The notes beneath the pieces were generated by a model. That model searched no databases and was not told the origin of the DNA. It saw only the letters and a program-made list of their open reading frames with translations. A DNA stretch of 63,408 bases, filler included, from Nitrospinota bacterium (GTDB lineage: Bacteria > JAUXIQ01), in assembly GCA_030620925.1 (NCBI GenBank). It is 8 parts of 8 records of this genome, joined end to end, with 100 filler letters (N's around TTAATTAATTAA, not from the genome) between each part and the next. Parts side by side here need not be neighbours in the genome. Positions count along the whole stretch, not along the records: positions 55,603 to 63,408 come from JAUXIQ010000079.1; 7 more parts are not named here. The stretch is one strand, 5' to 3'. The position numbers and the translations under genes were made by a program. Positions 1-63,408 of this stretch are shown piece after piece (the first letter of the stretch is position 1; the number at the start of each line of letters is the position of its first letter).

Positions 1-1466
1 ACGCAGACGACGTTTCTGGCCCCCTCGGCCACTGCTATTTTGCCTCCCTCAAAAGGGTCCAAATAGCAGTAGAGGCTGTTGCAATCCACGGTAATGGCAA
101 TGGCTTTGGTGGTTCCTTTTACGCGCACTACTACAGCGTCCGACCCCGGCAACACAGTGGTGTTGGTGCGCACCATATGATCGTACTGATTGTATACCCA
201 TTCCTTGCTGCATATGTTAAGAGAGGAGAGCAGCGTCAGCAGCACCCTGTTCATGTCGTAGGGCAGGGGGATGGTTTCCAGGTCCAACACCCCGGCCTTT
301 TTAAGATAAGAGGGCCGGCGCATGGGGCGATTGTATACGGGAGCGTCCGACACCAGGGATTGTACCGGCACTTCCGCCACCACCTTACCTTTATCTTTAA
401 CGGTCAACTTGCCGTCATTGGTCACTTTACCTATTTCCACGGCGTTGAGATCCCACTTCCGGAATATCTTTTTGACGCTGTCCGCCTGGCCTTTCTCCGC
501 CACCAGAAGCATGCGTTCCTGCGATTCTGAGAGCATGACTTCATAGGGTATCATCCCTTCCTCCCGGCGGGGTACCCTGGAGAGGTCGACTTCCATTCCC
601 ATCTCCGCGCGGCCCGACATTTCCAGGGTGGAACAGGTCAAACCCGCGGCACCCATATCCTGGATGCCCACTATGTTCTTCTTTTTCATGGCCTCCAGGC
701 AGGCTTCCAGGAGGAGCTTTTCCATGAAAGGGTCTCCCACTTGAACGGTGGGGCGACGCTCTTCAGATTTTTCGTCGAACTCTTCAGAAGCCATGGTGGC
801 GCCGTGGATGCCATCCCGCCCCGTGCTGGAACCGACATAGATCACCGGGTTCCCCTTACCCCTGGCGGCACCCGTAAAAATTCGACTGGTGCGCATTATT
901 CCCAGGTTGAACACGTTTACCAGGATGTTTCCCGTGTAGCAATCGTTGAAGTAGACCTCCCCGCCCACTGTAGGGACGCCCATACAGTTCCCATAACCGG
1001 CGATGCCCTCCGCCACCTTCTCCACCAGATACCTGGTGCGGGGATGGTCCGGAGAGCCGAAGCGCAGGGAGTTGAGAGAAGCTATGGGCCTCGCGCCCAT
1101 GGTGAAGATATCCCTCAGTATCCCCCCCACTCCGGTGGCCGCGCCCTGATAGGGTTCTATATAAGAAGGGTGGTTATGGCTCTCCATCTTGAAAGCCACT
1201 GCAAGTCCGTCCCCTATATCGACCACCCCCGAGTTTTCACCGGGACCGTACAAGACCCGCTCGCCGCTGCTGGGGAAAACGTCCAGGTGCACCCGTGAGC
1301 TCTTATAGCTGCAATGCTCGCTCCACATGACTGAGAAGATGCCCAGTTCCGTATAATTGGGCTCTCTGCCCAGAATTTCCAGTATCTTCTCATATTCCTC
1401 CGCCGAGAGTCCGTGGGCTTCGATGAGCTCTTTAGTTATTTTCGGTTCTTCCATGATATTCGACAT
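1..1466 (-). CDS. purL: Phosphoribosylformylglycinamidine synthase subunit PurL (3' end outside window)
   Basis: Hand translation of the minus strand gives [57 protein letters not shown], later ESHNHPS and [12 protein letters not shown]; follows purQ. Absent from the ORF track because there is no stop in the window. Confidence 0.95.
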
Positions 1467-1536
1467 AATAGATTCAAGAACTAAGTCTGATAAAATTTTA
1501 TCCGGTTTTCGATCAGTTATAGAAAAATTTTCCAGG

Positions 1537-2232
1537 TTATTTCACATTTACCTGTTCCAGGATGGATTCGAAGACGAGCCGGCCGTCGCTGGAGCCCAGG
1601 AACGATTCGGCGCACCGTTCGGGATGCGGCATCATTCCCAGGATGTTGCGTTCAGCGTTGCATATCCCCGCGATGTTATCCATTGACCCGTTGGGGTTGG
1701 CCTCCTGAGCGGTGTGGCCGTCTTCCAGGCAATAACGGAAAATTATCCGGTCCTCATCGCAGAGCTCCTGGAGCGTCTCAGCGGGTGCGTAATAGTTGCC
1801 GTCGTAGTGGGCCACGGGCATCTTCAACACCTGGCCGGGGCTGCCTTTACAGGTGAAGGGGGTGTCGGCAGTCTCCAGGCGCAGGTGCACGTATTTGCAC
1901 ACGAATTTGAGGCCCCGGTTGCGCAGCATGGCGCCGGGCAGCAGACCCGACTCCATCAATATCTGAAATCCGTTGCAAATCCCCAGCACCAGACCTCCTC
2001 GATCGGCAAATGTCTTCACCTCGCGCATAATAGGGGAATGGTGCGCCATGGCCCCCGCCCTCAAGTAATCGCCGTAAGAGAAACCGCCGGGGACTATCAC
2101 GCAGTCCATACCCTTGAGAGAGGTCTCCTTATGCCACACGAAGCGGGCGTTCTTCCGGAACACATGTTTGACCACATGGTAGCAATCGTGATCGCAGTTT
2201 GAACCCGGAAATATTATGACGCCGAATTTCAT
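1537..2232 (-). CDS. purQ: FGAM synthase glutaminase subunit PurQ
   Basis: [27 protein letters not shown] and GMMPHPER motifs. Confidence 0.97.
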
Positions 2233-2239
2233 TGCCCTC

Positions 2240-2482
2240 TCATTCCATCTCGTACCGGTAATCTTCGATTATGGGGTTGGCCAGGAGTTTCTCGCACATG
2301 CCGGTAAGCTCCTTCTCGAGCTTGTCCTTATCGGCCCCCCTCAATTTCACCTCTATGTATTTGCCCATCCTGACTTCCTCTACACCGCTGAAACCCAGGG
2401 AGTCAAGCGATTCTTTGACCGCCCTTCCCTGCGGGTCCAGGATTCCTTTCTTCAACGTAACGTATACTTTCGCCACAGACAT
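2240..2482 (-). CDS. purS: FGAM synthase subunit PurS
   Basis: [12 protein letters not shown]...[10 protein letters not shown]; start placed at the internal ATG (MSVAKVY) to avoid overlap with purB. Confidence 0.95.
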
Positions 2483-2513
2483 AAAAAATCCCTCGTGGGT
2501 TATGGTTTGTAAG

Positions 2514-3809
2514 CTATGCCTCGAATACCCTTCGGAAGATGTCATCCACGTATCGGAGCTGATGCTCGAGGTCGAAACATTTGTGTCTTTCTTCTTCGCT
2601 CAGGTGTCGGGTTATGCGGTTGTCGCCGGCTATGAGCTCTCTGAAATCGAGCCCTTCTTTCCAGGCGCGCATGGCGTTATCCTGCACCATGCTGTAGGCT
2701 TCCTCGCGGGATACCCCCTCCTCCACCAGCGCCAGGAGCAGTCTCTGGGAATAGATCAGGCCGCGGGTGCGCTCAAGGTTCTCCATCATGCGCCGGGGGT
2801 AGACCTGGAGCTTTTCCACGTTATCGGCCAGACGGTTAAGCATGTAGTCCACCAGTATGGTGCTGTCGGGTATGATGACCCGTTCCACGGAGGAGTGGCT
2901 GATGTCCCTTTCGTGCCAGAGCGGGATATTCTCCATGGCGGCCATTGCGTTTGCGCGCACCACTCTGGCCAGCCCCGATATCTGTTCCATGGAAATGGGG
3001 TTCCGTTTGTGGGGCATGGCGGAGGAACCCTTCTGCCCCTCGGAGAAGAACTCTTCGGCCTCCAGCACTTCGGTGCGCTGGAGATGCCTTATCTCCACGG
3101 CGAACTTGTCCATGGAACTGGCGGTTATGGCCAGGGCGGCCATATATTCGGCGTGTCGATCCCGCTGTATTATCTGGGAGGATGCCGGAGCCGGCTTCAG
3201 GCCCAGCCGGGCGCAGACTTTTTCTTCCACCTGCGGCGGCAGGTGGGCGAAGGTGCCCACTGCGCCTGATATTTTTCCGTATGATATGTTTTCTCCGGCG
3301 CGCACCAGACGTTCGCGGTTGCGCTCCATCTCCTGATACCAGAGGGCCATTTTGAGGCCGAAGGTGATGGGCTCGGCGTGGATGCCATGGGTGCGGCCTA
3401 TCATGGGTGTATGCTTGTGTTCCAGGGCCTTGTCTTTGATGGCGTTCAGCGTGCGGTCCAGGCCTTCGAGTATTATGTCCGCCGCCTCGCGCATCTGGAG
3501 GGCCAGGGCGGTGTCCAGGACGTCCGAGGAGGTCATGCCCATGTGGATATACTTGGCCGCCTCGCCTACGTTCTCGCCCACGTTGGTGAGGAAAGCCACC
3601 ACGTCGTGTTTGACCTCTTTTTCTATCTCTTCCACCCGGGCCGGATCGAATGCTGCCTTCCGGACGATCTCCTTCGCCGCCTCCTCAGGCACCAGACCCA
3701 ACTCGGCCATTCCCTCACAGGCGGCCAGCTCCACCTCCAACCACTTGTTCAAACGGTTTTCGGTCGACCAGACAGCCCCCATGCGCGGCCTTGTGTAGCG
3801 CGGAATCAC
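2514..3809 (-). CDS. purB: Adenylosuccinate lyase
   Basis: MIPRYTR start, HMGMTSSD, GRTHGIHAEP, signature GSSAMPHKRNP. Confidence 0.97.
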   Translation of the reverse strand: MIPRYTRPRMGAVWSTENRLNKWLEVELAACEGMAELGLVPEEAAKEIVRKAAFDPARVEEIEKEVKHDVVAFLTNVGENVGEAAKYIHMGMTSSDVLDTALALQMREAADIILEGLDRTLNAIKDKALEHKHTPMIGRTHGIHAEPITFGLKMALWYQEMERNRERLVRAGENISYGKISGAVGTFAHLPPQVEEKVCARLGLKPAPASSQIIQRDRHAEYMAALAITASSMDKFAVEIRHLQRTEVLEAEEFFSEGQKGSSAMPHKRNPISMEQISGLARVVRANAMAAMENIPLWHERDISHSSVERVIIPDSTILVDYMLNRLADNVEKLQVYPRRMMENLERTRGLIYSQRLLLALVEEGVSREEAYSMVQDNAMRAWKEGLDFRELIAGDNRITRHLSEEERHKCFDLEHQLRYVDDIFRRVFEA

Positions 3810-3840
3810 AGTCTATCTCCCGGCGGAGTCGTAGTTACGT

Positions 3841-4638
3841 TCACAGATAAACCGCCTCACTTATCCTATCCTGATAGGTGAGCCCCAGGGATGTCTCATA
3901 CCCCTGCAACGCGCCCTCGGCTTTCAGGAGGGCCAGCTCAGGATGGTTGTTATGCTGGCTCATATGGGCCAGGAACACGTGGCGAAGGTCCGCATGGACC
4001 AGATGGCGCAACAATTTTGCGGATTCTTCGTTGGACAGGTGCCCCAGCCTGCTTTTAATGCGCTGTTTCACGCTCCAGGGGTAGGGCCCTTCGATCAGCA
4101 TGCCCGGGTCGTGGTTGAATTCCAGGATGAGGAGGTCGCTCCCTGCGGTCTTTTCCCTCACCAGGTGAGTTGTAGAACCCAAATCAGTCACCGTGCTTAT
4201 CTTCCGTTCCCTCCATTTCAACACGAGCCCCACGGGGTTCTGCGCGTCGTGGGGAAGCGAAAAGGGTTCCACTCGCAGGTCGTTAATATAGAAACCTGTG
4301 CCTGGCTGAAAGAAATCGATCCGCTCCAGCTTTCCCAGCGCAGGGCCGGCCGCTTCCAGGGTCATCCTGTCGAGGTATATGGGAACGCCGTATCTGCGTG
4401 AAAGGACTCCGGCCCCCTGCGCGTGGTCCGTATGCTCATGGGAGAGTATTATGGCGTCCAGCCGCTCCGGCCTCTCACCGATCAGCGCCATCCGCTCCTT
4501 CACGTCTATGCCCGTCAGGCCGGCGTCCAGCAATACCCGGGTATCACCGCATCCCACGAAGATGCAGTTTCCGCGGCTTCCGCTGCCCAGAACGCATATT
4601 TTAAGCTCGTTCTCTTTCAAATTCGCTGTCGTCTTCAA
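3841..4638 (-). CDS. MBL-fold metallo-hydrolase (YycJ/WalJ-like)
   Basis: LGSGSRGN, SHEHTDH, PHDA, E-NHD, GHLSN and LAHMSQHNN motifs; the true start may be slightly downstream. Confidence 0.85.
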   Translation of the reverse strand: MKTTANLKENELKICVLGSGSRGNCIFVGCGDTRVLLDAGLTGIDVKERMALIGERPERLDAIILSHEHTDHAQGAGVLSRRYGVPIYLDRMTLEAAGPALGKLERIDFFQPGTGFYINDLRVEPFSLPHDAQNPVGLVLKWRERKISTVTDLGSTTHLVREKTAGSDLLILEFNHDPGMLIEGPYPWSVKQRIKSRLGHLSNEESAKLLRHLVHADLRHVFLAHMSQHNNHPELALLKAEGALQGYETSLGLTYQDRISEAVYL

Positions 4639-5336
4639 AGAATTTTTTTATCCAGAAAGCTGAAGTATTGCCCGTTTCCCAGGACTATGTGGTCTATGAC
4701 TTTTATGCCCACCACCTCGCCGGTTTTCACCAGTCTTTGGGTCAGGTCCATATCTTCGCGGCTGGGGGAGGGATCGCCGCTGGGATGGTTGTGCACGAAA
4801 ATGATTCCGGCCGCCGATTCTTTGATGGCAGGATTAAAAACTTCCCGTGGATGCACTACGCTGGCGTTAAGGCTCCCTTCTGAGATGGTTACATCCTTTA
4901 TCACTCTGTTTTTGCTGTCCAGGAGCAGTGCTTTGAATATTTCCTTTTTGGCTCTGCCCAGTGTGGGATAATACTGATCGGCGACGTCCTTGCTGCTGTT
5001 GAATTTTCTCTCCGCATCGCCCGATTCCGAAAGCAGGCGTTTACCCGCTTCCAGGGCGGCTTTTAACTGCGCCGCCTTGGCGTTCCCGATGCCTTTCACC
5101 GAGCATATTTCGTTTATGCCGGCGGCGTCCAGCCCCTGAAAACCGTCGAACTTTTGTAAGACGGCACGGGCCAGGTCCAGGGCGGTACTTCCCGCTGCGG
5201 CGTCCCCGGTTCCCAATATGATAGCCACCACCTGGGCGTCGGAAAGGTTCTCAGGGCCGAATTTGATCAGCCGCTCCCGCGGCCTCTCGTCCACAGGCCA
5301 GCTTTTAATCGTTTGCGGGCAGTTATTTTTTCCCAT
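4635..5336 (-). CDS. radC: RadC / JAB-domain protein (UPF0758)
   Basis: ERPRERL N-terminus, HhH-like KGIGNAKA, VHPREVF, HNHPSGDPSPS, DHIV. Confidence 0.93.
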   Translation of the reverse strand: MGKNNCPQTIKSWPVDERPRERLIKFGPENLSDAQVVAIILGTGDAAAGSTALDLARAVLQKFDGFQGLDAAGINEICSVKGIGNAKAAQLKAALEAGKRLLSESGDAERKFNSSKDVADQYYPTLGRAKKEIFKALLLDSKNRVIKDVTISEGSLNASVVHPREVFNPAIKESAAGIIFVHNHPSGDPSPSREDMDLTQRLVKTGEVVGIKVIDHIVLGNGQYFSFLDKKIL

Positions 5337-5637
5337 GGGGACAGTTTCTATAAAACTCCATCAGGGGATGTGCCGCTTTTCAGCCGCACATACGACTGCC
5401 TTCTGCAATTGTAAAATAGGAGTAAACGGAACTGATCGAACGAGAGTAACAGGGTGCCGGCGTTTCATATTCTGACATAAAGAAAATATCCTTAATATCG
5501 TTACCTACCGGCGGCGGAATAACCTATATGATTCTCGTTAAATAAACATATCATAATAGCTTCGGGAAGGAAAGTTATAATCGGCCGCTGACCCTCAGAA
5601 ATGAGCATCCATTTTGAGACGACATCGATGCCGGGGT

Positions 5638-7770
5638 TTACAATTTATACAGCGCATCGGGGTTTACGGCGCGATATATATTTTTCCCAAGCCCCCCTAT
5701 GCCTACCAGCTCGATCTGAAAGTCAATGGTCGTTTCGTCCGCCCTGTCCACCAATCGCACCGTAAACCCCCAGCATTGTGATCTGTGATTCAATATGAGG
5801 CTGTTTTCCGTGATCTCTTCGTCCATGCGGAAATTGACCCTGGCGGCATACTCGAGATACCACTTTTTCCCGAGGTTCACACCTATTCCGGCCCGGATGT
5901 AGTCCGTTCTCGGGAGGCCTGCGGGCCGCCTGCCCCTTTTGAGCCTGGAATCGAACTCGAATTTGAGGTATCTGAGAAACCTGTAGTCCACTTCGAAGTT
6001 CATCGTTTCCAGACTGTCCTCCTCCAGGCTGTACAGACCGTCGAAGTTGATCCTCAGCGACGGAATTATCCAGGTCTCCACGTCGATGAAGATTTCCGAG
6101 AGCGGTTCGCTCCCCTCGACTCGATTTCGCTCCTCCTTAATATCGTAGCTCTGACCCAGGGTGATGCGCGCCAGCTCTCTGACCCGCTTCGTTCCCCCCT
6201 CGCCCACCTCCCGGGCCACGAATCGGTTGGTGAGGGCATAGGACAGCACGTTGGAGGCGCTGAAATCGTCCACTTCGTCGAAATTCAGGAGGCGCCCTTC
6301 GACTTCTCCGTCGTTATCGCTGATATAGGTGTAGGTGATCACAGGTTCGACGATGTGTACTATGCGGTCTATCTGCCCCAGTTTAAGGTTGAAGACCTTA
6401 TAAAACCGGGGCGCCTCCAGCACGGATTGAGAGAAGAACAGCTCCCGGCTCAAGGGACTCTCGTTGTCTATCTGTTCGCTGTATACCGTTTCCCTGAACC
6501 CCACGCTCTGTGTGAAATCCCACCAGGAGAGCGAGTTGATGGGCAGCGTCAGCCGGGGGAAGAAGTCCAGGCGGGAGAGGTTCATTCTGTTCCCTCCGGG
6601 GAATTCTTCTATGAAATTACTGCCCGTAACTGTCAGGTCGTAATAGAGAGGAGTGGTGAGGAGGCGTTCCCTGACGTTGAAGAAGGTTAGCTCAGGCAAG
6701 GAAGCGAATGAAGGCGTTTCTAGTTCCATGGTGCTTTTGAAAAACCGGTTCTCCATCTGGAGCGCCCTGTGCTCCCAGTTTTTTCTTGCGTAGAGGAAGG
6801 AATCGGTGCGTACCTTGGCCCTTTGTTCCGGGTCTACTTCGAAGGTCCTGGAGGGGCTCACCGCGCTTTCCAGGTCGATCTTCGCCTCGCTGACCACATC
6901 GTACTTGAAGCGCTGATAATGGTTCCCGCGCACCCTGTAGAAAGTGGTGTCGTTCACCCTGTCGTCGAGCAGGGAGCCGAATATCTTCCCATGGGCGTTT
7001 CTGGAAATTATGTAGCGGTACTCCAGGTTCGGCCGAAGACCCCTTTTGCTCAGGTAATCCAGGCCCAGGGTAGCGTCCGATTGTTGGTTAATGGCCCAGA
7101 AGAACCTGTTTTCCATAGTGAAACCGTCCAGGCTGGATATGCCCAGGGTGGGGAACAGGAAACCGGTGGACCTCTCGGTCTTGGTGGGCACCACTGCTAT
7201 GGGCAGCAATACCACGGGCAGCCCCTTCACCAGGAAGGAGACCCTGCGGAGAACGGCGAACTTTTCCACATGGAAGATGCCCTCCTTGAATTTGAATGAC
7301 CAGGTGGGGTTATCGCATCGGCAGGTGGTGATGGAAGCTTCCTCGAACCTGTACGCCGTCTGGCTTATCCGCTCGACTTTTTTACCGGTTATGAAATAGG
7401 CCCCGCCGATGTACCCTTCAGCATCGTAGAAGACCCCCAGGGTGGTATTTACGTTGAAGTCCATGCGCTGGGCGAATATCCTGTTATCTTCGTATTCGAA
7501 GACTACGTTGCCTCTGGCCTGGAGGTCTCCCCCCGCCATCCGGTATTCCATGTAGTCCGCCGACAGAAATATGTCGCCGTAGTAGACGCGAGCTGAGCCT
7601 TTTGCAGTTGTTATTCCGTTTTTTTGATCAGAGACCACCTCGTCGGCGTAGATTTCAATGGGCAGCTCAGCATCGCGCACTGTGGAAGCAGTTGCGAAAA
7701 TAGAGGCCGATGGAATGAGCGCTAAACAGAGGACCGTTGATATCAGGACGGTTTTAAACTTTCTCATCAA
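5638..7770 (-). CDS. lptD: LPS assembly outer-membrane protein LptD
   Basis: Signal peptide, OstA-like N-domain with TTC, RSTGFLFP, alternating beta-barrel pattern, SQCWGF near the C-terminus; follows folC. Confidence 0.85.
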   Translation of the reverse strand: MMRKFKTVLISTVLCLALIPSASIFATASTVRDAELPIEIYADEVVSDQKNGITTAKGSARVYYGDIFLSADYMEYRMAGGDLQARGNVVFEYEDNRIFAQRMDFNVNTTLGVFYDAEGYIGGAYFITGKKVERISQTAYRFEEASITTCRCDNPTWSFKFKEGIFHVEKFAVLRRVSFLVKGLPVVLLPIAVVPTKTERSTGFLFPTLGISSLDGFTMENRFFWAINQQSDATLGLDYLSKRGLRPNLEYRYIISRNAHGKIFGSLLDDRVNDTTFYRVRGNHYQRFKYDVVSEAKIDLESAVSPSRTFEVDPEQRAKVRTDSFLYARKNWEHRALQMENRFFKSTMELETPSFASLPELTFFNVRERLLTTPLYYDLTVTGSNFIEEFPGGNRMNLSRLDFFPRLTLPINSLSWWDFTQSVGFRETVYSEQIDNESPLSRELFFSQSVLEAPRFYKVFNLKLGQIDRIVHIVEPVITYTYISDNDGEVEGRLLNFDEVDDFSASNVLSYALTNRFVAREVGEGGTKRVRELARITLGQSYDIKEERNRVEGSEPLSEIFIDVETWIIPSLRINFDGLYSLEEDSLETMNFEVDYRFLRYLKFEFDSRLKRGRRPAGLPRTDYIRAGIGVNLGKKWYLEYAARVNFRMDEEITENSLILNHRSQCWGFTVRLVDRADETTIDFQIELVGIGGLGKNIYRAVNPDALYKL

Positions 7771-7891
7771 GTTACCCGGGTCTCGATCATCGTAACAGGA
7801 AGGTGTCCGGTCGGGAATTCTAATCGTAATCTCACTCTAATTGGTTCGCAGAACGTATGGCCAGCCTTCGCCCCTGGCTGGTTATCATACA

Positions 7892-9202
7892 TCATGCGTT
7901 ATGGAATCTTAAACATCCCCTGGCCTCGCCCACGGTGAACAGCGATCCTGTGACCAGTATAACGTCTTCCCGGCAAGCCCCTTCCAGGGCGGCGTCCAGG
8001 GCCTGGGGCACGGTCTCGGCGGTGACCGCTTCTTTGCCAAAATGAGAGACCAGCTCCTTCAAGGTGTCGATGTCCGCGGACCGTTTCATATCCGGCCTGG
8101 TGAGGACTACCCGGGAGGCTATGGGAAGCAGCTCAGCCAGTATACCAGACAAGTCTTTGTCTCCCATGGCCCCGAAGACCAGCACCGGCCCGGCGCAAGG
8201 AAACAACTCTTTCACCGCCTTGGCCAGAACAGCGGCCGCGGCCGGATTATGGGCGCCATCCAGGATAACGTAAGGTTCAGCGGATACCACTTCCAGCCGT
8301 CCGGGCCATCGGGCGTTCCGGAGCCCGGCCCTCAGCTCTTCCTCCTTCATCCGCAGACCGCTCCCTTCGAGTCTCAGGCAGGAAGCCGCCGCCAGGGCGG
8401 CGTTGCGAACCTGGTGTTCCCCCAGGAGCCGGATGCGGAGCCCGTTGAACCCTCGGCCCCTTTCGCTATAGTCGAAGGTCTGGCCGCTTAACCCGGTCTC
8501 CCTCCGTTCCCACCGGTAGTCCTTCCCTCCCACCGTGAGGGGGGAGCCGCACCGCCCGGCCGCGGATTCTATCACCGCCAGGGCCTCCGCCTTCTGATGT
8601 GAAGTGACCACGGGCACACCCTTCTTGATGATCCCGCTCTTCTCTCCGGCTATCTGTTTCAGGGTGTTACCCAGGCGGTCGGTATGATCGTAACCTATAT
8701 CGGTGATTATTGATAGTAGCGGGTTTACGACGTTCGTGGAGTCCAGCCTTCCGCCCAGGCCCACTTCCATCAGCGCGTAGTCCACCTCCTGGTCGACGAA
8801 ATAGGAGTAGGCCATGGCGGTGACGAACTCGAAGAAGGTGACGCAGCCGGAGGGAGAGAAATCAGCCGCGTTCGAGCCCAGCACAGCCCTTATCTGCTCG
8901 CAATAGCGGGCCACTTCTTCCCGGGAAATGTACTCATCGTTTATGCGGATGCGTTCTCTGAAATCTTCCAGATGGGGCGAGGTGAAGAGCCCCGCCCTGT
9001 ATCCATGACATTTGAGCACGGATTGGATGAGGGCGGCCACAGAACCTTTGCCGTTCGTCCCCGCGATGTGTATCACGGGCACCTTGGTTTGCGGCTCATC
9101 CAGTGCGCGCAACAGGTTTCTGATATTGGATAGACCCAGTTTTATACCGAACCTGTGCAGCGAATAAAGGTAACGTAAAGCGGCTTGGTATTCGTGAGAC
9201 AC
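7892..9202 (-). CDS. folC: Bifunctional folylpolyglutamate/dihydrofolate synthase
   Basis: HIAGTNGKGS, FTSPHL, EVGLGGRLDSTN, WPGRLE, LDGAHNP, GSLFTVGE. Confidence 0.96.
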   Translation of the reverse strand: MSHEYQAALRYLYSLHRFGIKLGLSNIRNLLRALDEPQTKVPVIHIAGTNGKGSVAALIQSVLKCHGYRAGLFTSPHLEDFRERIRINDEYISREEVARYCEQIRAVLGSNAADFSPSGCVTFFEFVTAMAYSYFVDQEVDYALMEVGLGGRLDSTNVVNPLLSIITDIGYDHTDRLGNTLKQIAGEKSGIIKKGVPVVTSHQKAEALAVIESAAGRCGSPLTVGGKDYRWERRETGLSGQTFDYSERGRGFNGLRIRLLGEHQVRNAALAAASCLRLEGSGLRMKEEELRAGLRNARWPGRLEVVSAEPYVILDGAHNPAAAAVLAKAVKELFPCAGPVLVFGAMGDKDLSGILAELLPIASRVVLTRPDMKRSADIDTLKELVSHFGKEAVTAETVPQALDAALEGACREDVILVTGSLFTVGEARGCLRFHNA

Positions 9203-9212
9203 GAAATTCTCT

Positions 9213-10055
9213 TCAAGCTAACATTTGAAGCACTTGGCAGATGGTATTTTTCATGTTTTTGCGCTCCACCACCATATCCAGCATCCCGTGCTCCAGTAAG
9301 AACTCGGTCCTCTGAAAGCCTTCGGGGAGGCTCTGCCTGATGGTTTGTTCTATAACCCTGGGGCCCGCAAACCCGATAAGGGCTCCAGGCTCAGCCATTA
9401 TAACATCTCCCAGCATGGCGATGGAAGCGGTAACACCGCCGGTGGTTGGATTGGTGAGGACGGATACGTAGGGCACACCCGCCTTGGACAGCCGGGCCAG
9501 AGCGGCGCTGGTCTTTGCCATCTGCATCAGGGAGAACATGCCTTCCTGCATCCTGGCCCCTCCGGAACAGTGCACGATCACCAGGGATCTGGTTTTTTCC
9601 AGGGAGCGTTCGATGGCACGGGTAACTTTTTCACCCACCACTGAGGCCATGCTCCCTCCCATAAAGTCGAACTCGAATACGCATAATTCCAGGGGGACGC
9701 CTTCCAGCTCACCCTGACCGCAGATGACCGCCTCTTTCAACCCCGTCTTTTTCATGGCCGCCTTGATGCGATCGGGGTATCTCATGGAGTCGTTGAAATT
9801 CAGGGGGTCCAACGCGGCAAGCCCTGAGTCCATCTCCTCAAAAGTGCCCTGGTCCATGAGTTGCGCTATCCTTTCCCGGGCGCTTATGCGGAAGTGGTAA
9901 TTGCATTTGGGGCAAACGTTCGACCGGCGCTCCACCTCCTTCTTGTATACGATCTCCTTGCACCCTTCGCACTTTATCCAGAGCCCTTCCGGTATACGGA
10001 CCTTTTTGTCGCCCACCCGGGCGAGAGGACCCTTTATCTTCTGAAACCAGGACAT
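9213..10055 (-). CDS. accD: Acetyl-CoA carboxylase carboxyltransferase beta subunit
   Basis: N-terminal zinc finger (CEGC...CPKC), [35 protein letters not shown]. Confidence 0.97.
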
Positions 10056-10086
10056 GACATCACCATCTTTATGTTTGCCGGTTGAC

Positions 10087-11079
10087 TTATTTTTTGATCC
10101 ACCGCATCATTCCGCGTAGTTTCTCTCCCACCTGTTCGATAAGATGTTCTTCATCCTTCTTGGTGAGAGCGTCGAATACCTCGCGCCGGTTCTCGTTTTC
10201 CTGAATCCACTCCCTGGCGAACTTTCCGGATTGAACCTCGGCCAGGATATTTTTCATCTCCCCGCGGACTTTCTCGTTAATAACCCTCCGGCCGCGGGTA
10301 ATATCCCCGAACTGGGCGGTGTCGCTTACGGAGAAACGCATATATTTTATCCCGCCCTCGTACATGAGGTCCACGATGAGCTTGAGTTCGTGCATGCATT
10401 CGAAATAGGCTATCTCAGGCTGGTAACCGGCCTCTACCAGAGTATCGAAGCCCGCTCGCACCAGTTCGCTCAAGCCGCCGCAGAGCACCACCTGTTCCCC
10501 GAAGAGGTCCGTTTCCGTCTCCTCTTTGAAAGTGGTCTCAATGACCCCCGCCCTGGTCCCCCCCAGGCCCCTGGCATAGGCCAGGGCGATGTCCTTGGCC
10601 TTTCCCGTAGCGTCCTGATGCAGGGCCAGCAGGCAGGGCACGCCGCCTCCCTCATTATATACACGCCTGACAAGATGGCCGGGCCCCTTGGGGGCCACCA
10701 TGAAAACGTCCACGTCAGCGGGGGGTACGATCTGATCGAAGTGTATGTTGAAGCCGTGGGCGAAAGCCAGGGCTTTTCCCGCTTCCAGTCCGCCGACGAT
10801 TTCTTCATCGTAAGCCTTCTTCTGCTTCTCGTCGGGGACGAGTATCATTATTATGTCGCCCGCTTGTGCCGCCTGCGCGGTGTCCAGAACCTGATGGCCG
10901 TCTTTTTCCGCGATCTCCCTCGATGCGCTGTCCGGTCGGAGCCCCACCACCACGTCAAGCCCGCTGTCTTTGAGGTTGCCCGCGTGAGCGTGTCCCTGGC
11001 TGCCGTAACCGATAACGGCTATTTTTTTCCCCGTCAATATGTCTAGATCGACGTCCTCGTCGTAGTAGATATTAGCCAT
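10087..11079 (-). CDS. ilvC: Ketol-acid reductoisomerase
   Basis: [28 protein letters not shown]. Confidence 0.97.
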
Positions 11080-11148
11080 CCGCTGTTCTCCATCAAGTGG
11101 GGGGGGAATAAAGCCTCAACGCAAAAGCCTTATTCCGGGTGAAACGGA

Positions 11149-11676
11149 TCAGGGTTTTACTCTGCCCGGTTTAAGCGTCCTGGGCCCTTTGGAGATGGCC
11201 ACCCTGCCCGTGCGGGCTATTTCTAATATGCCGAAAGAAGTCATGAGGTCGATAAACGCTTCTATTTTCCCTTCCTCTCCCGTCACCTCTATGGTGCAGG
11301 TCCTTGCGCTGGCGTCGATGATATTACCCTTAAAAACGTCGGCGGCCCGTATGAGATCGGCACGAACAGAAGCATCACCGCGCACCTTGACCAGGACCAT
11401 CTCTCGATTTACGTGGTTTTCCCGGCTGGTATCCACCACCTTGATGACATCGATGAGCTTGTTGAGCTGTTTGTATATCTGCTCCAGTATCTCCTCGCTT
11501 CCGTCGGTGACCAGGGTAACACGCGAAAGCGTGGGGTCCTCGGTGGGAGCCACGGAGAGGCTCTCTATGTTGTAGCCCCGGCCGCTGAAAAGACTGGCTA
11601 CCCGGGATAACACCCCGAACTTGTTCTGCACAAGGATGGAGAGTGTCCGTCGTCTTTGATTAGTTTTTTCGTTCAT
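11149..11676 (-). CDS. ilvN: Acetolactate synthase small (regulatory) subunit
   Basis: ACT domain with NKFGVLSRV..FSGRGYNIESL, QLNKLIDVIKV, ARTG. Confidence 0.95.
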   Translation of the reverse strand: MNEKTNQRRRTLSILVQNKFGVLSRVASLFSGRGYNIESLSVAPTEDPTLSRVTLVTDGSEEILEQIYKQLNKLIDVIKVVDTSRENHVNREMVLVKVRGDASVRADLIRAADVFKGNIIDASARTCTIEVTGEEGKIEAFIDLMTSFGILEIARTGRVAISKGPRTLKPGRVKP

Positions 11677-11695
11677 CCGTGTCGGCTAAACCTTT

Positions 11696-13399
11696 TCATT
11701 TTTTCTTCTCGGGTGGTCCCAGGATCATATCTTTGATGCCCGCCCCTAACGGCACCATGGGGTATACGTTTTCCTCCCGCTCGACGCGGAAATTCATGAC
11801 CACGGGTCCGGCCGTATTTATGGCCTCCTTGATGATCTTCTCCACATCCGAAGGCTTATTCCCCTCCATCCCTTTGGCTCCGTAAGCCTTGGCGACCCCC
11901 ACGAAATCGGGCGATACTTCCAGGTCCGTCGCCGAGTATCTTCGGTCGAAAAAGAGCTCCTGCCACTGCCTCACCATGCCCAGGTAGCCGTTGTTCAATA
12001 TGGCCACCTTCACGGGGAGCTCGTATTGGACGGCGGTGATGAGCTCCTGGATGTTCATCTGCACACTGCCGTCTCCTGCTATGGCGAATACCAGGCTGTC
12101 GGGATTGCCCACCTGGGCGCCGATGGCCGCCGGGAGACCGAAGCCCATGGTGCCCAGCCCGCCGGAGGAAAGCAGCCGCCGGGGTTTTTCAAACTTGTAA
12201 TACTGCGCCGTCCACATCTGGTTCTGGCCAACGTCGGTGGTAACGATGGCGTCGCCCCGCGTGAGACGATAAATTTCCTCCACAACCTGTTGCGGTTTTA
12301 TCACGTCATCGATCTTTTCGTATTTGAGGGGATTTTCTTTCTCCCAGGCATTAACCTCCTTCAACCATTCTCTGGTGATTTCTTTCCATTTCGTATCCGA
12401 ATGTTTTTTCAGTTCGGCCATCAAGCTTTTCAGAATGTTTTTGGCGTCTCCGACTATGGGAATATCCACCTTGACGTTTTTGCTTATGGCGGAAGGGTCG
12501 ATGTCGATGTGTATTATCTTGGCATTAGGAGCGAATTCCTCGATCTTGCCCGTGACGCGGTCGTCGAAGCGTGCCCCCACCGCTAGTATCAGGTCTGAAT
12601 TACTTATGGTCATGTTGGCCGCGTAGGTGCCGTGCATTCCCAGCATCCCCAGAAAAAGAGGGTGGCTGGCCGGAAATCCACCCAGTCCCATGAGGGTGGT
12701 GGTGGTGGGTATATTGATGAGCTCGGCCATTTGAACCAGCTCTTTTGAGGCCGCGGATATTATTACCCCGCCTCCGGCATAAATTACCGGCCGCGTGGAG
12801 TTAAGAATGAGGTTGGCGGCGCGTCGAATCTGGCCTGGGTTTCCATCGTAAACGGGGTTATAACCCCTGATTTCCACGGTCTTGGGATAAACGTGTCGGG
12901 TGGCGGCATCCAGCATGTCGCGGGGGAGGTCCACCAGGACCGGGCCGGGCCTTCCGGTTCGTGCGATGTGAAAAGCCTCCCTGATGGTCCTGGCCAGGTC
13001 TGCTACGTCTTTTACCAGAAAGTTGTGTTTGGTGATGGGCCGGGTTATGCCCACTATATCCGCTTCCTGAAAGGCATCCCCCCCGATGAGGTCGGTGGAT
13101 ACCTGACCGGTAAAAGCGATTAGGGGCACAGAGTCCATGTAAGCCGTGGCTATCCCGGTGACCAGGTTGGTGGCCCCCGGTCCGGACGTAGCCAGGCACA
13201 CGCCCACTTTACCCGTGGAGCGGGAGTAGCCGTCGGCGGCGTGGGCCGCGGCCTGTTCGTGCCTGGTGAGAATATGTTTGATATCGCTGTCCATCAGGCG
13301 GTCGTATAGTTTGAGCACCACACCCCCCGGAAACCCGAAGATATGGCTTACACCCTCCCTGACAAGACAGTCCAAAAATAGCTCCGCACCAATTCTCAT
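11696..13399 (-). CDS. ilvB: Acetolactate synthase large subunit, biosynthetic
   Basis: [54 protein letters not shown]. Confidence 0.97.
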
Positions 13400-13488
13400 G
13401 GCAGACTGATCCTCATTCGTAAGGCGTAATCATACTAGATAGATATCATACCATATATTATATATATCAGCGAGTTGGCCTCAGACCT

Positions 13489-15150
13489 TTAGGGCTTGAG
13501 TACAGCACCGGTATTTGCTGATGTAACTTGTTTGCTGTATCGGGCCAGGTATCCCGTGTTTATCTTGGGCTGAGGCGGGGTCCAGTTTTCAATTCGGCGA
13601 GAGAGTTCTTCTTCTTTTATCAGCAGATCGATCTTTCGGGCCGGTATATCGATGGAGATTTTGTCCCCTTCCTTGATCATCGCTATGGGTCCCCCTTCCA
13701 TGGCCTCCGGGGATATATGCCCTATGCAGGGCCCCCGCGTGCCCCCCGAGAACCGGCCGTCGGTTATGAGGGCCACCGAATCGCCCAGTCCCATGCCCGC
13801 GATGGCCGCCGTCGGCGAGAGCATTTCCCGCATACCGGGGCCTCCTTTAGGTCCCTCGTATCTTATGACTACCACGTCGCCACTCTTAATATTCCCCTCC
13901 ATGATAACCTTCATCGCTTCTTCTTCGGAATCGAAAGTTCTGGCCCGGCCGGTGAATACTCGCATAGCTTCGCTGACCGCGGATTGTTTCACCACGGCGC
14001 CCTGGGGAGCGAGGTTGCCCTTCAGCACGGCTATTCCGCCTTCCTTTTTATAAGCGTTCTCCGGGTCTCTTATAACTTCCTGTTCAAAGGCCGGGGCTCC
14101 ATCCGCTATCTGCCAGGTGGTGAGGCCGGAGACCGTGGAGACGTCGTTCAGCTTATCCTTCAACTTGCTCAGTACGGTGGGGATGCCGCCGGCGTATTCG
14201 AGATCTTCCATGAAGTGTTCACCGCCGGGTCTCAAGGAGGCTATCTGGGGGACCGAGGCGCTGATCTCATCGAAAACTTCCAGGCTCAGCGTCACGCCCG
14301 CCTCCCGGGCGATTGCCGGGATGTGCAGGACGGTATTCGTAGAGCCGCCCAGGGCCATATCCACCATGATGGCGTTTCTGAAGGCGGCGTCGGTCATGAT
14401 ACTGCGGGAATTCACCTCCTCCTTGATCAGTTCCACCATCCGGGCGCCGGTCTCGAAGGCCATCCGTCGTTTCTTGGAGGATACTGCCAGTGCGGTGGCG
14501 CATCCGGGTAAAGACATCCCCAGGGCCTCCGTCACGCAGGCCATAGTGTTCGCCGTGTACAGCCCCTGGCAGGAGCCCGCTCCGGGGCAGGCCTCCTCCT
14601 CGAGGCAGGCCAATTCTCTTTCATCTATCTCCCCGCGCTGGAATCGGCCGACCGCCTCGAAGGTATCTCGCACAAAGGAGAGCCTCTCCATCTCGTATCT
14701 GCCTGAAAGCATGGGTCCGGCGGTTATGGCTATGGCGGGTATGTCCATCCTGGCCCCGGCCATGAGCATTCCGGGGGTTATCTTATCGCAGTTGGTGAGC
14801 ATTACCAGGCCGTCGAAGCGATGGGCCTCAACGACGGCCTCTATGATATCCGCTATAAGCTCCCGGCTGGGGAGGGAATAGTGCATCCCGCTGTGGCCCA
14901 TGGTTATGCCGTCGCAAATACCGGGCACGGAGAAGATAAAAGGGTAGCCGCCGGCGCTGTGCACACCTTTTTCTATGAACCGTTCCAGCTCCTTCATCCC
15001 TATATGGCCGGGTATTATGTCCGTGGCGCTGGAAACCAGGCCGATGAGCGGTTTCTCCATCTGGCTCTTGGGGAAACCGGTTCCGTAGAGAAGGGCGCGT
15101 ACAGGTGCGCGCTCCACGCCTTTCTTGATAGCATCGCTTCTCATTTTCAT
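13489..15150 (-). CDS. ilvD: Dihydroxy-acid dehydratase
   Basis: [49 protein letters not shown]. Confidence 0.97.
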
Positions 15151-15347
15151 ACCCTTTCTCCGGTGTGATATAAGAAGGCATTAATTGCCGAAAAACCTTT
15201 AATTTTAGTACTATATAAATTATCATAGGGGTTTTGAGGTGTCAAATACAAACATTTGAGTCTGTCCCCCGATTAATCTTTATGAGAGTGGTTTTGTAAA
15301 ATCGTGCCCGAAGCGGGAATCGGGTATACGGTTATTATATATTTATT

Positions 15348-16202
15348 GTGGAGAAGGATAGGATGCTCGTTGCTCCAGGGGTGCATCATTTAAAGATTCA
15401 CAGCAGGACGCTGAAACCGGCGCGCTACACCAATGTTTACGTCATCGGTGAGAAGGAAGTCATTATCATCGACGCCGGGTATGCTGAGGAAACCGATCTG
15501 GATAAGCTCTTCCATCTGCTCGAAGAGCTCGGAAAGCCACGCGTGCTCATGAACGTTATCAGCCATCGGCACAAGGACCATTATAACCGTGTAAATTCGA
15601 TAAAAGAGAGGGCTGGCGCCGAAGTGGCCGCCCACCGGGAAGACATGGGCCCCATAAACGAAGGCCTGAGCGGTCTGTATGTGGAAAAGATGCTCAGGGG
15701 CGGGGAGGAGCTGAAGGCCGATGGCAAGAAAATAAGGGTGCTGCATATGCCGGGCCATACTCCAGGGATGCTCAACTTCTATATGGAGGAAGAAGGGTTG
15801 CTGTTTACCAGCGACAACGTAGTGGGCTTCGGCACCACCTGGATAGGGCCCCCGGACGGGGACATGGCGGTCTATCTGGACTCGCTGCGCGGGCTTCTTT
15901 CGCTGAAGTCTACAAGATTGTGTCCCGGCCACGGGCCTATCATCGATAACCCCTCGCAGAAGATAGAAGAGATAATGAAACACCGCTTCCAGCGAGAAGA
16001 TCAGATACTTTCTCTCATCGGCGGCGGAATATCCACTTCTCAGGAGCTTTTCAACAAAGTGTACGTGAAGGGCGAAAAGATACACGATTCGCTCTATACT
16101 GTCGCCCGACGCACCATTGAAGGGCATCTGATGAAACTGCAAAAGGATGGGAAGGTAACCAGACAAGAAGAAGGAGAAAACAGCCGATACTATGTTGTGT
16201 AG
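15348..16202 (+). CDS. MBL-fold hydrolase with C-terminal winged helix (LACTB2-like)
   Basis: SHRHKDH, PGHTPG, PGHGP, C-terminal GHLMKLQKDGKV. Confidence 0.8.
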   Translation: MEKDRMLVAPGVHHLKIHSRTLKPARYTNVYVIGEKEVIIIDAGYAEETDLDKLFHLLEELGKPRVLMNVISHRHKDHYNRVNSIKERAGAEVAAHREDMGPINEGLSGLYVEKMLRGGEELKADGKKIRVLHMPGHTPGMLNFYMEEEGLLFTSDNVVGFGTTWIGPPDGDMAVYLDSLRGLLSLKSTRLCPGHGPIIDNPSQKIEEIMKHRFQREDQILSLIGGGISTSQELFNKVYVKGEKIHDSLYTVARRTIEGHLMKLQKDGKVTRQEEGENSRYYVV

Positions 16203-16267
16203 GCTTGAAAATGTCGAATTACACGTCGAAGATGAAATCGAATGTTTCCAAGGGAAAGGATCGTTAA

Positions 16268-16649
16268 ATGCGTAATCTGAAACCGTTCTTTGTCGGGCTG
16301 ATATTTCTGGCCACGACTCTTACGATAGCTTACGATGTTTCCTATGCGGATGTAGAGGAAGACATCTCGGAGATAAAGCGTGAACTGGGGGAATTGAAGA
16401 AAGACGTGGCAGAGATCAAGAAGCTGCTCCAGGCCGTTGTATCCAGGGCCAGGGCTCCGGAAAAGACCACCGCCGTTACCACCGTAGACAACGATCCGGT
16501 GCTGGGGTCCCCTACGGCGCCAGTGACGCTCGTGGAGTTTTCCGATTATCAGTGCCCTTACTGTGCCCGTTTCTTCAAGACGACGTATCCTGCGCTTTTA
16601 GAGGATTATATCAAGAAAGGCAAACTGCGATACGTATACCGGGATTTCC
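16268..16649 (+). CDS. DsbA-family thiol-disulfide oxidoreductase (truncated at contig end)
   Basis: Signal peptide, coiled coil, PVLGSPTAPVTLVEFSDYQCPYC. Confidence 0.85.
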
Positions 16650-16749
16650 NNNNNNNNNNNNNNNNNNNNNNNNNNNNNNNNNNNNNNNNNNNNTTAATTA
16701 ATTAANNNNNNNNNNNNNNNNNNNNNNNNNNNNNNNNNNNNNNNNNNNN
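16650..16749. other. Artificial contig linker (N44-TTAATTAATTAA-N44)
   Basis: Ns flanking a six-frame stop sequence; identical at seven sites. Confidence 0.99.
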
Positions 16750-17622
16750 CTGGGCGCACACCAGAGCCAGACCTGGGATGAGAGCTATCCGACCCGTTTC
16801 CTGAAAGGTATGGGCTTTCAACCCATGTCTATACCACAAGCCGTTCCGGACGGAGCTATCGCGCAACTCATCGATTGGTATAAGGAGAACACCGAAAAAA
16901 GCGATGCCACGCTTGCGGAGTTCCCGGTATCCGCGGCGCTTTTGGCCTATGCTGAAAGGCCTGTCGTGTTGCACACTCTGTTCGAAGGGGAGAACCGCTC
17001 AAGGTTCCGCGAGTTCAGCTTCGCCCTTAAAGGAGATGAAGAGAAGCTCTACATGCTAATGAAAAAGTATGACGCACGGCACTTCGTATACAGTGCGCAC
17101 TTCTTTCTGCGCACGGACACCAACATGTCCTACCGCTACACGGCAGACGCCATGAAGGTTGATAGCAGATGGACCCTCTACAACATGCACTTTCATCCAG
17201 AGAAGCTGAAACGTTTCGCGCTGGTTTATCAGAACAGCGCCTTCCGGGTATTTCGCTTCATCGATGAAAGCGGAGAGGGCTTTCTTCAACCAACAGGATA
17301 TGCACCCGTTTTCGACGAGAATCTGTTGCATGAGCTCCGCTTTTCCACACCTTCGGGGGTAACTAACGAAGAAGCCTTCCTCTACACCATCGTATCTGCT
17401 TACAGCGATCTTATGAGAGGAAAACAACTCCTGGAGGGCGGAGAACAAAACAAAGGGCTCAAACTGCTTCAGCGCTCTGTCAAGACATTCCCCTTCATCC
17501 CAGAGGCGCATACCGCCCTGTCCGCCTATTATCTGACCACCGGAAACTCAAAAAAAGCCGATGCGCACGACCGCATAGCAAGGACTCTAAACAGCGGGCA
17601 ATGGCGGCGGTTACTGCGGTAG
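16750..17622 (+). CDS. C-terminal part of a putative GT-C glycosyltransferase (DPY19/STT3-like soluble domain) with a C-terminal TPR
   Basis: LIDWYKENT..DATLA....RPVVLH..FE ... FALVYQNSAFRVF resembles the DPY19 C-domain as recalled; TPR-like helices at the end; frame open to the contig edge. Confidence 0.55.
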   Translation: MGAHQSQTWDESYPTRFLKGMGFQPMSIPQAVPDGAIAQLIDWYKENTEKSDATLAEFPVSAALLAYAERPVVLHTLFEGENRSRFREFSFALKGDEEKLYMLMKKYDARHFVYSAHFFLRTDTNMSYRYTADAMKVDSRWTLYNMHFHPEKLKRFALVYQNSAFRVFRFIDESGEGFLQPTGYAPVFDENLLHELRFSTPSGVTNEEAFLYTIVSAYSDLMRGKQLLEGGEQNKGLKLLQRSVKTFPFIPEAHTALSAYYLTTGNSKKADAHDRIARTLNSGQWRRLLR

Positions 17623-17668
17623 ACCTTTAAATACCTCAAATTTCTGAATAAAAAACCAAATCTTTAGT

Positions 17669-17696
17669 TAAATTTTTGCACTTAAATTGCCGATAA
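17669..17696 (+). promoter_or_regulatory. Putative sigma-28 (FliA/SigD-type) promoter
   Basis: TAAA (17669-72), 16 nt, GCCGATAA (17689-96), in an AT-rich intergenic region upstream of the HEAT/HD-GYP operon. Confidence 0.45.
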
Positions 17697-17807
17697 TCAA
17701 TGTGAATAGTCTTAAAAATAATCGCATCGTATAATAAATATAAAGGGTTAATTATTGTAGAGAGGGCCCCGTGAGTCCAAAATAATAAAAACCCTTGCGA
17801 GGAAGCT

Positions 17808-19367
17808 GTGGAATCTCAAAAAGCAGTCGATAATAATAAGCAAGACCCCTTGCTTGAAGAAGAAGATATTCAAATAGCAAAAGAGATAATGAGGAATCTC
17901 CTTATTATCTTCAAGGTCTTTTCCCTCTACCCATCGGATAACTCCCAGTGCAAACAAAGCCTTTCCAACGCTATGGCAAAACTCCATGACTACTTTCAGT
18001 TATCGGACCGGCTTAAGCTAGACATATCTAAATACCATATAAGCACAGAAGGACAAACCATCTACGAGGGCGAAGAAAATGATGGGAATTTCGCCTTTTT
18101 ACTTTTCAGAGACGGCATTCAGTGGTTGGAATTGGATGCAGGTATCTCAGAAGATGATCTCACCAAACTATTTCGGATAATCACCTCCCAAAGGACCAGG
18201 GCGGCGGTAGAGGACGACATCGTAACCGCATTGTGGGAAGCTCAGATTCCTTACGTAGAGTATTATGCTACCGATGACCTCTTCCTCTTCGGCTCAGAAG
18301 AAGATATGAACACCGAAACGATCATGAAGGAGGTGGTGGAGTATGGGGGGCCCGGTGAAGGCACAGAAAAAGGAGAAACCGAAGAAAGCGCTGCCGGTAA
18401 AACCACATCTCCTCAAGCTGATGCCGATGACGTTCCGCCCCTTCACATTGAAATTGAAGATAACCAGAAAATAATCACTCTCAGTAAAGACGAACAAGAA
18501 CACTTGAATAATCTCATTTCCAAAGAGTTAAAAAGAAACCCCGGTGATGAAGCCCTGGCCATACTCATGGATGCCATCAAGAGCGATAAGCTCGAAGAAA
18601 ATATTGACGCAGTCATAGTTTTTTTATGGGACCTATTTCAGAATAACCTGGACCAACGTAACTTTGCAAAAGTAATCGAACTCTTGGAGATGATGCAAGA
18701 GATTAAAGTTCTCTTCCAGAAGGAAAATAAGAGCGAGATAGCTGAGATAGACAAATTTTTCTTAGTCGTATCGGACCCTGAGACTTTCCAGGTAATCGAA
18801 GAAAATTTGTCAGAAGGGAATTCGAAGCAACCCTTGAAGCTGCTGCAACTGGTGAGCTTTAATGTTAGTAAAGAAGAGCCACTGCTTGAAACCCTGGTGA
18901 AGACTGAATCCATAAAGATGAAGAAGGCTTTAATTGCAATCCTTATCCAAAGGAAATCCCCCCATATAGAGACGCTATTCGGATTCATCGAAGATGAAGA
19001 CAAGAAGATAAGGAAGGCCATATTCGAATATATTGGAATGCAGAAGAGCAGGAAAAATGAGGATTTAATCACGGATTATATTCAGGAAAAAGAATTTTAC
19101 AAAAAGAACAACGATCAGATACTTTCGGCTTTTACGACTCTGGGCCGCTGCGGTTCCTCCAGATCCATTCCCCTTCTTATGAAATTACTCACCAGAAAAA
19201 GTGTCTTCCTGGGACAAGATTATGACGCCATCCGCATGGGAGCTGCCATTGCCCTGAAAAGCCTGGGAACTGAGAGGGCGCTGAACATCCTGGAGAGGGG
19301 TAAAGAATCCAAAGAGAAATCGATAAGAAAAGCCTGCATGACGGCGCTGATCAAGGATTCCTCATGA
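17808..19367 (+). CDS. HEAT-repeat-containing protein
   Basis: C-terminal HEAT-like repeats (TLGRCGSSRSIPLL; IRMGAAIALKSLGTERAL); N-terminal LYP..N..C and LFRDGI motifs typical of HD-GYP-associated partners; ATGA overlap with the next gene. Confidence 0.7.
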   Translation: MESQKAVDNNKQDPLLEEEDIQIAKEIMRNLLIIFKVFSLYPSDNSQCKQSLSNAMAKLHDYFQLSDRLKLDISKYHISTEGQTIYEGEENDGNFAFLLFRDGIQWLELDAGISEDDLTKLFRIITSQRTRAAVEDDIVTALWEAQIPYVEYYATDDLFLFGSEEDMNTETIMKEVVEYGGPGEGTEKGETEESAAGKTTSPQADADDVPPLHIEIEDNQKIITLSKDEQEHLNNLISKELKRNPGDEALAILMDAIKSDKLEENIDAVIVFLWDLFQNNLDQRNFAKVIELLEMMQEIKVLFQKENKSEIAEIDKFFLVVSDPETFQVIEENLSEGNSKQPLKLLQLVSFNVSKEEPLLETLVKTESIKMKKALIAILIQRKSPHIETLFGFIEDEDKKIRKAIFEYIGMQKSRKNEDLITDYIQEKEFYKKNNDQILSAFTTLGRCGSSRSIPLLMKLLTRKSVFLGQDYDAIRMGAAIALKSLGTERALNILERGKESKEKSIRKACMTALIKDSS

Positions 19368-20824
19368 ACACTATAAATGAAAAAAACCAAAACGGACTTC
19401 CTTCCCGGCAGACAAAAAAATTGGTCGGAGAAAGTCTCCTCGAAGCGATCTTTCGTCTCACTAAAAGCGTTGCCCTCCATCAGTCCGCAAGCAGTATGAT
19501 CCTGGAGAGAATCGACGAGTTTAAGAAGGTTGTCCGGGAAGTCCAGGACGCCGGCTTCGATCCCTCGCTCATCAGGTCTGAAGGCCAGTTTTACCTTGGC
19601 GACGAAAGAATACAGTTTACCAGAAAGAATTTCGGTCTTGTCAATCAGATGATAGATATCTTCTACAGGAGAGGCGTCGCAGGTCTCTCATTCAGCGAGA
19701 CGATGCTGGATGTTCCGGTGAAAGAGATCTTTACATTTTTCAAAATCTTCCAGGAAGCGGAGAAAGAAATAAGCCCCGAGGAATATATTAAAAAAGCCGT
19801 AGAGGAAAAAACCATTTCCTGGGTAGAAGTTCATCTGGATATGATTAAAGCCAGTGGGCTGGAGCCTTTGAGTCCCAAGGAGCAGGCTAGAAGAAGCTAT
19901 CTCCACTCCATAGCCACGGTTAAAGAGGCTTACCAGAAAATTGAAGCCGGCCAGAAGGGAGGGATACGGAAAGCAAAAAGACTGGCACAGAACCTAGTGG
20001 ATGTGGCCCGTGATAATGAGGCGATCCTCCTGGGTATGACCACTCTTAAAAACTATGACGATTATACCTATAACCATTCGGTAAACGTGGCTGTGATGGC
20101 TATCTGCCTGGGGAAAAAGATCGGTCTTGAGCCTAAATCCTTGATGGAGCTCGCAATATGCGGGCTTTTTCACGATCTCGGAAAAACTTTAATCCCCAAG
20201 AATATTTTGAACAAGCAAGGGAAACTGGACGATTCAGAATGGGATGAGATAAGGAAGCACCCACTCAACAGCGTATGTAACATATTAAAGCTTCAGGCAC
20301 CATACGAACTTAAAGCCAGAGTAATCCTGTCCCCCTTCGAACATCACCAGCGGTATGACCTGTCAGGCTATCCCAGAGCCTCCTGGAAATCGGAAGTAAG
20401 CCTCTTCGGAAGAATCCTGGGCATAGTCGATTGTTATGATGCGATGACCTCTGAAAGAAGTTATCGCGACCATTCCATATCGCCCGATCGGAGCCTCAGC
20501 TTCTTGCTGGAAAAGTCCGGTAAAGACTACGACCCTGTTATTCTGAAAGTTTTTATTCAGATGATGGGTATCTTCCCCTCGGGGACTTTTGTAGAATTGG
20601 ACACAGGCGAAAAGGGGCTGGTAATAGAGAACAACGCGGATTCGGAAATGCTGGACAGGCCCAAAGTCCTGCTCCTCTTTGATGAAAAAGGGGAGAAGTT
20701 AACCGATAATGAGATTGTCGATCTCAATGAAAAGGATGAAAAATCGGACCGCTTCAAGAGAACCATCAAATCCTCCGCTGATGCCAAAGAGAACAATATC
20801 AACCCCGCCGAATATCTATGGTAG
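19364..20824 (+). CDS. HD-GYP domain protein (putative cyclic dinucleotide phosphodiesterase)
   Basis: YTYNHSVNV, HDLGK, KHP, EHH...SGYP, DCYDAMTSERSYR. Confidence 0.9.
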   Translation: MNTINEKNQNGLPSRQTKKLVGESLLEAIFRLTKSVALHQSASSMILERIDEFKKVVREVQDAGFDPSLIRSEGQFYLGDERIQFTRKNFGLVNQMIDIFYRRGVAGLSFSETMLDVPVKEIFTFFKIFQEAEKEISPEEYIKKAVEEKTISWVEVHLDMIKASGLEPLSPKEQARRSYLHSIATVKEAYQKIEAGQKGGIRKAKRLAQNLVDVARDNEAILLGMTTLKNYDDYTYNHSVNVAVMAICLGKKIGLEPKSLMELAICGLFHDLGKTLIPKNILNKQGKLDDSEWDEIRKHPLNSVCNILKLQAPYELKARVILSPFEHHQRYDLSGYPRASWKSEVSLFGRILGIVDCYDAMTSERSYRDHSISPDRSLSFLLEKSGKDYDPVILKVFIQMMGIFPSGTFVELDTGEKGLVIENNADSEMLDRPKVLLLFDEKGEKLTDNEIVDLNEKDEKSDRFKRTIKSSADAKENNINPAEYLW

Positions 20825-20934
20825 AGGAAATCTGCGGGTTCGGCCTCCCATCTGCCGATTCCAGGCGCAGCTTATCTCGTTTACCGGTAAACCCCCCGTC
20901 TGGAAGGTGTTTGTAAACCCCCAAGTTTTTCTCC

Positions 20935-22557
20935 CTAAAGGCCGGATTGAGGGTGGCGGTGAGTGACTCTGCCCCCCATCATGGTCATATCCACCCTGAT
21001 ATCGGTAATCCGCTCTGGTTCCACCTTCATGGGATTGTCGGAGAGGATTGTAAAATCTGCAAGCTTACCCACCTCTAGGGAGCCCTTGACATCTTCATCG
21101 AACGAGATATAGGCGGCGGCGTTGGTGTACATGCGCAAGACCTGCTCGATACCTATCCGCTGCTCGATACCCATGACCCTGCCCGAGGGAGTTTTCCTGA
21201 GCACGGCGTCCCTCAAGCCGATGAGAGGCTCGTAGCTGGTAACCGGTGAATCGGAGGCCCCGGCCACCAGTATACCCTCCTCCAGGAGAGTCCTGTAGGG
21301 GTAGAGCTTATCCGACTTGGGCTGCCCGAAGGAATCCATGAAACCGTCTCCCAGATCGGAGATGAATCCCGGCTGGCTGCTCACCAGTATCCCCACTTCC
21401 TTGCACATGGAGATCAGGTCGTCGAAGACCGCCCCGCAGTGCTCGATTCTGTGCCGCAGCGGGTTTCCGGTGCCGATACCCATCACATCGCGAAAACATT
21501 CCAGCGTGTCCCGGATGGCGGCGTCGCCCTGGGCGTGGACGGCTATCTGAAAACCCAGGTCGTGGTAGCGCTTGATCTTATCCCTCAGCGTATCCTTATC
21601 CAGCAGACAGATGCCTGTGCCGAAGGGCTCGATTTTATAAGGTTCACTCACGTAAGCGGTCCGGGTGGTCATGCCTCCGTCGTAAAAAATTTTGATGGGC
21701 CCTATGCGGAGCATGTCTGAGCCGAAACGGAAGTTAACGCCTGCTTTAAGGAGAGGGTCCGCCGCATCGTGCAGGTTCATGGTGTATACTCGCACGTAGA
21801 GCTCATCGCGGGCCATGGCCTCCTGGTAGGCTTTGAGGGTAAATGGAGTAACCAGGGCGTCGTGGGCGGTGGTTATCCCCGCCTCAGCGTATCGTCGCGA
21901 GGCCTGAGAACACATTTCCACCCCGGCTCCAACGCCCCCTTCCTCCATTTCCATTCTCCAGTGCTCGTTCATGACCTCCATGCTGGCCGATTCGTAAAGC
22001 AGACCCGTGGGCCGACCCGACTCGTCTCTGACGTACTGACCTCCGGGGGGATCGGGAACATCATCTTCTATGCCGAATCTCTCCATTGCCTTGCTGTTCA
22101 GAATGCAGGCGTGGCCGGGGGTGTGGATGATGATGACGGGGTTATCGGGAGAAACGCCGTCCAGCTCCAACCGTGTAACATGGCGCTGTTCCTTGAGTTT
22201 GAGCTCATTGTAACCTCCGCCCTTTACCCACTGCCCGGCCCCTTTCTCTTCCGCTTCAGCTTTAACCCGGCTCAGTATGTCCCCTACATCCTTGTTGGAG
22301 GGAGACCCGCAATCGATGCCCGACAGCAGGTAGCCGAATAACATCAGATGATTGTGTGAATCTATGAAGCCCGGAAAAAGCGCCTTGCCCTGTAAATCTA
22401 TTATCTGAGTGTCGGGGCCCGCCAGCCCCTTAAGGTCTCCGCTGCCGCCCAGGGCGGCTATGCGCCCTCTGCTCACCGCCACTGCTTCGTGGACGGAGTT
22501 AGACGCGTCCAGAGAAACTACCTCGCCGTTTATAAAAATCGTATCCACGACCTCCAC
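20935..22557 (-). CDS. Amidohydrolase family 3 (YtcJ-like)
   Basis: PGFIDSHNH, KIFYDG, HAQGD, HRIEH, ASDSPV, KGSLEVGKLADF. Confidence 0.9.
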   Translation of the reverse strand: MEVVDTIFINGEVVSLDASNSVHEAVAVSRGRIAALGGSGDLKGLAGPDTQIIDLQGKALFPGFIDSHNHLMLFGYLLSGIDCGSPSNKDVGDILSRVKAEAEEKGAGQWVKGGGYNELKLKEQRHVTRLELDGVSPDNPVIIIHTPGHACILNSKAMERFGIEDDVPDPPGGQYVRDESGRPTGLLYESASMEVMNEHWRMEMEEGGVGAGVEMCSQASRRYAEAGITTAHDALVTPFTLKAYQEAMARDELYVRVYTMNLHDAADPLLKAGVNFRFGSDMLRIGPIKIFYDGGMTTRTAYVSEPYKIEPFGTGICLLDKDTLRDKIKRYHDLGFQIAVHAQGDAAIRDTLECFRDVMGIGTGNPLRHRIEHCGAVFDDLISMCKEVGILVSSQPGFISDLGDGFMDSFGQPKSDKLYPYRTLLEEGILVAGASDSPVTSYEPLIGLRDAVLRKTPSGRVMGIEQRIGIEQVLRMYTNAAAYISFDEDVKGSLEVGKLADFTILSDNPMKVEPERITDIRVDMTMMGGRVTHRHPQSGL

Positions 22558-22586
22558 CTCCCCGCCGGATAACGTGCATCAATAAT

Positions 22587-22619
22587 ATGGGGGAACCCCC
22601 GGCACGAGAATTCCCCCAT
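22587..22619. repeat. Intergenic inverted repeat ATGGGGGAA...TTCCCCCAT (hairpin, possibly related to the REP-like family)
   Basis: 9-bp arms around a 15-nt spacer. Confidence 0.35.
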
Positions 22620-22680
22620 CCACTATCATATCCAGAGCTGATATATCACAACTCCCTCTGTAAGCTGAATCGCAGTCGTT

Positions 22681-23109
22681 CTATTCCAGCTCCGGGCCCT
22701 CCACGTAAACTTTCATCAACACCTTGCCCCATCCGCCTTTTTCAAGGCCGATGTCAGAGCACTGCACGGTGTTAGAGCGCTCGTGCTTGGGATCGGCATG
22801 GTTGAGGAATCGCTCATATATCTGGTTCACCGGCGTTTGCAGGGCGGCCAGAGCAAACACGCACATCTTCTCCGGGCACTCTCTGGTGATCACCTGGCCG
22901 TTACCGTCCATGATGATCTTGTCGCCTACCCTGTGCTGGGCGTGGCAACCCTGCGATTCGATGACCTCGGCGATTATCCGGCACTTGACGAAATGGGGTG
23001 TCTCGGTCACCATCTTAACCTTGGCCGGGTCCGCTCTGAATATTTTCATTTCCTCGTCGGTGTAGTCCATGTGCTCCTGAAACCGCTTCCAGAATTTTTC
23101 CTTATCCAT
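22681..23109 (-). CDS. Hypothetical Cys-containing protein (TIGR04076-like)
   Basis: EVIESQGC...HRVGD...C...C..AL...C.D.G...GG.GKV pattern. Confidence 0.6.
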   Translation of the reverse strand: MDKEKFWKRFQEHMDYTDEEMKIFRADPAKVKMVTETPHFVKCRIIAEVIESQGCHAQHRVGDKIIMDGNGQVITRECPEKMCVFALAALQTPVNQIYERFLNHADPKHERSNTVQCSDIGLEKGGWGKVLMKVYVEGPELE

Positions 23110-23287
23110 TTTTCCCCTCTCTCCTCTTTCTTGATGGGTGATGAGCCCCGACGATACAAATCCGGGTCCAGCGCTGAATTAAATATCCGTACCTCCCTCC
23201 ATCTACTCAAGCCTATTTTTCTACCAGCAAAAGAACCTTCAAGCAAGGCCAAAATTACATTGAAGCATGTGCCTCTGCTATGTTCAC

Positions 23288-23728
23288 TTATTTCTGGTTA
23301 AAAATCGATTTAATATCGTCGTTAAAAGATATGTTGAGCAGAACCCAGCCCTCCTGATTTTCATAAAATATGAAGCTCCACAGCATGGGATAATTCTTAC
23401 TGAACGAAAGATAACGGGAAACGCAGAGTCTCTCACCCTTGCATTCAGTCTCCAGGTGTTTGTAGTCGAATATATCCCCGTAAACGGCCAATGCGTTTTT
23501 AGTCTGACTGATGAGAACTGAGAGTTCCTTGGGTTTGCCCTGGATGAGGCTCTTGGAAACTATTTTGCGGTAAGACCCTTCTACATCCCCTTCCATCAGG
23601 CTATCAAAGAAGTCCACTATTTTGTCCCGATAAGGGCCCTCCTGGGATGCTGCGGCGCCAAGGGGGAGCGGAGTTGCGGCGAGCAAAATGATAATGATGA
23701 GATACCGGTAGGCTATCAGGGCTTTCAC
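23288..23728 (-). CDS. Exported hypothetical protein
   Basis: Signal peptide, RBS GAGG upstream, coherent 146-aa ORF. Confidence 0.65.
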   Translation of the reverse strand: MKALIAYRYLIIIILLAATPLPLGAAASQEGPYRDKIVDFFDSLMEGDVEGSYRKIVSKSLIQGKPKELSVLISQTKNALAVYGDIFDYKHLETECKGERLCVSRYLSFSKNYPMLWSFIFYENQEGWVLLNISFNDDIKSIFNQK

Positions 23729-23859
23729 CGAACATCCTCACCGAAAGTAACAGAAGATAAATGAATACTTCAAGTGCACGCTTAACCCGCTGTCAAAGGA
23801 TCACCGGGAATCCTGAATGCCGATAACTCTAACACGCTGAACGTAGAGGCCATGCTTTC

Positions 23860-24972
23860 CTATATCAGCATCTCCAAAAAAGCTTGCACCCTGGTGCTTA
23901 TCTGTCCGATACCTGCGGCCGTATGCTCCCGGTCTATCTTAAGAAGCTGATAACCCGCCTCTTCCAACTTGTCTCGCACGATGGGAAAGTCATACTGGTA
24001 GGGGTCGCAAAATTTAAGGACGCTGTAAACGACCCCCTGCACCCGGTATTCCTCAGCCAGGTGTATAATATGTTCAATACGACGATCGTAATCGAACATC
24101 CTGGAGCAGGGAACGCGGCCGAGATAACGCCGCCCCAGCGCTTCGAGGGGGTCAGAGCTGCCTTCCTCCACCAGGTCCAGGAAATAGCGCGAACCGGTAC
24201 AGAGGTCATCGGCCACCACCATTCCTCCACCTTCTTCGATAACACTCACGTACTTGGGGTCGGCGCAGATGGAGCCTATTACGAGAACGCGGGGGCCTTC
24301 CTCATGGTAGGCGTCTCGCCCTTCGAGCTCCTCCAGGAGCTCCTCCAGCAACTCGTTATACTCTTCTCTGGAGAGGACGAAACCGGCCTTCACCACCTCA
24401 AGAGCTTCCGTACCAGTGATGGGCGGGTATTCCTCCACCCTCCTCGCGTATAGCTCCAGAAGGAGTTTTCTGGTCTTATTGTAGAGGGAAATGGCCTGGT
24501 TGAGGGCGTCATCGGTTATCTCGTTTCCGGTAAACTCCTCCAGGTGTTCCTTGAACGATGCCAGCTCGCGGACGAACCCCTCCATTCCTTCTTCATGGCT
24601 CTTATGAGGCACCCAAAGAATATGAGCAAATGGTGTTTTCACGAAATGGCACCAGGTATCGAAAAGGCGTCGCAGGCTGTCGCAGCTGTCGGTGGCTACC
24701 ACACCGGATAAGAGCCCCTGGCCGTTCTGAAGCCCCTCCATCAATGCCGCGCGGCAGAAGCCGCAGCTACTCATGGGAATGTAGGCATCGGCCTGTGAGA
24801 GGTCCTCCTCGGAGCTGCCGATAATCCTGTAAGGGTATAAGCCGGCCGCCAGAATCAGCTCTTCAGGAACGTAAGTACAAAGGTATCCTATCTTCTGTCT
24901 CTTGATATCGGCGAGTATTGCGCGCGCCTGTACGGGGTCGGCAAAACGTTTAAGTTTCTCCAGAGCGCTCAA
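23860..24972 (-). CDS. 2-hydroxyacyl-CoA dehydratase / benzoyl-CoA reductase subunit (HgdB/FldC/BcrC family)
   Basis: GYLCTYVPEELI.AAG, C..CR, DSCD, DDLCTGSRY, KFCDP, TRVQAFLEM. Confidence 0.9.
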   Translation of the reverse strand: MSALEKLKRFADPVQARAILADIKRQKIGYLCTYVPEELILAAGLYPYRIIGSSEEDLSQADAYIPMSSCGFCRAALMEGLQNGQGLLSGVVATDSCDSLRRLFDTWCHFVKTPFAHILWVPHKSHEEGMEGFVRELASFKEHLEEFTGNEITDDALNQAISLYNKTRKLLLELYARRVEEYPPITGTEALEVVKAGFVLSREEYNELLEELLEELEGRDAYHEEGPRVLVIGSICADPKYVSVIEEGGGMVVADDLCTGSRYFLDLVEEGSSDPLEALGRRYLGRVPCSRMFDYDRRIEHIIHLAEEYRVQGVVYSVLKFCDPYQYDFPIVRDKLEEAGYQLLKIDREHTAAGIGQISTRVQAFLEMLI

Positions 24973-25031
24973 GTTACCTCCTTTTTATCCTTTCGAATAT
25001 TTCACCAGAAGGGTGCTTTACCCGGAAACGT

Positions 25032-25185
25032 CTATTTGTCGATCATCTCCAGGAAACCTTCCACCTTGGCCTTAACCTGTGGCAGTACGAACAGGTTGGG
25101 GTCCATGCAGCAAGAGTCCAGGGTAAGGGTGGGAATACCCAGCTCCTTCACCAGGGTGTCTTTTATAACTCCATAAGCATTGGTC
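25032..25185 (-). pseudogene. 3' remnant of a 2-hydroxyacyl-CoA dehydratase partner subunit (HgdA/BcrB-like)
   Basis: KELGIPTLTLDSCCMD...QVKAKVEGFLEMI aligns with the C-terminus of the paralog at 46239 (KEVGVPTLILDGDYID...QVKTRLSAFLEML); no room upstream for the rest of the gene. Confidence 0.7.
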
Positions 25186-25527
25186 CGTACATTTTCCGAA
25201 AAAGGATATATCATGGGATGCACATTAACAAGCAATAATTGCGCTTATCCTCCAACGGCGATAACAACCCGTGAGCATGATGCGACCCGCTTCGGAATTG
25301 AAGCGAAACCGACCCCACTAAAATTTTCTTCACGGAACCGGCGGATCCAATTTTCCAGCAGCCCAAAGCCTGTTTGACGACACAAGTAGTGGATTTACAA
25401 TTCGCTTATGGCTTATAAATGTGATAATAATTTTACGAATGATTAAATTCTCACACCGCAAAAAACAGTCCCGGAAAAACTTGGTTGTAACATTTACAAG
25501 CCTTTTTACGCATTTGCATAATAGCGT

Positions 25528-26682
25528 ATGGGAGAAAGGATCATGGAATTCAGACTGACATCCGAACAACAGCAGCTCATCGACCTTGCCAGGGACTTCG
25601 CGGAAAAGGAGATGAAACCTAACGCCGACCGGTGGGACGAGGAGGGGGAATGGCCCCGCGAATGTTTCCAGAAAGCCGCGGATTTGAGCTTAACCGGAAT
25701 GCTCTGCCCCAGGGAGTACGGCGGCGCCGACATCGGGTTTCTGGGCACGGCTCTGGTTTATGAAGAGCTTGCCAAGGGATGTCTGGGGACTACCTTCAGC
25801 ATGGTGGTGCACAACAACTTCGTGCGCTCTGTCTTCTCGCGGGGCACCGAGGAGCAGAAACAGCAGTGGGGCGTTCCGGCCGTAAAGGGCGAAGTGCTGG
25901 GAGCCTTCTGCCTCACCGAGCCCGACCACGGCTCCGACGCCGGCAGCATCGAATCCACCGCCATCGCCCAGGGCGACTCCTACGTGATAAACGGCACCAA
26001 GTCTCTGGTAAGTAACGGCGGTGTGGCCGACTACTACCAGTTCCTGGCCAAGACGGACCCCGCAGCCGGCAAGCGGGGAATAAGCTCCATCATAGTGGAG
26101 CGGGATAAGGAGGGAGTTTCCTTCGGCCCCCGCGACAGGAAGATGGGCGCTAACGCTCTCATCACCTGCCAGATGACCCTGGAAAACTGCCGTATCCCCC
26201 GCAGCAACCTTCTTGGCGAAGAAGGTATGGGCCTCAGATACGCCCTGTCGGGAATAGACGTGGCGAGGGTCAACGTCGGGGCCTTATGCTGCGGTGTCTC
26301 CCAGGCGGCACTGGACGAAGCCGTGAAATACGCCAAGGAGCGGGTGCAGTTCGGTCAGCCGCTGGCCAATTTCCAGGGGCTTCAGTTTATGATGGCGGAT
26401 ATGGCCACCGAGATAGAAGCCACCCGTCTGCTGACCCATAAAGCCGCCTGGCTGCTGGACAACGACATGCCGGTCTCCGTCTCGGCCGCACACGCCAAAC
26501 GCTTCGGCGCAGATATGGCCATAAACGTCACCAACCGCGCCGTTCAAATTTTCGGCGCTTATGGCTACCTGCGCTCCTATCCCGTGGAGCGTTATCTTCG
26601 CTGGGCCAAGATGTGCGGTTTCGTCGACGGCACTACCCAGATACAGCAGGTGGTCATCGCCCGCCACCTGTTCAAAGAATAA
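25528..26682 (+). CDS. Acyl-CoA dehydrogenase
   Basis: EYGG, FCLTEPDHGSDA, INGTK, RVQFGQP, QIFGAYGY, GTTQIQ. Confidence 0.95.
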   Translation: MGERIMEFRLTSEQQQLIDLARDFAEKEMKPNADRWDEEGEWPRECFQKAADLSLTGMLCPREYGGADIGFLGTALVYEELAKGCLGTTFSMVVHNNFVRSVFSRGTEEQKQQWGVPAVKGEVLGAFCLTEPDHGSDAGSIESTAIAQGDSYVINGTKSLVSNGGVADYYQFLAKTDPAAGKRGISSIIVERDKEGVSFGPRDRKMGANALITCQMTLENCRIPRSNLLGEEGMGLRYALSGIDVARVNVGALCCGVSQAALDEAVKYAKERVQFGQPLANFQGLQFMMADMATEIEATRLLTHKAAWLLDNDMPVSVSAAHAKRFGADMAINVTNRAVQIFGAYGYLRSYPVERYLRWAKMCGFVDGTTQIQQVVIARHLFKE

Positions 26683-26815
26683 ACCGCATAATCGGATGAT
26701 CCACTGCAATTGACTGTCCGGCGGGAAATATGTTATAGGAATGGATACAACAAACACCGTGCATTTTTTTGATGATAATAGGGTAAATGCCTTGCAACTG
26801 AAAAGGCCCTGCCCC

Positions 26816-26915
26816 NNNNNNNNNNNNNNNNNNNNNNNNNNNNNNNNNNNNNNNNNNNNTTAATTAATTAANNNNNNNNNNNNNNNNNNNNNNNNNNNNN
26901 NNNNNNNNNNNNNNN
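26816..26915. other. Artificial contig linker
   Basis: N-TTAATTAATTAA-N. Confidence 0.99.
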
Positions 26916-26917
26916 AG

Positions 26918-27661
26918 GACTGCTTAGCCTTTATTGAGACCGGGGAGGTCAATTTCCTCCTCGTGTATATGATAGACCGGATCGGTAGGTTTATAGACCG
27001 CGATGATCGCCACCGTGTTATTCGCACTTTGGAGAAGGTGTCCAAGACCAGCGTCGAATCACCCCATGATGGCCTGTACCCCCACGACGATTACGACCGA
27101 ATGAGCAACCTGGAAGATGCCCTTGATGATAGCCGCCGTGATAATGTCACGCGGGAATCCGGGTAAGCGATGGGCATATGAAAGCCCGTCTAAAGGGTAA
27201 GTTCAGCGGTGGCTCAAAGCCATACGGCATTGGGCATATTGAAGAAAAAGGATACTTCCCAGTGAAGGAGGAAGTGCCCGCGCTCAAGGAGATTTTTAAC
27301 CGGATTATCGATGGCATGGGAATATTCCCCCTCCGGGATTACTTGAACGCTAACTTGGACAAGTTCCCTAAACGCGAGCGGTATTACAAAGGGAAGTTAA
27401 CAAAATGGAACGATACTGGCCTCCGCTACATTGTCAATAACGACCTCTATTTCACCGGCATCATAACACCCACCAGGGAAGGCCTCCGACCGATGGATAC
27501 CAAAATTAAATTGTTCGATGAGGAGACGGTTAAACGCGCCCGTAGGGAAATGGCCGCCCGCCATAAACAGCCCAAAAACCCCGACCAGCAGTTGGAACCC
27601 CGCTTTGGCCCTCCTTTATTACACGGTATCGTCCGATGCGACCTCTGCGGCACCAATATGG
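26918..27661 (+). pseudogene. Large serine recombinase/integrase fragment, frameshifted and truncated
   Basis: Catalytic-domain LLVYMIDRIGR, frame change near 27150, then KGKFSGGSKPYG, recombinase domain and LLHGIVRCDLCG zinc-ribbon start. Confidence 0.75.
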
Positions 27662-27829
27662 GCAAGCAACCCGGACGACGTGAGGGAAGAGGTCAAGCGG
27701 CGGATAGAAGTGCTCGGCCCCGGCGGAGGCTACGTGTGCACGTCCGTGCACAATATCCAGAAAGAAGTTCCCCCGGAAAACATCTGCGCCATGCTGGAAG
27801 CGGCCCGCGAATTCGGCGTATATAATTGA
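27662..27829 (+). pseudogene. C-terminal fragment of a uroporphyrinogen decarboxylase (URO-D/MtaA) family gene
   Basis: PDDVREEVKRRIEVLGPGGGYVCTSVHNIQKEVPPENICAMLEAAREFG. Confidence 0.75.
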
Positions 27830-27878
27830 GGGAACCTTTTAGCAAAACGGTTCCCTCTAACTCCTTCCCAAAAATTTC
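27827..27878. repeat. REP-like palindromic repeat, single copy
   Basis: TGAGGGAACC...GGTTCCCTCtaactccttcccaaaaatttc is nearly the reverse complement of 35774-35824. Confidence 0.75.
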
Positions 27879-28055
27879 GTGTTTGTCGATCCGAGTCGCC
27901 TTGAAATAGGGTTATCAAACCAGTATTTACTTTTTGTCACTCTCAGGTGCATCCTTGGGGAACCCTGCGAAACGCGGGACTATAGAAGAGTTTCCCCAGA
28001 GAATATTTTAGCAGTGGCGAACCCTGCTCAGAACAGGTTCTTGTGTTTGCCCAAT

Positions 28056-29000
28056 TCAGAAGACGAACTTGGTGCCCACGCAGTTATGCACGAAAGCTTC
28101 GGGCATCTCCTGCCTGAAGCGGAACATGGCGGTTGAGCCTGTGCAATGGGTGGGGACCACGATTTTGGGGTTTATCTTTTTTATCTCGCTGATGGTCCTG
28201 TCGATGATGGGCTCGAACAGCGGGCCTGTGAGATGAAAACCACCGATCATAGAATGCACTTATTTCTCGCCGGTCAGCTCCATGGCGTAAAGGGCGCTGT
28301 TGATTATCCCCGCATGGGCGCAGCCTGAGAGCACCACCAGCCCTTTATCTTTTACTTTTATGGCAATCGCCTGGTCGTCTTTCACGAGGGGGTCCGGCTT
28401 TACTTCTCCTCCTATTTCAGCATAGTTCGGCGGAAAACCTTTCTCAAAATCGGTCACCCTGGGTATTTCGCCGGTTACCAGCAGGGAATCACCTGCCAAT
28501 AGATAGGGCTCTCTGTTCTTGATAACCGCTGCCCCCGCCTCCTCCAGCTCCGCCTCCTTGAACTCGGGGAAAATTACCTCTTCCCTGTTGGGTATCCTTA
28601 TGCGTCTTTTGAGAAAAGCGTCGGGATGAACGATGAAGGGGATACTCTTTTCCGGCAGGCTTTCTACCAGCTTTATCATGGCCGCGTTATGGTCGGGGTG
28701 CCCGTGAGAAAGGACGATAGCTTCTACCCCGTTGAGGTCCAGCTCCAGCGATTTGAGGTTATGGAAAATGCTATCCTTGGTCATCCCAGCGTCCATGAGG
28801 ATTTTGTGCGTTTCCCCTTCCAGTGTTGTCTCTATCAGGGTCGCGAAACCGTGCTCGGCGAGCAGAGCCTCGGCTAGTTTTCCCCCTCTGCTGAGGGTGG
28901 GGCGCTGGACCTCCTCCGTACCGCTCATGAAGGAGTCTGCGTAATTGTCCACCAGGATGGTTATGACCAATTGTTCAACTTCTTTCAGGCTCACCTTCAT
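28056..29000 (-). pseudogene. MBL-fold hydrolase (MJ0301/dihydropteroate synthase-like MBL group) with an in-frame TAA at 28260-28262
   Basis: AEHGF, SHGHPDH, DDQA, SGCAHAG in the first ORF; GGFHL and PTHCTG follow in the same frame directly after the stop. Confidence 0.8.
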
Positions 29001-29461
29001 GATTTCTCCCCTTTATCATCGCGGCTGCGCAACCGGACGGTGCACAGCCCTTTGACCGGCCGCTGGCCGTCTTCGTCCTGGAGGTAGACCTCGCATTCCA
29101 CGAGGTTCTCCCCGCTCTCGGATTTTTTTTCGGTGATTACCCCGTAACAGGTGAATTCTATTCCCGTCCGGACGAAACCTCTGAAATTTACGTTAAGGTT
29201 CACCAGGGAGTCGGCGGGGAAGTATGCGGTAACGATCTGGGATAGAAGACCGAAGCTGATGTTACCGGGGATGACGGCGCGTTCCAGGCCTTCGGTTTTT
29301 GCGTAGTCGTCATCCACGAACCGTTTGTGAAACAGCCCCACCGAATCTAGGTAGGCCCGCACGTCGTCGGTTGTGAATATGCGGGTCAATGGCGGGAGCA
29401 TGTCTCCCGGGTTTACGTCTTCGAAATGGATTTCTTCAGCGGCCATACATTCACCCATCAT
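28997..29461 (-). CDS. MaoC-like hotdog-fold dehydratase subunit
   Basis: FEDVNPGD.LP, D.DYAK.EGL...IPG, C-terminal strands; tandem with a second hotdog gene. Confidence 0.75.
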   Translation of the reverse strand: MMGECMAAEEIHFEDVNPGDMLPPLTRIFTTDDVRAYLDSVGLFHKRFVDDDYAKTEGLERAVIPGNISFGLLSQIVTAYFPADSLVNLNVNFRGFVRTGIEFTCYGVITEKKSESGENLVECEVYLQDEDGQRPVKGLCTVRLRSRDDKGEKS

Positions 29462-29463
29462 TA

Positions 29464-29928
29464 TTATTCTTTTGATTCCAGCTCGTCAACGTCTCCCTGG
29501 AGCATGGTGGAGCGTATTATGGCCACCACCTCGCCGTCACTGTCGCTGTATGTCGCTTCACGAACGACGAAAACCAGCTTACCGCTGCGCCCGGTTTTCT
29601 CAAACACATCGGCTATCTTGCTCTTTACGGTGATAACGTCGCCCGGTCTCAGGGGTCTTTTCTGTTCCAGCTCCTGCCCGGCGAACAGCTCTATGCGGCC
29701 ATGTTCTATCCTTATTTCGGGATAACCCTCCGGAAGCAAAATCTGATTGAAGAAACCGGGGGGAGCGATGATGTCGTCGTAACCGAGCTGGGCGGCGGCA
29801 TTGTCGTCATAGAAGGCCGGGTTTACCTCTTTGTGCACCTTGCTGAAATTGATGATCTCTTCCTTGGTTACCTCATAGGTGCCTAATTCGTATTCTTTGC
29901 CGATGATGCTTTTATCGAATTCCACCAC
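29464..29928 (-). CDS. MaoC/FAS1-like hotdog dehydratase subunit
   Basis: NPAFYD..AA..LGY..IIAPP, RPLRPGD.I, KTGRSG.LVFV. Confidence 0.8.
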   Translation of the reverse strand: MVEFDKSIIGKEYELGTYEVTKEEIINFSKVHKEVNPAFYDDNAAAQLGYDDIIAPPGFFNQILLPEGYPEIRIEHGRIELFAGQELEQKRPLRPGDVITVKSKIADVFEKTGRSGKLVFVVREATYSDSDGEVVAIIRSTMLQGDVDELESKE

Positions 29929-29959
29929 TGTTAATCACCTCCCGCGATGCCGCCGCGCA

Positions 29960-30913
29960 TCATACGGCGGTCTGCCTTATCTGTTGGTACAAGTTTTCGG
30001 TGATCGATCTGCTCCCCTCCATTATTTCCTCGATTACCTCTTTGACGCTTTGGATTCGGTCAATTACACCTGCCACCTGCCCCACGCTTACTATGCCTTT
30101 GCAGACGTCTCCGCTGATGGGGTCAGTGGCGTGTTCTTCGGTGAATTTCTTTATTTCATCGGGGGAGGCTCCGCTTTTTTCCAGCTCCAGGAGCTGCGAA
30201 ACGGCCTCGCTTTTCAGGGCCCGCATGGGGCTTATGCCTCTTTCGATGATGGTGGTGTCTGTATCAGAAGCATCCGTTACGGCTTTTTTGTAATCCTCGC
30301 TGACGGCGCATTCTACGGTAGCCAGAAAACGCGTGCCCATCTGCACTCCTTCGGCGCCCAGCGCCATTGCGGCCAGGTAGCCCCTGGCATCACCTATCCC
30401 TCCCGCGGCCACCACCGGAATGTCCACGGCGTCGGCCACCTGGGGGATGAGGGTCATGGTGGTCACTTCATCGTAGCTGAGGTGCCCGCCCGATTCTACG
30501 CCTTCGGCTATGACCGCGTCCACTCCCGCCTGTTCCACCTTCACGGCCAGCTTTACGCTGGGGACCACGTGCAGCACGTTTATACCCGCCTCTTTCAGCC
30601 GGTCGATGAACCGGCCCGGGTCGCCGGCGGAGGTGGTTATGCACTTCAGCCCTTCTTCGATGACTATTTCAATGGCCTCCGGCGCGTTGGGCCTCCTCAG
30701 CGATATATTTACGCCGAAGGGCTTGTCCGTGAGCTTCTTGGCTTTTCTTATCTGCTCGCACAGCTCGTCTCCCGGCAGGGAGGAGGCTGCTATGAGGCCG
30801 AACCCACCGGCGTCAGAGACGGCGGCGGCTATCTCCGCCATGGTGATGAACCGCATGGGGCCCTGGATGATGGGATGTTCGGTGCCCAGCAGCCGGGTAA
30901 CTCTGTTTTCCAT
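29960..30913 (-). CDS. FabK / nitronate monooxygenase family flavoprotein
   Basis: PIIQGPM, AEGVESGGH, VAAGGIGD.RG, AEGVQMGTRF. Confidence 0.88.
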   Translation of the reverse strand: MENRVTRLLGTEHPIIQGPMRFITMAEIAAAVSDAGGFGLIAASSLPGDELCEQIRKAKKLTDKPFGVNISLRRPNAPEAIEIVIEEGLKCITTSAGDPGRFIDRLKEAGINVLHVVPSVKLAVKVEQAGVDAVIAEGVESGGHLSYDEVTTMTLIPQVADAVDIPVVAAGGIGDARGYLAAMALGAEGVQMGTRFLATVECAVSEDYKKAVTDASDTDTTIIERGISPMRALKSEAVSQLLELEKSGASPDEIKKFTEEHATDPISGDVCKGIVSVGQVAGVIDRIQSVKEVIEEIMEGSRSITENLYQQIRQTAV

Positions 30914-30972
30914 TCCGGAGGCCTTTACAAGCTTTCTTTAGAGGTGAAAGGCTAAATGATCTTCCGACGACT

Positions 30973-31557
30973 CTATTTTTTTATCGGTTTGGGGGTGGCG
31001 CCGGTGAACACATCTCGCACGGTCAAACCCGCATGTTTTCTGAGCATGGAATCGGCATGGCAATGGTCCATGGAGCGGATGATCTCGAGCTCCAGTGTCC
31101 TCACCGGAATTTCCCCCGGTGTGTTGTGATATTGGACTATGTTGGTGATTTCGGCGGGTAGCCCGGCTTTCATGCAGATGTTCGCTCCCAGCTGCGGATG
31201 GAGGAGGTATTTGCCGATCTCAGTCTTTCCTCCCTTTGCTGAGTATTCCAGCGGCTTACCCATGTCGTGCAAGACAGCCCCGGCGATAACGTAATCAAGG
31301 TTGAGCTCGACTTTTTCCTGTTCGATCAGCGCCCTGCCCAGTGCCATAGCGATTTTAGCCGTACCCCGGCAGTGATCGACGTTGGTGATAAATTCCGCCA
31401 CACCAGGAATCCAGGGCATGTCTTCTATTTTCTCCCAGTCGCTCTCTTTCAGGGATAATAGCCAGGCTCGGGCCGCTCCCTCTTTCACGGTCTCGTCCGT
31501 TATGGAATCGAGTTCAGGGAAAAGTTTTAATATATAGTCTTTGTCCATTGGTCTCAC
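30973..31557 (-). CDS. HD-domain (HDIG) metal-dependent phosphohydrolase
   Basis: DHCRG...AGAVLHDMGK..EY...HP..G...H...D. Confidence 0.8.
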   Translation of the reverse strand: MRPMDKDYILKLFPELDSITDETVKEGAARAWLLSLKESDWEKIEDMPWIPGVAEFITNVDHCRGTAKIAMALGRALIEQEKVELNLDYVIAGAVLHDMGKPLEYSAKGGKTEIGKYLLHPQLGANICMKAGLPAEITNIVQYHNTPGEIPVRTLELEIIRSMDHCHADSMLRKHAGLTVRDVFTGATPKPIKK

Positions 31558-31629
31558 TCCATCTAATCAACTGTCTACATATAACATTTTTCTTTCAGAG
31601 GCGGCAAGTTTTATAAGATTATTATCGGG

Positions 31630-32853
31630 TTACTCCGCCGGCCTTGTTGAAGAACGTTCAGGCACCGGGTGAGATGAGGCAGTGAGAACCACCACTTTTT
31701 CTTTGAGGGCTTCGATCTCGCGTTTATCGTATCCCAGCCAATCCAGGATGTCTTCGGTGTGTTCGCCCAGGAGAGGGGCCGGAGATTCCACAGAAACAGG
31801 CGTTTTCTCCATTTTGAGGGGGAACCCCAGGGTTTGCAAATCGCCGGCGACGGGGTGTGTCTGCTTGATGAGAAGCTGATTAGCCAGGATGTGCTCGTCG
31901 TTAAAGAGGTCGTCGATGGTGTTCACCGGCCCACAGGGAACACCGGCCTCCTCCAGGAGGTCGGTCCACTCCGGGCTCGTTTTCTGTTGAAGTATTTTCT
32001 GAAAAACGGGTATGAGTTGTTGAGCGTTATGGAACCTGTTGGCGTGCGAGTTGAACCTCGGATCATCGCCCAGTTCTTCGACCCCCAGGGTCCGGCACAA
32101 TTTTTTAAACAGACCTTCGTTCAGGACGGCTACGTTGATGTATCCGTCACTGGTCTGGTACGTCCTGTAAGCGGGGTGATTACCGGTGGTACCATCGAAG
32201 GCGGGTTGTGACCTGTCTTCGCCCATCACCATGCGGTGGGCCTGCATGGCCATTGCCGAGCCGAGAAGCGAGGTATCCACCCGCTGCCCCTCGCCTGTCT
32301 CCTGTCTGTTATACAGTGCGGCCAGAATGCCGACAGCGGCCATCAGGCCGGAGGGCATATCTACCACTGAAGATTTATCCCTCTGGGGCGGGTTCTCGCC
32401 GCGGTCCATGACCGAAGCATAGCCCTGGAGCACGAGCTCGTAGGCCGCTTTATCGGTGTGGGGGCCTGCGGTGCCGAAACCGGTGGTGGAAGAATAGATG
32501 AGGCGCGGGTTGATGGCAGAGAGGGTGTCGTAGCCCAACCCCAGCTTTTCCATGGTGCCCGGCCGGGAGTTTTCCATGAATACGTCAGACCGTGCGGCGA
32601 GTTTAAGGACGATATCCCTGCCTTCCGCCTTTTTGAGGTCCACCGCCATGCTCTTCTTGTTGCGGTTCATTCCCAGGAACAAGTGGCTCTCGGTCTTCTG
32701 GAACGGAGGTCCCAGGGAACGCCCGCTGTCGCCGTGAAGCGGTTCGATTTTTATCACCTGAGCGCCCATGTCCGCAAGCAGCATGGACGCGAAAGGGCCC
32801 GCCAGGACCGTGGTGAGGTCAATCACAGTTATGCCGTGCAGAGGGCCACTCAT
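31630..32853 (-). CDS. CaiB/BaiF family III CoA transferase
   Basis: GPLHGITVIDLT..LAGPF..MLLADMGA.VIKIE, NRNKKS, ENSRPG, APLLGEHT. Confidence 0.93.
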   Translation of the reverse strand: MSGPLHGITVIDLTTVLAGPFASMLLADMGAQVIKIEPLHGDSGRSLGPPFQKTESHLFLGMNRNKKSMAVDLKKAEGRDIVLKLAARSDVFMENSRPGTMEKLGLGYDTLSAINPRLIYSSTTGFGTAGPHTDKAAYELVLQGYASVMDRGENPPQRDKSSVVDMPSGLMAAVGILAALYNRQETGEGQRVDTSLLGSAMAMQAHRMVMGEDRSQPAFDGTTGNHPAYRTYQTSDGYINVAVLNEGLFKKLCRTLGVEELGDDPRFNSHANRFHNAQQLIPVFQKILQQKTSPEWTDLLEEAGVPCGPVNTIDDLFNDEHILANQLLIKQTHPVAGDLQTLGFPLKMEKTPVSVESPAPLLGEHTEDILDWLGYDKREIEALKEKVVVLTASSHPVPERSSTRPAE

Positions 32854-32917
32854 AAAGCATAATCCTCACAAGTCAGTTTAAGTCCGCCGTGCGGATTTTA
32901 TAATCCAACGGCAATGT

Positions 32918-33868
32918 TTAGATATCCAGTTTTTCCGAGATTCCCGAAAGGACGCCTGATGCGTCGTTGACCAGCTCGTCAATGACTTCTTTGACTGATT
33001 TAACTTCCCGCACCAGGCCCGCTATCTGCCCCGCCATCAACGAACCTTCATCCAGATTCCCTTCGATGAGGGCGGCTTTGGTGCGGCCTGAGCCTATGAA
33101 CTCAAGCAGTTCCTCATGGGGTGCACCGGCATGCTCTCTTTCCAGGATCTGTTCAGCGAGCTTATTTTTAAGCATGCGCACGGGCGCGTGGCTCCTGCCG
33201 GTTATTACCGTAGAGGTATCAGAGGATGCCAGGATCGACTCTTTAACGTTTTGATGGGCGACGCATTCTTTGGTGGCTATGAACCTGGTCCCCATCTGGA
33301 CTCCCTCTGCGCCCAGGGCCAGGGCGGCTATCAAGCCTCTGGAGTCTCCGAGTCCCCCCGCCGCCACCACCGGGACGTCGATGGCGTCGACAACCTGGGG
33401 GATGAGGGCCATAGTGGTTATCTCGTCCACTCCGTTGTGTCCTCCGGCTTCGTATCCTTCCGCTACTACGGCGTTTACCCCGGCGTCCGCAGCTTTCTGT
33501 GCCATGCGAACGGAGGGGACCACGTGCATGACTTTGAGTCCGGCCTCCTGGAGCCAGCCGGTAAACTTGGCCGGGTTGCCGGCAGAGGTTATGGCTACGT
33601 CCACCTTCTTGTCCGCCACCATCTCCAACACTCCTTGAGACAGGGGGTCGATGAGGGGGATGTTCACACCGAACGATTTGTCGGTAAGCTCCCGCATGGT
33701 CTCAATATCTTCCGCCAACTGTTCTTTGGATTGGCTCCCTCTCAGAACGCCCATTCCACCCGCGTTACAGACCGCGGCAGCCAGCTCCGTGGTGGATATC
33801 CATACCATACCCCCTTGCAGTATGGGGTACTTTATTCCAAGAAGTTCGCAGATTCTGTTCTTGGCCAT
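32918..33868 (-). CDS. Enoyl-ACP reductase FabK / nitronate monooxygenase family
   Basis: PILQGGMVW, EGYEAGGH, VAAGGLGD.RG, GSLMAGQIAG. Confidence 0.88.
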   Translation of the reverse strand: MAKNRICELLGIKYPILQGGMVWISTTELAAAVCNAGGMGVLRGSQSKEQLAEDIETMRELTDKSFGVNIPLIDPLSQGVLEMVADKKVDVAITSAGNPAKFTGWLQEAGLKVMHVVPSVRMAQKAADAGVNAVVAEGYEAGGHNGVDEITTMALIPQVVDAIDVPVVAAGGLGDSRGLIAALALGAEGVQMGTRFIATKECVAHQNVKESILASSDTSTVITGRSHAPVRMLKNKLAEQILEREHAGAPHEELLEFIGSGRTKAALIEGNLDEGSLMAGQIAGLVREVKSVKEVIDELVNDASGVLSGISEKLDI

Positions 33869-33956
33869 TACCGTCTCCTTTTCGATCTTTTTTAAGTTGC
33901 TGTCATTTGTAAACGAAAAGAGTTTTCATTGTGTGCCGCTCGCAGAGCGGTTAAAT

Positions 33957-34604
33957 TTAAGATTTCGTTTCCGCCAGCCATAACGCCCGGAAGTTGCCGC
34001 TCTTCAGAGAGTCTATAAGGTCGGAGTTGTCCTTGATTTCGACTTCGAAATGCGTGAGGCAGGCGGCGAACTCCCTCAAATAATGAGCGTCGCTGCCGCC
34101 GATTCCTCGAAATCTGCCGTTGTGCAGTGCCATGAAAGCCAGCGCCCTTTCGTTTTCCTTCCTGGAGTTGGTGCCGTTGAGGCTTTCTATGATATTGATG
34201 CTGTTCAGGTGGTCGAGAGCCATGCCGAAACTGTTTGCCGAGTAGCGGAAGGGATGGGTGGGAACGATAACGCCCCCCATAGACTCTATCTTCTCTATCC
34301 TGTCATTACCGCGCAGGTCATACTTCGTCTTCATATACTCTTTATAGTGCTCCTCGGTATCAAGGATTATGAGAGCGTGTCCGTAATAGAGGCTGTCTTC
34401 CATGATGGTGAGCACGGTGAGGCCGCTTTCTTCCAGCAGTTTTTGATCGGGTATGGGCTCTTTGTAGCGGTCGTGCTCGGAGATACATATGCCGTCTATC
34501 TGATAACCTTCCTCTTTCAATTCCACTGCTTGTTTCATATAGTCGTTGAGGGTTGCAGAGGAATCCCAGGAGCCCTCTGCGTGCACGTGCATGTCAATGT
34601 ACAT
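33957..34604 (-). CDS. PHP-domain metal-dependent phosphoesterase
   Basis: DMHVH, SEHD, HPFR, GGSDAH. Confidence 0.85.
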   Translation of the reverse strand: MYIDMHVHAEGSWDSSATLNDYMKQAVELKEEGYQIDGICISEHDRYKEPIPDQKLLEESGLTVLTIMEDSLYYGHALIILDTEEHYKEYMKTKYDLRGNDRIEKIESMGGVIVPTHPFRYSANSFGMALDHLNSINIIESLNGTNSRKENERALAFMALHNGRFRGIGGSDAHYLREFAACLTHFEVEIKDNSDLIDSLKSGNFRALWLAETKS

Positions 34605-34722
34605 GGGTTTGTTCCGTCCTCTTGCATCTTTTGCGATTCCAGCGTAAGTTTAGGTGTAAAATCTCCTTATGCTAATACTAATTTAAATTCCACGCCGTTT
34701 CAATAGAAATAGGGATTGGGCC

Positions 34723-35700
34723 ATGAACGGGGCGAATATCGAGCAGCGTTTTGTGGGAACCATAGTGGGTGCGGCGGTGGGGGACGCATTGGGCGCACCC
34801 TTCGAGGGCTGGTCGGCGGCGGCCATGAAAGACGTGCCCGATCTGTTTGATGGATACAGGAGGATCGGCGCGTACCCCTCAGGGCAAGACACTGATGATA
34901 CGCAGCTCACCCTGGCCCTGGCGGAATCGCTGATAAATCGGCGGGGAGTTGACGGAGCGGATATAGCGGAGAAATACGCTGACCTGTGGCGCACGGAGAC
35001 CATCGTGGGGCAGGGGGCGAGCTGCCACGAAGCGATGATGAAGCTTATAAGCGGGCGGTCTGATTGGACTCAGTGCGGCACCGAGGAGGGCAGGGCGGGG
35101 AACGGTACGGCCATGCGGGTGAGCCCCATCGGTCTCTGGGACTGCGATAGCCGGGAGGATATCCCCCGCCATGCCGAGGTATCCAGCATAATTACCCATA
35201 AAGACCCCAGGGCCACCGCGGGGGCCATAGCAGTGGCGGCGGCAGTGGCTTACTGCATCAATTACGACGGATTTTTAGTGAGGGATTTTCTTCACAGGAT
35301 AAGTGCGCTGGTAGAACCCTATAGTGAGGAGTTCGCGGGGCATTTAGTGGAGCTGGGGGAGTGGATGAAATTAAATAATGAGGAAGATGCGCTCTACAGG
35401 ATCGCCGCAGCCGGTTGGCGGAGACCAGAAGACCGCCTGGATTATATAACCCCCTTCGTTATCCCCACCGTGCTTATGGCTCTATACGCATTCATGAGAA
35501 GCCCGGACGATTATTGCCGCAGCGTGGAGAGGGCGATTCGGGCCGGAGGCGACGTCGATACCACGGGGGCCATCACCGGGGCCATCAGCGGCGCTTTCAA
35601 TGGCATAGAAGCCATCCCCGCTCACCTGGTCTCAGGACTGAAGGACAGCGAATACATAAAAGGTGTTGCCACCCGTCTGTTCGAAGCGAAACAAGGATAA
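34723..35700 (+). CDS. ADP-ribosylglycohydrolase family protein (DraG-like)
   Basis: GAAVGDALGAPFE, TDDTQL, GNGTAMR, GGDVDTTGAITGA. Confidence 0.92.
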   Translation: MNGANIEQRFVGTIVGAAVGDALGAPFEGWSAAAMKDVPDLFDGYRRIGAYPSGQDTDDTQLTLALAESLINRRGVDGADIAEKYADLWRTETIVGQGASCHEAMMKLISGRSDWTQCGTEEGRAGNGTAMRVSPIGLWDCDSREDIPRHAEVSSIITHKDPRATAGAIAVAAAVAYCINYDGFLVRDFLHRISALVEPYSEEFAGHLVELGEWMKLNNEEDALYRIAAAGWRRPEDRLDYITPFVIPTVLMALYAFMRSPDDYCRSVERAIRAGGDVDTTGAITGAISGAFNGIEAIPAHLVSGLKDSEYIKGVATRLFEAKQG

Positions 35701-35702
35701 TC

Positions 35703-35824
35703 GGGGGGAACCTTTCTGTAGAAAAGTTCCCCCCAAACCCCCTTCCAAAGACTTTTGTGAAAGGGGTTACATAGAAGTTTTGGGAGGGAGTTTGAGGGAA
35801 CCCTTTTTCAAAAGGGTTCCCTCA
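35703..35824. repeat. Inverted pair of REP-like palindromic units (BIME-like) between convergent genes; probable bidirectional terminator
   Basis: GGGGGGAACcttt...aaaaGTTCCCCCC plus tail (35703-35756), and an inverted unit ending GAGGGAACCCTTTTtcAAAAGGGTTCCCTC (35774-35824). Confidence 0.8.
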
Positions 35825-35828
35825 GCCA

Positions 35829-36653
35829 CTACAGCCCTATCTGTCGGGCGATGATGTTCTTCTGAATCTGGCTGGTGCCTCCACCGATGGGCGCCAGGAC
35901 AGCGTTCCTCAGGTGGCGCTGCATGTCGAACTCGTTCATATAGCCATAGCCGCCCATGACCTGCATGCCCGTGAGGGCGGCCTTCTTGGTCATTTCACTG
36001 GCGAACAGTTTGGCCATGGCGGCCTCCTTGGCGCAGGGCTGGTCTTCTTTCCTCAGCCAGGCCGCCCTGTAGACGAGCCAGCGGGCCGCTTCCAGCTCCG
36101 TGGCGACTTCCGCCAGCATGTGCTGCACGGCCTGAAACTTTCCTATAGGCTGCCCGAACTGGACGCGCTCCTTGGAATATTGGATTGCCTCTTCAAGGGT
36201 CAGCCTGCCCTCACCGACGTAACCGGCGCCGATGACGATCCGCTCCACGTTGAGGGTGGTGAACACCTGTTTCCATCCGTCGTGCAGTCGCTCCGGGCCT
36301 CCCAATATGGCGTCCTGGGGTACCACCACGTCTTCATAGACCAGCTCGCAGGAGGCGACGGCGCGTCCCCCGAACTTGTCCAGCGGCATGGCGGAGAAGC
36401 CTTTGTTTTTGGTATCCACGAAGAAAATTGTCAGCCCTTTGTGTTTGGGGACGTTGGGGTCGGTGCGGGTTACGGTCATAACGTAGTCGGCCACGTGGGA
36501 GCCGGTGATGAACATTTTATTGCCGTTGATGATGAAGTTGTCCCCGTCCTGCACGGCGCGGGTCTGCGTGTTTGCCGCGTCTGATCCGGCGTTGGGCTCG
36601 GTGAGCCCGAAGGCGAAGCGCAGCTCGCCTCTGGCGATGGCGGGCAGATAATG
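35829..36653 (-). CDS. Acyl-CoA dehydrogenase (5' truncated by contig edge)
   Basis: FGLTEPNAGSDA, NGNKMFI, RVQFGQPI, QVMGGYGY, GGTSQIQ. Confidence 0.93.
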   Translation of the reverse strand, partial: HYLPAIARGELRFAFGLTEPNAGSDAANTQTRAVQDGDNFIINGNKMFITGSHVADYVMTVTRTDPNVPKHKGLTIFFVDTKNKGFSAMPLDKFGGRAVASCELVYEDVVVPQDAILGGPERLHDGWKQVFTTLNVERIVIGAGYVGEGRLTLEEAIQYSKERVQFGQPIGKFQAVQHMLAEVATELEAARWLVYRAAWLRKEDQPCAKEAAMAKLFASEMTKKAALTGMQVMGGYGYMNEFDMQRHLRNAVLAPIGGGTSQIQKNIIARQIGL

Positions 36654-36753
36654 NNNNNNNNNNNNNNNNNNNNNNNNNNNNNNNNNNNNNNNNNNNNTTA
36701 ATTAATTAANNNNNNNNNNNNNNNNNNNNNNNNNNNNNNNNNNNNNNNNNNNN
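36654..36753. other. Artificial contig linker
   Basis: N-TTAATTAATTAA-N. Confidence 0.99.
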
Positions 36754-37309
36754 ATACCCTGAGGAAAAGGAACGCCTTTTCCCCGGCCGACTGCCGGTCC
36801 ATCCAATATTTAATATGGCCTTCCAGGTCCAGGCATACTATGGACGGTCTTATCCCCGCCTCTTCCAGCAGGTTGATATACCCTTCCAGGGTGGTCTTTT
36901 CAGCCGCTGCTATCGCTCCTTCCAGGCCGCCGGAACGCCCGGCGGTGCGCAGACGGTAACCATAAATAACGCTTTCCAGGGGGATGGGAATATGTTTTTC
37001 CACCTCGAACCTGAGGATTTTCTCAGCGTCCTCGCGGGCGACTTCCGGGAGCTGTAAGTATGTGGTGATGGCCTCCCGAGCGGAGATGGATAGAACGACG
37101 GTCTCCGTATTCAAGCGGTTCCGCAGCACGAAAGAGCTTATCTCATCGCTGTATCCCTTGTCTTCAAGCCAGGAAAACCCGTCGCCGCCGGGGAGGATGA
37201 TCCTGTTGTATGCCCGGAGTATGTACAACCGGTAAGAGCGCTCCAGGTAGGAAAGCGTCAGCGCTTCACGGTCCACGGCAACGATACATATGTTTTTCGG
37301 CTTGCCCAA
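36754..37309 (-). CDS. gspL: T2SS GspL / PilM-like protein (3' truncated)
   Basis: LQLPEV...KILRFEVEKHIP.P, AGIRP; TTG start behind AGGAG; position after gspK. Confidence 0.7.
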
Positions 37310-37530
37310 AACAGCACTCCTTTTGCTGTGCGGACTGTTGTGCTCCCATCCGCCCGCAGGGCTCCTCGCAACTTTATGCGGGTAGAAGCATCTGTCTACG
37401 TAGGTATTATAGCGAATATAGGCCAGTTTTAGCAAACAGCAACCGCCCGGCTTGCAAGGCGGCTTCACATCTACCGAACACCCCTGAAGAGGAATTCCCC
37501 CATGAAAACCCTCATCTCAGAACCGCTCTT

Positions 37531-38532
37531 TCAGGGCCGGTAAAAGTTATCGTTCCAGCCGGTGATCCGTAGTACGTTCTGCCGCCCCCTTCCGCGCCGC
37601 AATACGTCCGCCCGGATGACTCTCTTTCCCTCCCCCATATCGTTGCTTCCGGTGGCCTCTATGGTAAAGTAACTCGATTTCAGGGCGGGTCTGAACGTCC
37701 CCCTGGGGAACCTGTTCAGGAGCGCGGGTATGGAGCGATGGGGTCGGCCTGAAAGCAGGGTAACAAGTTTGGCATCATCGTATCCCAGGGCTCTGAGCAC
37801 CTCCTCCGGCGCGGAATTGATGTTCACCCTGTTGGAGCCGGTGATACTGATGAAATTCACCAATCCTTTATATCCCCCTTCCTCGACGTCCTTATAAGGC
37901 GTTCCGTAAAATATTTCCGCGGTTACCCCCTTGATCAGCAACAACTCTTCAACGGTGCTGAAACGTCCGTCCTTGGCGTGATAGGGGGGGGTCAGGCTCA
38001 AATAATAGCTGTCTTCCGCTCCGTTCAGGCGGTGGAGGTCGTCTTTGTCCACCCAATCCTGCATGGAATCTACTATGGTATCCCTCGTCTTTTTTTCCTT
38101 GATCCCCGTTTGCAGTAGTAGCTCATTCAGTATTGAGCTGTTTCTCACCGCCACGTTGACGTTGATCCTCCCTTCCTTATCTATTACTCGATAACTGTAA
38201 GTGCCTTCTCCCAGGTGGGTTCTCCGCCCGGCGGCCATCTCACCCCCCATTCCAGGTGTTTCCATTATCCCCCCCGGCAACGGCTCGATCTTTGCGAAGA
38301 CTACGTTCCCTTCGCCATCCAGGTAATTGAAATCGAAGTCGACGGACAATTCGGCCAACGCTCTCTCCACGCCGGCCCTGGCCAGATAGTAGAATTGCAT
38401 GTCATCTTTAAAATTCCTGGTAATGTTAACCTCGGTGCGCATGGAATAAGCGAACTCGGTCACTATGACCGTGAGGAGCGCCATTATCCACAATACCATC
38501 AGGAGAGCTATGCCCCGCTCATTTCTTTTCAT
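37531..38532 (-). CDS. gspK: T2SS minor pseudopilin GspK
   Basis: ERG|IALLMVLW, DKEGRINVN, DWVDKDD, GAEDSYY, EELLLIKG, VNINSAP. Confidence 0.92.
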   Translation of the reverse strand: MKRNERGIALLMVLWIMALLTVIVTEFAYSMRTEVNITRNFKDDMQFYYLARAGVERALAELSVDFDFNYLDGEGNVVFAKIEPLPGGIMETPGMGGEMAAGRRTHLGEGTYSYRVIDKEGRINVNVAVRNSSILNELLLQTGIKEKKTRDTIVDSMQDWVDKDDLHRLNGAEDSYYLSLTPPYHAKDGRFSTVEELLLIKGVTAEIFYGTPYKDVEEGGYKGLVNFISITGSNRVNINSAPEEVLRALGYDDAKLVTLLSGRPHRSIPALLNRFPRGTFRPALKSSYFTIEATGSNDMGEGKRVIRADVLRRGRGRQNVLRITGWNDNFYRP

Positions 38533-39203
38533 CTGCTCGGCACTCCCCTGGAAGTGCCGCCTCTCACCGCTGCGGCGGAAGTGTTTATTATACGACCGGT
38601 ATATATGGGTACGATTACAGGGGGCAGTTCTATCCTTTTATCCTCTTCGATGACCGCGGTGAGAGTTATCTCCACCGCGCCCGGAAGCCCGCGAAATTCT
38701 TTAGAGTCCCAATTCTTAAACCATTCCTTGATATCACCCTTCTCATTATAGTATCTGAACTCAATACTTTCCGCTCCGTCGAAAAGGGGGACCGCCTTCC
38801 CCCCCGTAACCGATTCGTCGAAGGGATAACCCTCCTCCATCACCAGCCGACCCTGGGAATCGATGTAATAGGAGACCCTGCGCACCCCGTAGATGTCTGA
38901 AAGAGGCCCAAGCCCCCCGGTGGTGGTGTGGAAGGTGACCTTGTCGTTTTCACCGACGAAACTGGTGACCTTGTCGCTGTCTGCATGGAAGGCCGAGCGC
39001 ATATCCTCCATGATCTGCTCGGTCATCATCCTCAGGTGCTGATATCCGTCCACCCGCTGGTGCCCCTTCTCCCAGGAGCGTATTCCCAGCCTCAACACAC
39101 CCACCATTATGCCTATGATCATGGCCCCGATGGTGAATGCTACAAGCAGCTCTAAAAGGGTGAACCCTTTGCTGGAGTTTTTCCTCCGTTCAACCTCAAG
39201 CAT
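38529..39203 (-). CDS. gspJ: T2SS minor pseudopilin GspJ
   Basis: KG|FTLLELLVA, C-terminal W...W......LP.AVEI; gene order. Confidence 0.85.
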   Translation of the reverse strand: MLEVERRKNSSKGFTLLELLVAFTIGAMIIGIMVGVLRLGIRSWEKGHQRVDGYQHLRMMTEQIMEDMRSAFHADSDKVTSFVGENDKVTFHTTTGGLGPLSDIYGVRRVSYYIDSQGRLVMEEGYPFDESVTGGKAVPLFDGAESIEFRYYNEKGDIKEWFKNWDSKEFRGLPGAVEITLTAVIEEDKRIELPPVIVPIYTGRIINTSAAAVRGGTSRGVPSR

Positions 39204-39228
39204 GAAAGCGTCATCCTCCTGAAGGCCG

Positions 39229-39645
39229 CTAGGGATTCACCGCGGGGCTGGTTTTAAGCGTGCTCAGCTCCACATACTTCTGGCGCCCGAGCCCGGGCCA
39301 TTTCACCCGTACTTTTAAAACGTGCGCCTGGACGTTTGCGTAGCGATCATCTTCCTCATCGCTCAACGGATGAGGCAAAACCTCCGTTTCCCAGGTATAG
39401 TCTGTTCCCTCGATCACCCCGCTCCCGGCCCCACCCTCCTGATTCTCATAAAAAACGGCTTCTTCCATTTTCTGTCGGGCGTAGAGGAGGGCCATGGTAT
39501 ACTCTTCTGAAACCTTGACCGAGCGAAGGCCCCCTGCAAACAGTTGCATCACCAGCACCAACCCCATGCCCAGGATGGCCAGGGCCACCATCACCTCAAG
39601 CAGCGTAAACCCCCGCCGATGTGTCTTAAAATCTTTCTTTCTCAA
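39229..39645 (-). CDS. gspI: T2SS minor pseudopilin GspI
   Basis: RG|FTLLEVMVALAI; gene order. Confidence 0.85.
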   Translation of the reverse strand: MRKKDFKTHRRGFTLLEVMVALAILGMGLVLVMQLFAGGLRSVKVSEEYTMALLYARQKMEEAVFYENQEGGAGSGVIEGTDYTWETEVLPHPLSDEEDDRYANVQAHVLKVRVKWPGLGRQKYVELSTLKTSPAVNP

Positions 39646-40204
39646 GGCTTTTTATCCTCACCTTTCCCGTAATCGCATCCACATTAAGGTGATAACCGGT
39701 CTTTCCCCATTTTAAAATCAGTGACGACCCGCTGGAATTCCCTTTGGCGTAGAACCTTATCTCCAGAAGGTCCTCCCGGCCGGAGGAGGAATAAGACTCT
39801 TCTTCCCTTTCCACTACAAGCCCCGGAGGCAGTTTTCCCCTCCGCAAACTGATACCCGGTGCAGACGATGCGCCCGTTCCCGCTTCCTTTCCCGCTCCGT
39901 TTCCGGCATAGCGTAAAACTTTTGAAGGGGCAAGGGTATAGACGCCCTTCCGGGTATCGATGATCACCTTATACGTTTCTTTTGTATGTACTGCCTGGCT
40001 TCTGGCATGGCGGAGAGCGGCGGCAAGCTCTCTGATGGCGGTCCGGTGGCGGAGGGTTTCCACGCTCTTCCTCACATCGGGAGCGATCAAGGCCAGGGCC
40101 AAACCCATGATGACCAGAACGACGACGAGTTCAAGAAAGGTAAATCCGCCCTGGGACGAAGAGCTGAGCGAACAGCTTCTCCTTCGGCCCAAAAGCGAAA
40201 GCAT
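39626..40204 (-). CDS. gspH: T2SS minor pseudopilin GspH/FimT-like (start uncertain, 40204-40294)
   Basis: GG|FTFLELVVVL, ARSQA, IRFYAKGNSSG, VDAITG. Confidence 0.85.
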   Translation of the reverse strand: MLSLLGRRRSCSLSSSSQGGFTFLELVVVLVIMGLALALIAPDVRKSVETLRHRTAIRELAAALRHARSQAVHTKETYKVIIDTRKGVYTLAPSKVLRYAGNGAGKEAGTGASSAPGISLRRGKLPPGLVVEREEESYSSSGREDLLEIRFYAKGNSSGSSLILKWGKTGYHLNVDAITGKVRIKSLEKERF

Positions 40205-40256
40205 GGAGGGGTATTTCCCCTGGCTCTTTTTCCCCCGGTCCGAGATCACGGCCGCC

Positions 40257-40655
40257 TCATTCCCAGCTGTTGATGGGTTTGTCGCCTCCACCATTCGAGG
40301 TCAGCCGGTAGTCCTTGCCGCCGTCCTGAACCTCATACAGGTACTCTTCGCCCCAGGGGTCCAGGGGAATCTTGTTCTTCCTCAGGTAGGGACCATCCCA
40401 TTTGTCTTGCGAAGATTGGACCAGCTCCTCCAACCTGTTGGGGTATCCCCCCAGGTCCAGGCGGTAGCTGTCAAGCGCGGTGGCGAACAGCTCTATCTGA
40501 GCCCGCGCCGTCGCTCTCTTGGATTTCTCCACCTTGCCGAAAAGGCGCGGCCCCACGAGGGACGCCAGCAGGCCGATGATTACTATCACCACCAGCAATT
40601 CTATGAGCGTGAACCCCCTCTGCCTGGATCCGGCTCTCGCATCTCCCATGCCCAT
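40257..40655 (-). CDS. gspG: T2SS major pseudopilin GspG
   Basis: RG|FTLIELLVV, ALDSYRLD.G.YP, WDGPYL, DPWG..Y.Y, SWE. Confidence 0.92.
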   Translation of the reverse strand: MGMGDARAGSRQRGFTLIELLVVIVIIGLLASLVGPRLFGKVEKSKRATARAQIELFATALDSYRLDLGGYPNRLEELVQSSQDKWDGPYLRKNKIPLDPWGEEYLYEVQDGGKDYRLTSNGGGDKPINSWE

Positions 40656-40753
40656 ATCCGGGTACCTCCACTCGAGGAAAAATTTATACCGGAAAGACTG
40701 CTCAACCTCTCACAACAAACACTTTTAAGCTCAACTGCCATCCCGATGCGGAA

Positions 40754-41971
40754 TTAAAAAGGAATATCGTTTATGCTGAAAATGGCCAGAAGCATGGACA
40801 ACACTATGAACCCCACTATGGCCCCCAGGATGAGTATCATGGTCGGCTCCATGAGTGCTATGAGCCTCTTAACGGTGGTTTGCACCTGCTTCTCATAGGT
40901 ATCAGCAGCCTTGTACAGCATCATCTCCAGGTTGCCCGTCTCTTCACCGACAGACACCATCCTGATGAACAGGGGAGGGAAAACGCCCGTCTTGTCCAGC
41001 GGCTCGGAGATTCCTCCTCCCTCCCTGAGCCTCTCGCTTGCTTCCCGAACCGCCCTGGCGAAAACCCGGTTACCGACCGAATCTCCGACCACCAGCAGGG
41101 ATTGATAGAGAGGAATACCGTTGGCCAGCAGCGTCCCCAGTGTTCGGGCGAAGCGAGCGGTTTCATTGAGCAGAAAAAACTTCCCCAGCACCGGCAGCTT
41201 TATCTTGGTGCCGTCATACCAGACCGATCCCTGCTCCGTGTTCCGGTAAGCGCGTATGCTCAGAAGCACCGCCGTGATGCACAGGGCTATCAACCACCAA
41301 TAATCCTTCACTCCCACGCTCAAAGTAATCAGCACCTGGGTAGAGGCGGGCAGTGCTCTTCCCTGCTCGGCGAAAATCTGGGCGAACCTGGGTATCACCA
41401 TGGTGAGCAGTATGGCCACCGCCGCGCCGCCCACGGTGACCAGTATGATGGGGTAGAGCATGGCCGAAATTATATACTCCCTTACCTCCTGCGCATTTTC
41501 CATGTACCCCGCCAACCGCTCCACGACGTTCTCCAGGAAGCCCCCCGTCTCACCGGCACGAACCATGTTCACGTAGGTGTTGGAAAACAGTCTGGGGTGC
41601 TGCGCCAGGCACTCGGAGAGGGAGCTTCCGCTCCTCAGCTCATTGAGAATTTCGCGGATAACTTCTCTCATTCGGGGATTTTCCGCCAGGTCTGAAAGGG
41701 TGTCCAGACTCCGCTCAAGCGGGAAACCGGCGCTCAGGAGGGTGGCCAGCTCACGGGTGAAGGTGGTCACGTCCAGACTCTTGACCCTTTTGAAATAAAC
41801 TCCGACCTCTGCGCCGGACTGGACGTCGAGGGCCGAGGGTGTCTCAACTTTTATGGGATATAGACCAAGTGACTGGAGGCGGTTCACCACCACCTGCTCA
41901 TCCCTGGCTTCCATGGTGCCGTCCACTATGCCGCCCTCTTTGTTGGCGGCTTTATATGTGTAGTGTGCCAT
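40754..41971 (-). CDS. gspF: T2SS inner membrane platform protein GspF
   Basis: Two T2SSF repeats: AGETGG.L, YP.IL, VGEETGNL, EP.MIL. Confidence 0.93.
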   Translation of the reverse strand: MAHYTYKAANKEGGIVDGTMEARDEQVVVNRLQSLGLYPIKVETPSALDVQSGAEVGVYFKRVKSLDVTTFTRELATLLSAGFPLERSLDTLSDLAENPRMREVIREILNELRSGSSLSECLAQHPRLFSNTYVNMVRAGETGGFLENVVERLAGYMENAQEVREYIISAMLYPIILVTVGGAAVAILLTMVIPRFAQIFAEQGRALPASTQVLITLSVGVKDYWWLIALCITAVLLSIRAYRNTEQGSVWYDGTKIKLPVLGKFFLLNETARFARTLGTLLANGIPLYQSLLVVGDSVGNRVFARAVREASERLREGGGISEPLDKTGVFPPLFIRMVSVGEETGNLEMMLYKAADTYEKQVQTTVKRLIALMEPTMILILGAIVGFIVLSMLLAIFSINDIPF

Positions 41972-42109
41972 TCTCTTCGAACCCCTGTTTTAAGGGCATT
42001 CTTTATGTTAGACGAAGGAAGCGATGCCTCGAATATATCGCATTTCACCCCCCTGGAGGATTTCCTGATAGGAAGGACGCGAGGGGCGTATGGTCTTCCC
42101 CTCACGCTG

Positions 42110-43657
42110 TCACTCTTCAGTCTCTATGGTGACCCTGAGTACCTCTTCCACACTGGTCAAACCCTGCCGGACTTTATCCCAGCCGTCCTCCCGGAGCAGA
42201 CGCATGCCCTGCCCTATTCCCTTCTGCCTGATGATGTTGGAGCTGGTCTTGGCAACGATCGATTCACGTATGGCGTCGGTTACCGACAGGAGCTCAAAAA
42301 TACCCAAACGGCCCCTATAGCCGGTTTGGTCGCACTCCGGGCACCCTTTGGGTCGGTAGACAACAACGTCCTCTTTAAGGGCATCGACGTCTATACCCTT
42401 GAGAACGTCAGAGTCGGGACGGTAGGACTCCTTGCACTGCGGACAAAGGATACGCACCAGGCGCTGGGCCAGGATTCCTTCCAGAGACGAGGCCACCAGA
42501 TAGTGTTCGACCCCCATATCCAGGAGCCGGGTGATCGCCCCCGCTGCGTCGTTGGTGTGCAGAGTGCTCATGACCAGGTGTCCGGTGAGGGCGGACTCTA
42601 TGGCTATCTCCGCCGTCTCGGCGTCGCGTATCTCGCCCACCATTATTATATCCGGGTCCTGGCGTACGATGGACCTCAGACCGTTGGCGAAGGTAAGCCC
42701 TATCTGGGGTTTAACCTGTATCTGGTTCACACCGACCAGTTGATACTCCACGGGGTCTTCGACGGTGATGACCTTTTTCTCGTGAGTGCTTATTTTCTGC
42801 AGCGCTGCGTAGAGAGTGGTGGTCTTACCGCTGCCGGTGGGCCCGGTTACCAGGATCATCCCGTAAGGTTTCTCGATTACTCGCTTAAAGAACTCCAGGT
42901 CTCTCACCGGAAAACCCAGCTCCTCCAGGCTCAACAGTATGCTGCCCCTGTCGAGCAACCTCATTACCACGCTTTCCCCGTAGAGGGTGGGCACCGTGGA
43001 GACGCGTATATCCACCTCCCTGCCCGAAACCCGGAGGCGGATGCGGCCGTCCTGGGGCAGTCTCCTCTCAGCTATATTCAGGTCGGCCATCAGCTTCACC
43101 CTGGAGATAATGGCCGATTGCAGTCTACGGGGCGGGGTATCCACATCCCTGAGCACACCGTCTACACGATAGCGGACATATAGTCTATCCTCGAAAGGCT
43201 CGATATGAATATCGCTGGCCCGGTTCTCAACGGCTTTAGTGATGAACAGGTTCACAAGTTTTATTATGGGGGCCTCGGAGGCCATGTCGCGAAGGTGGTC
43301 TACATCCTCCTTATCTTCGCTCCCGACGTCCATCCCTTCCCCCTTCATGTCGTCGATTATCTTCTCCATGGTGGTTGCGCCGCTGCCGTAGAACCTCTCG
43401 ATGGCCTCCAGTATATCTTTGCCCTCCCCGACGTGAACTTTCAGTTGATACCCGGTGGCGAGCTTGATGCCGTCGAGCGTTTTAAAATCCCAGGGGTCGG
43501 CGATAGCAACGAAGAGGGTATCGCCATCCAGCCTGAGGGGATACACGAGGTGTTCCTTGAGAAACTTTACCGAGAGGTTCCCAACGAAGTTGGGCTGCTG
43601 CAAAAGCTCTGATGAGTCCACCCGCGGATAGTCCGGCTCACCGTCTTCCGGGGTCAT
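42110..43657 (-). CDS. gspE: T2SS ATPase GspE (frame open to the contig edge; may start upstream)
   Basis: ASDIHIEP, RLPQDGR, GPTGSGKTTT, RQDPD, CxxC...CxxC zinc motif. Confidence 0.95.
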   Translation of the reverse strand: MTPEDGEPDYPRVDSSELLQQPNFVGNLSVKFLKEHLVYPLRLDGDTLFVAIADPWDFKTLDGIKLATGYQLKVHVGEGKDILEAIERFYGSGATTMEKIIDDMKGEGMDVGSEDKEDVDHLRDMASEAPIIKLVNLFITKAVENRASDIHIEPFEDRLYVRYRVDGVLRDVDTPPRRLQSAIISRVKLMADLNIAERRLPQDGRIRLRVSGREVDIRVSTVPTLYGESVVMRLLDRGSILLSLEELGFPVRDLEFFKRVIEKPYGMILVTGPTGSGKTTTLYAALQKISTHEKKVITVEDPVEYQLVGVNQIQVKPQIGLTFANGLRSIVRQDPDIIMVGEIRDAETAEIAIESALTGHLVMSTLHTNDAAGAITRLLDMGVEHYLVASSLEGILAQRLVRILCPQCKESYRPDSDVLKGIDVDALKEDVVVYRPKGCPECDQTGYRGRLGIFELLSVTDAIRESIVAKTSSNIIRQKGIGQGMRLLREDGWDKVRQGLTSVEEVLRVTIETEE

Positions 43658-43677
43658 GCGGACTTCTCGCAGCAGGC

Positions 43678-43777
43678 NNNNNNNNNNNNNNNNNNNNNNN
43701 NNNNNNNNNNNNNNNNNNNNNTTAATTAATTAANNNNNNNNNNNNNNNNNNNNNNNNNNNNNNNNNNNNNNNNNNNN
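43678..43777. other. Artificial contig linker
   Basis: N-TTAATTAATTAA-N. Confidence 0.99.
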
Positions 43778-44866
43778 ATAAGCTGGTGGGCGATAGGTGC
43801 GTTTTCACTCATTTTCGGTTTTTTGTCCGACAGGATAGGAACCCGAAAAGTGGTGATCATTGGGGCATTTGCGTTAGGCCTCGGTCTGCTGCTCACCAGC
43901 CGGATCGACAAAATCTGGCAGCTCTACATCACTTTCGGCGCGATGATCGGCGTGGGCACTGCCGCCTTTTACGTGCCTTTGAGCGCCGAAGCAGCGAAAT
44001 GGTTCGAGGAGAGACGGGGGGTGGCGCTGGCAGTCGTTTCATCGGGGAACGGTCTGGGCGTCCTACTATTCTCCCCTCTCAGCAGGTTCCTCATCAATAC
44101 CGTCGAATGGCGCTGGGCCTTCGCAATACTGGGGCTGATAGTTTTGGGGGTCGTTCTGCCGCTGTCCATGTTATTGCGTCGGGTTCCGGTGGAAACGCAG
44201 CTCGATCCGCAAACGGAAAAAGAGGGCGGTGGAAATTCAGAGGACGAGGTTTACGTTGTAAACGGCGAGATGAGCATCAGCGTTAACGCCAGCCTGAGGA
44301 CATCTACTTTCTGGTTACTCACCCTCGCCCATTTTTTGGGCTGCACGGCATTCTCCGGCCCCGTTCATCATCTCGTAGCCAATGCGACGGACATTGGTAT
44401 AGCAAAAATGACGGCTGCGGCCATATTCGGTTTTATGGGGACTACCAGCGCTATATGTCGAATCGGAGCGGGGCACGTGGCGGATAGGGTCGGCTCGAAA
44501 ATAACACTGACGGCATTCCTGGTATTTCTGGCCCTGGCCATATTCTCCTTCATCGCCGCTCGCCAGATATGGTCTTACTATATATCGGGCATACTTTTCG
44601 GCATGTCCTCCGGCGCCATTATGCCCCTTTTCGCCATGATATTAAGAGAATATTTCGGACTCAGGGTTATCGGAACCCTTTACGGGTTCGTTTTTCTTAT
44701 CGGCTCTATAGGGATAGGAATAGGGGCCTATTTCGGGGGCTATATTTTCGATCTGACCGGGAGCTATTTCTGGATGTATATTGCCACCGGCGCCATCAGC
44801 GTGGCAGCGGCCCTGGTGGTATCCACGCTGAGGCCGCCCGCGCATGAGAGTTTAACCGAGGGCTGA
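43778..44866 (+). CDS. MFS transporter (OFA/MCT-like; 5' truncated)
   Basis: Motif A G.LSDRIG.R, WFEERRG.A, ADRVG, multiple TM helices. Confidence 0.9.
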   Translation: MSWWAIGAFSLIFGFLSDRIGTRKVVIIGAFALGLGLLLTSRIDKIWQLYITFGAMIGVGTAAFYVPLSAEAAKWFEERRGVALAVVSSGNGLGVLLFSPLSRFLINTVEWRWAFAILGLIVLGVVLPLSMLLRRVPVETQLDPQTEKEGGGNSEDEVYVVNGEMSISVNASLRTSTFWLLTLAHFLGCTAFSGPVHHLVANATDIGIAKMTAAAIFGFMGTTSAICRIGAGHVADRVGSKITLTAFLVFLALAIFSFIAARQIWSYYISGILFGMSSGAIMPLFAMILREYFGLRVIGTLYGFVFLIGSIGIGIGAYFGGYIFDLTGSYFWMYIATGAISVAAALVVSTLRPPAHESLTEG

Positions 44867-45070
44867 GCAAACCCCCGCTTTCGGGCTGAACCGTATAAGC
44901 AATTAAGTGGATAACGCATCACCATGGAAACAGCGAAGAAAACTTAATCAACACAGTTTATGGTGCCAAATTGAACGGAGAAGCGACTCAAGAAGCGTTT
45001 GAAGCGTTTCTATCAGTTGCTGATGTTAACGGGGATGAAAATTTTGGGGTCGAGAATAAACAGGATGCCG

Positions 45071-46201
45071 TTACGCGAGCATTTCCAGAAAAGCGCCCAC
45101 GCGGGTAGATGTCTGTCCGGCGGCTGAGACGGCGTACTCACGCTCCAGGCGCAGCACCGGCACCTCCATCTCCTCCAGCCGCACCCGGGTGAGGGGATAA
45201 TTATAGACCCAGGGGTCGCAATATTTAAGTGCGTTGTATATCACCCCCTGGACATCATACTCCTCCACCATCTGCTTGATGAAATCGTAACGCTTCTCAT
45301 TGTCGAACATTCGCGTACAGGGGAGGCGGCATAGATAGCGATAGCTCAAATGCGCTATCTGCTTTTCAAGCTCGCTGCTGGTCTCCACCAGGTCCCAGAA
45401 ATAGCGGGAGCCCGTGCAGAGATCATCGGCGACAACCAGGCCGCCCTGGTCTTCGACGCTTTTTATCTCTTCGGGATTGCTGAGAATACTGCCGCTGATG
45501 AGTATGCGGGCATCCCCCTCGTAGCGCAGGTCGCGCTCCTCCAGCTCGACTATGGCCTTTTCAAGCAGTTCGTTGTATTCCGGCCTGGGCATCACCATGG
45601 AGGCGGTCACTATAGCCAGGCACTCGTGGCCGGAGACGAGGGGCTTTTCATCCTTTCTCAGCTCGTAGAGGCCCCGAAGCAATTCCCGCGTGCGGTTATA
45701 AACGTCGATGGCTTCACCCAACGATTCAGCGGTGATCTCTTTTTCGCTGTATACCTCGAGCCCCTTTTTGAGCTCTAATAAATGTTTGGTGAATACATCC
45801 ACGGAATCCTGGTTATCTTTGTGGGGTAAGTCCAGCATGAATGAGAACGCAGGGTTTTTGTACTGTTCCCAGTGATCGTAGAGGCGGGTCATTATCCGGC
45901 ATGAGGAAGTGGTAACCACACCGTCCAGAAAAGGGTACTTGTCATTGAGAACGTCTTCCAGCACCGTGCGGCAGAAGGGACAACTGTTGGCGGGAAGGTA
46001 GCCCTCAGAAACGGGTGTGGGGTCCCACCAGTGTCCCATGACCCGATAAGGCAGTATACCTGCGGCGTAAATCAATTCCTCAGGGACGTAGGTGCAGAGG
46101 TAGCCTATAACTTTATCTCCCCCCTCGTGCCATTTCTGCGCTCCTGCATCCTGGTTTTCCCTGGTGTTAACATTGAGCAGCTTATCGAGAGCTTGAGTCA
46201 C
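45071..46201 (-). CDS. 2-hydroxyacyl-CoA dehydratase subunit (HgdB/FldC/BcrC family)
   Basis: GYLCTYVPEELI, CPFCR, DDLCTGSRY, KYCDP, TRVGAFLEM; paralog of 23860-24972. Confidence 0.9.
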   Translation of the reverse strand: MTQALDKLLNVNTRENQDAGAQKWHEGGDKVIGYLCTYVPEELIYAAGILPYRVMGHWWDPTPVSEGYLPANSCPFCRTVLEDVLNDKYPFLDGVVTTSSCRIMTRLYDHWEQYKNPAFSFMLDLPHKDNQDSVDVFTKHLLELKKGLEVYSEKEITAESLGEAIDVYNRTRELLRGLYELRKDEKPLVSGHECLAIVTASMVMPRPEYNELLEKAIVELEERDLRYEGDARILISGSILSNPEEIKSVEDQGGLVVADDLCTGSRYFWDLVETSSELEKQIAHLSYRYLCRLPCTRMFDNEKRYDFIKQMVEEYDVQGVIYNALKYCDPWVYNYPLTRVRLEEMEVPVLRLEREYAVSAAGQTSTRVGAFLEMLA

Positions 46202-46238
46202 CTGACATCCTTCCTTATTTTAATAGCGTGAAGCGGAA

Positions 46239-46688
46239 TCAGAGCATCTCCAGGAATGCGCTGAGGCGCGTCTTGACCTGAGCATCCGAGTGGTTCCTGA
46301 AATCTATGTAGTCGCCGTCCAGGATGAGGGTGGGGACACCGACTTCTTTTTCCAGCCTCTCCGCAAACATCTGCGCGTGCCCCGCAGAGACCCGACAACC
46401 CCACTGATTATAATGCACGGCCCCATGGACGCTGTACTCTCTGGCATTCTCCACAAGCGTGCTCACCCTTCGCTCAGACGACCCGTTCCAGGGATCGGTT
46501 ATATACTGACGGGCCATGGCCTCGAGGACAGGAACACCGTCGTACTCGCCCTTCTCCCACCACACCTCCTTATGGGGGTCGTTGAAGGCCACCACCGCCC
46601 CGTATTTCTCCTCCATCCAGGTGGTAAGGTCGACGTAAAAGGGCGGCGTCTGACACCATAGGAGACGGTATTTCTCCTCAGGGACCGC
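46239..46688 (-). CDS. 2-hydroxyacyl-CoA dehydratase partner subunit (HgdA/BcrB-like; 5' truncated)
   Basis: QWGCR, GVPTLILDGD..D, KTRLSAFLEML. Confidence 0.85.
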   Translation of the reverse strand, partial: AVPEEKYRLLWCQTPPFYVDLTTWMEEKYGAVVAFNDPHKEVWWEKGEYDGVPVLEAMARQYITDPWNGSSERRVSTLVENAREYSVHGAVHYNQWGCRVSAGHAQMFAERLEKEVGVPTLILDGDYIDFRNHSDAQVKTRLSAFLEML

Positions 46689-46788
46689 NNNNNNNNNNNN
46701 NNNNNNNNNNNNNNNNNNNNNNNNNNNNNNNNTTAATTAATTAANNNNNNNNNNNNNNNNNNNNNNNNNNNNNNNNNNNNNNNNNNNN
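46689..46788. other. Artificial contig linker
   Basis: N-TTAATTAATTAA-N. Confidence 0.99.
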
Positions 46789-46789
46789 C

Positions 46790-47245
46790 AACGTGCTGAA
46801 CCGGATAAACCCTGACTTCATTCGGATGCGTAGCATGATCGCCCGTCCCGGTACTCCCATGCATGACAGGCTGGAAAGAGGCGAGTGGCAGCATTTAAGA
46901 GACGAGGAAGTTGTCCGGGAACAACAACTTTTCATTCAGAATCTCGACGGGATCGAAAGCCATTTCATCAGCGACCACATGAACAACCTTCTCATGGAGC
47001 TCAACGGGAAATTCCCGGAGGCAAAGGAAGACCTTTTAGCCACCATAGACAGATACCTGGGATTGCCGCCGGAAGAAAAACTCCATTTCAGCGTCGGGCG
47101 CAGGCTGGGCTATTACGAACGGCTGGACGACCTGGAAGTCGAGGAGGCCCGGGCCAACGTGGACGACTCCATCCAGCGATTGAACCGTAATTTCGATGGG
47201 GACATTGAAGAAGCGCTTATCAAGTGCAGGCAGCAGATGACCTGA
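46790..47245 (+). CDS. C-terminal part of a radical SAM protein
   Basis: LN.INPDFIR.R....PGTP, SDH..N.L....G..P pattern; the CxxxCxxC region lies outside the contig. Confidence 0.65.
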   Translation, partial: NVLNRINPDFIRMRSMIARPGTPMHDRLERGEWQHLRDEEVVREQQLFIQNLDGIESHFISDHMNNLLMELNGKFPEAKEDLLATIDRYLGLPPEEKLHFSVGRRLGYYERLDDLEVEEARANVDDSIQRLNRNFDGDIEEALIKCRQQMT

Positions 47246-47308
47246 CTCCAACCAGCGAATCGGTAGTTCTCCCGTTACAGAAATACGGCCTGCTTTTCAG
47301 TAACGCTC

Positions 47309-47713
47309 TTAGGGGTAAATAATAAATTCCAACAGGTTTGAATCGGGGTCTCGAATGTAGCGACTTATGCCGACAGTTCGGCCCTTGTCACGCCCCCCAA
47401 CCCGCTCAACAGGGCCTTCAATTACTTCCGCGCCGGCTCCTTCCAACATCGACACGAGGTCTTCTTCATTACCTTCCCAGACGAAACAGAAATCGCCGCA
47501 GCCCGGTACCGCCGTAGGTCCTCGAAGCGAAAACTCCCCCGATTGCCAGAGTTGGGGCGTATGGAAATTGATCTTGTTATCACCGAAATCTATGGAATAA
47601 AGCTGCGGTGCATGTTCATCTGATATATCAAAACCTAACCGGCGATAGAACGAAAGCATCTCTTCGACGTTGTTGATCGGAATTGCCGCGTGGTCAATCG
47701 CTTTTATACTCAT
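47309..47713 (-). CDS. VOC/glyoxalase family protein
   Basis: IDH.A, FY..LG, KINFH, PGCGD.CF, EGPV.R.G, RDPDSNLLE. Confidence 0.88.
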   Translation of the reverse strand: MSIKAIDHAAIPINNVEEMLSFYRRLGFDISDEHAPQLYSIDFGDNKINFHTPQLWQSGEFSLRGPTAVPGCGDFCFVWEGNEEDLVSMLEGAGAEVIEGPVERVGGRDKGRTVGISRYIRDPDSNLLEFIIYP

Positions 47714-47752
47714 TGTTGTTTCCCACTGCAAAACGGTTGTAATAACAGAAGA

Positions 47753-47814
47753 TGCGAACGGGCCGGGCCCTATGCCGAACAGCTCGACGATCTTCAGCCC
47801 TCCCAAAGGTCCAT
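47753..47814 (-). pseudogene. 5' remnant of an alpha-methylacyl-CoA racemase/CaiB gene
   Basis: RBS AAAGGA, then ATG-GA-CCT (one base short), then PLGGLKIVELFGIGPGPFA, the classic AMACR/CaiB N-terminus. Confidence 0.65.
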
Positions 47815-48172
47815 TGATTTCCTTTCTAATCCTGAGCTATTGCCCGGGGAGTATACCCGGAACTATGCGGCATCGGCCGCTTATCCCTTCCTTTTTGCCT
47901 ATCGGCACCAATAAACTGAGCGGTTTTATGGTGTGGAAAAGGACCTGCCATGTAAAACGACGACGATTTCTCGTCAGTCTAACCGAAAAAACTACTATCC
48001 AATCGGTTCAGGGCATGGTAATCCATCAAACGAATACCTGTCAACTTGTTCCGTATAGGCCGATTTATTCCAATCTAATATTAAATTATTCGTGTAGAAT
48101 GCGAGGATGCCGTATGGTAATGATAACCGATACGCACAAGCCGAGATTATATCCAAGTAGAAAGGGCGTAAT

Positions 48173-49390
48173 ATGATGCAGCCATTAGAAGGGATCAAAG
48201 TCGTCGATCTGAGCACCTGGGCGTTCGCTCCCGTTTGTGCAGCAACTTTAGGAGATTGGGGCGCTGAGGTAATCAAGATCGAGGACCCTCGAACCGGTGA
48301 TAACTTCCGCGAGTTCCTTTCCGTACTAGGAATTGATGAAAGCCAGATGCCGATTTCTCTGTTCGGGCTGAACAACCGTAACAAACGCGGGATGGCCGTT
48401 GACCTGAAGAAGAAGGAGGGTAAGGAAATCCTCTACAAACTGATTGAGGACGCGGATATCTTTGTGAGTAATCTCCCGACCCGGGCTCTCGAAAGGCTGC
48501 AGATGGACTACGGCAAACTTTCATCCATCAATCCCCGCCTTGTTTACGCCCATGCCACCGGCTATGGCGACAAAGGACCGGATGCCAACAAACCCGGTTT
48601 CGACGCCTCCGCATTCTGGGCCCGGAGCGGCCTGATGGCCGGCTTGGGCGTTGAGGGACAGCCGCCGGTTTCTCAGCAGTTCGCCGGAATCGGCGACCAG
48701 GTGTGCGGCCTTGTATTTTTCGGCGCGGTAATGCTGGCCCTGTTCAACAGGGAGAAGACAGGCCGAGGCCAGGAAGTGGACCTTTCACTTTACGGCGTCG
48801 GAACCTGGGTCACGAGCCTTCCCATCCAGATGGTGCTTTCAAGCGGGGAGGAACCCCAGCGAACGGTAAGACAGGAAGGACGAAATCCCACTAGCAACTA
48901 CTACGAGTGCCGGGACGGCCGGTGGCTCTTTATCATCAGTCTTCCGGACGAGCCTTACTGGTCTCCGCTGTGCAAGGTCCTCGGCCTGGGGGGCGTTGAG
49001 CAGGATCCGAAATTCGCCACCCGCAAAGCCAGGCTGGAAAACAACATCGAACTGTTTTCCATTATTGAAAAAGCTTTCAAAACCAGGAACAGGGATGATT
49101 GGGCTGAGCTTCTCGATGAAAACGGTATCGTCTGGACGCACATCCCTTCGAACTTTCAGGAGGTCATTGACGACCCTACGACTTCAGCCAACGAACATAT
49201 CGTGGAAGTAGAACATCCTGAATTCGGCCCGAGCAAGATCATAACCACGCCCATCCGCCTTAACAAGGAAGCCCCCCCTATCAGGACCCTGGCCCCGGAA
49301 CTCGGCCAGCACAATGAAGAGGTGCTGCTGGAAATGGGTTACACCAGGAAGGATATAACCAAGCTCAAGGATGAGGGCGTTATTCCCTGA
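48173..49390 (+). CDS. CaiB/BaiF family III CoA transferase
   Basis: PLEGIKVVDLS, LGDWGAEVIKIE, NRNKR, APELGQHNEEVL. Confidence 0.93.
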   Translation: MMQPLEGIKVVDLSTWAFAPVCAATLGDWGAEVIKIEDPRTGDNFREFLSVLGIDESQMPISLFGLNNRNKRGMAVDLKKKEGKEILYKLIEDADIFVSNLPTRALERLQMDYGKLSSINPRLVYAHATGYGDKGPDANKPGFDASAFWARSGLMAGLGVEGQPPVSQQFAGIGDQVCGLVFFGAVMLALFNREKTGRGQEVDLSLYGVGTWVTSLPIQMVLSSGEEPQRTVRQEGRNPTSNYYECRDGRWLFIISLPDEPYWSPLCKVLGLGGVEQDPKFATRKARLENNIELFSIIEKAFKTRNRDDWAELLDENGIVWTHIPSNFQEVIDDPTTSANEHIVEVEHPEFGPSKIITTPIRLNKEAPPIRTLAPELGQHNEEVLLEMGYTRKDITKLKDEGVIP

Positions 49391-49520
49391 GCCTTGTAAT
49401 TTGTTTTGTCCGGAGATAGGAGAATGGAGATGACCGTGAGCAAGCGGAGGAAATAAGTATTGATGTACAGGCCGGCGAAAAAGGATGAGATAACCTTTTA
49501 AGACAAACGTAGGAGGATTC

Positions 49521-50282
49521 TTGATGTCTGGAACTTTGGAAGGAAAAGTCGCTATAGTCACGGCCTCGGCGGGAGCGGGGATAGGCAGCGCTACCGTAAG
49601 ATTGCTGGCAGGGGAGGGTGCCGATGTGGTGGTGAGTGATGCCCATCCTCAGCGTATCAATACCGTCGCCGGGGAGATAGAGAAGGAGACCGGCCGTGAA
49701 GCCCTGGCCGTCCGCTGCGATGTGAGAAACAAGGACGAGGTGGAAGACCTGGTGGCACAAACACTCGACAAGTTCGGGCGGATAGACATCCTGGTCAACA
49801 ACGCGGGCATAAGCAAGCTGGCTCCCGTGCATGAGATGGACGATGAGACCTGGGACCTGGTGATAAACATAAACCTCAGGGGCACCTTCTACTGCTGCCG
49901 CGCCGTGCTGCCCGCCATGCTGGCCCAGAAGAGCGGCGCCATTGTGAACCTTTCCTCCATGATGGGCTGGCTGGGGGGAGCCTCCGAATCTCATTACTGC
50001 GCGGCCAAGGCGGGCATTGTGGGCTTCACCAAGTCACTCGCTCAGGAGGTGGCTGGGCAGGGAATAAGAGTCAATGCAATCGCACCTGGCCTCATATACA
50101 ACGAATTCCTCGGCCGCATCTTCCCCCAGGAGGAGCTGGACAAGATGCGCAACGCGACGCCCCTCGGGAGGGCCGGTGAACCAGAGGATATCGCCAAGGC
50201 GGTCCTCTACCTGGTCTCGGAGCAGAGCAGCTTCGTGGTGGGCGAGACTTTAAGCGTCAGCGGAGGCCTCTACATGCACTAA
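49521..50282 (+). CDS. Short-chain dehydrogenase/reductase, IpdF-like subgroup
   Basis: Atypical TASAGAGIG nucleotide-binding motif, NNAG, HYCAAK catalytic YxxxK. Confidence 0.88.
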   Translation: MMSGTLEGKVAIVTASAGAGIGSATVRLLAGEGADVVVSDAHPQRINTVAGEIEKETGREALAVRCDVRNKDEVEDLVAQTLDKFGRIDILVNNAGISKLAPVHEMDDETWDLVININLRGTFYCCRAVLPAMLAQKSGAIVNLSSMMGWLGGASESHYCAAKAGIVGFTKSLAQEVAGQGIRVNAIAPGLIYNEFLGRIFPQEELDKMRNATPLGRAGEPEDIAKAVLYLVSEQSSFVVGETLSVSGGLYMH

Positions 50283-50723
50283 GCGGTCTCCCGCAGCAGG
50301 AAAGAATAGACGGGGTTATGCAAATCGTTCCACCGGACCGGAGTGTGTCTTATTCACGAAAGTCTAGATATTCATTGAGTATCCATATATTGCAGACTTG
50401 GTTTGCCTTCAAAAAGTCAATGTTTCTGCTATAAACCCATTGCCACTAAAGATAAAATTATCCGTGGCGCTCATATTTTGCTTTCCATCCCTGGTCGTTA
50501 CCAGAGGTCGGCGATAAGCCGGTGCTGACGACTGATTTCCGGTTGACTGATACGGGCTTGATGGATTAGTATGCTCGAAAATCGTCCATAATATATTTCT
50601 TGAGATTATCTAATCTGCATTTATCAGTACCGGGCACTGGAACGGCGCCTGAACGGCATTAGTAAGATCAAAGCAACAAAAGCCGCTAATTCCTGCCAAC
50701 ACTTCAGTTAGGGAGTCAGAACA

Positions 50724-51412
50724 GTGGATTTTTCTCTTGAATACACCGAGGAGCAGGAAAGATTCGCAAAGGAAGTAGGGGATTGGCTGGACGAAAATAT
50801 CCCTGAAGGTCTGTTCACCAAAAGAGATACTCAAAAGATGAGCCATGAGGAATTTCTTATAGGGCGGGAATTCGCCAAAAAAGTAGGTGCGAAAGGGTGG
50901 CTCTATCCGACCTACCCCACAGAGTACGGCGGCGGGGGCATGGACGCTCCTCAGAGCATCGTCATCCACGAAGAGCTGGCCAGGAGAGGCCAGGCTCTTC
51001 CCATCATTATGGATTGGGCGGTCCTGGCCGCGCCGGCCATACTCGCCTGCGCCACGGAGGAACAGAAGAGGCGTTTTCTGCCTCCCATATTCCGTGGTGA
51101 AGCTCTGACCTGGCAGCTATTTACCGAGCCCGAGGCCGGGACGGACGTGGCCAACCAGCAAACAAAGGCTCTTCGACACGAGCGTGACGGTGAATATTTC
51201 ATTATCAGCGGACAGAAGATATTCGTTGGGGGCATGTTTCCACCGCCCGATCAGTTCTATCTGTTGTCGTGCAGCGATCAGAAAGCCGCGCGGCACCAGA
51301 ATCTTTCCAGCTTTATCGTCCCCGGGAATTTGCCTGGCGTCACCATTCAACCCCTCGACCTGTTCCCTTCGAGCACCTTCAGCTCGGTCAGTGGCCCGTC
51401 GGGGGCCGTGTC
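50724..51412 (+). CDS. Acyl-CoA dehydrogenase (FadE-type; 3' truncated)
   Basis: FAKEV..WL, GWL.PTYP.EYGGGG, FTEPEAGTDVA, GQKIF. Confidence 0.88.
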
Positions 51413-51512
51413 NNNNNNNNNNNNNNNNNNNNNNNNNNNNNNNNNNNNNNNNNNNNTTAATTAATTAANNNNNNNNNNNNNNNNNNNNNNNNNNNNNNNN
51501 NNNNNNNNNNNN
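51413..51512. other. Artificial contig linker
   Basis: N-TTAATTAATTAA-N. Confidence 0.99.
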
Positions 51513-51635
51513 CAACCTCTTTCAGTTTTCACCACCAGATAATGTTGAGATAGTGGAAGTATGGAAATATAATTGAAAAAAAGGTAGATTTACCGATAAG
51601 CTTTTATGTCCCAGCTCAAAGGAGAAAAAAGGAGC

Positions 51636-52697
51636 ATGCAAATAGCTACCACAGTAATCTATTTCATCATCGTGATAGGCATACTCATCTTCATCCACGA
51701 ATTAGGCCACTTTCTGTTCGCCAAGAGGTTGGGTGTGGGGGTCCTTAAGTTTTCGCTCGGCTTCGGGCCTAAACTGGTGGGGAAAAAGAAGGGAGAGACG
51801 GAGTATGTGATCTCGGCCGTTCCACTGGGTGGTTACGTAAAAATGATGGGGGATGACCCTTCAGAAGAAGCCCAGGACCCGGAAAAATCATTTTCAGAGA
51901 AACCCCTGCCAAGCAGACTGGCCATAGTGGCCGCGGGGCCGGGGTTTAACTTCCTGCTGGCAGTCGTTCTTTTCGCCGTCCTGCACATGATAGGAATACC
52001 TACGCTCACGACGAGAGTTGGAGAGGTTGTACCGGATTCACCTGCTATGCAGGCGGGAATACTTAATGGGGATAAGATAATCGCCGCAGAGGGGCGGAAA
52101 ATAAAAGACTTTGATGATTTGCGCAAAATGGTTATGAACAATGCCGGTAAGACCATCACCTTTAAAATTCAGCGGGGGGAGAGCGTCTTCGATGTTCAGA
52201 TAACTCCCGAACCGATGGAAACAAAGAACATCTTCGGTGAAACCGTTCAGACCGGGGTCATCGGAGTGAAGGCGGATGAAGTGGTGACAGAGAGATACAA
52301 TCCCGCAATGGCAATATTTAAAGGGGCAAAGTTGACCGGAAGCGTTACTCGGCTCACAGTCGTAAGCATAGTAAAAATAATCCAGGGAAAACTCTCGCCC
52401 AAGAACATTGCCGGTCCCATAGGCATAGCTACCATTGTCGGCGAACAAGCTAGACAGGGGATATTAAGTGTTATTTCATTGACGGCAGTTTTGAGTTTAA
52501 GCCTGGGGGTTATAAACCTTGTGCCGCTGCCAGCGCTTGACGGCGGGCATATACTGTTTTTTGCCGTGGAAGCCGTATCCAGAAAACCTTTCACCATCCG
52601 TCAGCGCGAGGTCGCCCAGCAGATAGGAATCATGCTCCTGATACTGCTCATGGTCTACGTTGTTTACAACGACATACTGCGCATAGTAGAAAAATGA
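51636..52697 (+). CDS. rseP: RIP metalloprotease RseP
   Basis: HELGH, FSLGFGP, PLGGYVKM, PDZ domain, NLVPLPALDGGH. Confidence 0.95.
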   Translation: MQIATTVIYFIIVIGILIFIHELGHFLFAKRLGVGVLKFSLGFGPKLVGKKKGETEYVISAVPLGGYVKMMGDDPSEEAQDPEKSFSEKPLPSRLAIVAAGPGFNFLLAVVLFAVLHMIGIPTLTTRVGEVVPDSPAMQAGILNGDKIIAAEGRKIKDFDDLRKMVMNNAGKTITFKIQRGESVFDVQITPEPMETKNIFGETVQTGVIGVKADEVVTERYNPAMAIFKGAKLTGSVTRLTVVSIVKIIQGKLSPKNIAGPIGIATIVGEQARQGILSVISLTAVLSLSLGVINLVPLPALDGGHILFFAVEAVSRKPFTIRQREVAQQIGIMLLILLMVYVVYNDILRIVEK

Positions 52698-52733
52698 ACT
52701 CTTCACAATTCGCTTTAATTATCGGTTACGTAG

Positions 52734-53846
52734 TTGCATTTCCAAAATCAGGCTTTTGAGGTGGAAGGACAAATAGCTTCGACTCATATAAAAAGGAGAC
52801 GCACCAGACAGATAAAATTGGGCTGTCTGGCGGTGGGCGGAGAGGCTCCCATATCCGTCCAATCCATGACCAAGACCTCCACATCGGACGTGGAGGCCAC
52901 CGCCGCCCAGATAGCAGAGCTGGAGGAAGCAGGCTGCGAGGTGGTGCGCGTGGCCGTGCCTGACTCTGAAACCGCCCGTGCAATAGGTAAACTCAAAGGG
53001 CGTACCCGGCTGCCAATCGTGGCCGATATACATTTCGATCACCGTCTGGCCCTCATGGCACTGGAGGAAGGGGCCGACGGGCTGCGCATAAACCCCGGCA
53101 ACATAGGTTCTCGGTCCAGAGTTGAGGAAGTGGCTGAGAAAGCCGCTCGAGCGGAGGCACCCATCCGGATAGGCGTCAACAGCGGCTCCCTGGAGAAGGA
53201 TATCCTCGCCCGGTATGGGCAACCCACAGCGGAGGCGCTCGTGGAGAGCGCATTAAGGCAAGTGAGCGTTCTTCAAGAACTCGACTTTCACCAGGTTAAA
53301 ATCTCGCTCAAGTCCTCCCACGTTGTTACAACGATACAGGCTTATCGTAAAATCTCCGAGATGGTCGATTATCCCCTCCACCTGGGGGTTACAGAGGCAG
53401 GTACCCTGCTGCCCTCTGCCATAAAATCTTCAGTAGGAATAGGCGCCCTGCTGCTGGACGGCATCGGGGACACCATACGGGTATCCATAACCGGCAATCC
53501 GGTTGAGGAGGTGAAAGTCGGTCGCCAACTGCTCAAAGCATTGGGCCTGCGCGACGCGGGCATAGAAATCATCTCCTGCCCCACCTGCGGCCGATGCACG
53601 AGCGACCTGATAAGCACGGTAGAACGGGTGGAAAAGGAAGTCAGCAATATGGATGGAAATCTTAAGGTAGCCATCATGGGATGTGAGGTTAACGGCCCGG
53701 GCGAGGCAAGAAGCGCCGACGTGGGTGTGGCTTACGGCAAAGACGGAGGGCTGCTGTTTAAAAAAGGTGAAATAGCCGGAAAGCTGAAACAGGAAGAAAT
53801 TTACGAAGCCCTTATGAAAGAAATCAATAGCCTAATCGGAAGGTAA
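52734..53846 (+). CDS. ispG: HMBPP synthase IspG (start may be slightly downstream)
   Basis: VQSMT, ADIHFD, RINPGNIG, SCPTCGR, MGCEVNGPGEA. Confidence 0.96.
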   Translation: MHFQNQAFEVEGQIASTHIKRRRTRQIKLGCLAVGGEAPISVQSMTKTSTSDVEATAAQIAELEEAGCEVVRVAVPDSETARAIGKLKGRTRLPIVADIHFDHRLALMALEEGADGLRINPGNIGSRSRVEEVAEKAARAEAPIRIGVNSGSLEKDILARYGQPTAEALVESALRQVSVLQELDFHQVKISLKSSHVVTTIQAYRKISEMVDYPLHLGVTEAGTLLPSAIKSSVGIGALLLDGIGDTIRVSITGNPVEEVKVGRQLLKALGLRDAGIEIISCPTCGRCTSDLISTVERVEKEVSNMDGNLKVAIMGCEVNGPGEARSADVGVAYGKDGGLLFKKGEIAGKLKQEEIYEALMKEINSLIGR

Positions 53847-53851
53847 AATGA

Positions 53852-55502
53852 ATGCGACTCTCCGGAATGCTGTTACATACGACCAGAGAAGTCCCGGCCG
53901 ATGCAGAAGTGATCAGCCACCAATTGATGCTCAGAGCCGGTATGATACGACAAGTAGCAGCGGGCATCTATATGATACTACCTATGGGCTACAAGGTGCT
54001 CAAAAAAGTGGAAAACATAATACGCGAAGAGATGGACCGCGCCGGCGCCCAGGAAATGCTCATGCCCGCCCTGAACCCCGCCGAGCTATGGATCGAGAGC
54101 GGCCGTTGGAACGTCTACGGCAAGGAACTGATCCGCCTTAAGGACAGAAGGGGCAGGGATTTCTGCCTGGGCCCCACCCATGAGGAAATGTTTACAGACC
54201 TTATACGAAAGGAAATACGTTCTTACCGCAGCCTTCCCCTCAACCTGTACCAGATACAAACCAAGTTCCGCGACGAGTATCGCCCCCGCTTCGGAATAAT
54301 GCGGGGGAGAGAGTTCCTCATGAAGGACGCCTATAGCTTCGACACTGACGATGAAGGGGCCGACGCCAGCTATAAATCAATGTACGAGGCTTACACGCTC
54401 ATCTTCAAGCGCTGCGGCCTGCGCTTTCGTGCCGTAGAGGCCGATTCAGGCCCTATCGGGGGGAGCGTGTCTAATGAATTCATGGTCCTGGCCGAAAGCG
54501 GCGAGGATGAAATAGTTCACTGTGTGGCCTGCGACTACGCGTCTAACGTAACTAAAGCGGAAACGCTGGAAGTGGACTACCCGGCGGGCGAGCAATCCAG
54601 GCCGATGGAAAAGGTCCACACGCCGGAGATGAAAACGGTAGATGAGGTTTGCCGCTTCTTGAAAGTTACTTCAAAGGAACTGGTAAAAACCATGATCTAC
54701 CTGGCGGACGATACCCCCCTTGCGGTGCTGGTGCGAGGAGATCATATGGTCAACGAGGCCAAGCTCTTGAATTTCTCCGGCGCACAGGAGTTGAAGATGG
54801 CCGACAGCGCCGCCATACAGAAGATCACGGGGGGGCCTGAGGGTTTCTCTGGTCCGGTGGGGCTTGAGGGAATAAAAGTAATCGCCGACTTAGCCGTAAA
54901 AGGGCTGAAAAATTTCGTAACCGGCGCAAACGAAAATGACTACCATCTTCTGAGCGTCAATATCGGCAGAGACTTCGAGGTTCACGACTTTCAGGATTTA
55001 AGGTTATTAGAGGCGGATGACCCTTGCCCCAGATGCGGCTCCACACTGACCATCGAAAAAGGAATAGAAGTGGGGCACGTTTTCAAACTGGGCACCAAAT
55101 ACAGCCAGGCGCTCAAAGCCACCTTTCAAGATGCCCAGGGTGAGGAGAAATTAATCATTATGGGCTGCTACGGCATCGGTGTGGGAAGGTCGATGGCGGC
55201 AGCAATTGAACAGAACCATGACGAAGATGGAATAATCTGGCCCATGCCCATTGCTCCCTACCATGTTTATATTCTGCCCGTCAGCATGAAGGACGGAGAA
55301 GTGCTCAGCGCCGCCGAAGATATTTATTCAGCTTGCATAGAAGCCGGGCTGGAAGCAATCATAGATGACCGCGACGAGAGAGCAGGGGTAAAATTCAAAG
55401 ATGCAGACCTATAATGTATACCCTTTCGCCTGACAGTGTGCTCCAAAAACCTGCCACAAAACAAATTCGAATTGCGCAGCAGAATCGACGGCTCAGTCAC
55501 CA
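53852..55502 (+). CDS. proS: Proline--tRNA ligase (apparent stop at 55412-55414 in a low-quality contig end; truncated)
   Basis: LGPTHEE, QTKFRDE.RPRFG.MRGREF.MKDAYSF, GIEVGHVF, MGCYGIG; homology continues in frame past the TAA. Confidence 0.95.
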
Positions 55503-55602
55503 NNNNNNNNNNNNNNNNNNNNNNNNNNNNNNNNNNNNNNNNNNNNTTAATTAATTAANNNNNNNNNNNNNNNNNNNNNNNNNNNNNNNNNNNNNNNNNN
55601 NN
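55503..55602. other. Artificial contig linker
   Basis: N-TTAATTAATTAA-N. Confidence 0.99.
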
Positions 55603-55618
55603 GAGCGGAAGAGGAAGA

Positions 55619-56260
55619 ATGGAAGATACCACCATAACTGCGAACATGGTTAAAGAATTGAGAGAAAAAACCGGGGCGGGAATAATGGACTGCAAGGAAG
55701 CCCTCAAAGCCTCTTCAGGAGACGTGGAAAAGGCCATCGAGTACCTGCGTAAAAAAGGTCAGATCAAGGCCGCCAAGAAAGAAGGGCGGGCAACCGGTGA
55801 GGGGCTGGTGGGTTCATATATTCACGCCGGCGGGAAGATAGGGACGCTGGTCGAAGTCTGCTGCGAGACCGACTTCGTGGGCAAAACCGACGAATTCGGA
55901 CAACTGGTGAAGGATTTGGCCATGCAGATAGCGGCTACCGATCCCGACTACCTTTCACCCGAAGACGTTCCCCCTGAAGTTGTGGAGAAAGAGAAAGACA
56001 TTTACAGGGCCGAAGCCCTGGAGGCCGGCAGGCCGGAGAAAGTGCTCGATAATATAGCCGAAGGCAAGATGAAGAAGTTTTACCAGGAACGATGCCTCCT
56101 GGAGCAGCCTTTCATAAAAGATTCCGACGTCACCATCGGAGAGGTTCTGAAAGGCCATATCACCAAGTTCGGTGAGAACATCACCATCAGGAGGTTTTCA
56201 CGATACCGGGTTGGGGAAGAGGTTGACAACCAGCCTCCCGACAAGCCCGAAGAGAGTTGA
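55619..56260 (+). CDS. tsf: Elongation factor Ts (short form)
   Basis: VKELREKTGAGIMDCK, ETDFV. Confidence 0.97.
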   Translation: MEDTTITANMVKELREKTGAGIMDCKEALKASSGDVEKAIEYLRKKGQIKAAKKEGRATGEGLVGSYIHAGGKIGTLVEVCCETDFVGKTDEFGQLVKDLAMQIAATDPDYLSPEDVPPEVVEKEKDIYRAEALEAGRPEKVLDNIAEGKMKKFYQERCLLEQPFIKDSDVTIGEVLKGHITKFGENITIRRFSRYRVGEEVDNQPPDKPEES

Positions 56261-56270
56261 GTTCTGAAGA

Positions 56271-56993
56271 ATGCCCGGGTTGAAGTACGATAGAGTCCTC
56301 CTCAAGCTTTCAGGAGAGGTTTTCCTGGGAGATAAGGATTACGGCGTAGACCTCCCCGCGATCAGAGAGTTCGCTGCGGAGATACAAGAGGTCTATCTAA
56401 TGGGGGGATGCCAGATAGCGGTGGTCATCGGGGGAGGGAACATAATCCGCGGTGAGATAGCCAGCAGGGACGGCATGGAACGCGCCTCCTCGGATTTTAT
56501 GGGGATGCTGGCAACGGTCATAAACGGATTGGCCCTCCAGGACGCTCTGGAAAAGCTCGACGTGGAAACCAGGCTGCAGACGGCTATAGAGATGCGCGAC
56601 CTGGCGGAACCCTACATCAGGCGCAGGGCCATCAGGCACCTGGAGAAAGGACGGGTTGTAATCCTGGGGGCGGGAACCGGAAGCCCCTATTTCTCCACCG
56701 ATACTGCGGCGTCCTTGAGGGCTTTGGAGATAGGGGCGGATGTTATTCTCAAAGCCACCAAAGTGGAAGGCGTATTCGAATCGGACCCCATGGTGAACAA
56801 GGAAGCCAAGCTGTTCTCCAATCTGACCTATATAGATTTCCTTCAGAAGGGACTCAAAGTTATGGATGCCACCGCCATATCCATGTGTATGGACCACGGT
56901 CTGCCCATAATAGTGTTCAACATCATGGAGAATGGAAACCTTAAAAGAGTTATGATGGGCGAGGAATTAGGTACCACAGTCAGGGGTGCGTGA
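56271..56993 (+). CDS. pyrH: UMP kinase
   Basis: LLKLSGE, GGGNI, GMLAT, FSTDTAA. Confidence 0.97.
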
Positions 56994-57553
56994 AGATGGT
57001 TGATAAAATTTATAAAGACGTTGACGGCAAGATGAAAAAATCCATTGAACACCTTAAGAAGGACCTCAACAGCATCCGCACCGGAAGAGCTTCAGTTTCC
57101 CTACTGGAAGGTATAAACGTGGATTATTACGGAGAACCGACCCCCCTCAATCAGATGGCCACCATCTCTGTGCCGGAAAGCAGACTGCTCACTATCCAAC
57201 CCTGGGACCCCACCCTCCTTGAAAAGGTGGAGAAAGCCATCCTCCAGTCCGACCTGGGTCTCACCCCTTCCAACGACGGCAAGATAATAAGGGTGAGCAT
57301 CCCCATGCTCACCGAAGAGCGCAGGGAACAACTGGTGAAACTGGTCAAGAAGATAGCCGAGGAATCCAAAGTTGCCGTGCGCAACATCCGCAGAGAGGGG
57401 AACGAGAGCCTCAAGGCCATGGAAAAGAGCAAGGATATCAGCCAGGACGATTATCATAAGGCCATGGACCGCGTCCAGAAGATAACCGATGGTTTCGTTA
57501 CCGATGTGGATGAAATCATCAACGGCAAAGAACAGGAGATAATGGAGGGGTAA
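56990..57553 (+). CDS. frr: Ribosome recycling factor
   Basis: IRTGRA, YYG..TPL, LTEERR, VRNIRR. Confidence 0.97.
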
Positions 57554-57603
57554 CGATCGGCCCGCTGCGTGCACCCCTTTAGCGATGGTGAGGGGATTCA
57601 TTC

Positions 57604-58365
57604 TTGTTAGATGAAAAGTTATTGAAAAAAATCGATATGCAGCGGTTGCCCGTCCACGTGGCTATCATCATGGACGGCAACGGCAGGTGGGCCAAAAAAA
57701 GGCACCTGCCCAGAATAGAAGGGCACAGGGCGGGGGTGAAGTCGGTCGATGACATGGTCACCACCGCCAGAAAGCTGGGAGTAAAGGCGCTCACCCTTTA
57801 CGCCCTCTCCACTGAAAACCTCAGCAGGCCCAAAGACGAAGTGCGCGGGCTCATGAAGCTCCTCCAGGAATACCTCATCAAAGAACTCCTCAGGCTCTGC
57901 CGGGAAAATATCAGGCTGGAAACCATAGGCGAAGTCGAACAGCTCACCCCTGTGGTGAGAGAAGCCTTGAAAAAGGTCAAAGAGGAGACCGCCGGTAACT
58001 CCGCCATGGTTCTTATTCTTGCGCTTAATTACGGGGCCAGGGCGGAGATAGTGGAAGCGGTTACCAAAATGGTTAGGCAAGTCCAGAATGGGGGACTCCG
58101 GGAGGAAGATATAGACGAGAGTAGTTTTTCCCGTTTCCTGCATACCTCCAACCTGCCGGAACCCGATCTCCTCATCCGCACCAGCGGGGAGAAGAGGGTA
58201 AGTAATTTCCTGCTCTGGCAGATGGCCTACACCGAGCTCTACTTCACCGACACTCTGTGGCCGGACTTCAGAGGCGACGACTTGCTAAGGGCCATTATAG
58301 AATTCCAGGGAAGGGACCGCAGGTTCGGCCTTACCGAGGAACAGGCTTTCTCCCTCAAGAGGTAA
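57604..58365 (+). CDS. uppS: Undecaprenyl diphosphate synthase
   Basis: HVAIIMDGNGRWA, STEN..R, IRTSGE.R.SNFLLWQ. Confidence 0.97.
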   Translation: MLDEKLLKKIDMQRLPVHVAIIMDGNGRWAKKRHLPRIEGHRAGVKSVDDMVTTARKLGVKALTLYALSTENLSRPKDEVRGLMKLLQEYLIKELLRLCRENIRLETIGEVEQLTPVVREALKKVKEETAGNSAMVLILALNYGARAEIVEAVTKMVRQVQNGGLREEDIDESSFSRFLHTSNLPEPDLLIRTSGEKRVSNFLLWQMAYTELYFTDTLWPDFRGDDLLRAIIEFQGRDRRFGLTEEQAFSLKR

Positions 58366-58373
58366 TATCCGCT

Positions 58374-59177
58374 TTGAAACGCATACTGGGAGCCCTTCTT
58401 TTCGCCCCCATCGCTATTCTGCTGGTATATTTCAGCACCCCCCTCATCTTTTTCATAGCCGTCAGCGTCGTGGTCGGCATCTGTATGCTGGAATTTTACC
58501 ACCTGATGGAAGTGCGGGGGACACCGGTGCGCAGGTATGCGGGCGTTTTCCAGGGGTTCCTGGTGGTTTTCGCCTTTTACCAGGGGGGGTTGTCCCTCAC
58601 CGCATTTATAGTATCCGCGGGAACGATAGGTCTTTTCATGAGTGCTCTGGTGGGGAGGGAAGACCTTTCCAGGGCGTTTGAGAAGACCGCCTATACCCTT
58701 GTGGGAATTTTCTACGTGGGCTGGCTGCTGGCTCACCTGGTTTTGTTGCACCGGATGGATGGGGGCAGGTTTTATATCCTGTTCCTTCTCCTGGTGATCT
58801 GGTTCGGTGATATTGCGGCGTACTACGTGGGGAAAAACTTCGGCCGGCGCAAGCTGGCGTCGGAAATCAGCCCCGCAAAGACCGTCGAAGGAACCGGGGC
58901 GGGGCTTGGAGGCTCCGTGGCGGGTGCTTTCGTGGCGAGATGGCTTTTCCTGGGACAACTTTCCGCAGTAGACGCACTGTTTCTGGGAGTCCTTCTGGGT
59001 CTGCTGGGCCAGTTGGGCGACCTCAGCGAATCGGTGGTAAAAAGGAGCGCAGGGGCCAAGGATTCCGGCAGGCTTATCCCCGGGCACGGGGGCCTGTTAG
59101 ACCGCCTGGACAGCCTGCTTTTTTCCGCTCCCATCCTATATTATTATATGTTAACATGGGTTCAGATAATAAAGTGA
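58374..59177 (+). CDS. cdsA: Phosphatidate cytidylyltransferase
   Basis: ISP.KT.EG, DL.ES..KR..G.KDSG..IPGHGG.LDRLDS; TTG start after GAGG. Confidence 0.95.
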   Translation: MKRILGALLFAPIAILLVYFSTPLIFFIAVSVVVGICMLEFYHLMEVRGTPVRRYAGVFQGFLVVFAFYQGGLSLTAFIVSAGTIGLFMSALVGREDLSRAFEKTAYTLVGIFYVGWLLAHLVLLHRMDGGRFYILFLLLVIWFGDIAAYYVGKNFGRRKLASEISPAKTVEGTGAGLGGSVAGAFVARWLFLGQLSAVDALFLGVLLGLLGQLGDLSESVVKRSAGAKDSGRLIPGHGGLLDRLDSLLFSAPILYYYMLTWVQIIK

Positions 59178-59223
59178 TGGGGTATGTTTTCCGTAAGTCG
59201 AAGGTTTCTCACCTCGTATCGCC

Positions 59224-60384
59224 ATGGAAAATAAAAACGTCGCCGTACTGGGTTCCACAGGTTCCATAGGTGTCAACACGCTGGCCGTGATCGGAGAAAA
59301 TGCAGACAAATTCCGGGTCACGGCCCTCTCCGCTTATGAGAACGTAGACCTGCTGGAAAAACAGGCCAGGGAATTTCGCCCCCAGGTCGTCGCCATATAT
59401 CAGGAAGAGCTCGCCCCCGAACTTAAACGACGGCTCAGGGACACGGAGATGGAAGTGGCCTCGGGCATAGAGGGGATATGCCGCGCCTCCACCCTTCCCC
59501 TGACGGATACAGTGGTCATGGCCATATCGGGGTCCGAGGGATTGCTGCCCGCCCTGTCCGCCATAAGGGCCGGTAAAGATCTCGCGCTTGCCACCAAAGA
59601 AGTGATGGTGATGGCCGGCGACCTCATAACCAGAGAGGCGGAGAAGAAGGGCCGGATTATTCCCATAGACAGCGAGCACAGCGCCATTTTTCAGTCGATG
59701 GCCGGCGCCGGAAAGGAAGACGTCAAGCGAATCATACTCACCGCATCGGGGGGTCCCTTCTACGACAGCGATGAGGCACAACTGGAGAACGCATCCCTCC
59801 AGGAGGCCCTGAACCACCCCAACTGGGAAATGGGGCGGAAGATAACCATCGACTGCGCCACCCTCATGAACAAGGGGTTGGAGGTGATCGCCGCCCGGTG
59901 GCTGTTCGATGTTGAGGCTGAGAAAATCAAAGTGCTCATCCATCCCCAGAGCATAGTGCACTCGATGGTCGAGTTCGTGGACGGCTCCATCATCGCCCAG
60001 TTGAGCATACCCGACATGCGGCTCCCAATCTCCTACGCGCTTAATTATCCCCGGAGGCTCCCCAACGGGCTCCCCGAGCTCGATCTGGCCGAAGTGGGGA
60101 CGCTCACCTTCCAGGAACCCGACGTGGAGAGGTTCCCGTGCCTGAAATACGGCTACGACGCCCTCAACCAGGGCGGCACGATGACCACCGTCCTCAACGC
60201 CGCCAACGAGTCCGCCGTGGAGGCTTTCATCGAGCAAAAGATCAGCTTTAAAAACATACCCCAGGTGATCAGGGAAGTCATGGATAAGCATCAGGTGAAG
60301 GAGATGGAGAGCCTGGAGCAGGTGTTACAAGTTGACAGATGGGCCAGGGAAGAGGCCCACCGCGTGATAGAAACGTGCCGGTAG
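59224..60384 (+). CDS. dxr: 1-deoxy-D-xylulose 5-phosphate reductoisomerase
   Basis: LGSTGSIG, PIDSEHSA, HPNW.MG.KITID, NAANE. Confidence 0.97.
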   Translation: MENKNVAVLGSTGSIGVNTLAVIGENADKFRVTALSAYENVDLLEKQAREFRPQVVAIYQEELAPELKRRLRDTEMEVASGIEGICRASTLPLTDTVVMAISGSEGLLPALSAIRAGKDLALATKEVMVMAGDLITREAEKKGRIIPIDSEHSAIFQSMAGAGKEDVKRIILTASGGPFYDSDEAQLENASLQEALNHPNWEMGRKITIDCATLMNKGLEVIAARWLFDVEAEKIKVLIHPQSIVHSMVEFVDGSIIAQLSIPDMRLPISYALNYPRRLPNGLPELDLAEVGTLTFQEPDVERFPCLKYGYDALNQGGTMTTVLNAANESAVEAFIEQKISFKNIPQVIREVMDKHQVKEMESLEQVLQVDRWAREEAHRVIETCR

Positions 60385-60426
60385 CAGTTCTCGATCTTCT
60401 TGGTAAGGGCGGCAGACAATAATCAG

Positions 60427-60867
60427 ATGAACCGTATAGCCAGATTTATCGCAACGGGAGCTTATATCGGGCATCTTTCAAGGGCTCCCGGAACCCTCGG
60501 TTCATTGGAAGGGGTGCTGATAGTTTTGGCGCTTCGGGGAAGGGAACCGGCGATATACGGGGTGGTTCTCGCCGCGGTGATAGCCGTTGGCCTGTGGGCT
60601 TCGGGGGCGGCGGAAAAAGAGTATGGCGTAGTTGATGACCAGCGGATAGTCATCGATGAGATAGCGGGTTTTCTCCTCACCATGTTACTCCTGCAAGTCA
60701 CCCTCCAGACCCTGGTGCTCGGTTTTGTCCTGTTCAGGGTCTACGACATCTGGAAACCTGTATCCCGCCTGGAGAAAATTCCCGGAGGGATGGGCATCAT
60801 GGCCGATGACCTGGCGGCGGGAGTCATGGCCAACGTGACGTTGAGGGCGATAGCCCTGGTATGGTAA
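60427..60867 (+). CDS. pgpA: Phosphatidylglycerophosphatase A
   Basis: APGT.GS, IVIDE..G, FR..DI.KP, GIMADD. Confidence 0.93.
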   Translation: MNRIARFIATGAYIGHLSRAPGTLGSLEGVLIVLALRGREPAIYGVVLAAVIAVGLWASGAAEKEYGVVDDQRIVIDEIAGFLLTMLLLQVTLQTLVLGFVLFRVYDIWKPVSRLEKIPGGMGIMADDLAAGVMANVTLRAIALVW

Positions 60868-60885
60868 GCCCGAGGACGGTCCATC

Positions 60886-61458
60886 ATGGAAAACATTCGC
60901 TCTTTCATCGCCGTTGAAATTCCGGAAACCGTGAAATCGCGCTTGGCCGAGGCCAGAAAAGCCTGCCAGCTACTTGACCCCTACACCAGATGGGTTAGGA
61001 TAGAGGGCATACATCTGACCCTCAAGTTCCTGGGAAACATAGAACTCTCACAGGTGGAGCCCGTATCCGACTGCATTCATGAAGCGGTGAAGGGGGTGAA
61101 GCCTTTCACGGTCAAGATCGGGGGGGCAGGAGTTTTCCCCAACCCAAGGTACCCCAGGGTGCTCTGGATAGGCATCACCGAGGGGCTGGAGCAGCTATCC
61201 AGCATCTATGAGGGGCTCGAGGACGGGTTAAAAGGGCTCGGGTTCGAGCCCGAATCGCGGCCGTTCCGCCCTCACCTCACCCTGGGCAGGTTCAGGGACG
61301 GCAGAAAAGCGGGGAGGGCTCTGAAGCAGGAGATGCTCGAGAAGGCGGCGCCCTGGGAAGAGAGCTTCACGGTCGAGGGGGTGAACTTAATACGCAGCCA
61401 GCTCCGCCCTTCCGGGGCCGTTTACACAGTTTTAAAAGAATGCCCGCTTTCGGATTGA
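60886..61458 (+). CDS. thpR: RNA 2',3'-cyclic phosphodiesterase (2H family)
   Basis: Two HxT motifs (HLTLKFLG, PHLTLGR). Confidence 0.93.
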   Translation: MENIRSFIAVEIPETVKSRLAEARKACQLLDPYTRWVRIEGIHLTLKFLGNIELSQVEPVSDCIHEAVKGVKPFTVKIGGAGVFPNPRYPRVLWIGITEGLEQLSSIYEGLEDGLKGLGFEPESRPFRPHLTLGRFRDGRKAGRALKQEMLEKAAPWEESFTVEGVNLIRSQLRPSGAVYTVLKECPLSD

Positions 61459-61469
61459 AGGTAACACTA

Positions 61470-61612
61470 TACGAGATGCCGGATACAAGACGCGCACAGC
61501 TGGAGGGACCACGATTTTTAAGAGCGGGGGGCGAATCCCTTCTCATTATTATATGGATTTTTGAGCTGATTCATCTATCATGTATCATGCGTTATGCATC
61601 GTGCATGATGCA
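61470..61612. repeat. Degenerate 7-nt tandem repeats in inverted arrangement upstream of recA
   Basis: tacgaga-tgccgga-tacaaga (61470-90) versus tcatcta-tcatgta-tcatgcg-ttatgca-tcgtgca-tgatgca (61571-612). Confidence 0.6.
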
Positions 61613-61633
61613 TCAAGAACCAAGGAGGCGTAA

Positions 61634-62680
61634 ATGGCAGGAAACGGCAGCAAAGATAAGGCTCTTGAGGCTGCGTTCTCGCAGATAGAGCGTCAATTCG
61701 GCAAGGGGGCCATAATGAAGCTCGGCGAGAGCGAAGCGCCCGTGGACGTCCCCTGCATCCCCACCGGCGCTATTTCACTCGACGCCGCCCTGGGCGTGGG
61801 CGGTATCCCCAGGGGAAGAGTCATAGAAGTTTACGGGCCGGAGGCATCAGGGAAGACGACCCTCACCCTGCACATCATCGCGGAGGCACAGAAGCAGGGC
61901 GGCGTTGCCGCCTTCATAGACGCAGAGCACGCCATGGACCCGTTCTACGTCGGCAAAGTGGGGGTCAACACCGATGAGCTGCTCATCTCACAGCCGGATA
62001 CCGGCGAGCAGGCCCTGGAGATAACCGAAGTCCTGGTGCGCAGCGGCGCCGTGGACGTCATCGTCATCGATTCCGTGGCCGCACTGGTGCCCAAGGCGGA
62101 AATCGACGGCGAAATGGGTGACGCCCACGTGGGCCTGCAGGCCCGCCTCATGTCTCAGGCGCTGCGCAAGCTGACGGCTATCATCAGCAAGTCCCACACC
62201 TCGGTGATCTTCATTAACCAGATACGCCATAAGATAGGAGTGATGTTCGGCAGCCCGGAGACCACCACCGGGGGAATGGCCCTCAAATTCTACGCCTCGG
62301 TCAGACTGGATATCAGGCGGATCGCCAGCATAAAGGACGGAGACGAAGTGGTGGGCAACAGGGCCAGGGTCAAGGTGGTCAAAAACAAGATCGCACCACC
62401 TTTCAAAGAAGCGGAGTTCGACATAATGTTCGGCCATGGAGTATCCAGGGAAGGAGACCTCCTCGACCTGGCCGCTGATAAAGGAATAGTGAGCAAGAGC
62501 GGTGCGTGGTATTCCTACCAGAGCGAGCGCATAGGCCAGGGCCGGGAAAACGCCAAAAAATTCCTCAAAGACAACACCGATGTGGCCGCTGAAATAGAAG
62601 CTGAAGTGAGAGAGGCGCTGGGGTTGACTAAAACCGCAGAGGCAACCACTGAAGAAGAGGAACCGGTGAAAGACGAATAA
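61634..62680 (+). CDS. recA: Recombinase A
   Basis: [35 protein letters not shown]. Confidence 0.99.
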
Positions 62681-62684
62681 AAAA

Positions 62685-62760
<76 letters not shown>

Positions 62761-62873
62761 ACTCGGTTCATTAATATAGAGTCAAACGCCTTCAAGGGTC
62801 AACACAAAAATTTTTCCGCCTCTTTATCTGTGATAATTAAATAAAGCAACAAATACATTTTTGAGGGAATGAA

Positions 62874-63287
62874 ATGGATCCCGTAATGACTGCTATAGTT
62901 TCTGCACTCGCCATGGGTGTGGCGAGTTCTGTTACTACAATTGTTGAGAAGAACATCGTAGATGCATACGGTGCTCTTAAGTCGGTTATAAAAAAGAAAT
63001 TTGGCGAAAACAGTGATGTGGTCAAAGCAATGAACGATCTTGAAGATAAGCCAGAGTCCTCTGGTCGAAAAGCAACACTTAATGAAGAAGTGGTGGCAGC
63101 CAAAGCTGACCAGGAAGCCGAAATCATCAAGATTGCACAAGCTTTGCTGGAACAGATTAAATCCAAGCCCGGCGGTGAACAGCATATTCAAACAGCTATG
63201 GGCAATTACATTGCTCAGGCTGATCATAGAAGTAAAGCTACAGTAAATATTAACCGACTGAGGAAAGGTGATGGTGAGTCAGGATGA
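62874..63287 (+). CDS. Small helical protein, Bell-domain-like, with a C-terminal putative amyloid-signalling motif
   Basis: MDP..TAIV.AL..G hydrophobic N-helix, DAY..LK..I..KF, LE.KP.S..R, C-terminal QTAMGNYIAQADHRSKATVNI; RBS GAGGG upstream. Confidence 0.75.
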   Translation: MDPVMTAIVSALAMGVASSVTTIVEKNIVDAYGALKSVIKKKFGENSDVVKAMNDLEDKPESSGRKATLNEEVVAAKADQEAEIIKIAQALLEQIKSKPGGEQHIQTAMGNYIAQADHRSKATVNINRLRKGDGESG

Positions 63288-63408
63288 ATCTGACAGGCAA
63301 ACAGCTAAGGGTAAATATATTGCCCAGGCACATGGAGAAGGTTCTGAAGCTAAGGTAGAATTTATCCAGAACCTGCTAGAGCTTGGTGAAAAACCCGGTG
63401 ACACCCTC
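63271..63408 (+). CDS. N-terminus of a downstream protein carrying the matching motif (predicted NLR/STAND-type sensor; truncated by window end)
   Basis: RBS GAGGAAAGG then ATG; 46 open codons MVSQDESDRQTAKGKYIAQAHGEGSEAKVEFIQNLLELGEKPGDTL. Confidence 0.7.
   Translation, partial: MVSQDESDRQTAKGKYIAQAHGEGSEAKVEFIQNLLELGEKPGDTL

Follow-up and report, generated by a model that had tools for sequence, protein, structure and literature searches.

Candidate amyloid signalling motifs in an overlapping gene pair

Do two overlapping genes at the end of the window (the whole stretch of DNA analysed, 63,408 nt) encode an effector and a receptor that communicate through an amyloid-forming peptide? Immune signalling by amyloid templating was first demonstrated in fungi and mammals; for bacteria it was a prediction of 2020, and a link to phage defence followed with the 2024 description of an amyloid defence pair in E. 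coli (Ibarlosa et al. 2024, bioRxiv 10.1101/2024.11.07.622273). ORF1 and ORF2 are very probably an effector/receptor pair of the BASS type, comprised of a Bell protein with a C-terminal motif of about 27 residues and an NB-ARC-type STAND/NLR receptor with a related motif at its extreme N-terminus.

ORF1 (62874-63287, plus strand) encodes 137 aa from an ATG at 62874, and a Shine-Dalgarno-like GAGGG (62863-62867, plus strand) is read in the sequence 6 nt 5' of this start. Residues 1-99 (62874-63170) make up the Bell/HetE-N globular domain, delimited by a Pfam match and by helices predicted with AF2, and residues 101-127, GEQHIQTAMGNYIAQADHRSKATVNIN (63174-63254), constitute the effector-side, candidate amyloid-signalling motif, delimited by conservation in the family and by alignment with the N-terminus of ORF2. 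The second gene lies on the same strand and starts at ATG 63271, with a Shine-Dalgarno-like GAGGA (63260-63264) likewise read 6 nt 5' of it, or at the alternative GTG 63268, giving 46 or 47 residues up to the window end and an overlap with ORF1 of 17 or 20 nt, respectively. Its frame (63271-63408, plus strand) is open at the 3' end and, to judge by its relatives, probably encodes the N-terminus of an NB-ARC(-TPR) NLR-like receptor. The receptor-side motif, QTAKGKYIAQAHGEGSEAKVEF (63298-63363, plus strand), was delimited from the ORF list and from the alignment with ORF1.

The first-pass annotation had described two overlapping genes on the same strand that share a peptide, and this holds: the peptides lie exactly at 63189-63251 and 63298-63363, and a recount of the earlier alignment again gives 12 identical residues over 22 columns, one of which is a gap. 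Common to both sequences is QTAxGxYIAQA plus a pattern of S, A and V. In a gapped local BLOSUM62 alignment the two proteins score 44 over the block EQHIQTAMGNYIAQA / ESDRQTAKGKYIAQA (10 of 15 residues identical), a score reached by 55 of 20,000 shuffles of ORF2, and from the window alone the significance of the peptide similarity is moderate. The core pattern G-x-[YFHNG]-[IN]-[AG]-Q-[AVS] occurs at just these two sites in the six frames of the 63.4-kb window. The second halves of the motifs are unlike, that of ORF2 (GEGSEAKVEF) being charged as against DHRSKATVNI in ORF1, and with three K and three E the ORF2 motif is atypical for motif composition.

At the DNA level the repeat is just 32 nt long, with 84% identity and a spacing of 109 nt. 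Different codons are used at 4 of the 10 identical residues of the block, and the four codon differences noted earlier (GGC/GGT, TAC/TAT, GCT/GCC and GCT/GCA) are all correct. The view that these reflect selection on the peptide rather than a fresh DNA duplication is upheld both by the codons and by the recurrence of the pairing in 74 of 99 related loci; judged from comparison with those loci, the motif pairing is certain.

ORF1 is a Bell-type protein

ORF1 matches the Pfam family PF20701 (HetE-N) at 26.9 bits (cut-off 25; E 6.3e-6) over residues 1-99, and the only other Pfam matches at E <= 1 are PEX14-like_2nd and MreB-like_C, with HeLo or HeLo-like domains absent. PF20701 is precomputed for all 28 relatives of ORF1 (127-142 aa), HetE-N is also the family of the nearest clusters in the ESM Atlas, and none of 14 control genomes matched the family. 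A protein identical to ORF1 is on record from one further contig, 7,806 nt long. The protein starts with MDPVMTAIVSALAMGVA, i.e. MDP, in which the second residue is acidic, ahead of a hydrophobic helix; in the 29-sequence family alignment M1, P3, A7 and A11 are near-invariant and position 2 is D or E. Full-length ORF1 keeps all 14 family-invariant positions, eight of which fall in residues 101-124, the C-terminal motif being the best-conserved region of the family.

AF2, run on the 29-row alignment, places helices at residues 3-16, 23-43, 48-58, 63-76 and 82-96, a predicted five-helix bundle (mean pLDDT 73, pTM 0.65; mean pLDDT of 81-91 per 10-residue block over residues 31-100). In this monomer model residues 101-116 are helical and 117-137 unstructured, with no sign of a beta-fold; the block means over residues 101-120 are 72 and 50. 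Bell proteins have been described as stand-alone proteins of some 120-140 aa in which the N-terminal helix is hydrophobic and position 2 or 3 acidic, and were modelled as five-helix bundles (Dyrka et al. 2020, bioRxiv 10.1101/2020.01.06.895854). Judged by its sequence and predicted structure, ORF1 matches these published features in length, acidic position 2, hydrophobic first helix and five-helix prediction. We infer that Pfam HetE-N corresponds to "Bell" from these common features and not from direct homology of ORF1 to the prototypes ONI86675.1 and CAB66307.1.

A literature search on HetE-N or PF20701 gave nothing relevant, none of the PADLOC models fits ORF1 or ORF2, and NCBIfam held nothing useful for either. 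A PDB sequence search with the ORF1 family profile returned designed helical repeats only (best E 0.0073), Foldseek matched the ORF1 model to no PDB entry at E <= 0.001, and the wide VIA-align search reached at best Z 6.0, with unrelated generic helical proteins and within helical-bundle noise. Solved Bell, Bab, HeLo or MLKL structures were not recovered by these fold searches, which says nothing either way.

Related loci

The survey comprised 99 related loci, 19 from genomes and 80 from metagenomes, scored with a motif threshold of 45. In 74 of them the motif lies at the N-terminus of a co-oriented ORF whose start adjoins the stop codon of the Bell gene, and recurrence of the motif in adjacent genes, a check set beforehand, was thus found. 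The remaining loci have the motif in another nearby ORF (4), fall below the threshold (17), have too little downstream DNA (3) or an open Bell ORF (1); in five of the 17 sub-threshold loci the next ORF does carry the core pattern, and in another two the best match below 45 lies at +26 or +33 nt. The gap between Bell gene and partner has a median of 3 nt, with 18 of 68 pairs overlapping and 47 of 68 lying 0-20 nt apart.

A Walker A motif (G-x4-GK[ST], within 220 residues) is present in 56 of 57 downstream proteins of at least 150 aa. Ten downstream proteins were scanned against Pfam, with NB-ARC or NACHT above cut-off in eight and TPR families in five; together with six library proteins (below), 14 of 16 scanned partners have NB-ARC or NACHT above cut-off and none of the 16 has a PIN or GreA/B family. 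The layout originally proposed, an effector with the motif at its C-terminus beside a receptor with the motif at its N-terminus, is therefore borne out, ORF1 being of the PF20701/Bell type and the paired loci having NB-ARC/NACHT STAND partners. Among 56 non-redundant pairs, motifs are more similar within pairs (mean 64.75, reached by none of 10,000 permutations) than between pairs (58.7), and the cognate partner is the best motif match in only three. ORF1 and ORF2 are among the least alike, their score of 44 ranking 44th of 56 when the ORF1 motif is compared with all receptor-side motifs.

The loci span at least five phyla (Chloroflexota, Actinomycetota, Acidobacteriota, Alphaproteobacteria and Patescibacteria), and the motif family is common in soil-type metagenomes. 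The metagenome scan contained no locus identical to the window. No relative of the Bell family was found in phage records, 142 pattern matches in viral contigs yielded no confirmed relative, and a plasmid search gave 10 weak matches only. Decayed pairs exist, since 9 of 43 closed downstream ORFs in the relatives extend for fewer than 200 aa after the motif, and since in loci L064-L067 the NLR is frameshifted into pieces of 182 aa and 495 aa and then interrupted, within the TPR region, by a transposase-like gene. A Bell remnant truncated at the N-terminus lies on a Paraburkholderia replicon, without an NLR neighbour.

ORF2 as the probable start of a receptor

Because the window ends after 46-47 residues of ORF2, its NLR nature is read from relatives. 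Residues 1-33 show 64% identity (pairwise E 9e-13) to the N-terminus of P0044, a 455-aa NB-ARC protein, and the identity to the N-terminus of the NB-ARC protein adjoining the Bell gene in locus L020 is 56-59%; the alignment with relatives ends after residue 33. The L020 partner scores 29.4 bits for NB-ARC, and the partners in L048 and L052 have a GMGGIGKT P-loop about 70 residues in. The receptor-side subtype GEGxxAKVE of ORF2 also occurs in these three loci, in P0044 and in P0118, and at all positions invariant in its four closest relatives the ORF2 motif has the same residue. Of the six library proteins judged closest to ORF2 by N-terminus, all six have NB-ARC above the Pfam cut-off and four have TPR. 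When longer proteins were searched with nothing but the 47-aa fragment, none of 13 candidates matched.

ORF2 is thus most likely the start of an NB-ARC-type STAND/NLR receptor, whose NOD would lie beyond the window, probably followed by C-terminal TPR repeats. In L020, L048 and L052 the Bells closest to ORF1 stand beside the receptors closest to ORF2, so the pair is inherited as a whole.

Motif composition and proposed mechanism

The effector-side motifs (n = 55) are rich in A (15%), Q (12%), S (11%), G (10%), I (9%), V (8%) and N (8%) and poor in K (0.8%), L (0.3%) and P (0.1%). BASS motifs are reported to have approximately 25 residues, with enrichment in Q/N/G/V/I and depletion of K/P/L, and in the survey that described them 91% of pairs were collinear and 42% overlapping (Dyrka et al. 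2020). By this comparison of sequences, the family motif has the composition described for BASS motifs. A literature search found no published experiments on the ORF1/ORF2 motif family, and full-text searching for the string YIAQA together with "amyloid" returned no paper; the running text of the BASS papers holds no motif strings, the BASS1-10 logos being given in figures and supplements.

Experiments on BASS1 and BASS3 pairs showed fibrils, prion behaviour and conversion of the effector motif by that of the receptor. By extension from what has been published for other BASS classes, ORF1 and ORF2 may be expected to form amyloid and to cause cell death. Reasoning from HET-S/NWD2, from Bab/Agp and from those BASS1 and BASS3 pairs that have been tested, we propose the following model: a trigger, most likely phage infection, would cause the NLR to oligomerise, gathering its N-terminal motifs into a cross-beta nucleus that would template the C-terminal motif of Bell into the same fold. 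The N-terminal helix of the templated Bell would thereby be freed to attack the membrane, leading to cell death (abortive infection). A complex prediction with two copies of ORF1 residues 96-137 and ORF2 residues 1-47 fell short of the mark of 0.32 with a score of 0.09 and gave no answer.

It is conceivable, though on balance doubtful, that the pattern Q-x-A-x-G-x-Y-I-A-Q-A-D-R-G-S-T-A-x-V-N-V defines a BASS class outside the published BASS1-11, spread horizontally over at least the five phyla listed above (Chloroflexota to Patescibacteria) and an anaerobic diderm, among them lineages for which multicellularity is not known, with a subclade whose receptor side has a conserved, charged and non-identical half (GEGxxAKVE). 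If this is true, that half could be a gatekeeper that blocks nucleation by the receptor motif until the NLR oligomerises, and templating would be heterotypic instead of like-for-like.

Alternative explanations

The least plausible alternative is that the similarity arose by chance or by a recent local DNA duplication and has no function. The window-only alignment score is just moderately unusual (55 of 20,000 shuffles) and the 32-nt stretch is 84% identical, as such an origin would have it, but the two-gene motif pairing, seen in 74 of the 99 loci and across at least five phyla, refutes this explanation, and the different codons at 4 of 10 identical residues and the position of the motif in the most conserved part of the ORF1 family speak against it as well. 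It is highly improbable that ORF2 is a non-NLR sensor with the same motif, e.g. of the TPR-GreA/B-C-PIN architecture of Agp or another effector-associated one, given NB-ARC above cut-off in all six library proteins closest to its N-terminus, the NB-ARC of the L020 partner (29.4 bits) and the early GMGGIGKT P-loops in L048 and L052. The partner range is nevertheless wide: those reported for BASS11 are TIR, CHAT, EAD7, NACHT, NB-ARC and Agp-type (Ibarlosa et al. 2024), and within our survey the 1037-aa partner in L003 has TPR families only, without a Walker A motif, and that in L044 is a divergently oriented protein of 2088 aa.

Another possibility is that the motif serves as a recognition peptide without amyloid, for instance through helical or beta-strand heterodimerisation that tethers Bell to the receptor or inhibits it there. 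The AF2 helix at ORF1 residues 101-116, the strongly different second halves of the two motifs and the low rate of cognate best matches (3 of 56 pairs) would all fit such a role. Fungal cognate motif pairs, however, are also far from identical, a templated cross-beta fold is not expected from a monomer AF2 model, in which the confidence of this segment is low, and the motifs agree with BASS motifs in composition, length, position and gene layout, every tested BASS example having given fibrils and prions; we consider a non-amyloid role quite improbable. Somewhat less so, but still unlikely, is that the locus is a genuine Bell/BASS pair in decay, with ORF2 truncated, frameshifted or interrupted just past the window and the module non-functional. 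The starts of both ORFs are intact and preceded by good ribosome-binding sites, ORF1 is full length with 14 of 14 invariant family positions, and the ORF2 motif keeps all residues invariant in the four closest relatives, none of which points to decay; on the other side stand the end of the window 46 codons into ORF2, the divergence of ORF2 from its relatives after residue 33, and the decayed relatives themselves, i.e. the 9 of 43 short downstream ORFs, the L064-L067 NLR with its 182-aa and 495-aa pieces and transposase-like gene, and the Paraburkholderia remnant without an NLR neighbour. Against decay, short ORFs of metagenome contigs may also be assembly errors. A functional BASS-type effector/receptor pair remains the reading we favour.

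Comparison with known systems

The logic of the proposed pair is that of fungal HET-S/NWD2 and HELLP/HELLF, in which an N-terminal motif of the NLR templates the C-terminal prion-forming motif of a neighbouring pore-forming helical effector. The effector there is HeLo or HeLo-like, whereas ORF1 has no HeLo match in Pfam at E <= 1, and by this analogy the ORF1/ORF2 system would work like the fungal HeLo/HET-S family and is not a member of it. The fungal motif families (HRAM, sigma and PP) differ from the ORF1/ORF2 motif, and HET-s has two pseudo-repeats compared to a single copy in ORF1.

The closest likeness is to the Bell/BASS/NLR pairs of Dyrka et al. 2020, which have in common with ORF1 and ORF2 a Bell of approximately 130 aa with a hydrophobic N-terminal helix and acidic position 2, a C-terminal motif of about 25 residues, rich in Q/N/G/V/I and poor in K/P/L, that is repeated at the N-terminus encoded by a collinear overlapping gene, and NB-ARC/NACHT plus TPR partners (here, those of relatives). 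They differ in that the host of ORF1 and ORF2 is apparently an anaerobic diderm and not an actinobacterium or cyanobacterium, and in that, in the ORF2 subclade, the second half of the receptor motif is charged (GEGxxAKVE) and does not resemble the effector side. The Bab/Agp pair (BASS11) of E. coli ECOR25, which is antiphage and acts by abortive infection via amyloid-triggered membrane damage, likewise combines a small Bell-related helical effector bearing a C-terminal amyloid motif with an adjacent gene product whose N-terminus bears the motif, its surroundings being of the mobile or defence-island type (Ibarlosa et al. 2024). Bab has 109 aa compared to 137 aa for ORF1, the motif class differs, the ORF1 family is absent from the phage records and viral contigs searched, and, in contrast to Agp with its TPR-GreA/B-C-PIN make-up, the closest relatives of ORF2 are all NB-ARC, ORF2 itself being open at the window end. 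All-in-one NLRs with Bell-like N-termini (Avs2 and bNACHT02/11/23, cited in Ibarlosa et al. 2024) have a related N-terminal helix and an antiphage STAND NTPase, but there the effector is fused to the NLR, whereas ORF1 and ORF2 are separate genes linked by the motif.

The first-pass annotation overstated the novelty of a system outside actinobacteria and cyanobacteria, as the 2020 survey already reports Bell in Acidobacteria, Flavobacterium, a multicellular deltaproteobacterium and Archaea, and paired motifs in Ktedonobacter (Dyrka et al. 2020). The locus is a fresh example of a layout known since 2020 and opens no new category. It adds a well-supported example in an apparently anaerobic, outer-membrane-bearing host, and its motif family extends to several phyla other than the actinobacteria and cyanobacteria on which the original survey put its emphasis; the proposed link to multicellularity is therefore weakened. 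The 99 loci also supply natural effector/receptor motif pairs, some of them markedly non-identical, for gauging how much similarity cross-seeding needs.

Host and genomic context

An anaerobic diderm host, as initially suggested, is plausible: the window encodes an LptD-like protein, GspE/F/K and two proteins of the benzoyl-CoA-reductase/2-hydroxyacyl-CoA-dehydratase type. RecA of the window has 67-71% identity to its counterparts in four genomes, each of a different phylum, and had no match in a fifth genome, a result that is uninformative for placing the host. A tRNA-Val gene (anticodon CAC; 62685-62760, minus strand), called by ARAGORN and scoring 69.4 bits for Rfam tRNA, marks the boundary between a housekeeping block (dxr, pgpA-like, thpR-like and recA) and the low-GC Bell/NLR pair. 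The GC3 of the pair is 0.36 as compared to 0.73-0.76 for its neighbours; the low GC3 and the position beside tRNA-Val suggest that the pair was probably acquired horizontally, with the tRNA gene as a possible integration site.

Gene pair and shared motif

Two genes in the same orientation lie within the final 650 bases of the window, ORF1 (62874-63287, + strand, 137 aa, with its ATG six bases past GAGGG) and ORF2 (+ strand, starting at ATG 63271 or GTG 63268, six bases past GAGGA), which overlap by 17-20 nt; ORF2 continues for 46-47 codons to the window end. The first-pass annotation had reported a peptide common to the C-terminus of ORF1 (63189-63251) and the N-terminus of ORF2 (63298-63363). 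Both peptides were found at these positions, a recount agrees on 12 identities across 22 columns of the alignment, and the sequence bears out each of the four differences in codon use that had been named (GGC/GGT, TAC/TAT, GCT/GCC and GCT/GCA). At the DNA level the repeat between the two motifs covers just 32 nt at 84% identity. When the two proteins were aligned locally with gaps, the score was 44, reached by 55 of 20,000 ORF2 shuffles, and the core pattern G-x-[YFHNG]-[IN]-[AG]-Q-[AVS] is absent from all six frames of the window outside the two motif sites. The shared peptide is confirmed as a real observation, of moderate significance from the window alone.

ORF1 matches the Pfam family HetE-N (PF20701) over residues 1-99 at 26.9 bits (cut-off 25), with nothing further in PADLOC and NCBIfam scans. 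Searching 5.8 billion proteins by word index yielded 50 candidates, of which 29, including the window's own protein, form a family; the relatives are each 127-142 aa long, carry PF20701 and show 43-62% identity to ORF1. Conservation is higher in the C-terminal segment (G-G-E-Q-H-I-Q-x-A-x-G-x-Y-I-A-Q-A-D-R-G-S-T-A-T-V-N-V) than in the globular part, since 8 of the 14 invariant columns of the family alignment fall within residues 101-124. An AlphaFold2 model built on this alignment (mean pLDDT 73) has five confident helices (3-16, 23-43, 48-58, 63-76 and 82-96), followed by a low-confidence helix (101-116) and a disordered tail. Dyrka et al. (2020; bioRxiv 10.1101/2020.01.06.895854) describe the Bell domain as a five-helix bundle of about 130 aa with an acidic residue at position 2 and a hydrophobic helix 1. 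Because ORF1 has these features in common (size, MDP start, hydrophobic first helix and predicted five-helix bundle), we infer that Pfam HetE-N is the Bell domain, equated with the published prototypes by description of features.

A protein search with the 47-residue ORF2 fragment as sole query gave no match. ORF2 is 44-59% identical to the N-termini of the partners in the three related loci whose Bell proteins are nearest ORF1 (L020, L048 and L052), and a profile built from ORF2 and these three partners was run against 1.84 billion representatives and retrieved 60,504 proteins at E <= 0.001, with the NB-ARC part dominating. Among the best 150 of these 60,504 matches, 12 have the core motif in the first 80 residues, and the closest is P0044 (455 aa), with 64% identity to ORF2 residues 1-33, after which the alignment of ORF2 with its relatives ends. 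In P0044 and five other proteins picked by eye for similar N-termini, Pfam found NB-ARC above cut-off in all six and TPR repeats in four. Because its N-terminal relatives carry NB-ARC, ORF2 very probably encodes the N-terminus of an NB-ARC(-TPR) receptor, with the window stopping ahead of any domain.

Downstream partners in related loci

We compared 99 related Bell loci (19 from species-representative genomes and 80 from metagenomes), taking for each the best local match of the final 40 residues of the Bell ORF in every other ORF, with a threshold of 45; second-best scores in these loci, taken as background, are mostly 22-48. The recurrence of the motif as C-terminal/N-terminal pairs in adjacent genes, put forward as a check in the first-pass annotation, is borne out in 74 of the 99, where the match is the N-terminus of a co-oriented ORF beginning beside the Bell stop. 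The match lies in a different nearby ORF in four loci (L012, L016, L018 and L044), being an upstream NLR in L012 and L016 and the second of two NLRs in L018; downstream DNA is too short in three loci and the Bell ORF is open in one. The remaining 17 score under the threshold, the next ORF retaining the core pattern in five of them and the best match lying at +26 or +33 nt in two. Measured from the candidate start codon closest to the Bell stop, the median gap to the partner is 3 nt, with overlap in 18 of 68 pairs. A Walker A motif occurs within 220 residues in 56 of the 57 partners of at least 150 residues. Pfam detected NB-ARC or NACHT above cut-off in eight of ten partners and TPR families in five; the L003 partner has TPR alone, and that of L004 has TPR and an AAA_16 match under threshold. 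Judged by these domains, the Bell-adjacent partners in relatives are STAND NTPases.

Some loci depart from the simple pair. In Ktedonobacter sp. SOSP1-85 (L018:10001-15700) a single Bell gene precedes a pair of consecutive NLR-like ORFs (623 and 913 aa from stop to stop), one adjacent and the other 2.5 kb downstream. A nearly identical motif opens both, and therefore a single Bell effector may be shared by the two receptors. In L044 the motif partner is a divergently transcribed 2088-aa ORF (L044:9688, - strand, and 10001-10402, + strand), not a downstream NLR. Four contigs (L064-L067, e.g. L066:1441-6028) carry a decayed copy of the system, the Bell-adjacent NLR being broken into 182-aa and 495-aa ORFs and a 467-aa transposase-like ORF preceding another TPR fragment. 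The Paraburkholderia sp. PGU19 replicon NZ_AP023181.1 (L104:3881-4246) carries an N-terminally truncated Bell remnant that is not annotated and retains a degenerate motif (…GTGIAQATGNSAATVNLY…), without an NLR neighbour.

Motif co-variation and composition

In 56 non-redundant pairs the mean motif score within pairs is 64.75 vs. 58.7 between pairs, a small excess that none of 10,000 permutations reached. In some subclades both sides are altered alike, as in L004 and L094, with Y-N-A-Q-V-Y/H-G-S-G in effector and receptor. The cognate receptor is the top match in just 3 of the 56 pairs, and the window's own pair ranks 44th, among the least similar. The ORF2 motif belongs to a receptor-side subtype whose second half is charged (G-E-G-x-x-A-K-V-E), kept in L020, L048, L052 and the proteins P0044 and P0118. 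The composition of the family motif, high in A, Q, S, G, I, V and N and low in K, P and L, fits BASS motifs as they have been described.

Comparison with known systems

The gene-and-motif layout of ORF1 and ORF2 is that by which a BASS pair is defined, and we consider it highly likely that they form a Bell/BASS-NLR pair. Fibrils, prion behaviour and receptor-to-effector conversion have been demonstrated for BASS1 and BASS3, and for BASS11 (Bab/Agp) work in E. coli showed that phage infection activates a Bell-related effector through amyloid, with membrane damage and abortive infection (bioRxiv 10.1101/2024.11.07.622273). By analogy we propose that a trigger would cause the NLR to oligomerise, the N-terminal receptor motifs would nucleate, the nucleus would template the ORF1 C-terminus, and the Bell N-terminal helix would become exposed, resulting in cell death. 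The AlphaFold2 monomer model has no beta fold for the ORF1 motif, at best a weak piece of evidence.

Going by record titles, the 19 loci from genomes comprise Actinomycetota (8), Chloroflexota (5, three of them Ktedonobacteria), Alphaproteobacteria (3), Acidobacteriota (2) and a Dojkabacteria MAG (1). This kind of system is already known, since the 2020 survey (bioRxiv 10.1101/2020.01.06.895854) includes Bell domains in Acidobacteria, Flavobacterium, a multicellular deltaproteobacterium and Archaea, as well as Ktedonobacter motif pairs; the spread seen here is just somewhat wider than published, and the reading of ORF1/ORF2 as a further example is well supported. The same survey describes BASS1 and BASS2 as actinobacteria-specific and BASS7-10 as cyanobacteria-specific. 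Unlike these, the present motif family is limited to neither group, which does not by itself settle its class. A full-text literature search for the motif string gave no match.

Genomic context and host

Genes for dxr, a pgpA-like, a thpR-like and a recA product, read from translations, lie upstream, and tRNA-Val(CAC) (62685-62760, on the opposite strand to these) lies between them and ORF1. GC content is 43.5% in ORF1 and 53.5% in the rest of the window, and GC3 is 0.36 in ORF1, 0.73 in recA and 0.76 in dxr. Because this sharp break (62685-63408) falls at the tRNA gene, the pair appears to mark one end of a horizontally acquired island next to that gene, the other end of which would lie past the window.

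An LptD-like protein (5638-7770) and a GspK-like, GspF and GspE cluster (37531-43657; type II secretion or type IV pilus) support a putative outer-membrane-bearing host. Two paralogous proteins of the double-cubane/benzoyl-CoA-reductase subunit/2-hydroxyacyl-CoA-dehydratase type (23860-24972 and 45071-46201, - strand), both under curated cut-offs, with CoA-transferases (31630-32853 and 48173-49390) and an acyl-CoA dehydrogenase (25528-26682) near them, suggest anaerobic acyl-CoA metabolism. The anaerobic diderm host assumed at first reading fits all of these genes; the window RecA is 67-71% identical to RecA of four genomes from four phyla. A second low-GC stretch (<46%) spans 16100-20200 and contains a 519-aa ORF (17808-19367) without an NCBIfam match at E <= 1e-10, past which lies a 486-aa protein weakly matching a response-regulator c-di-GMP phosphodiesterase.
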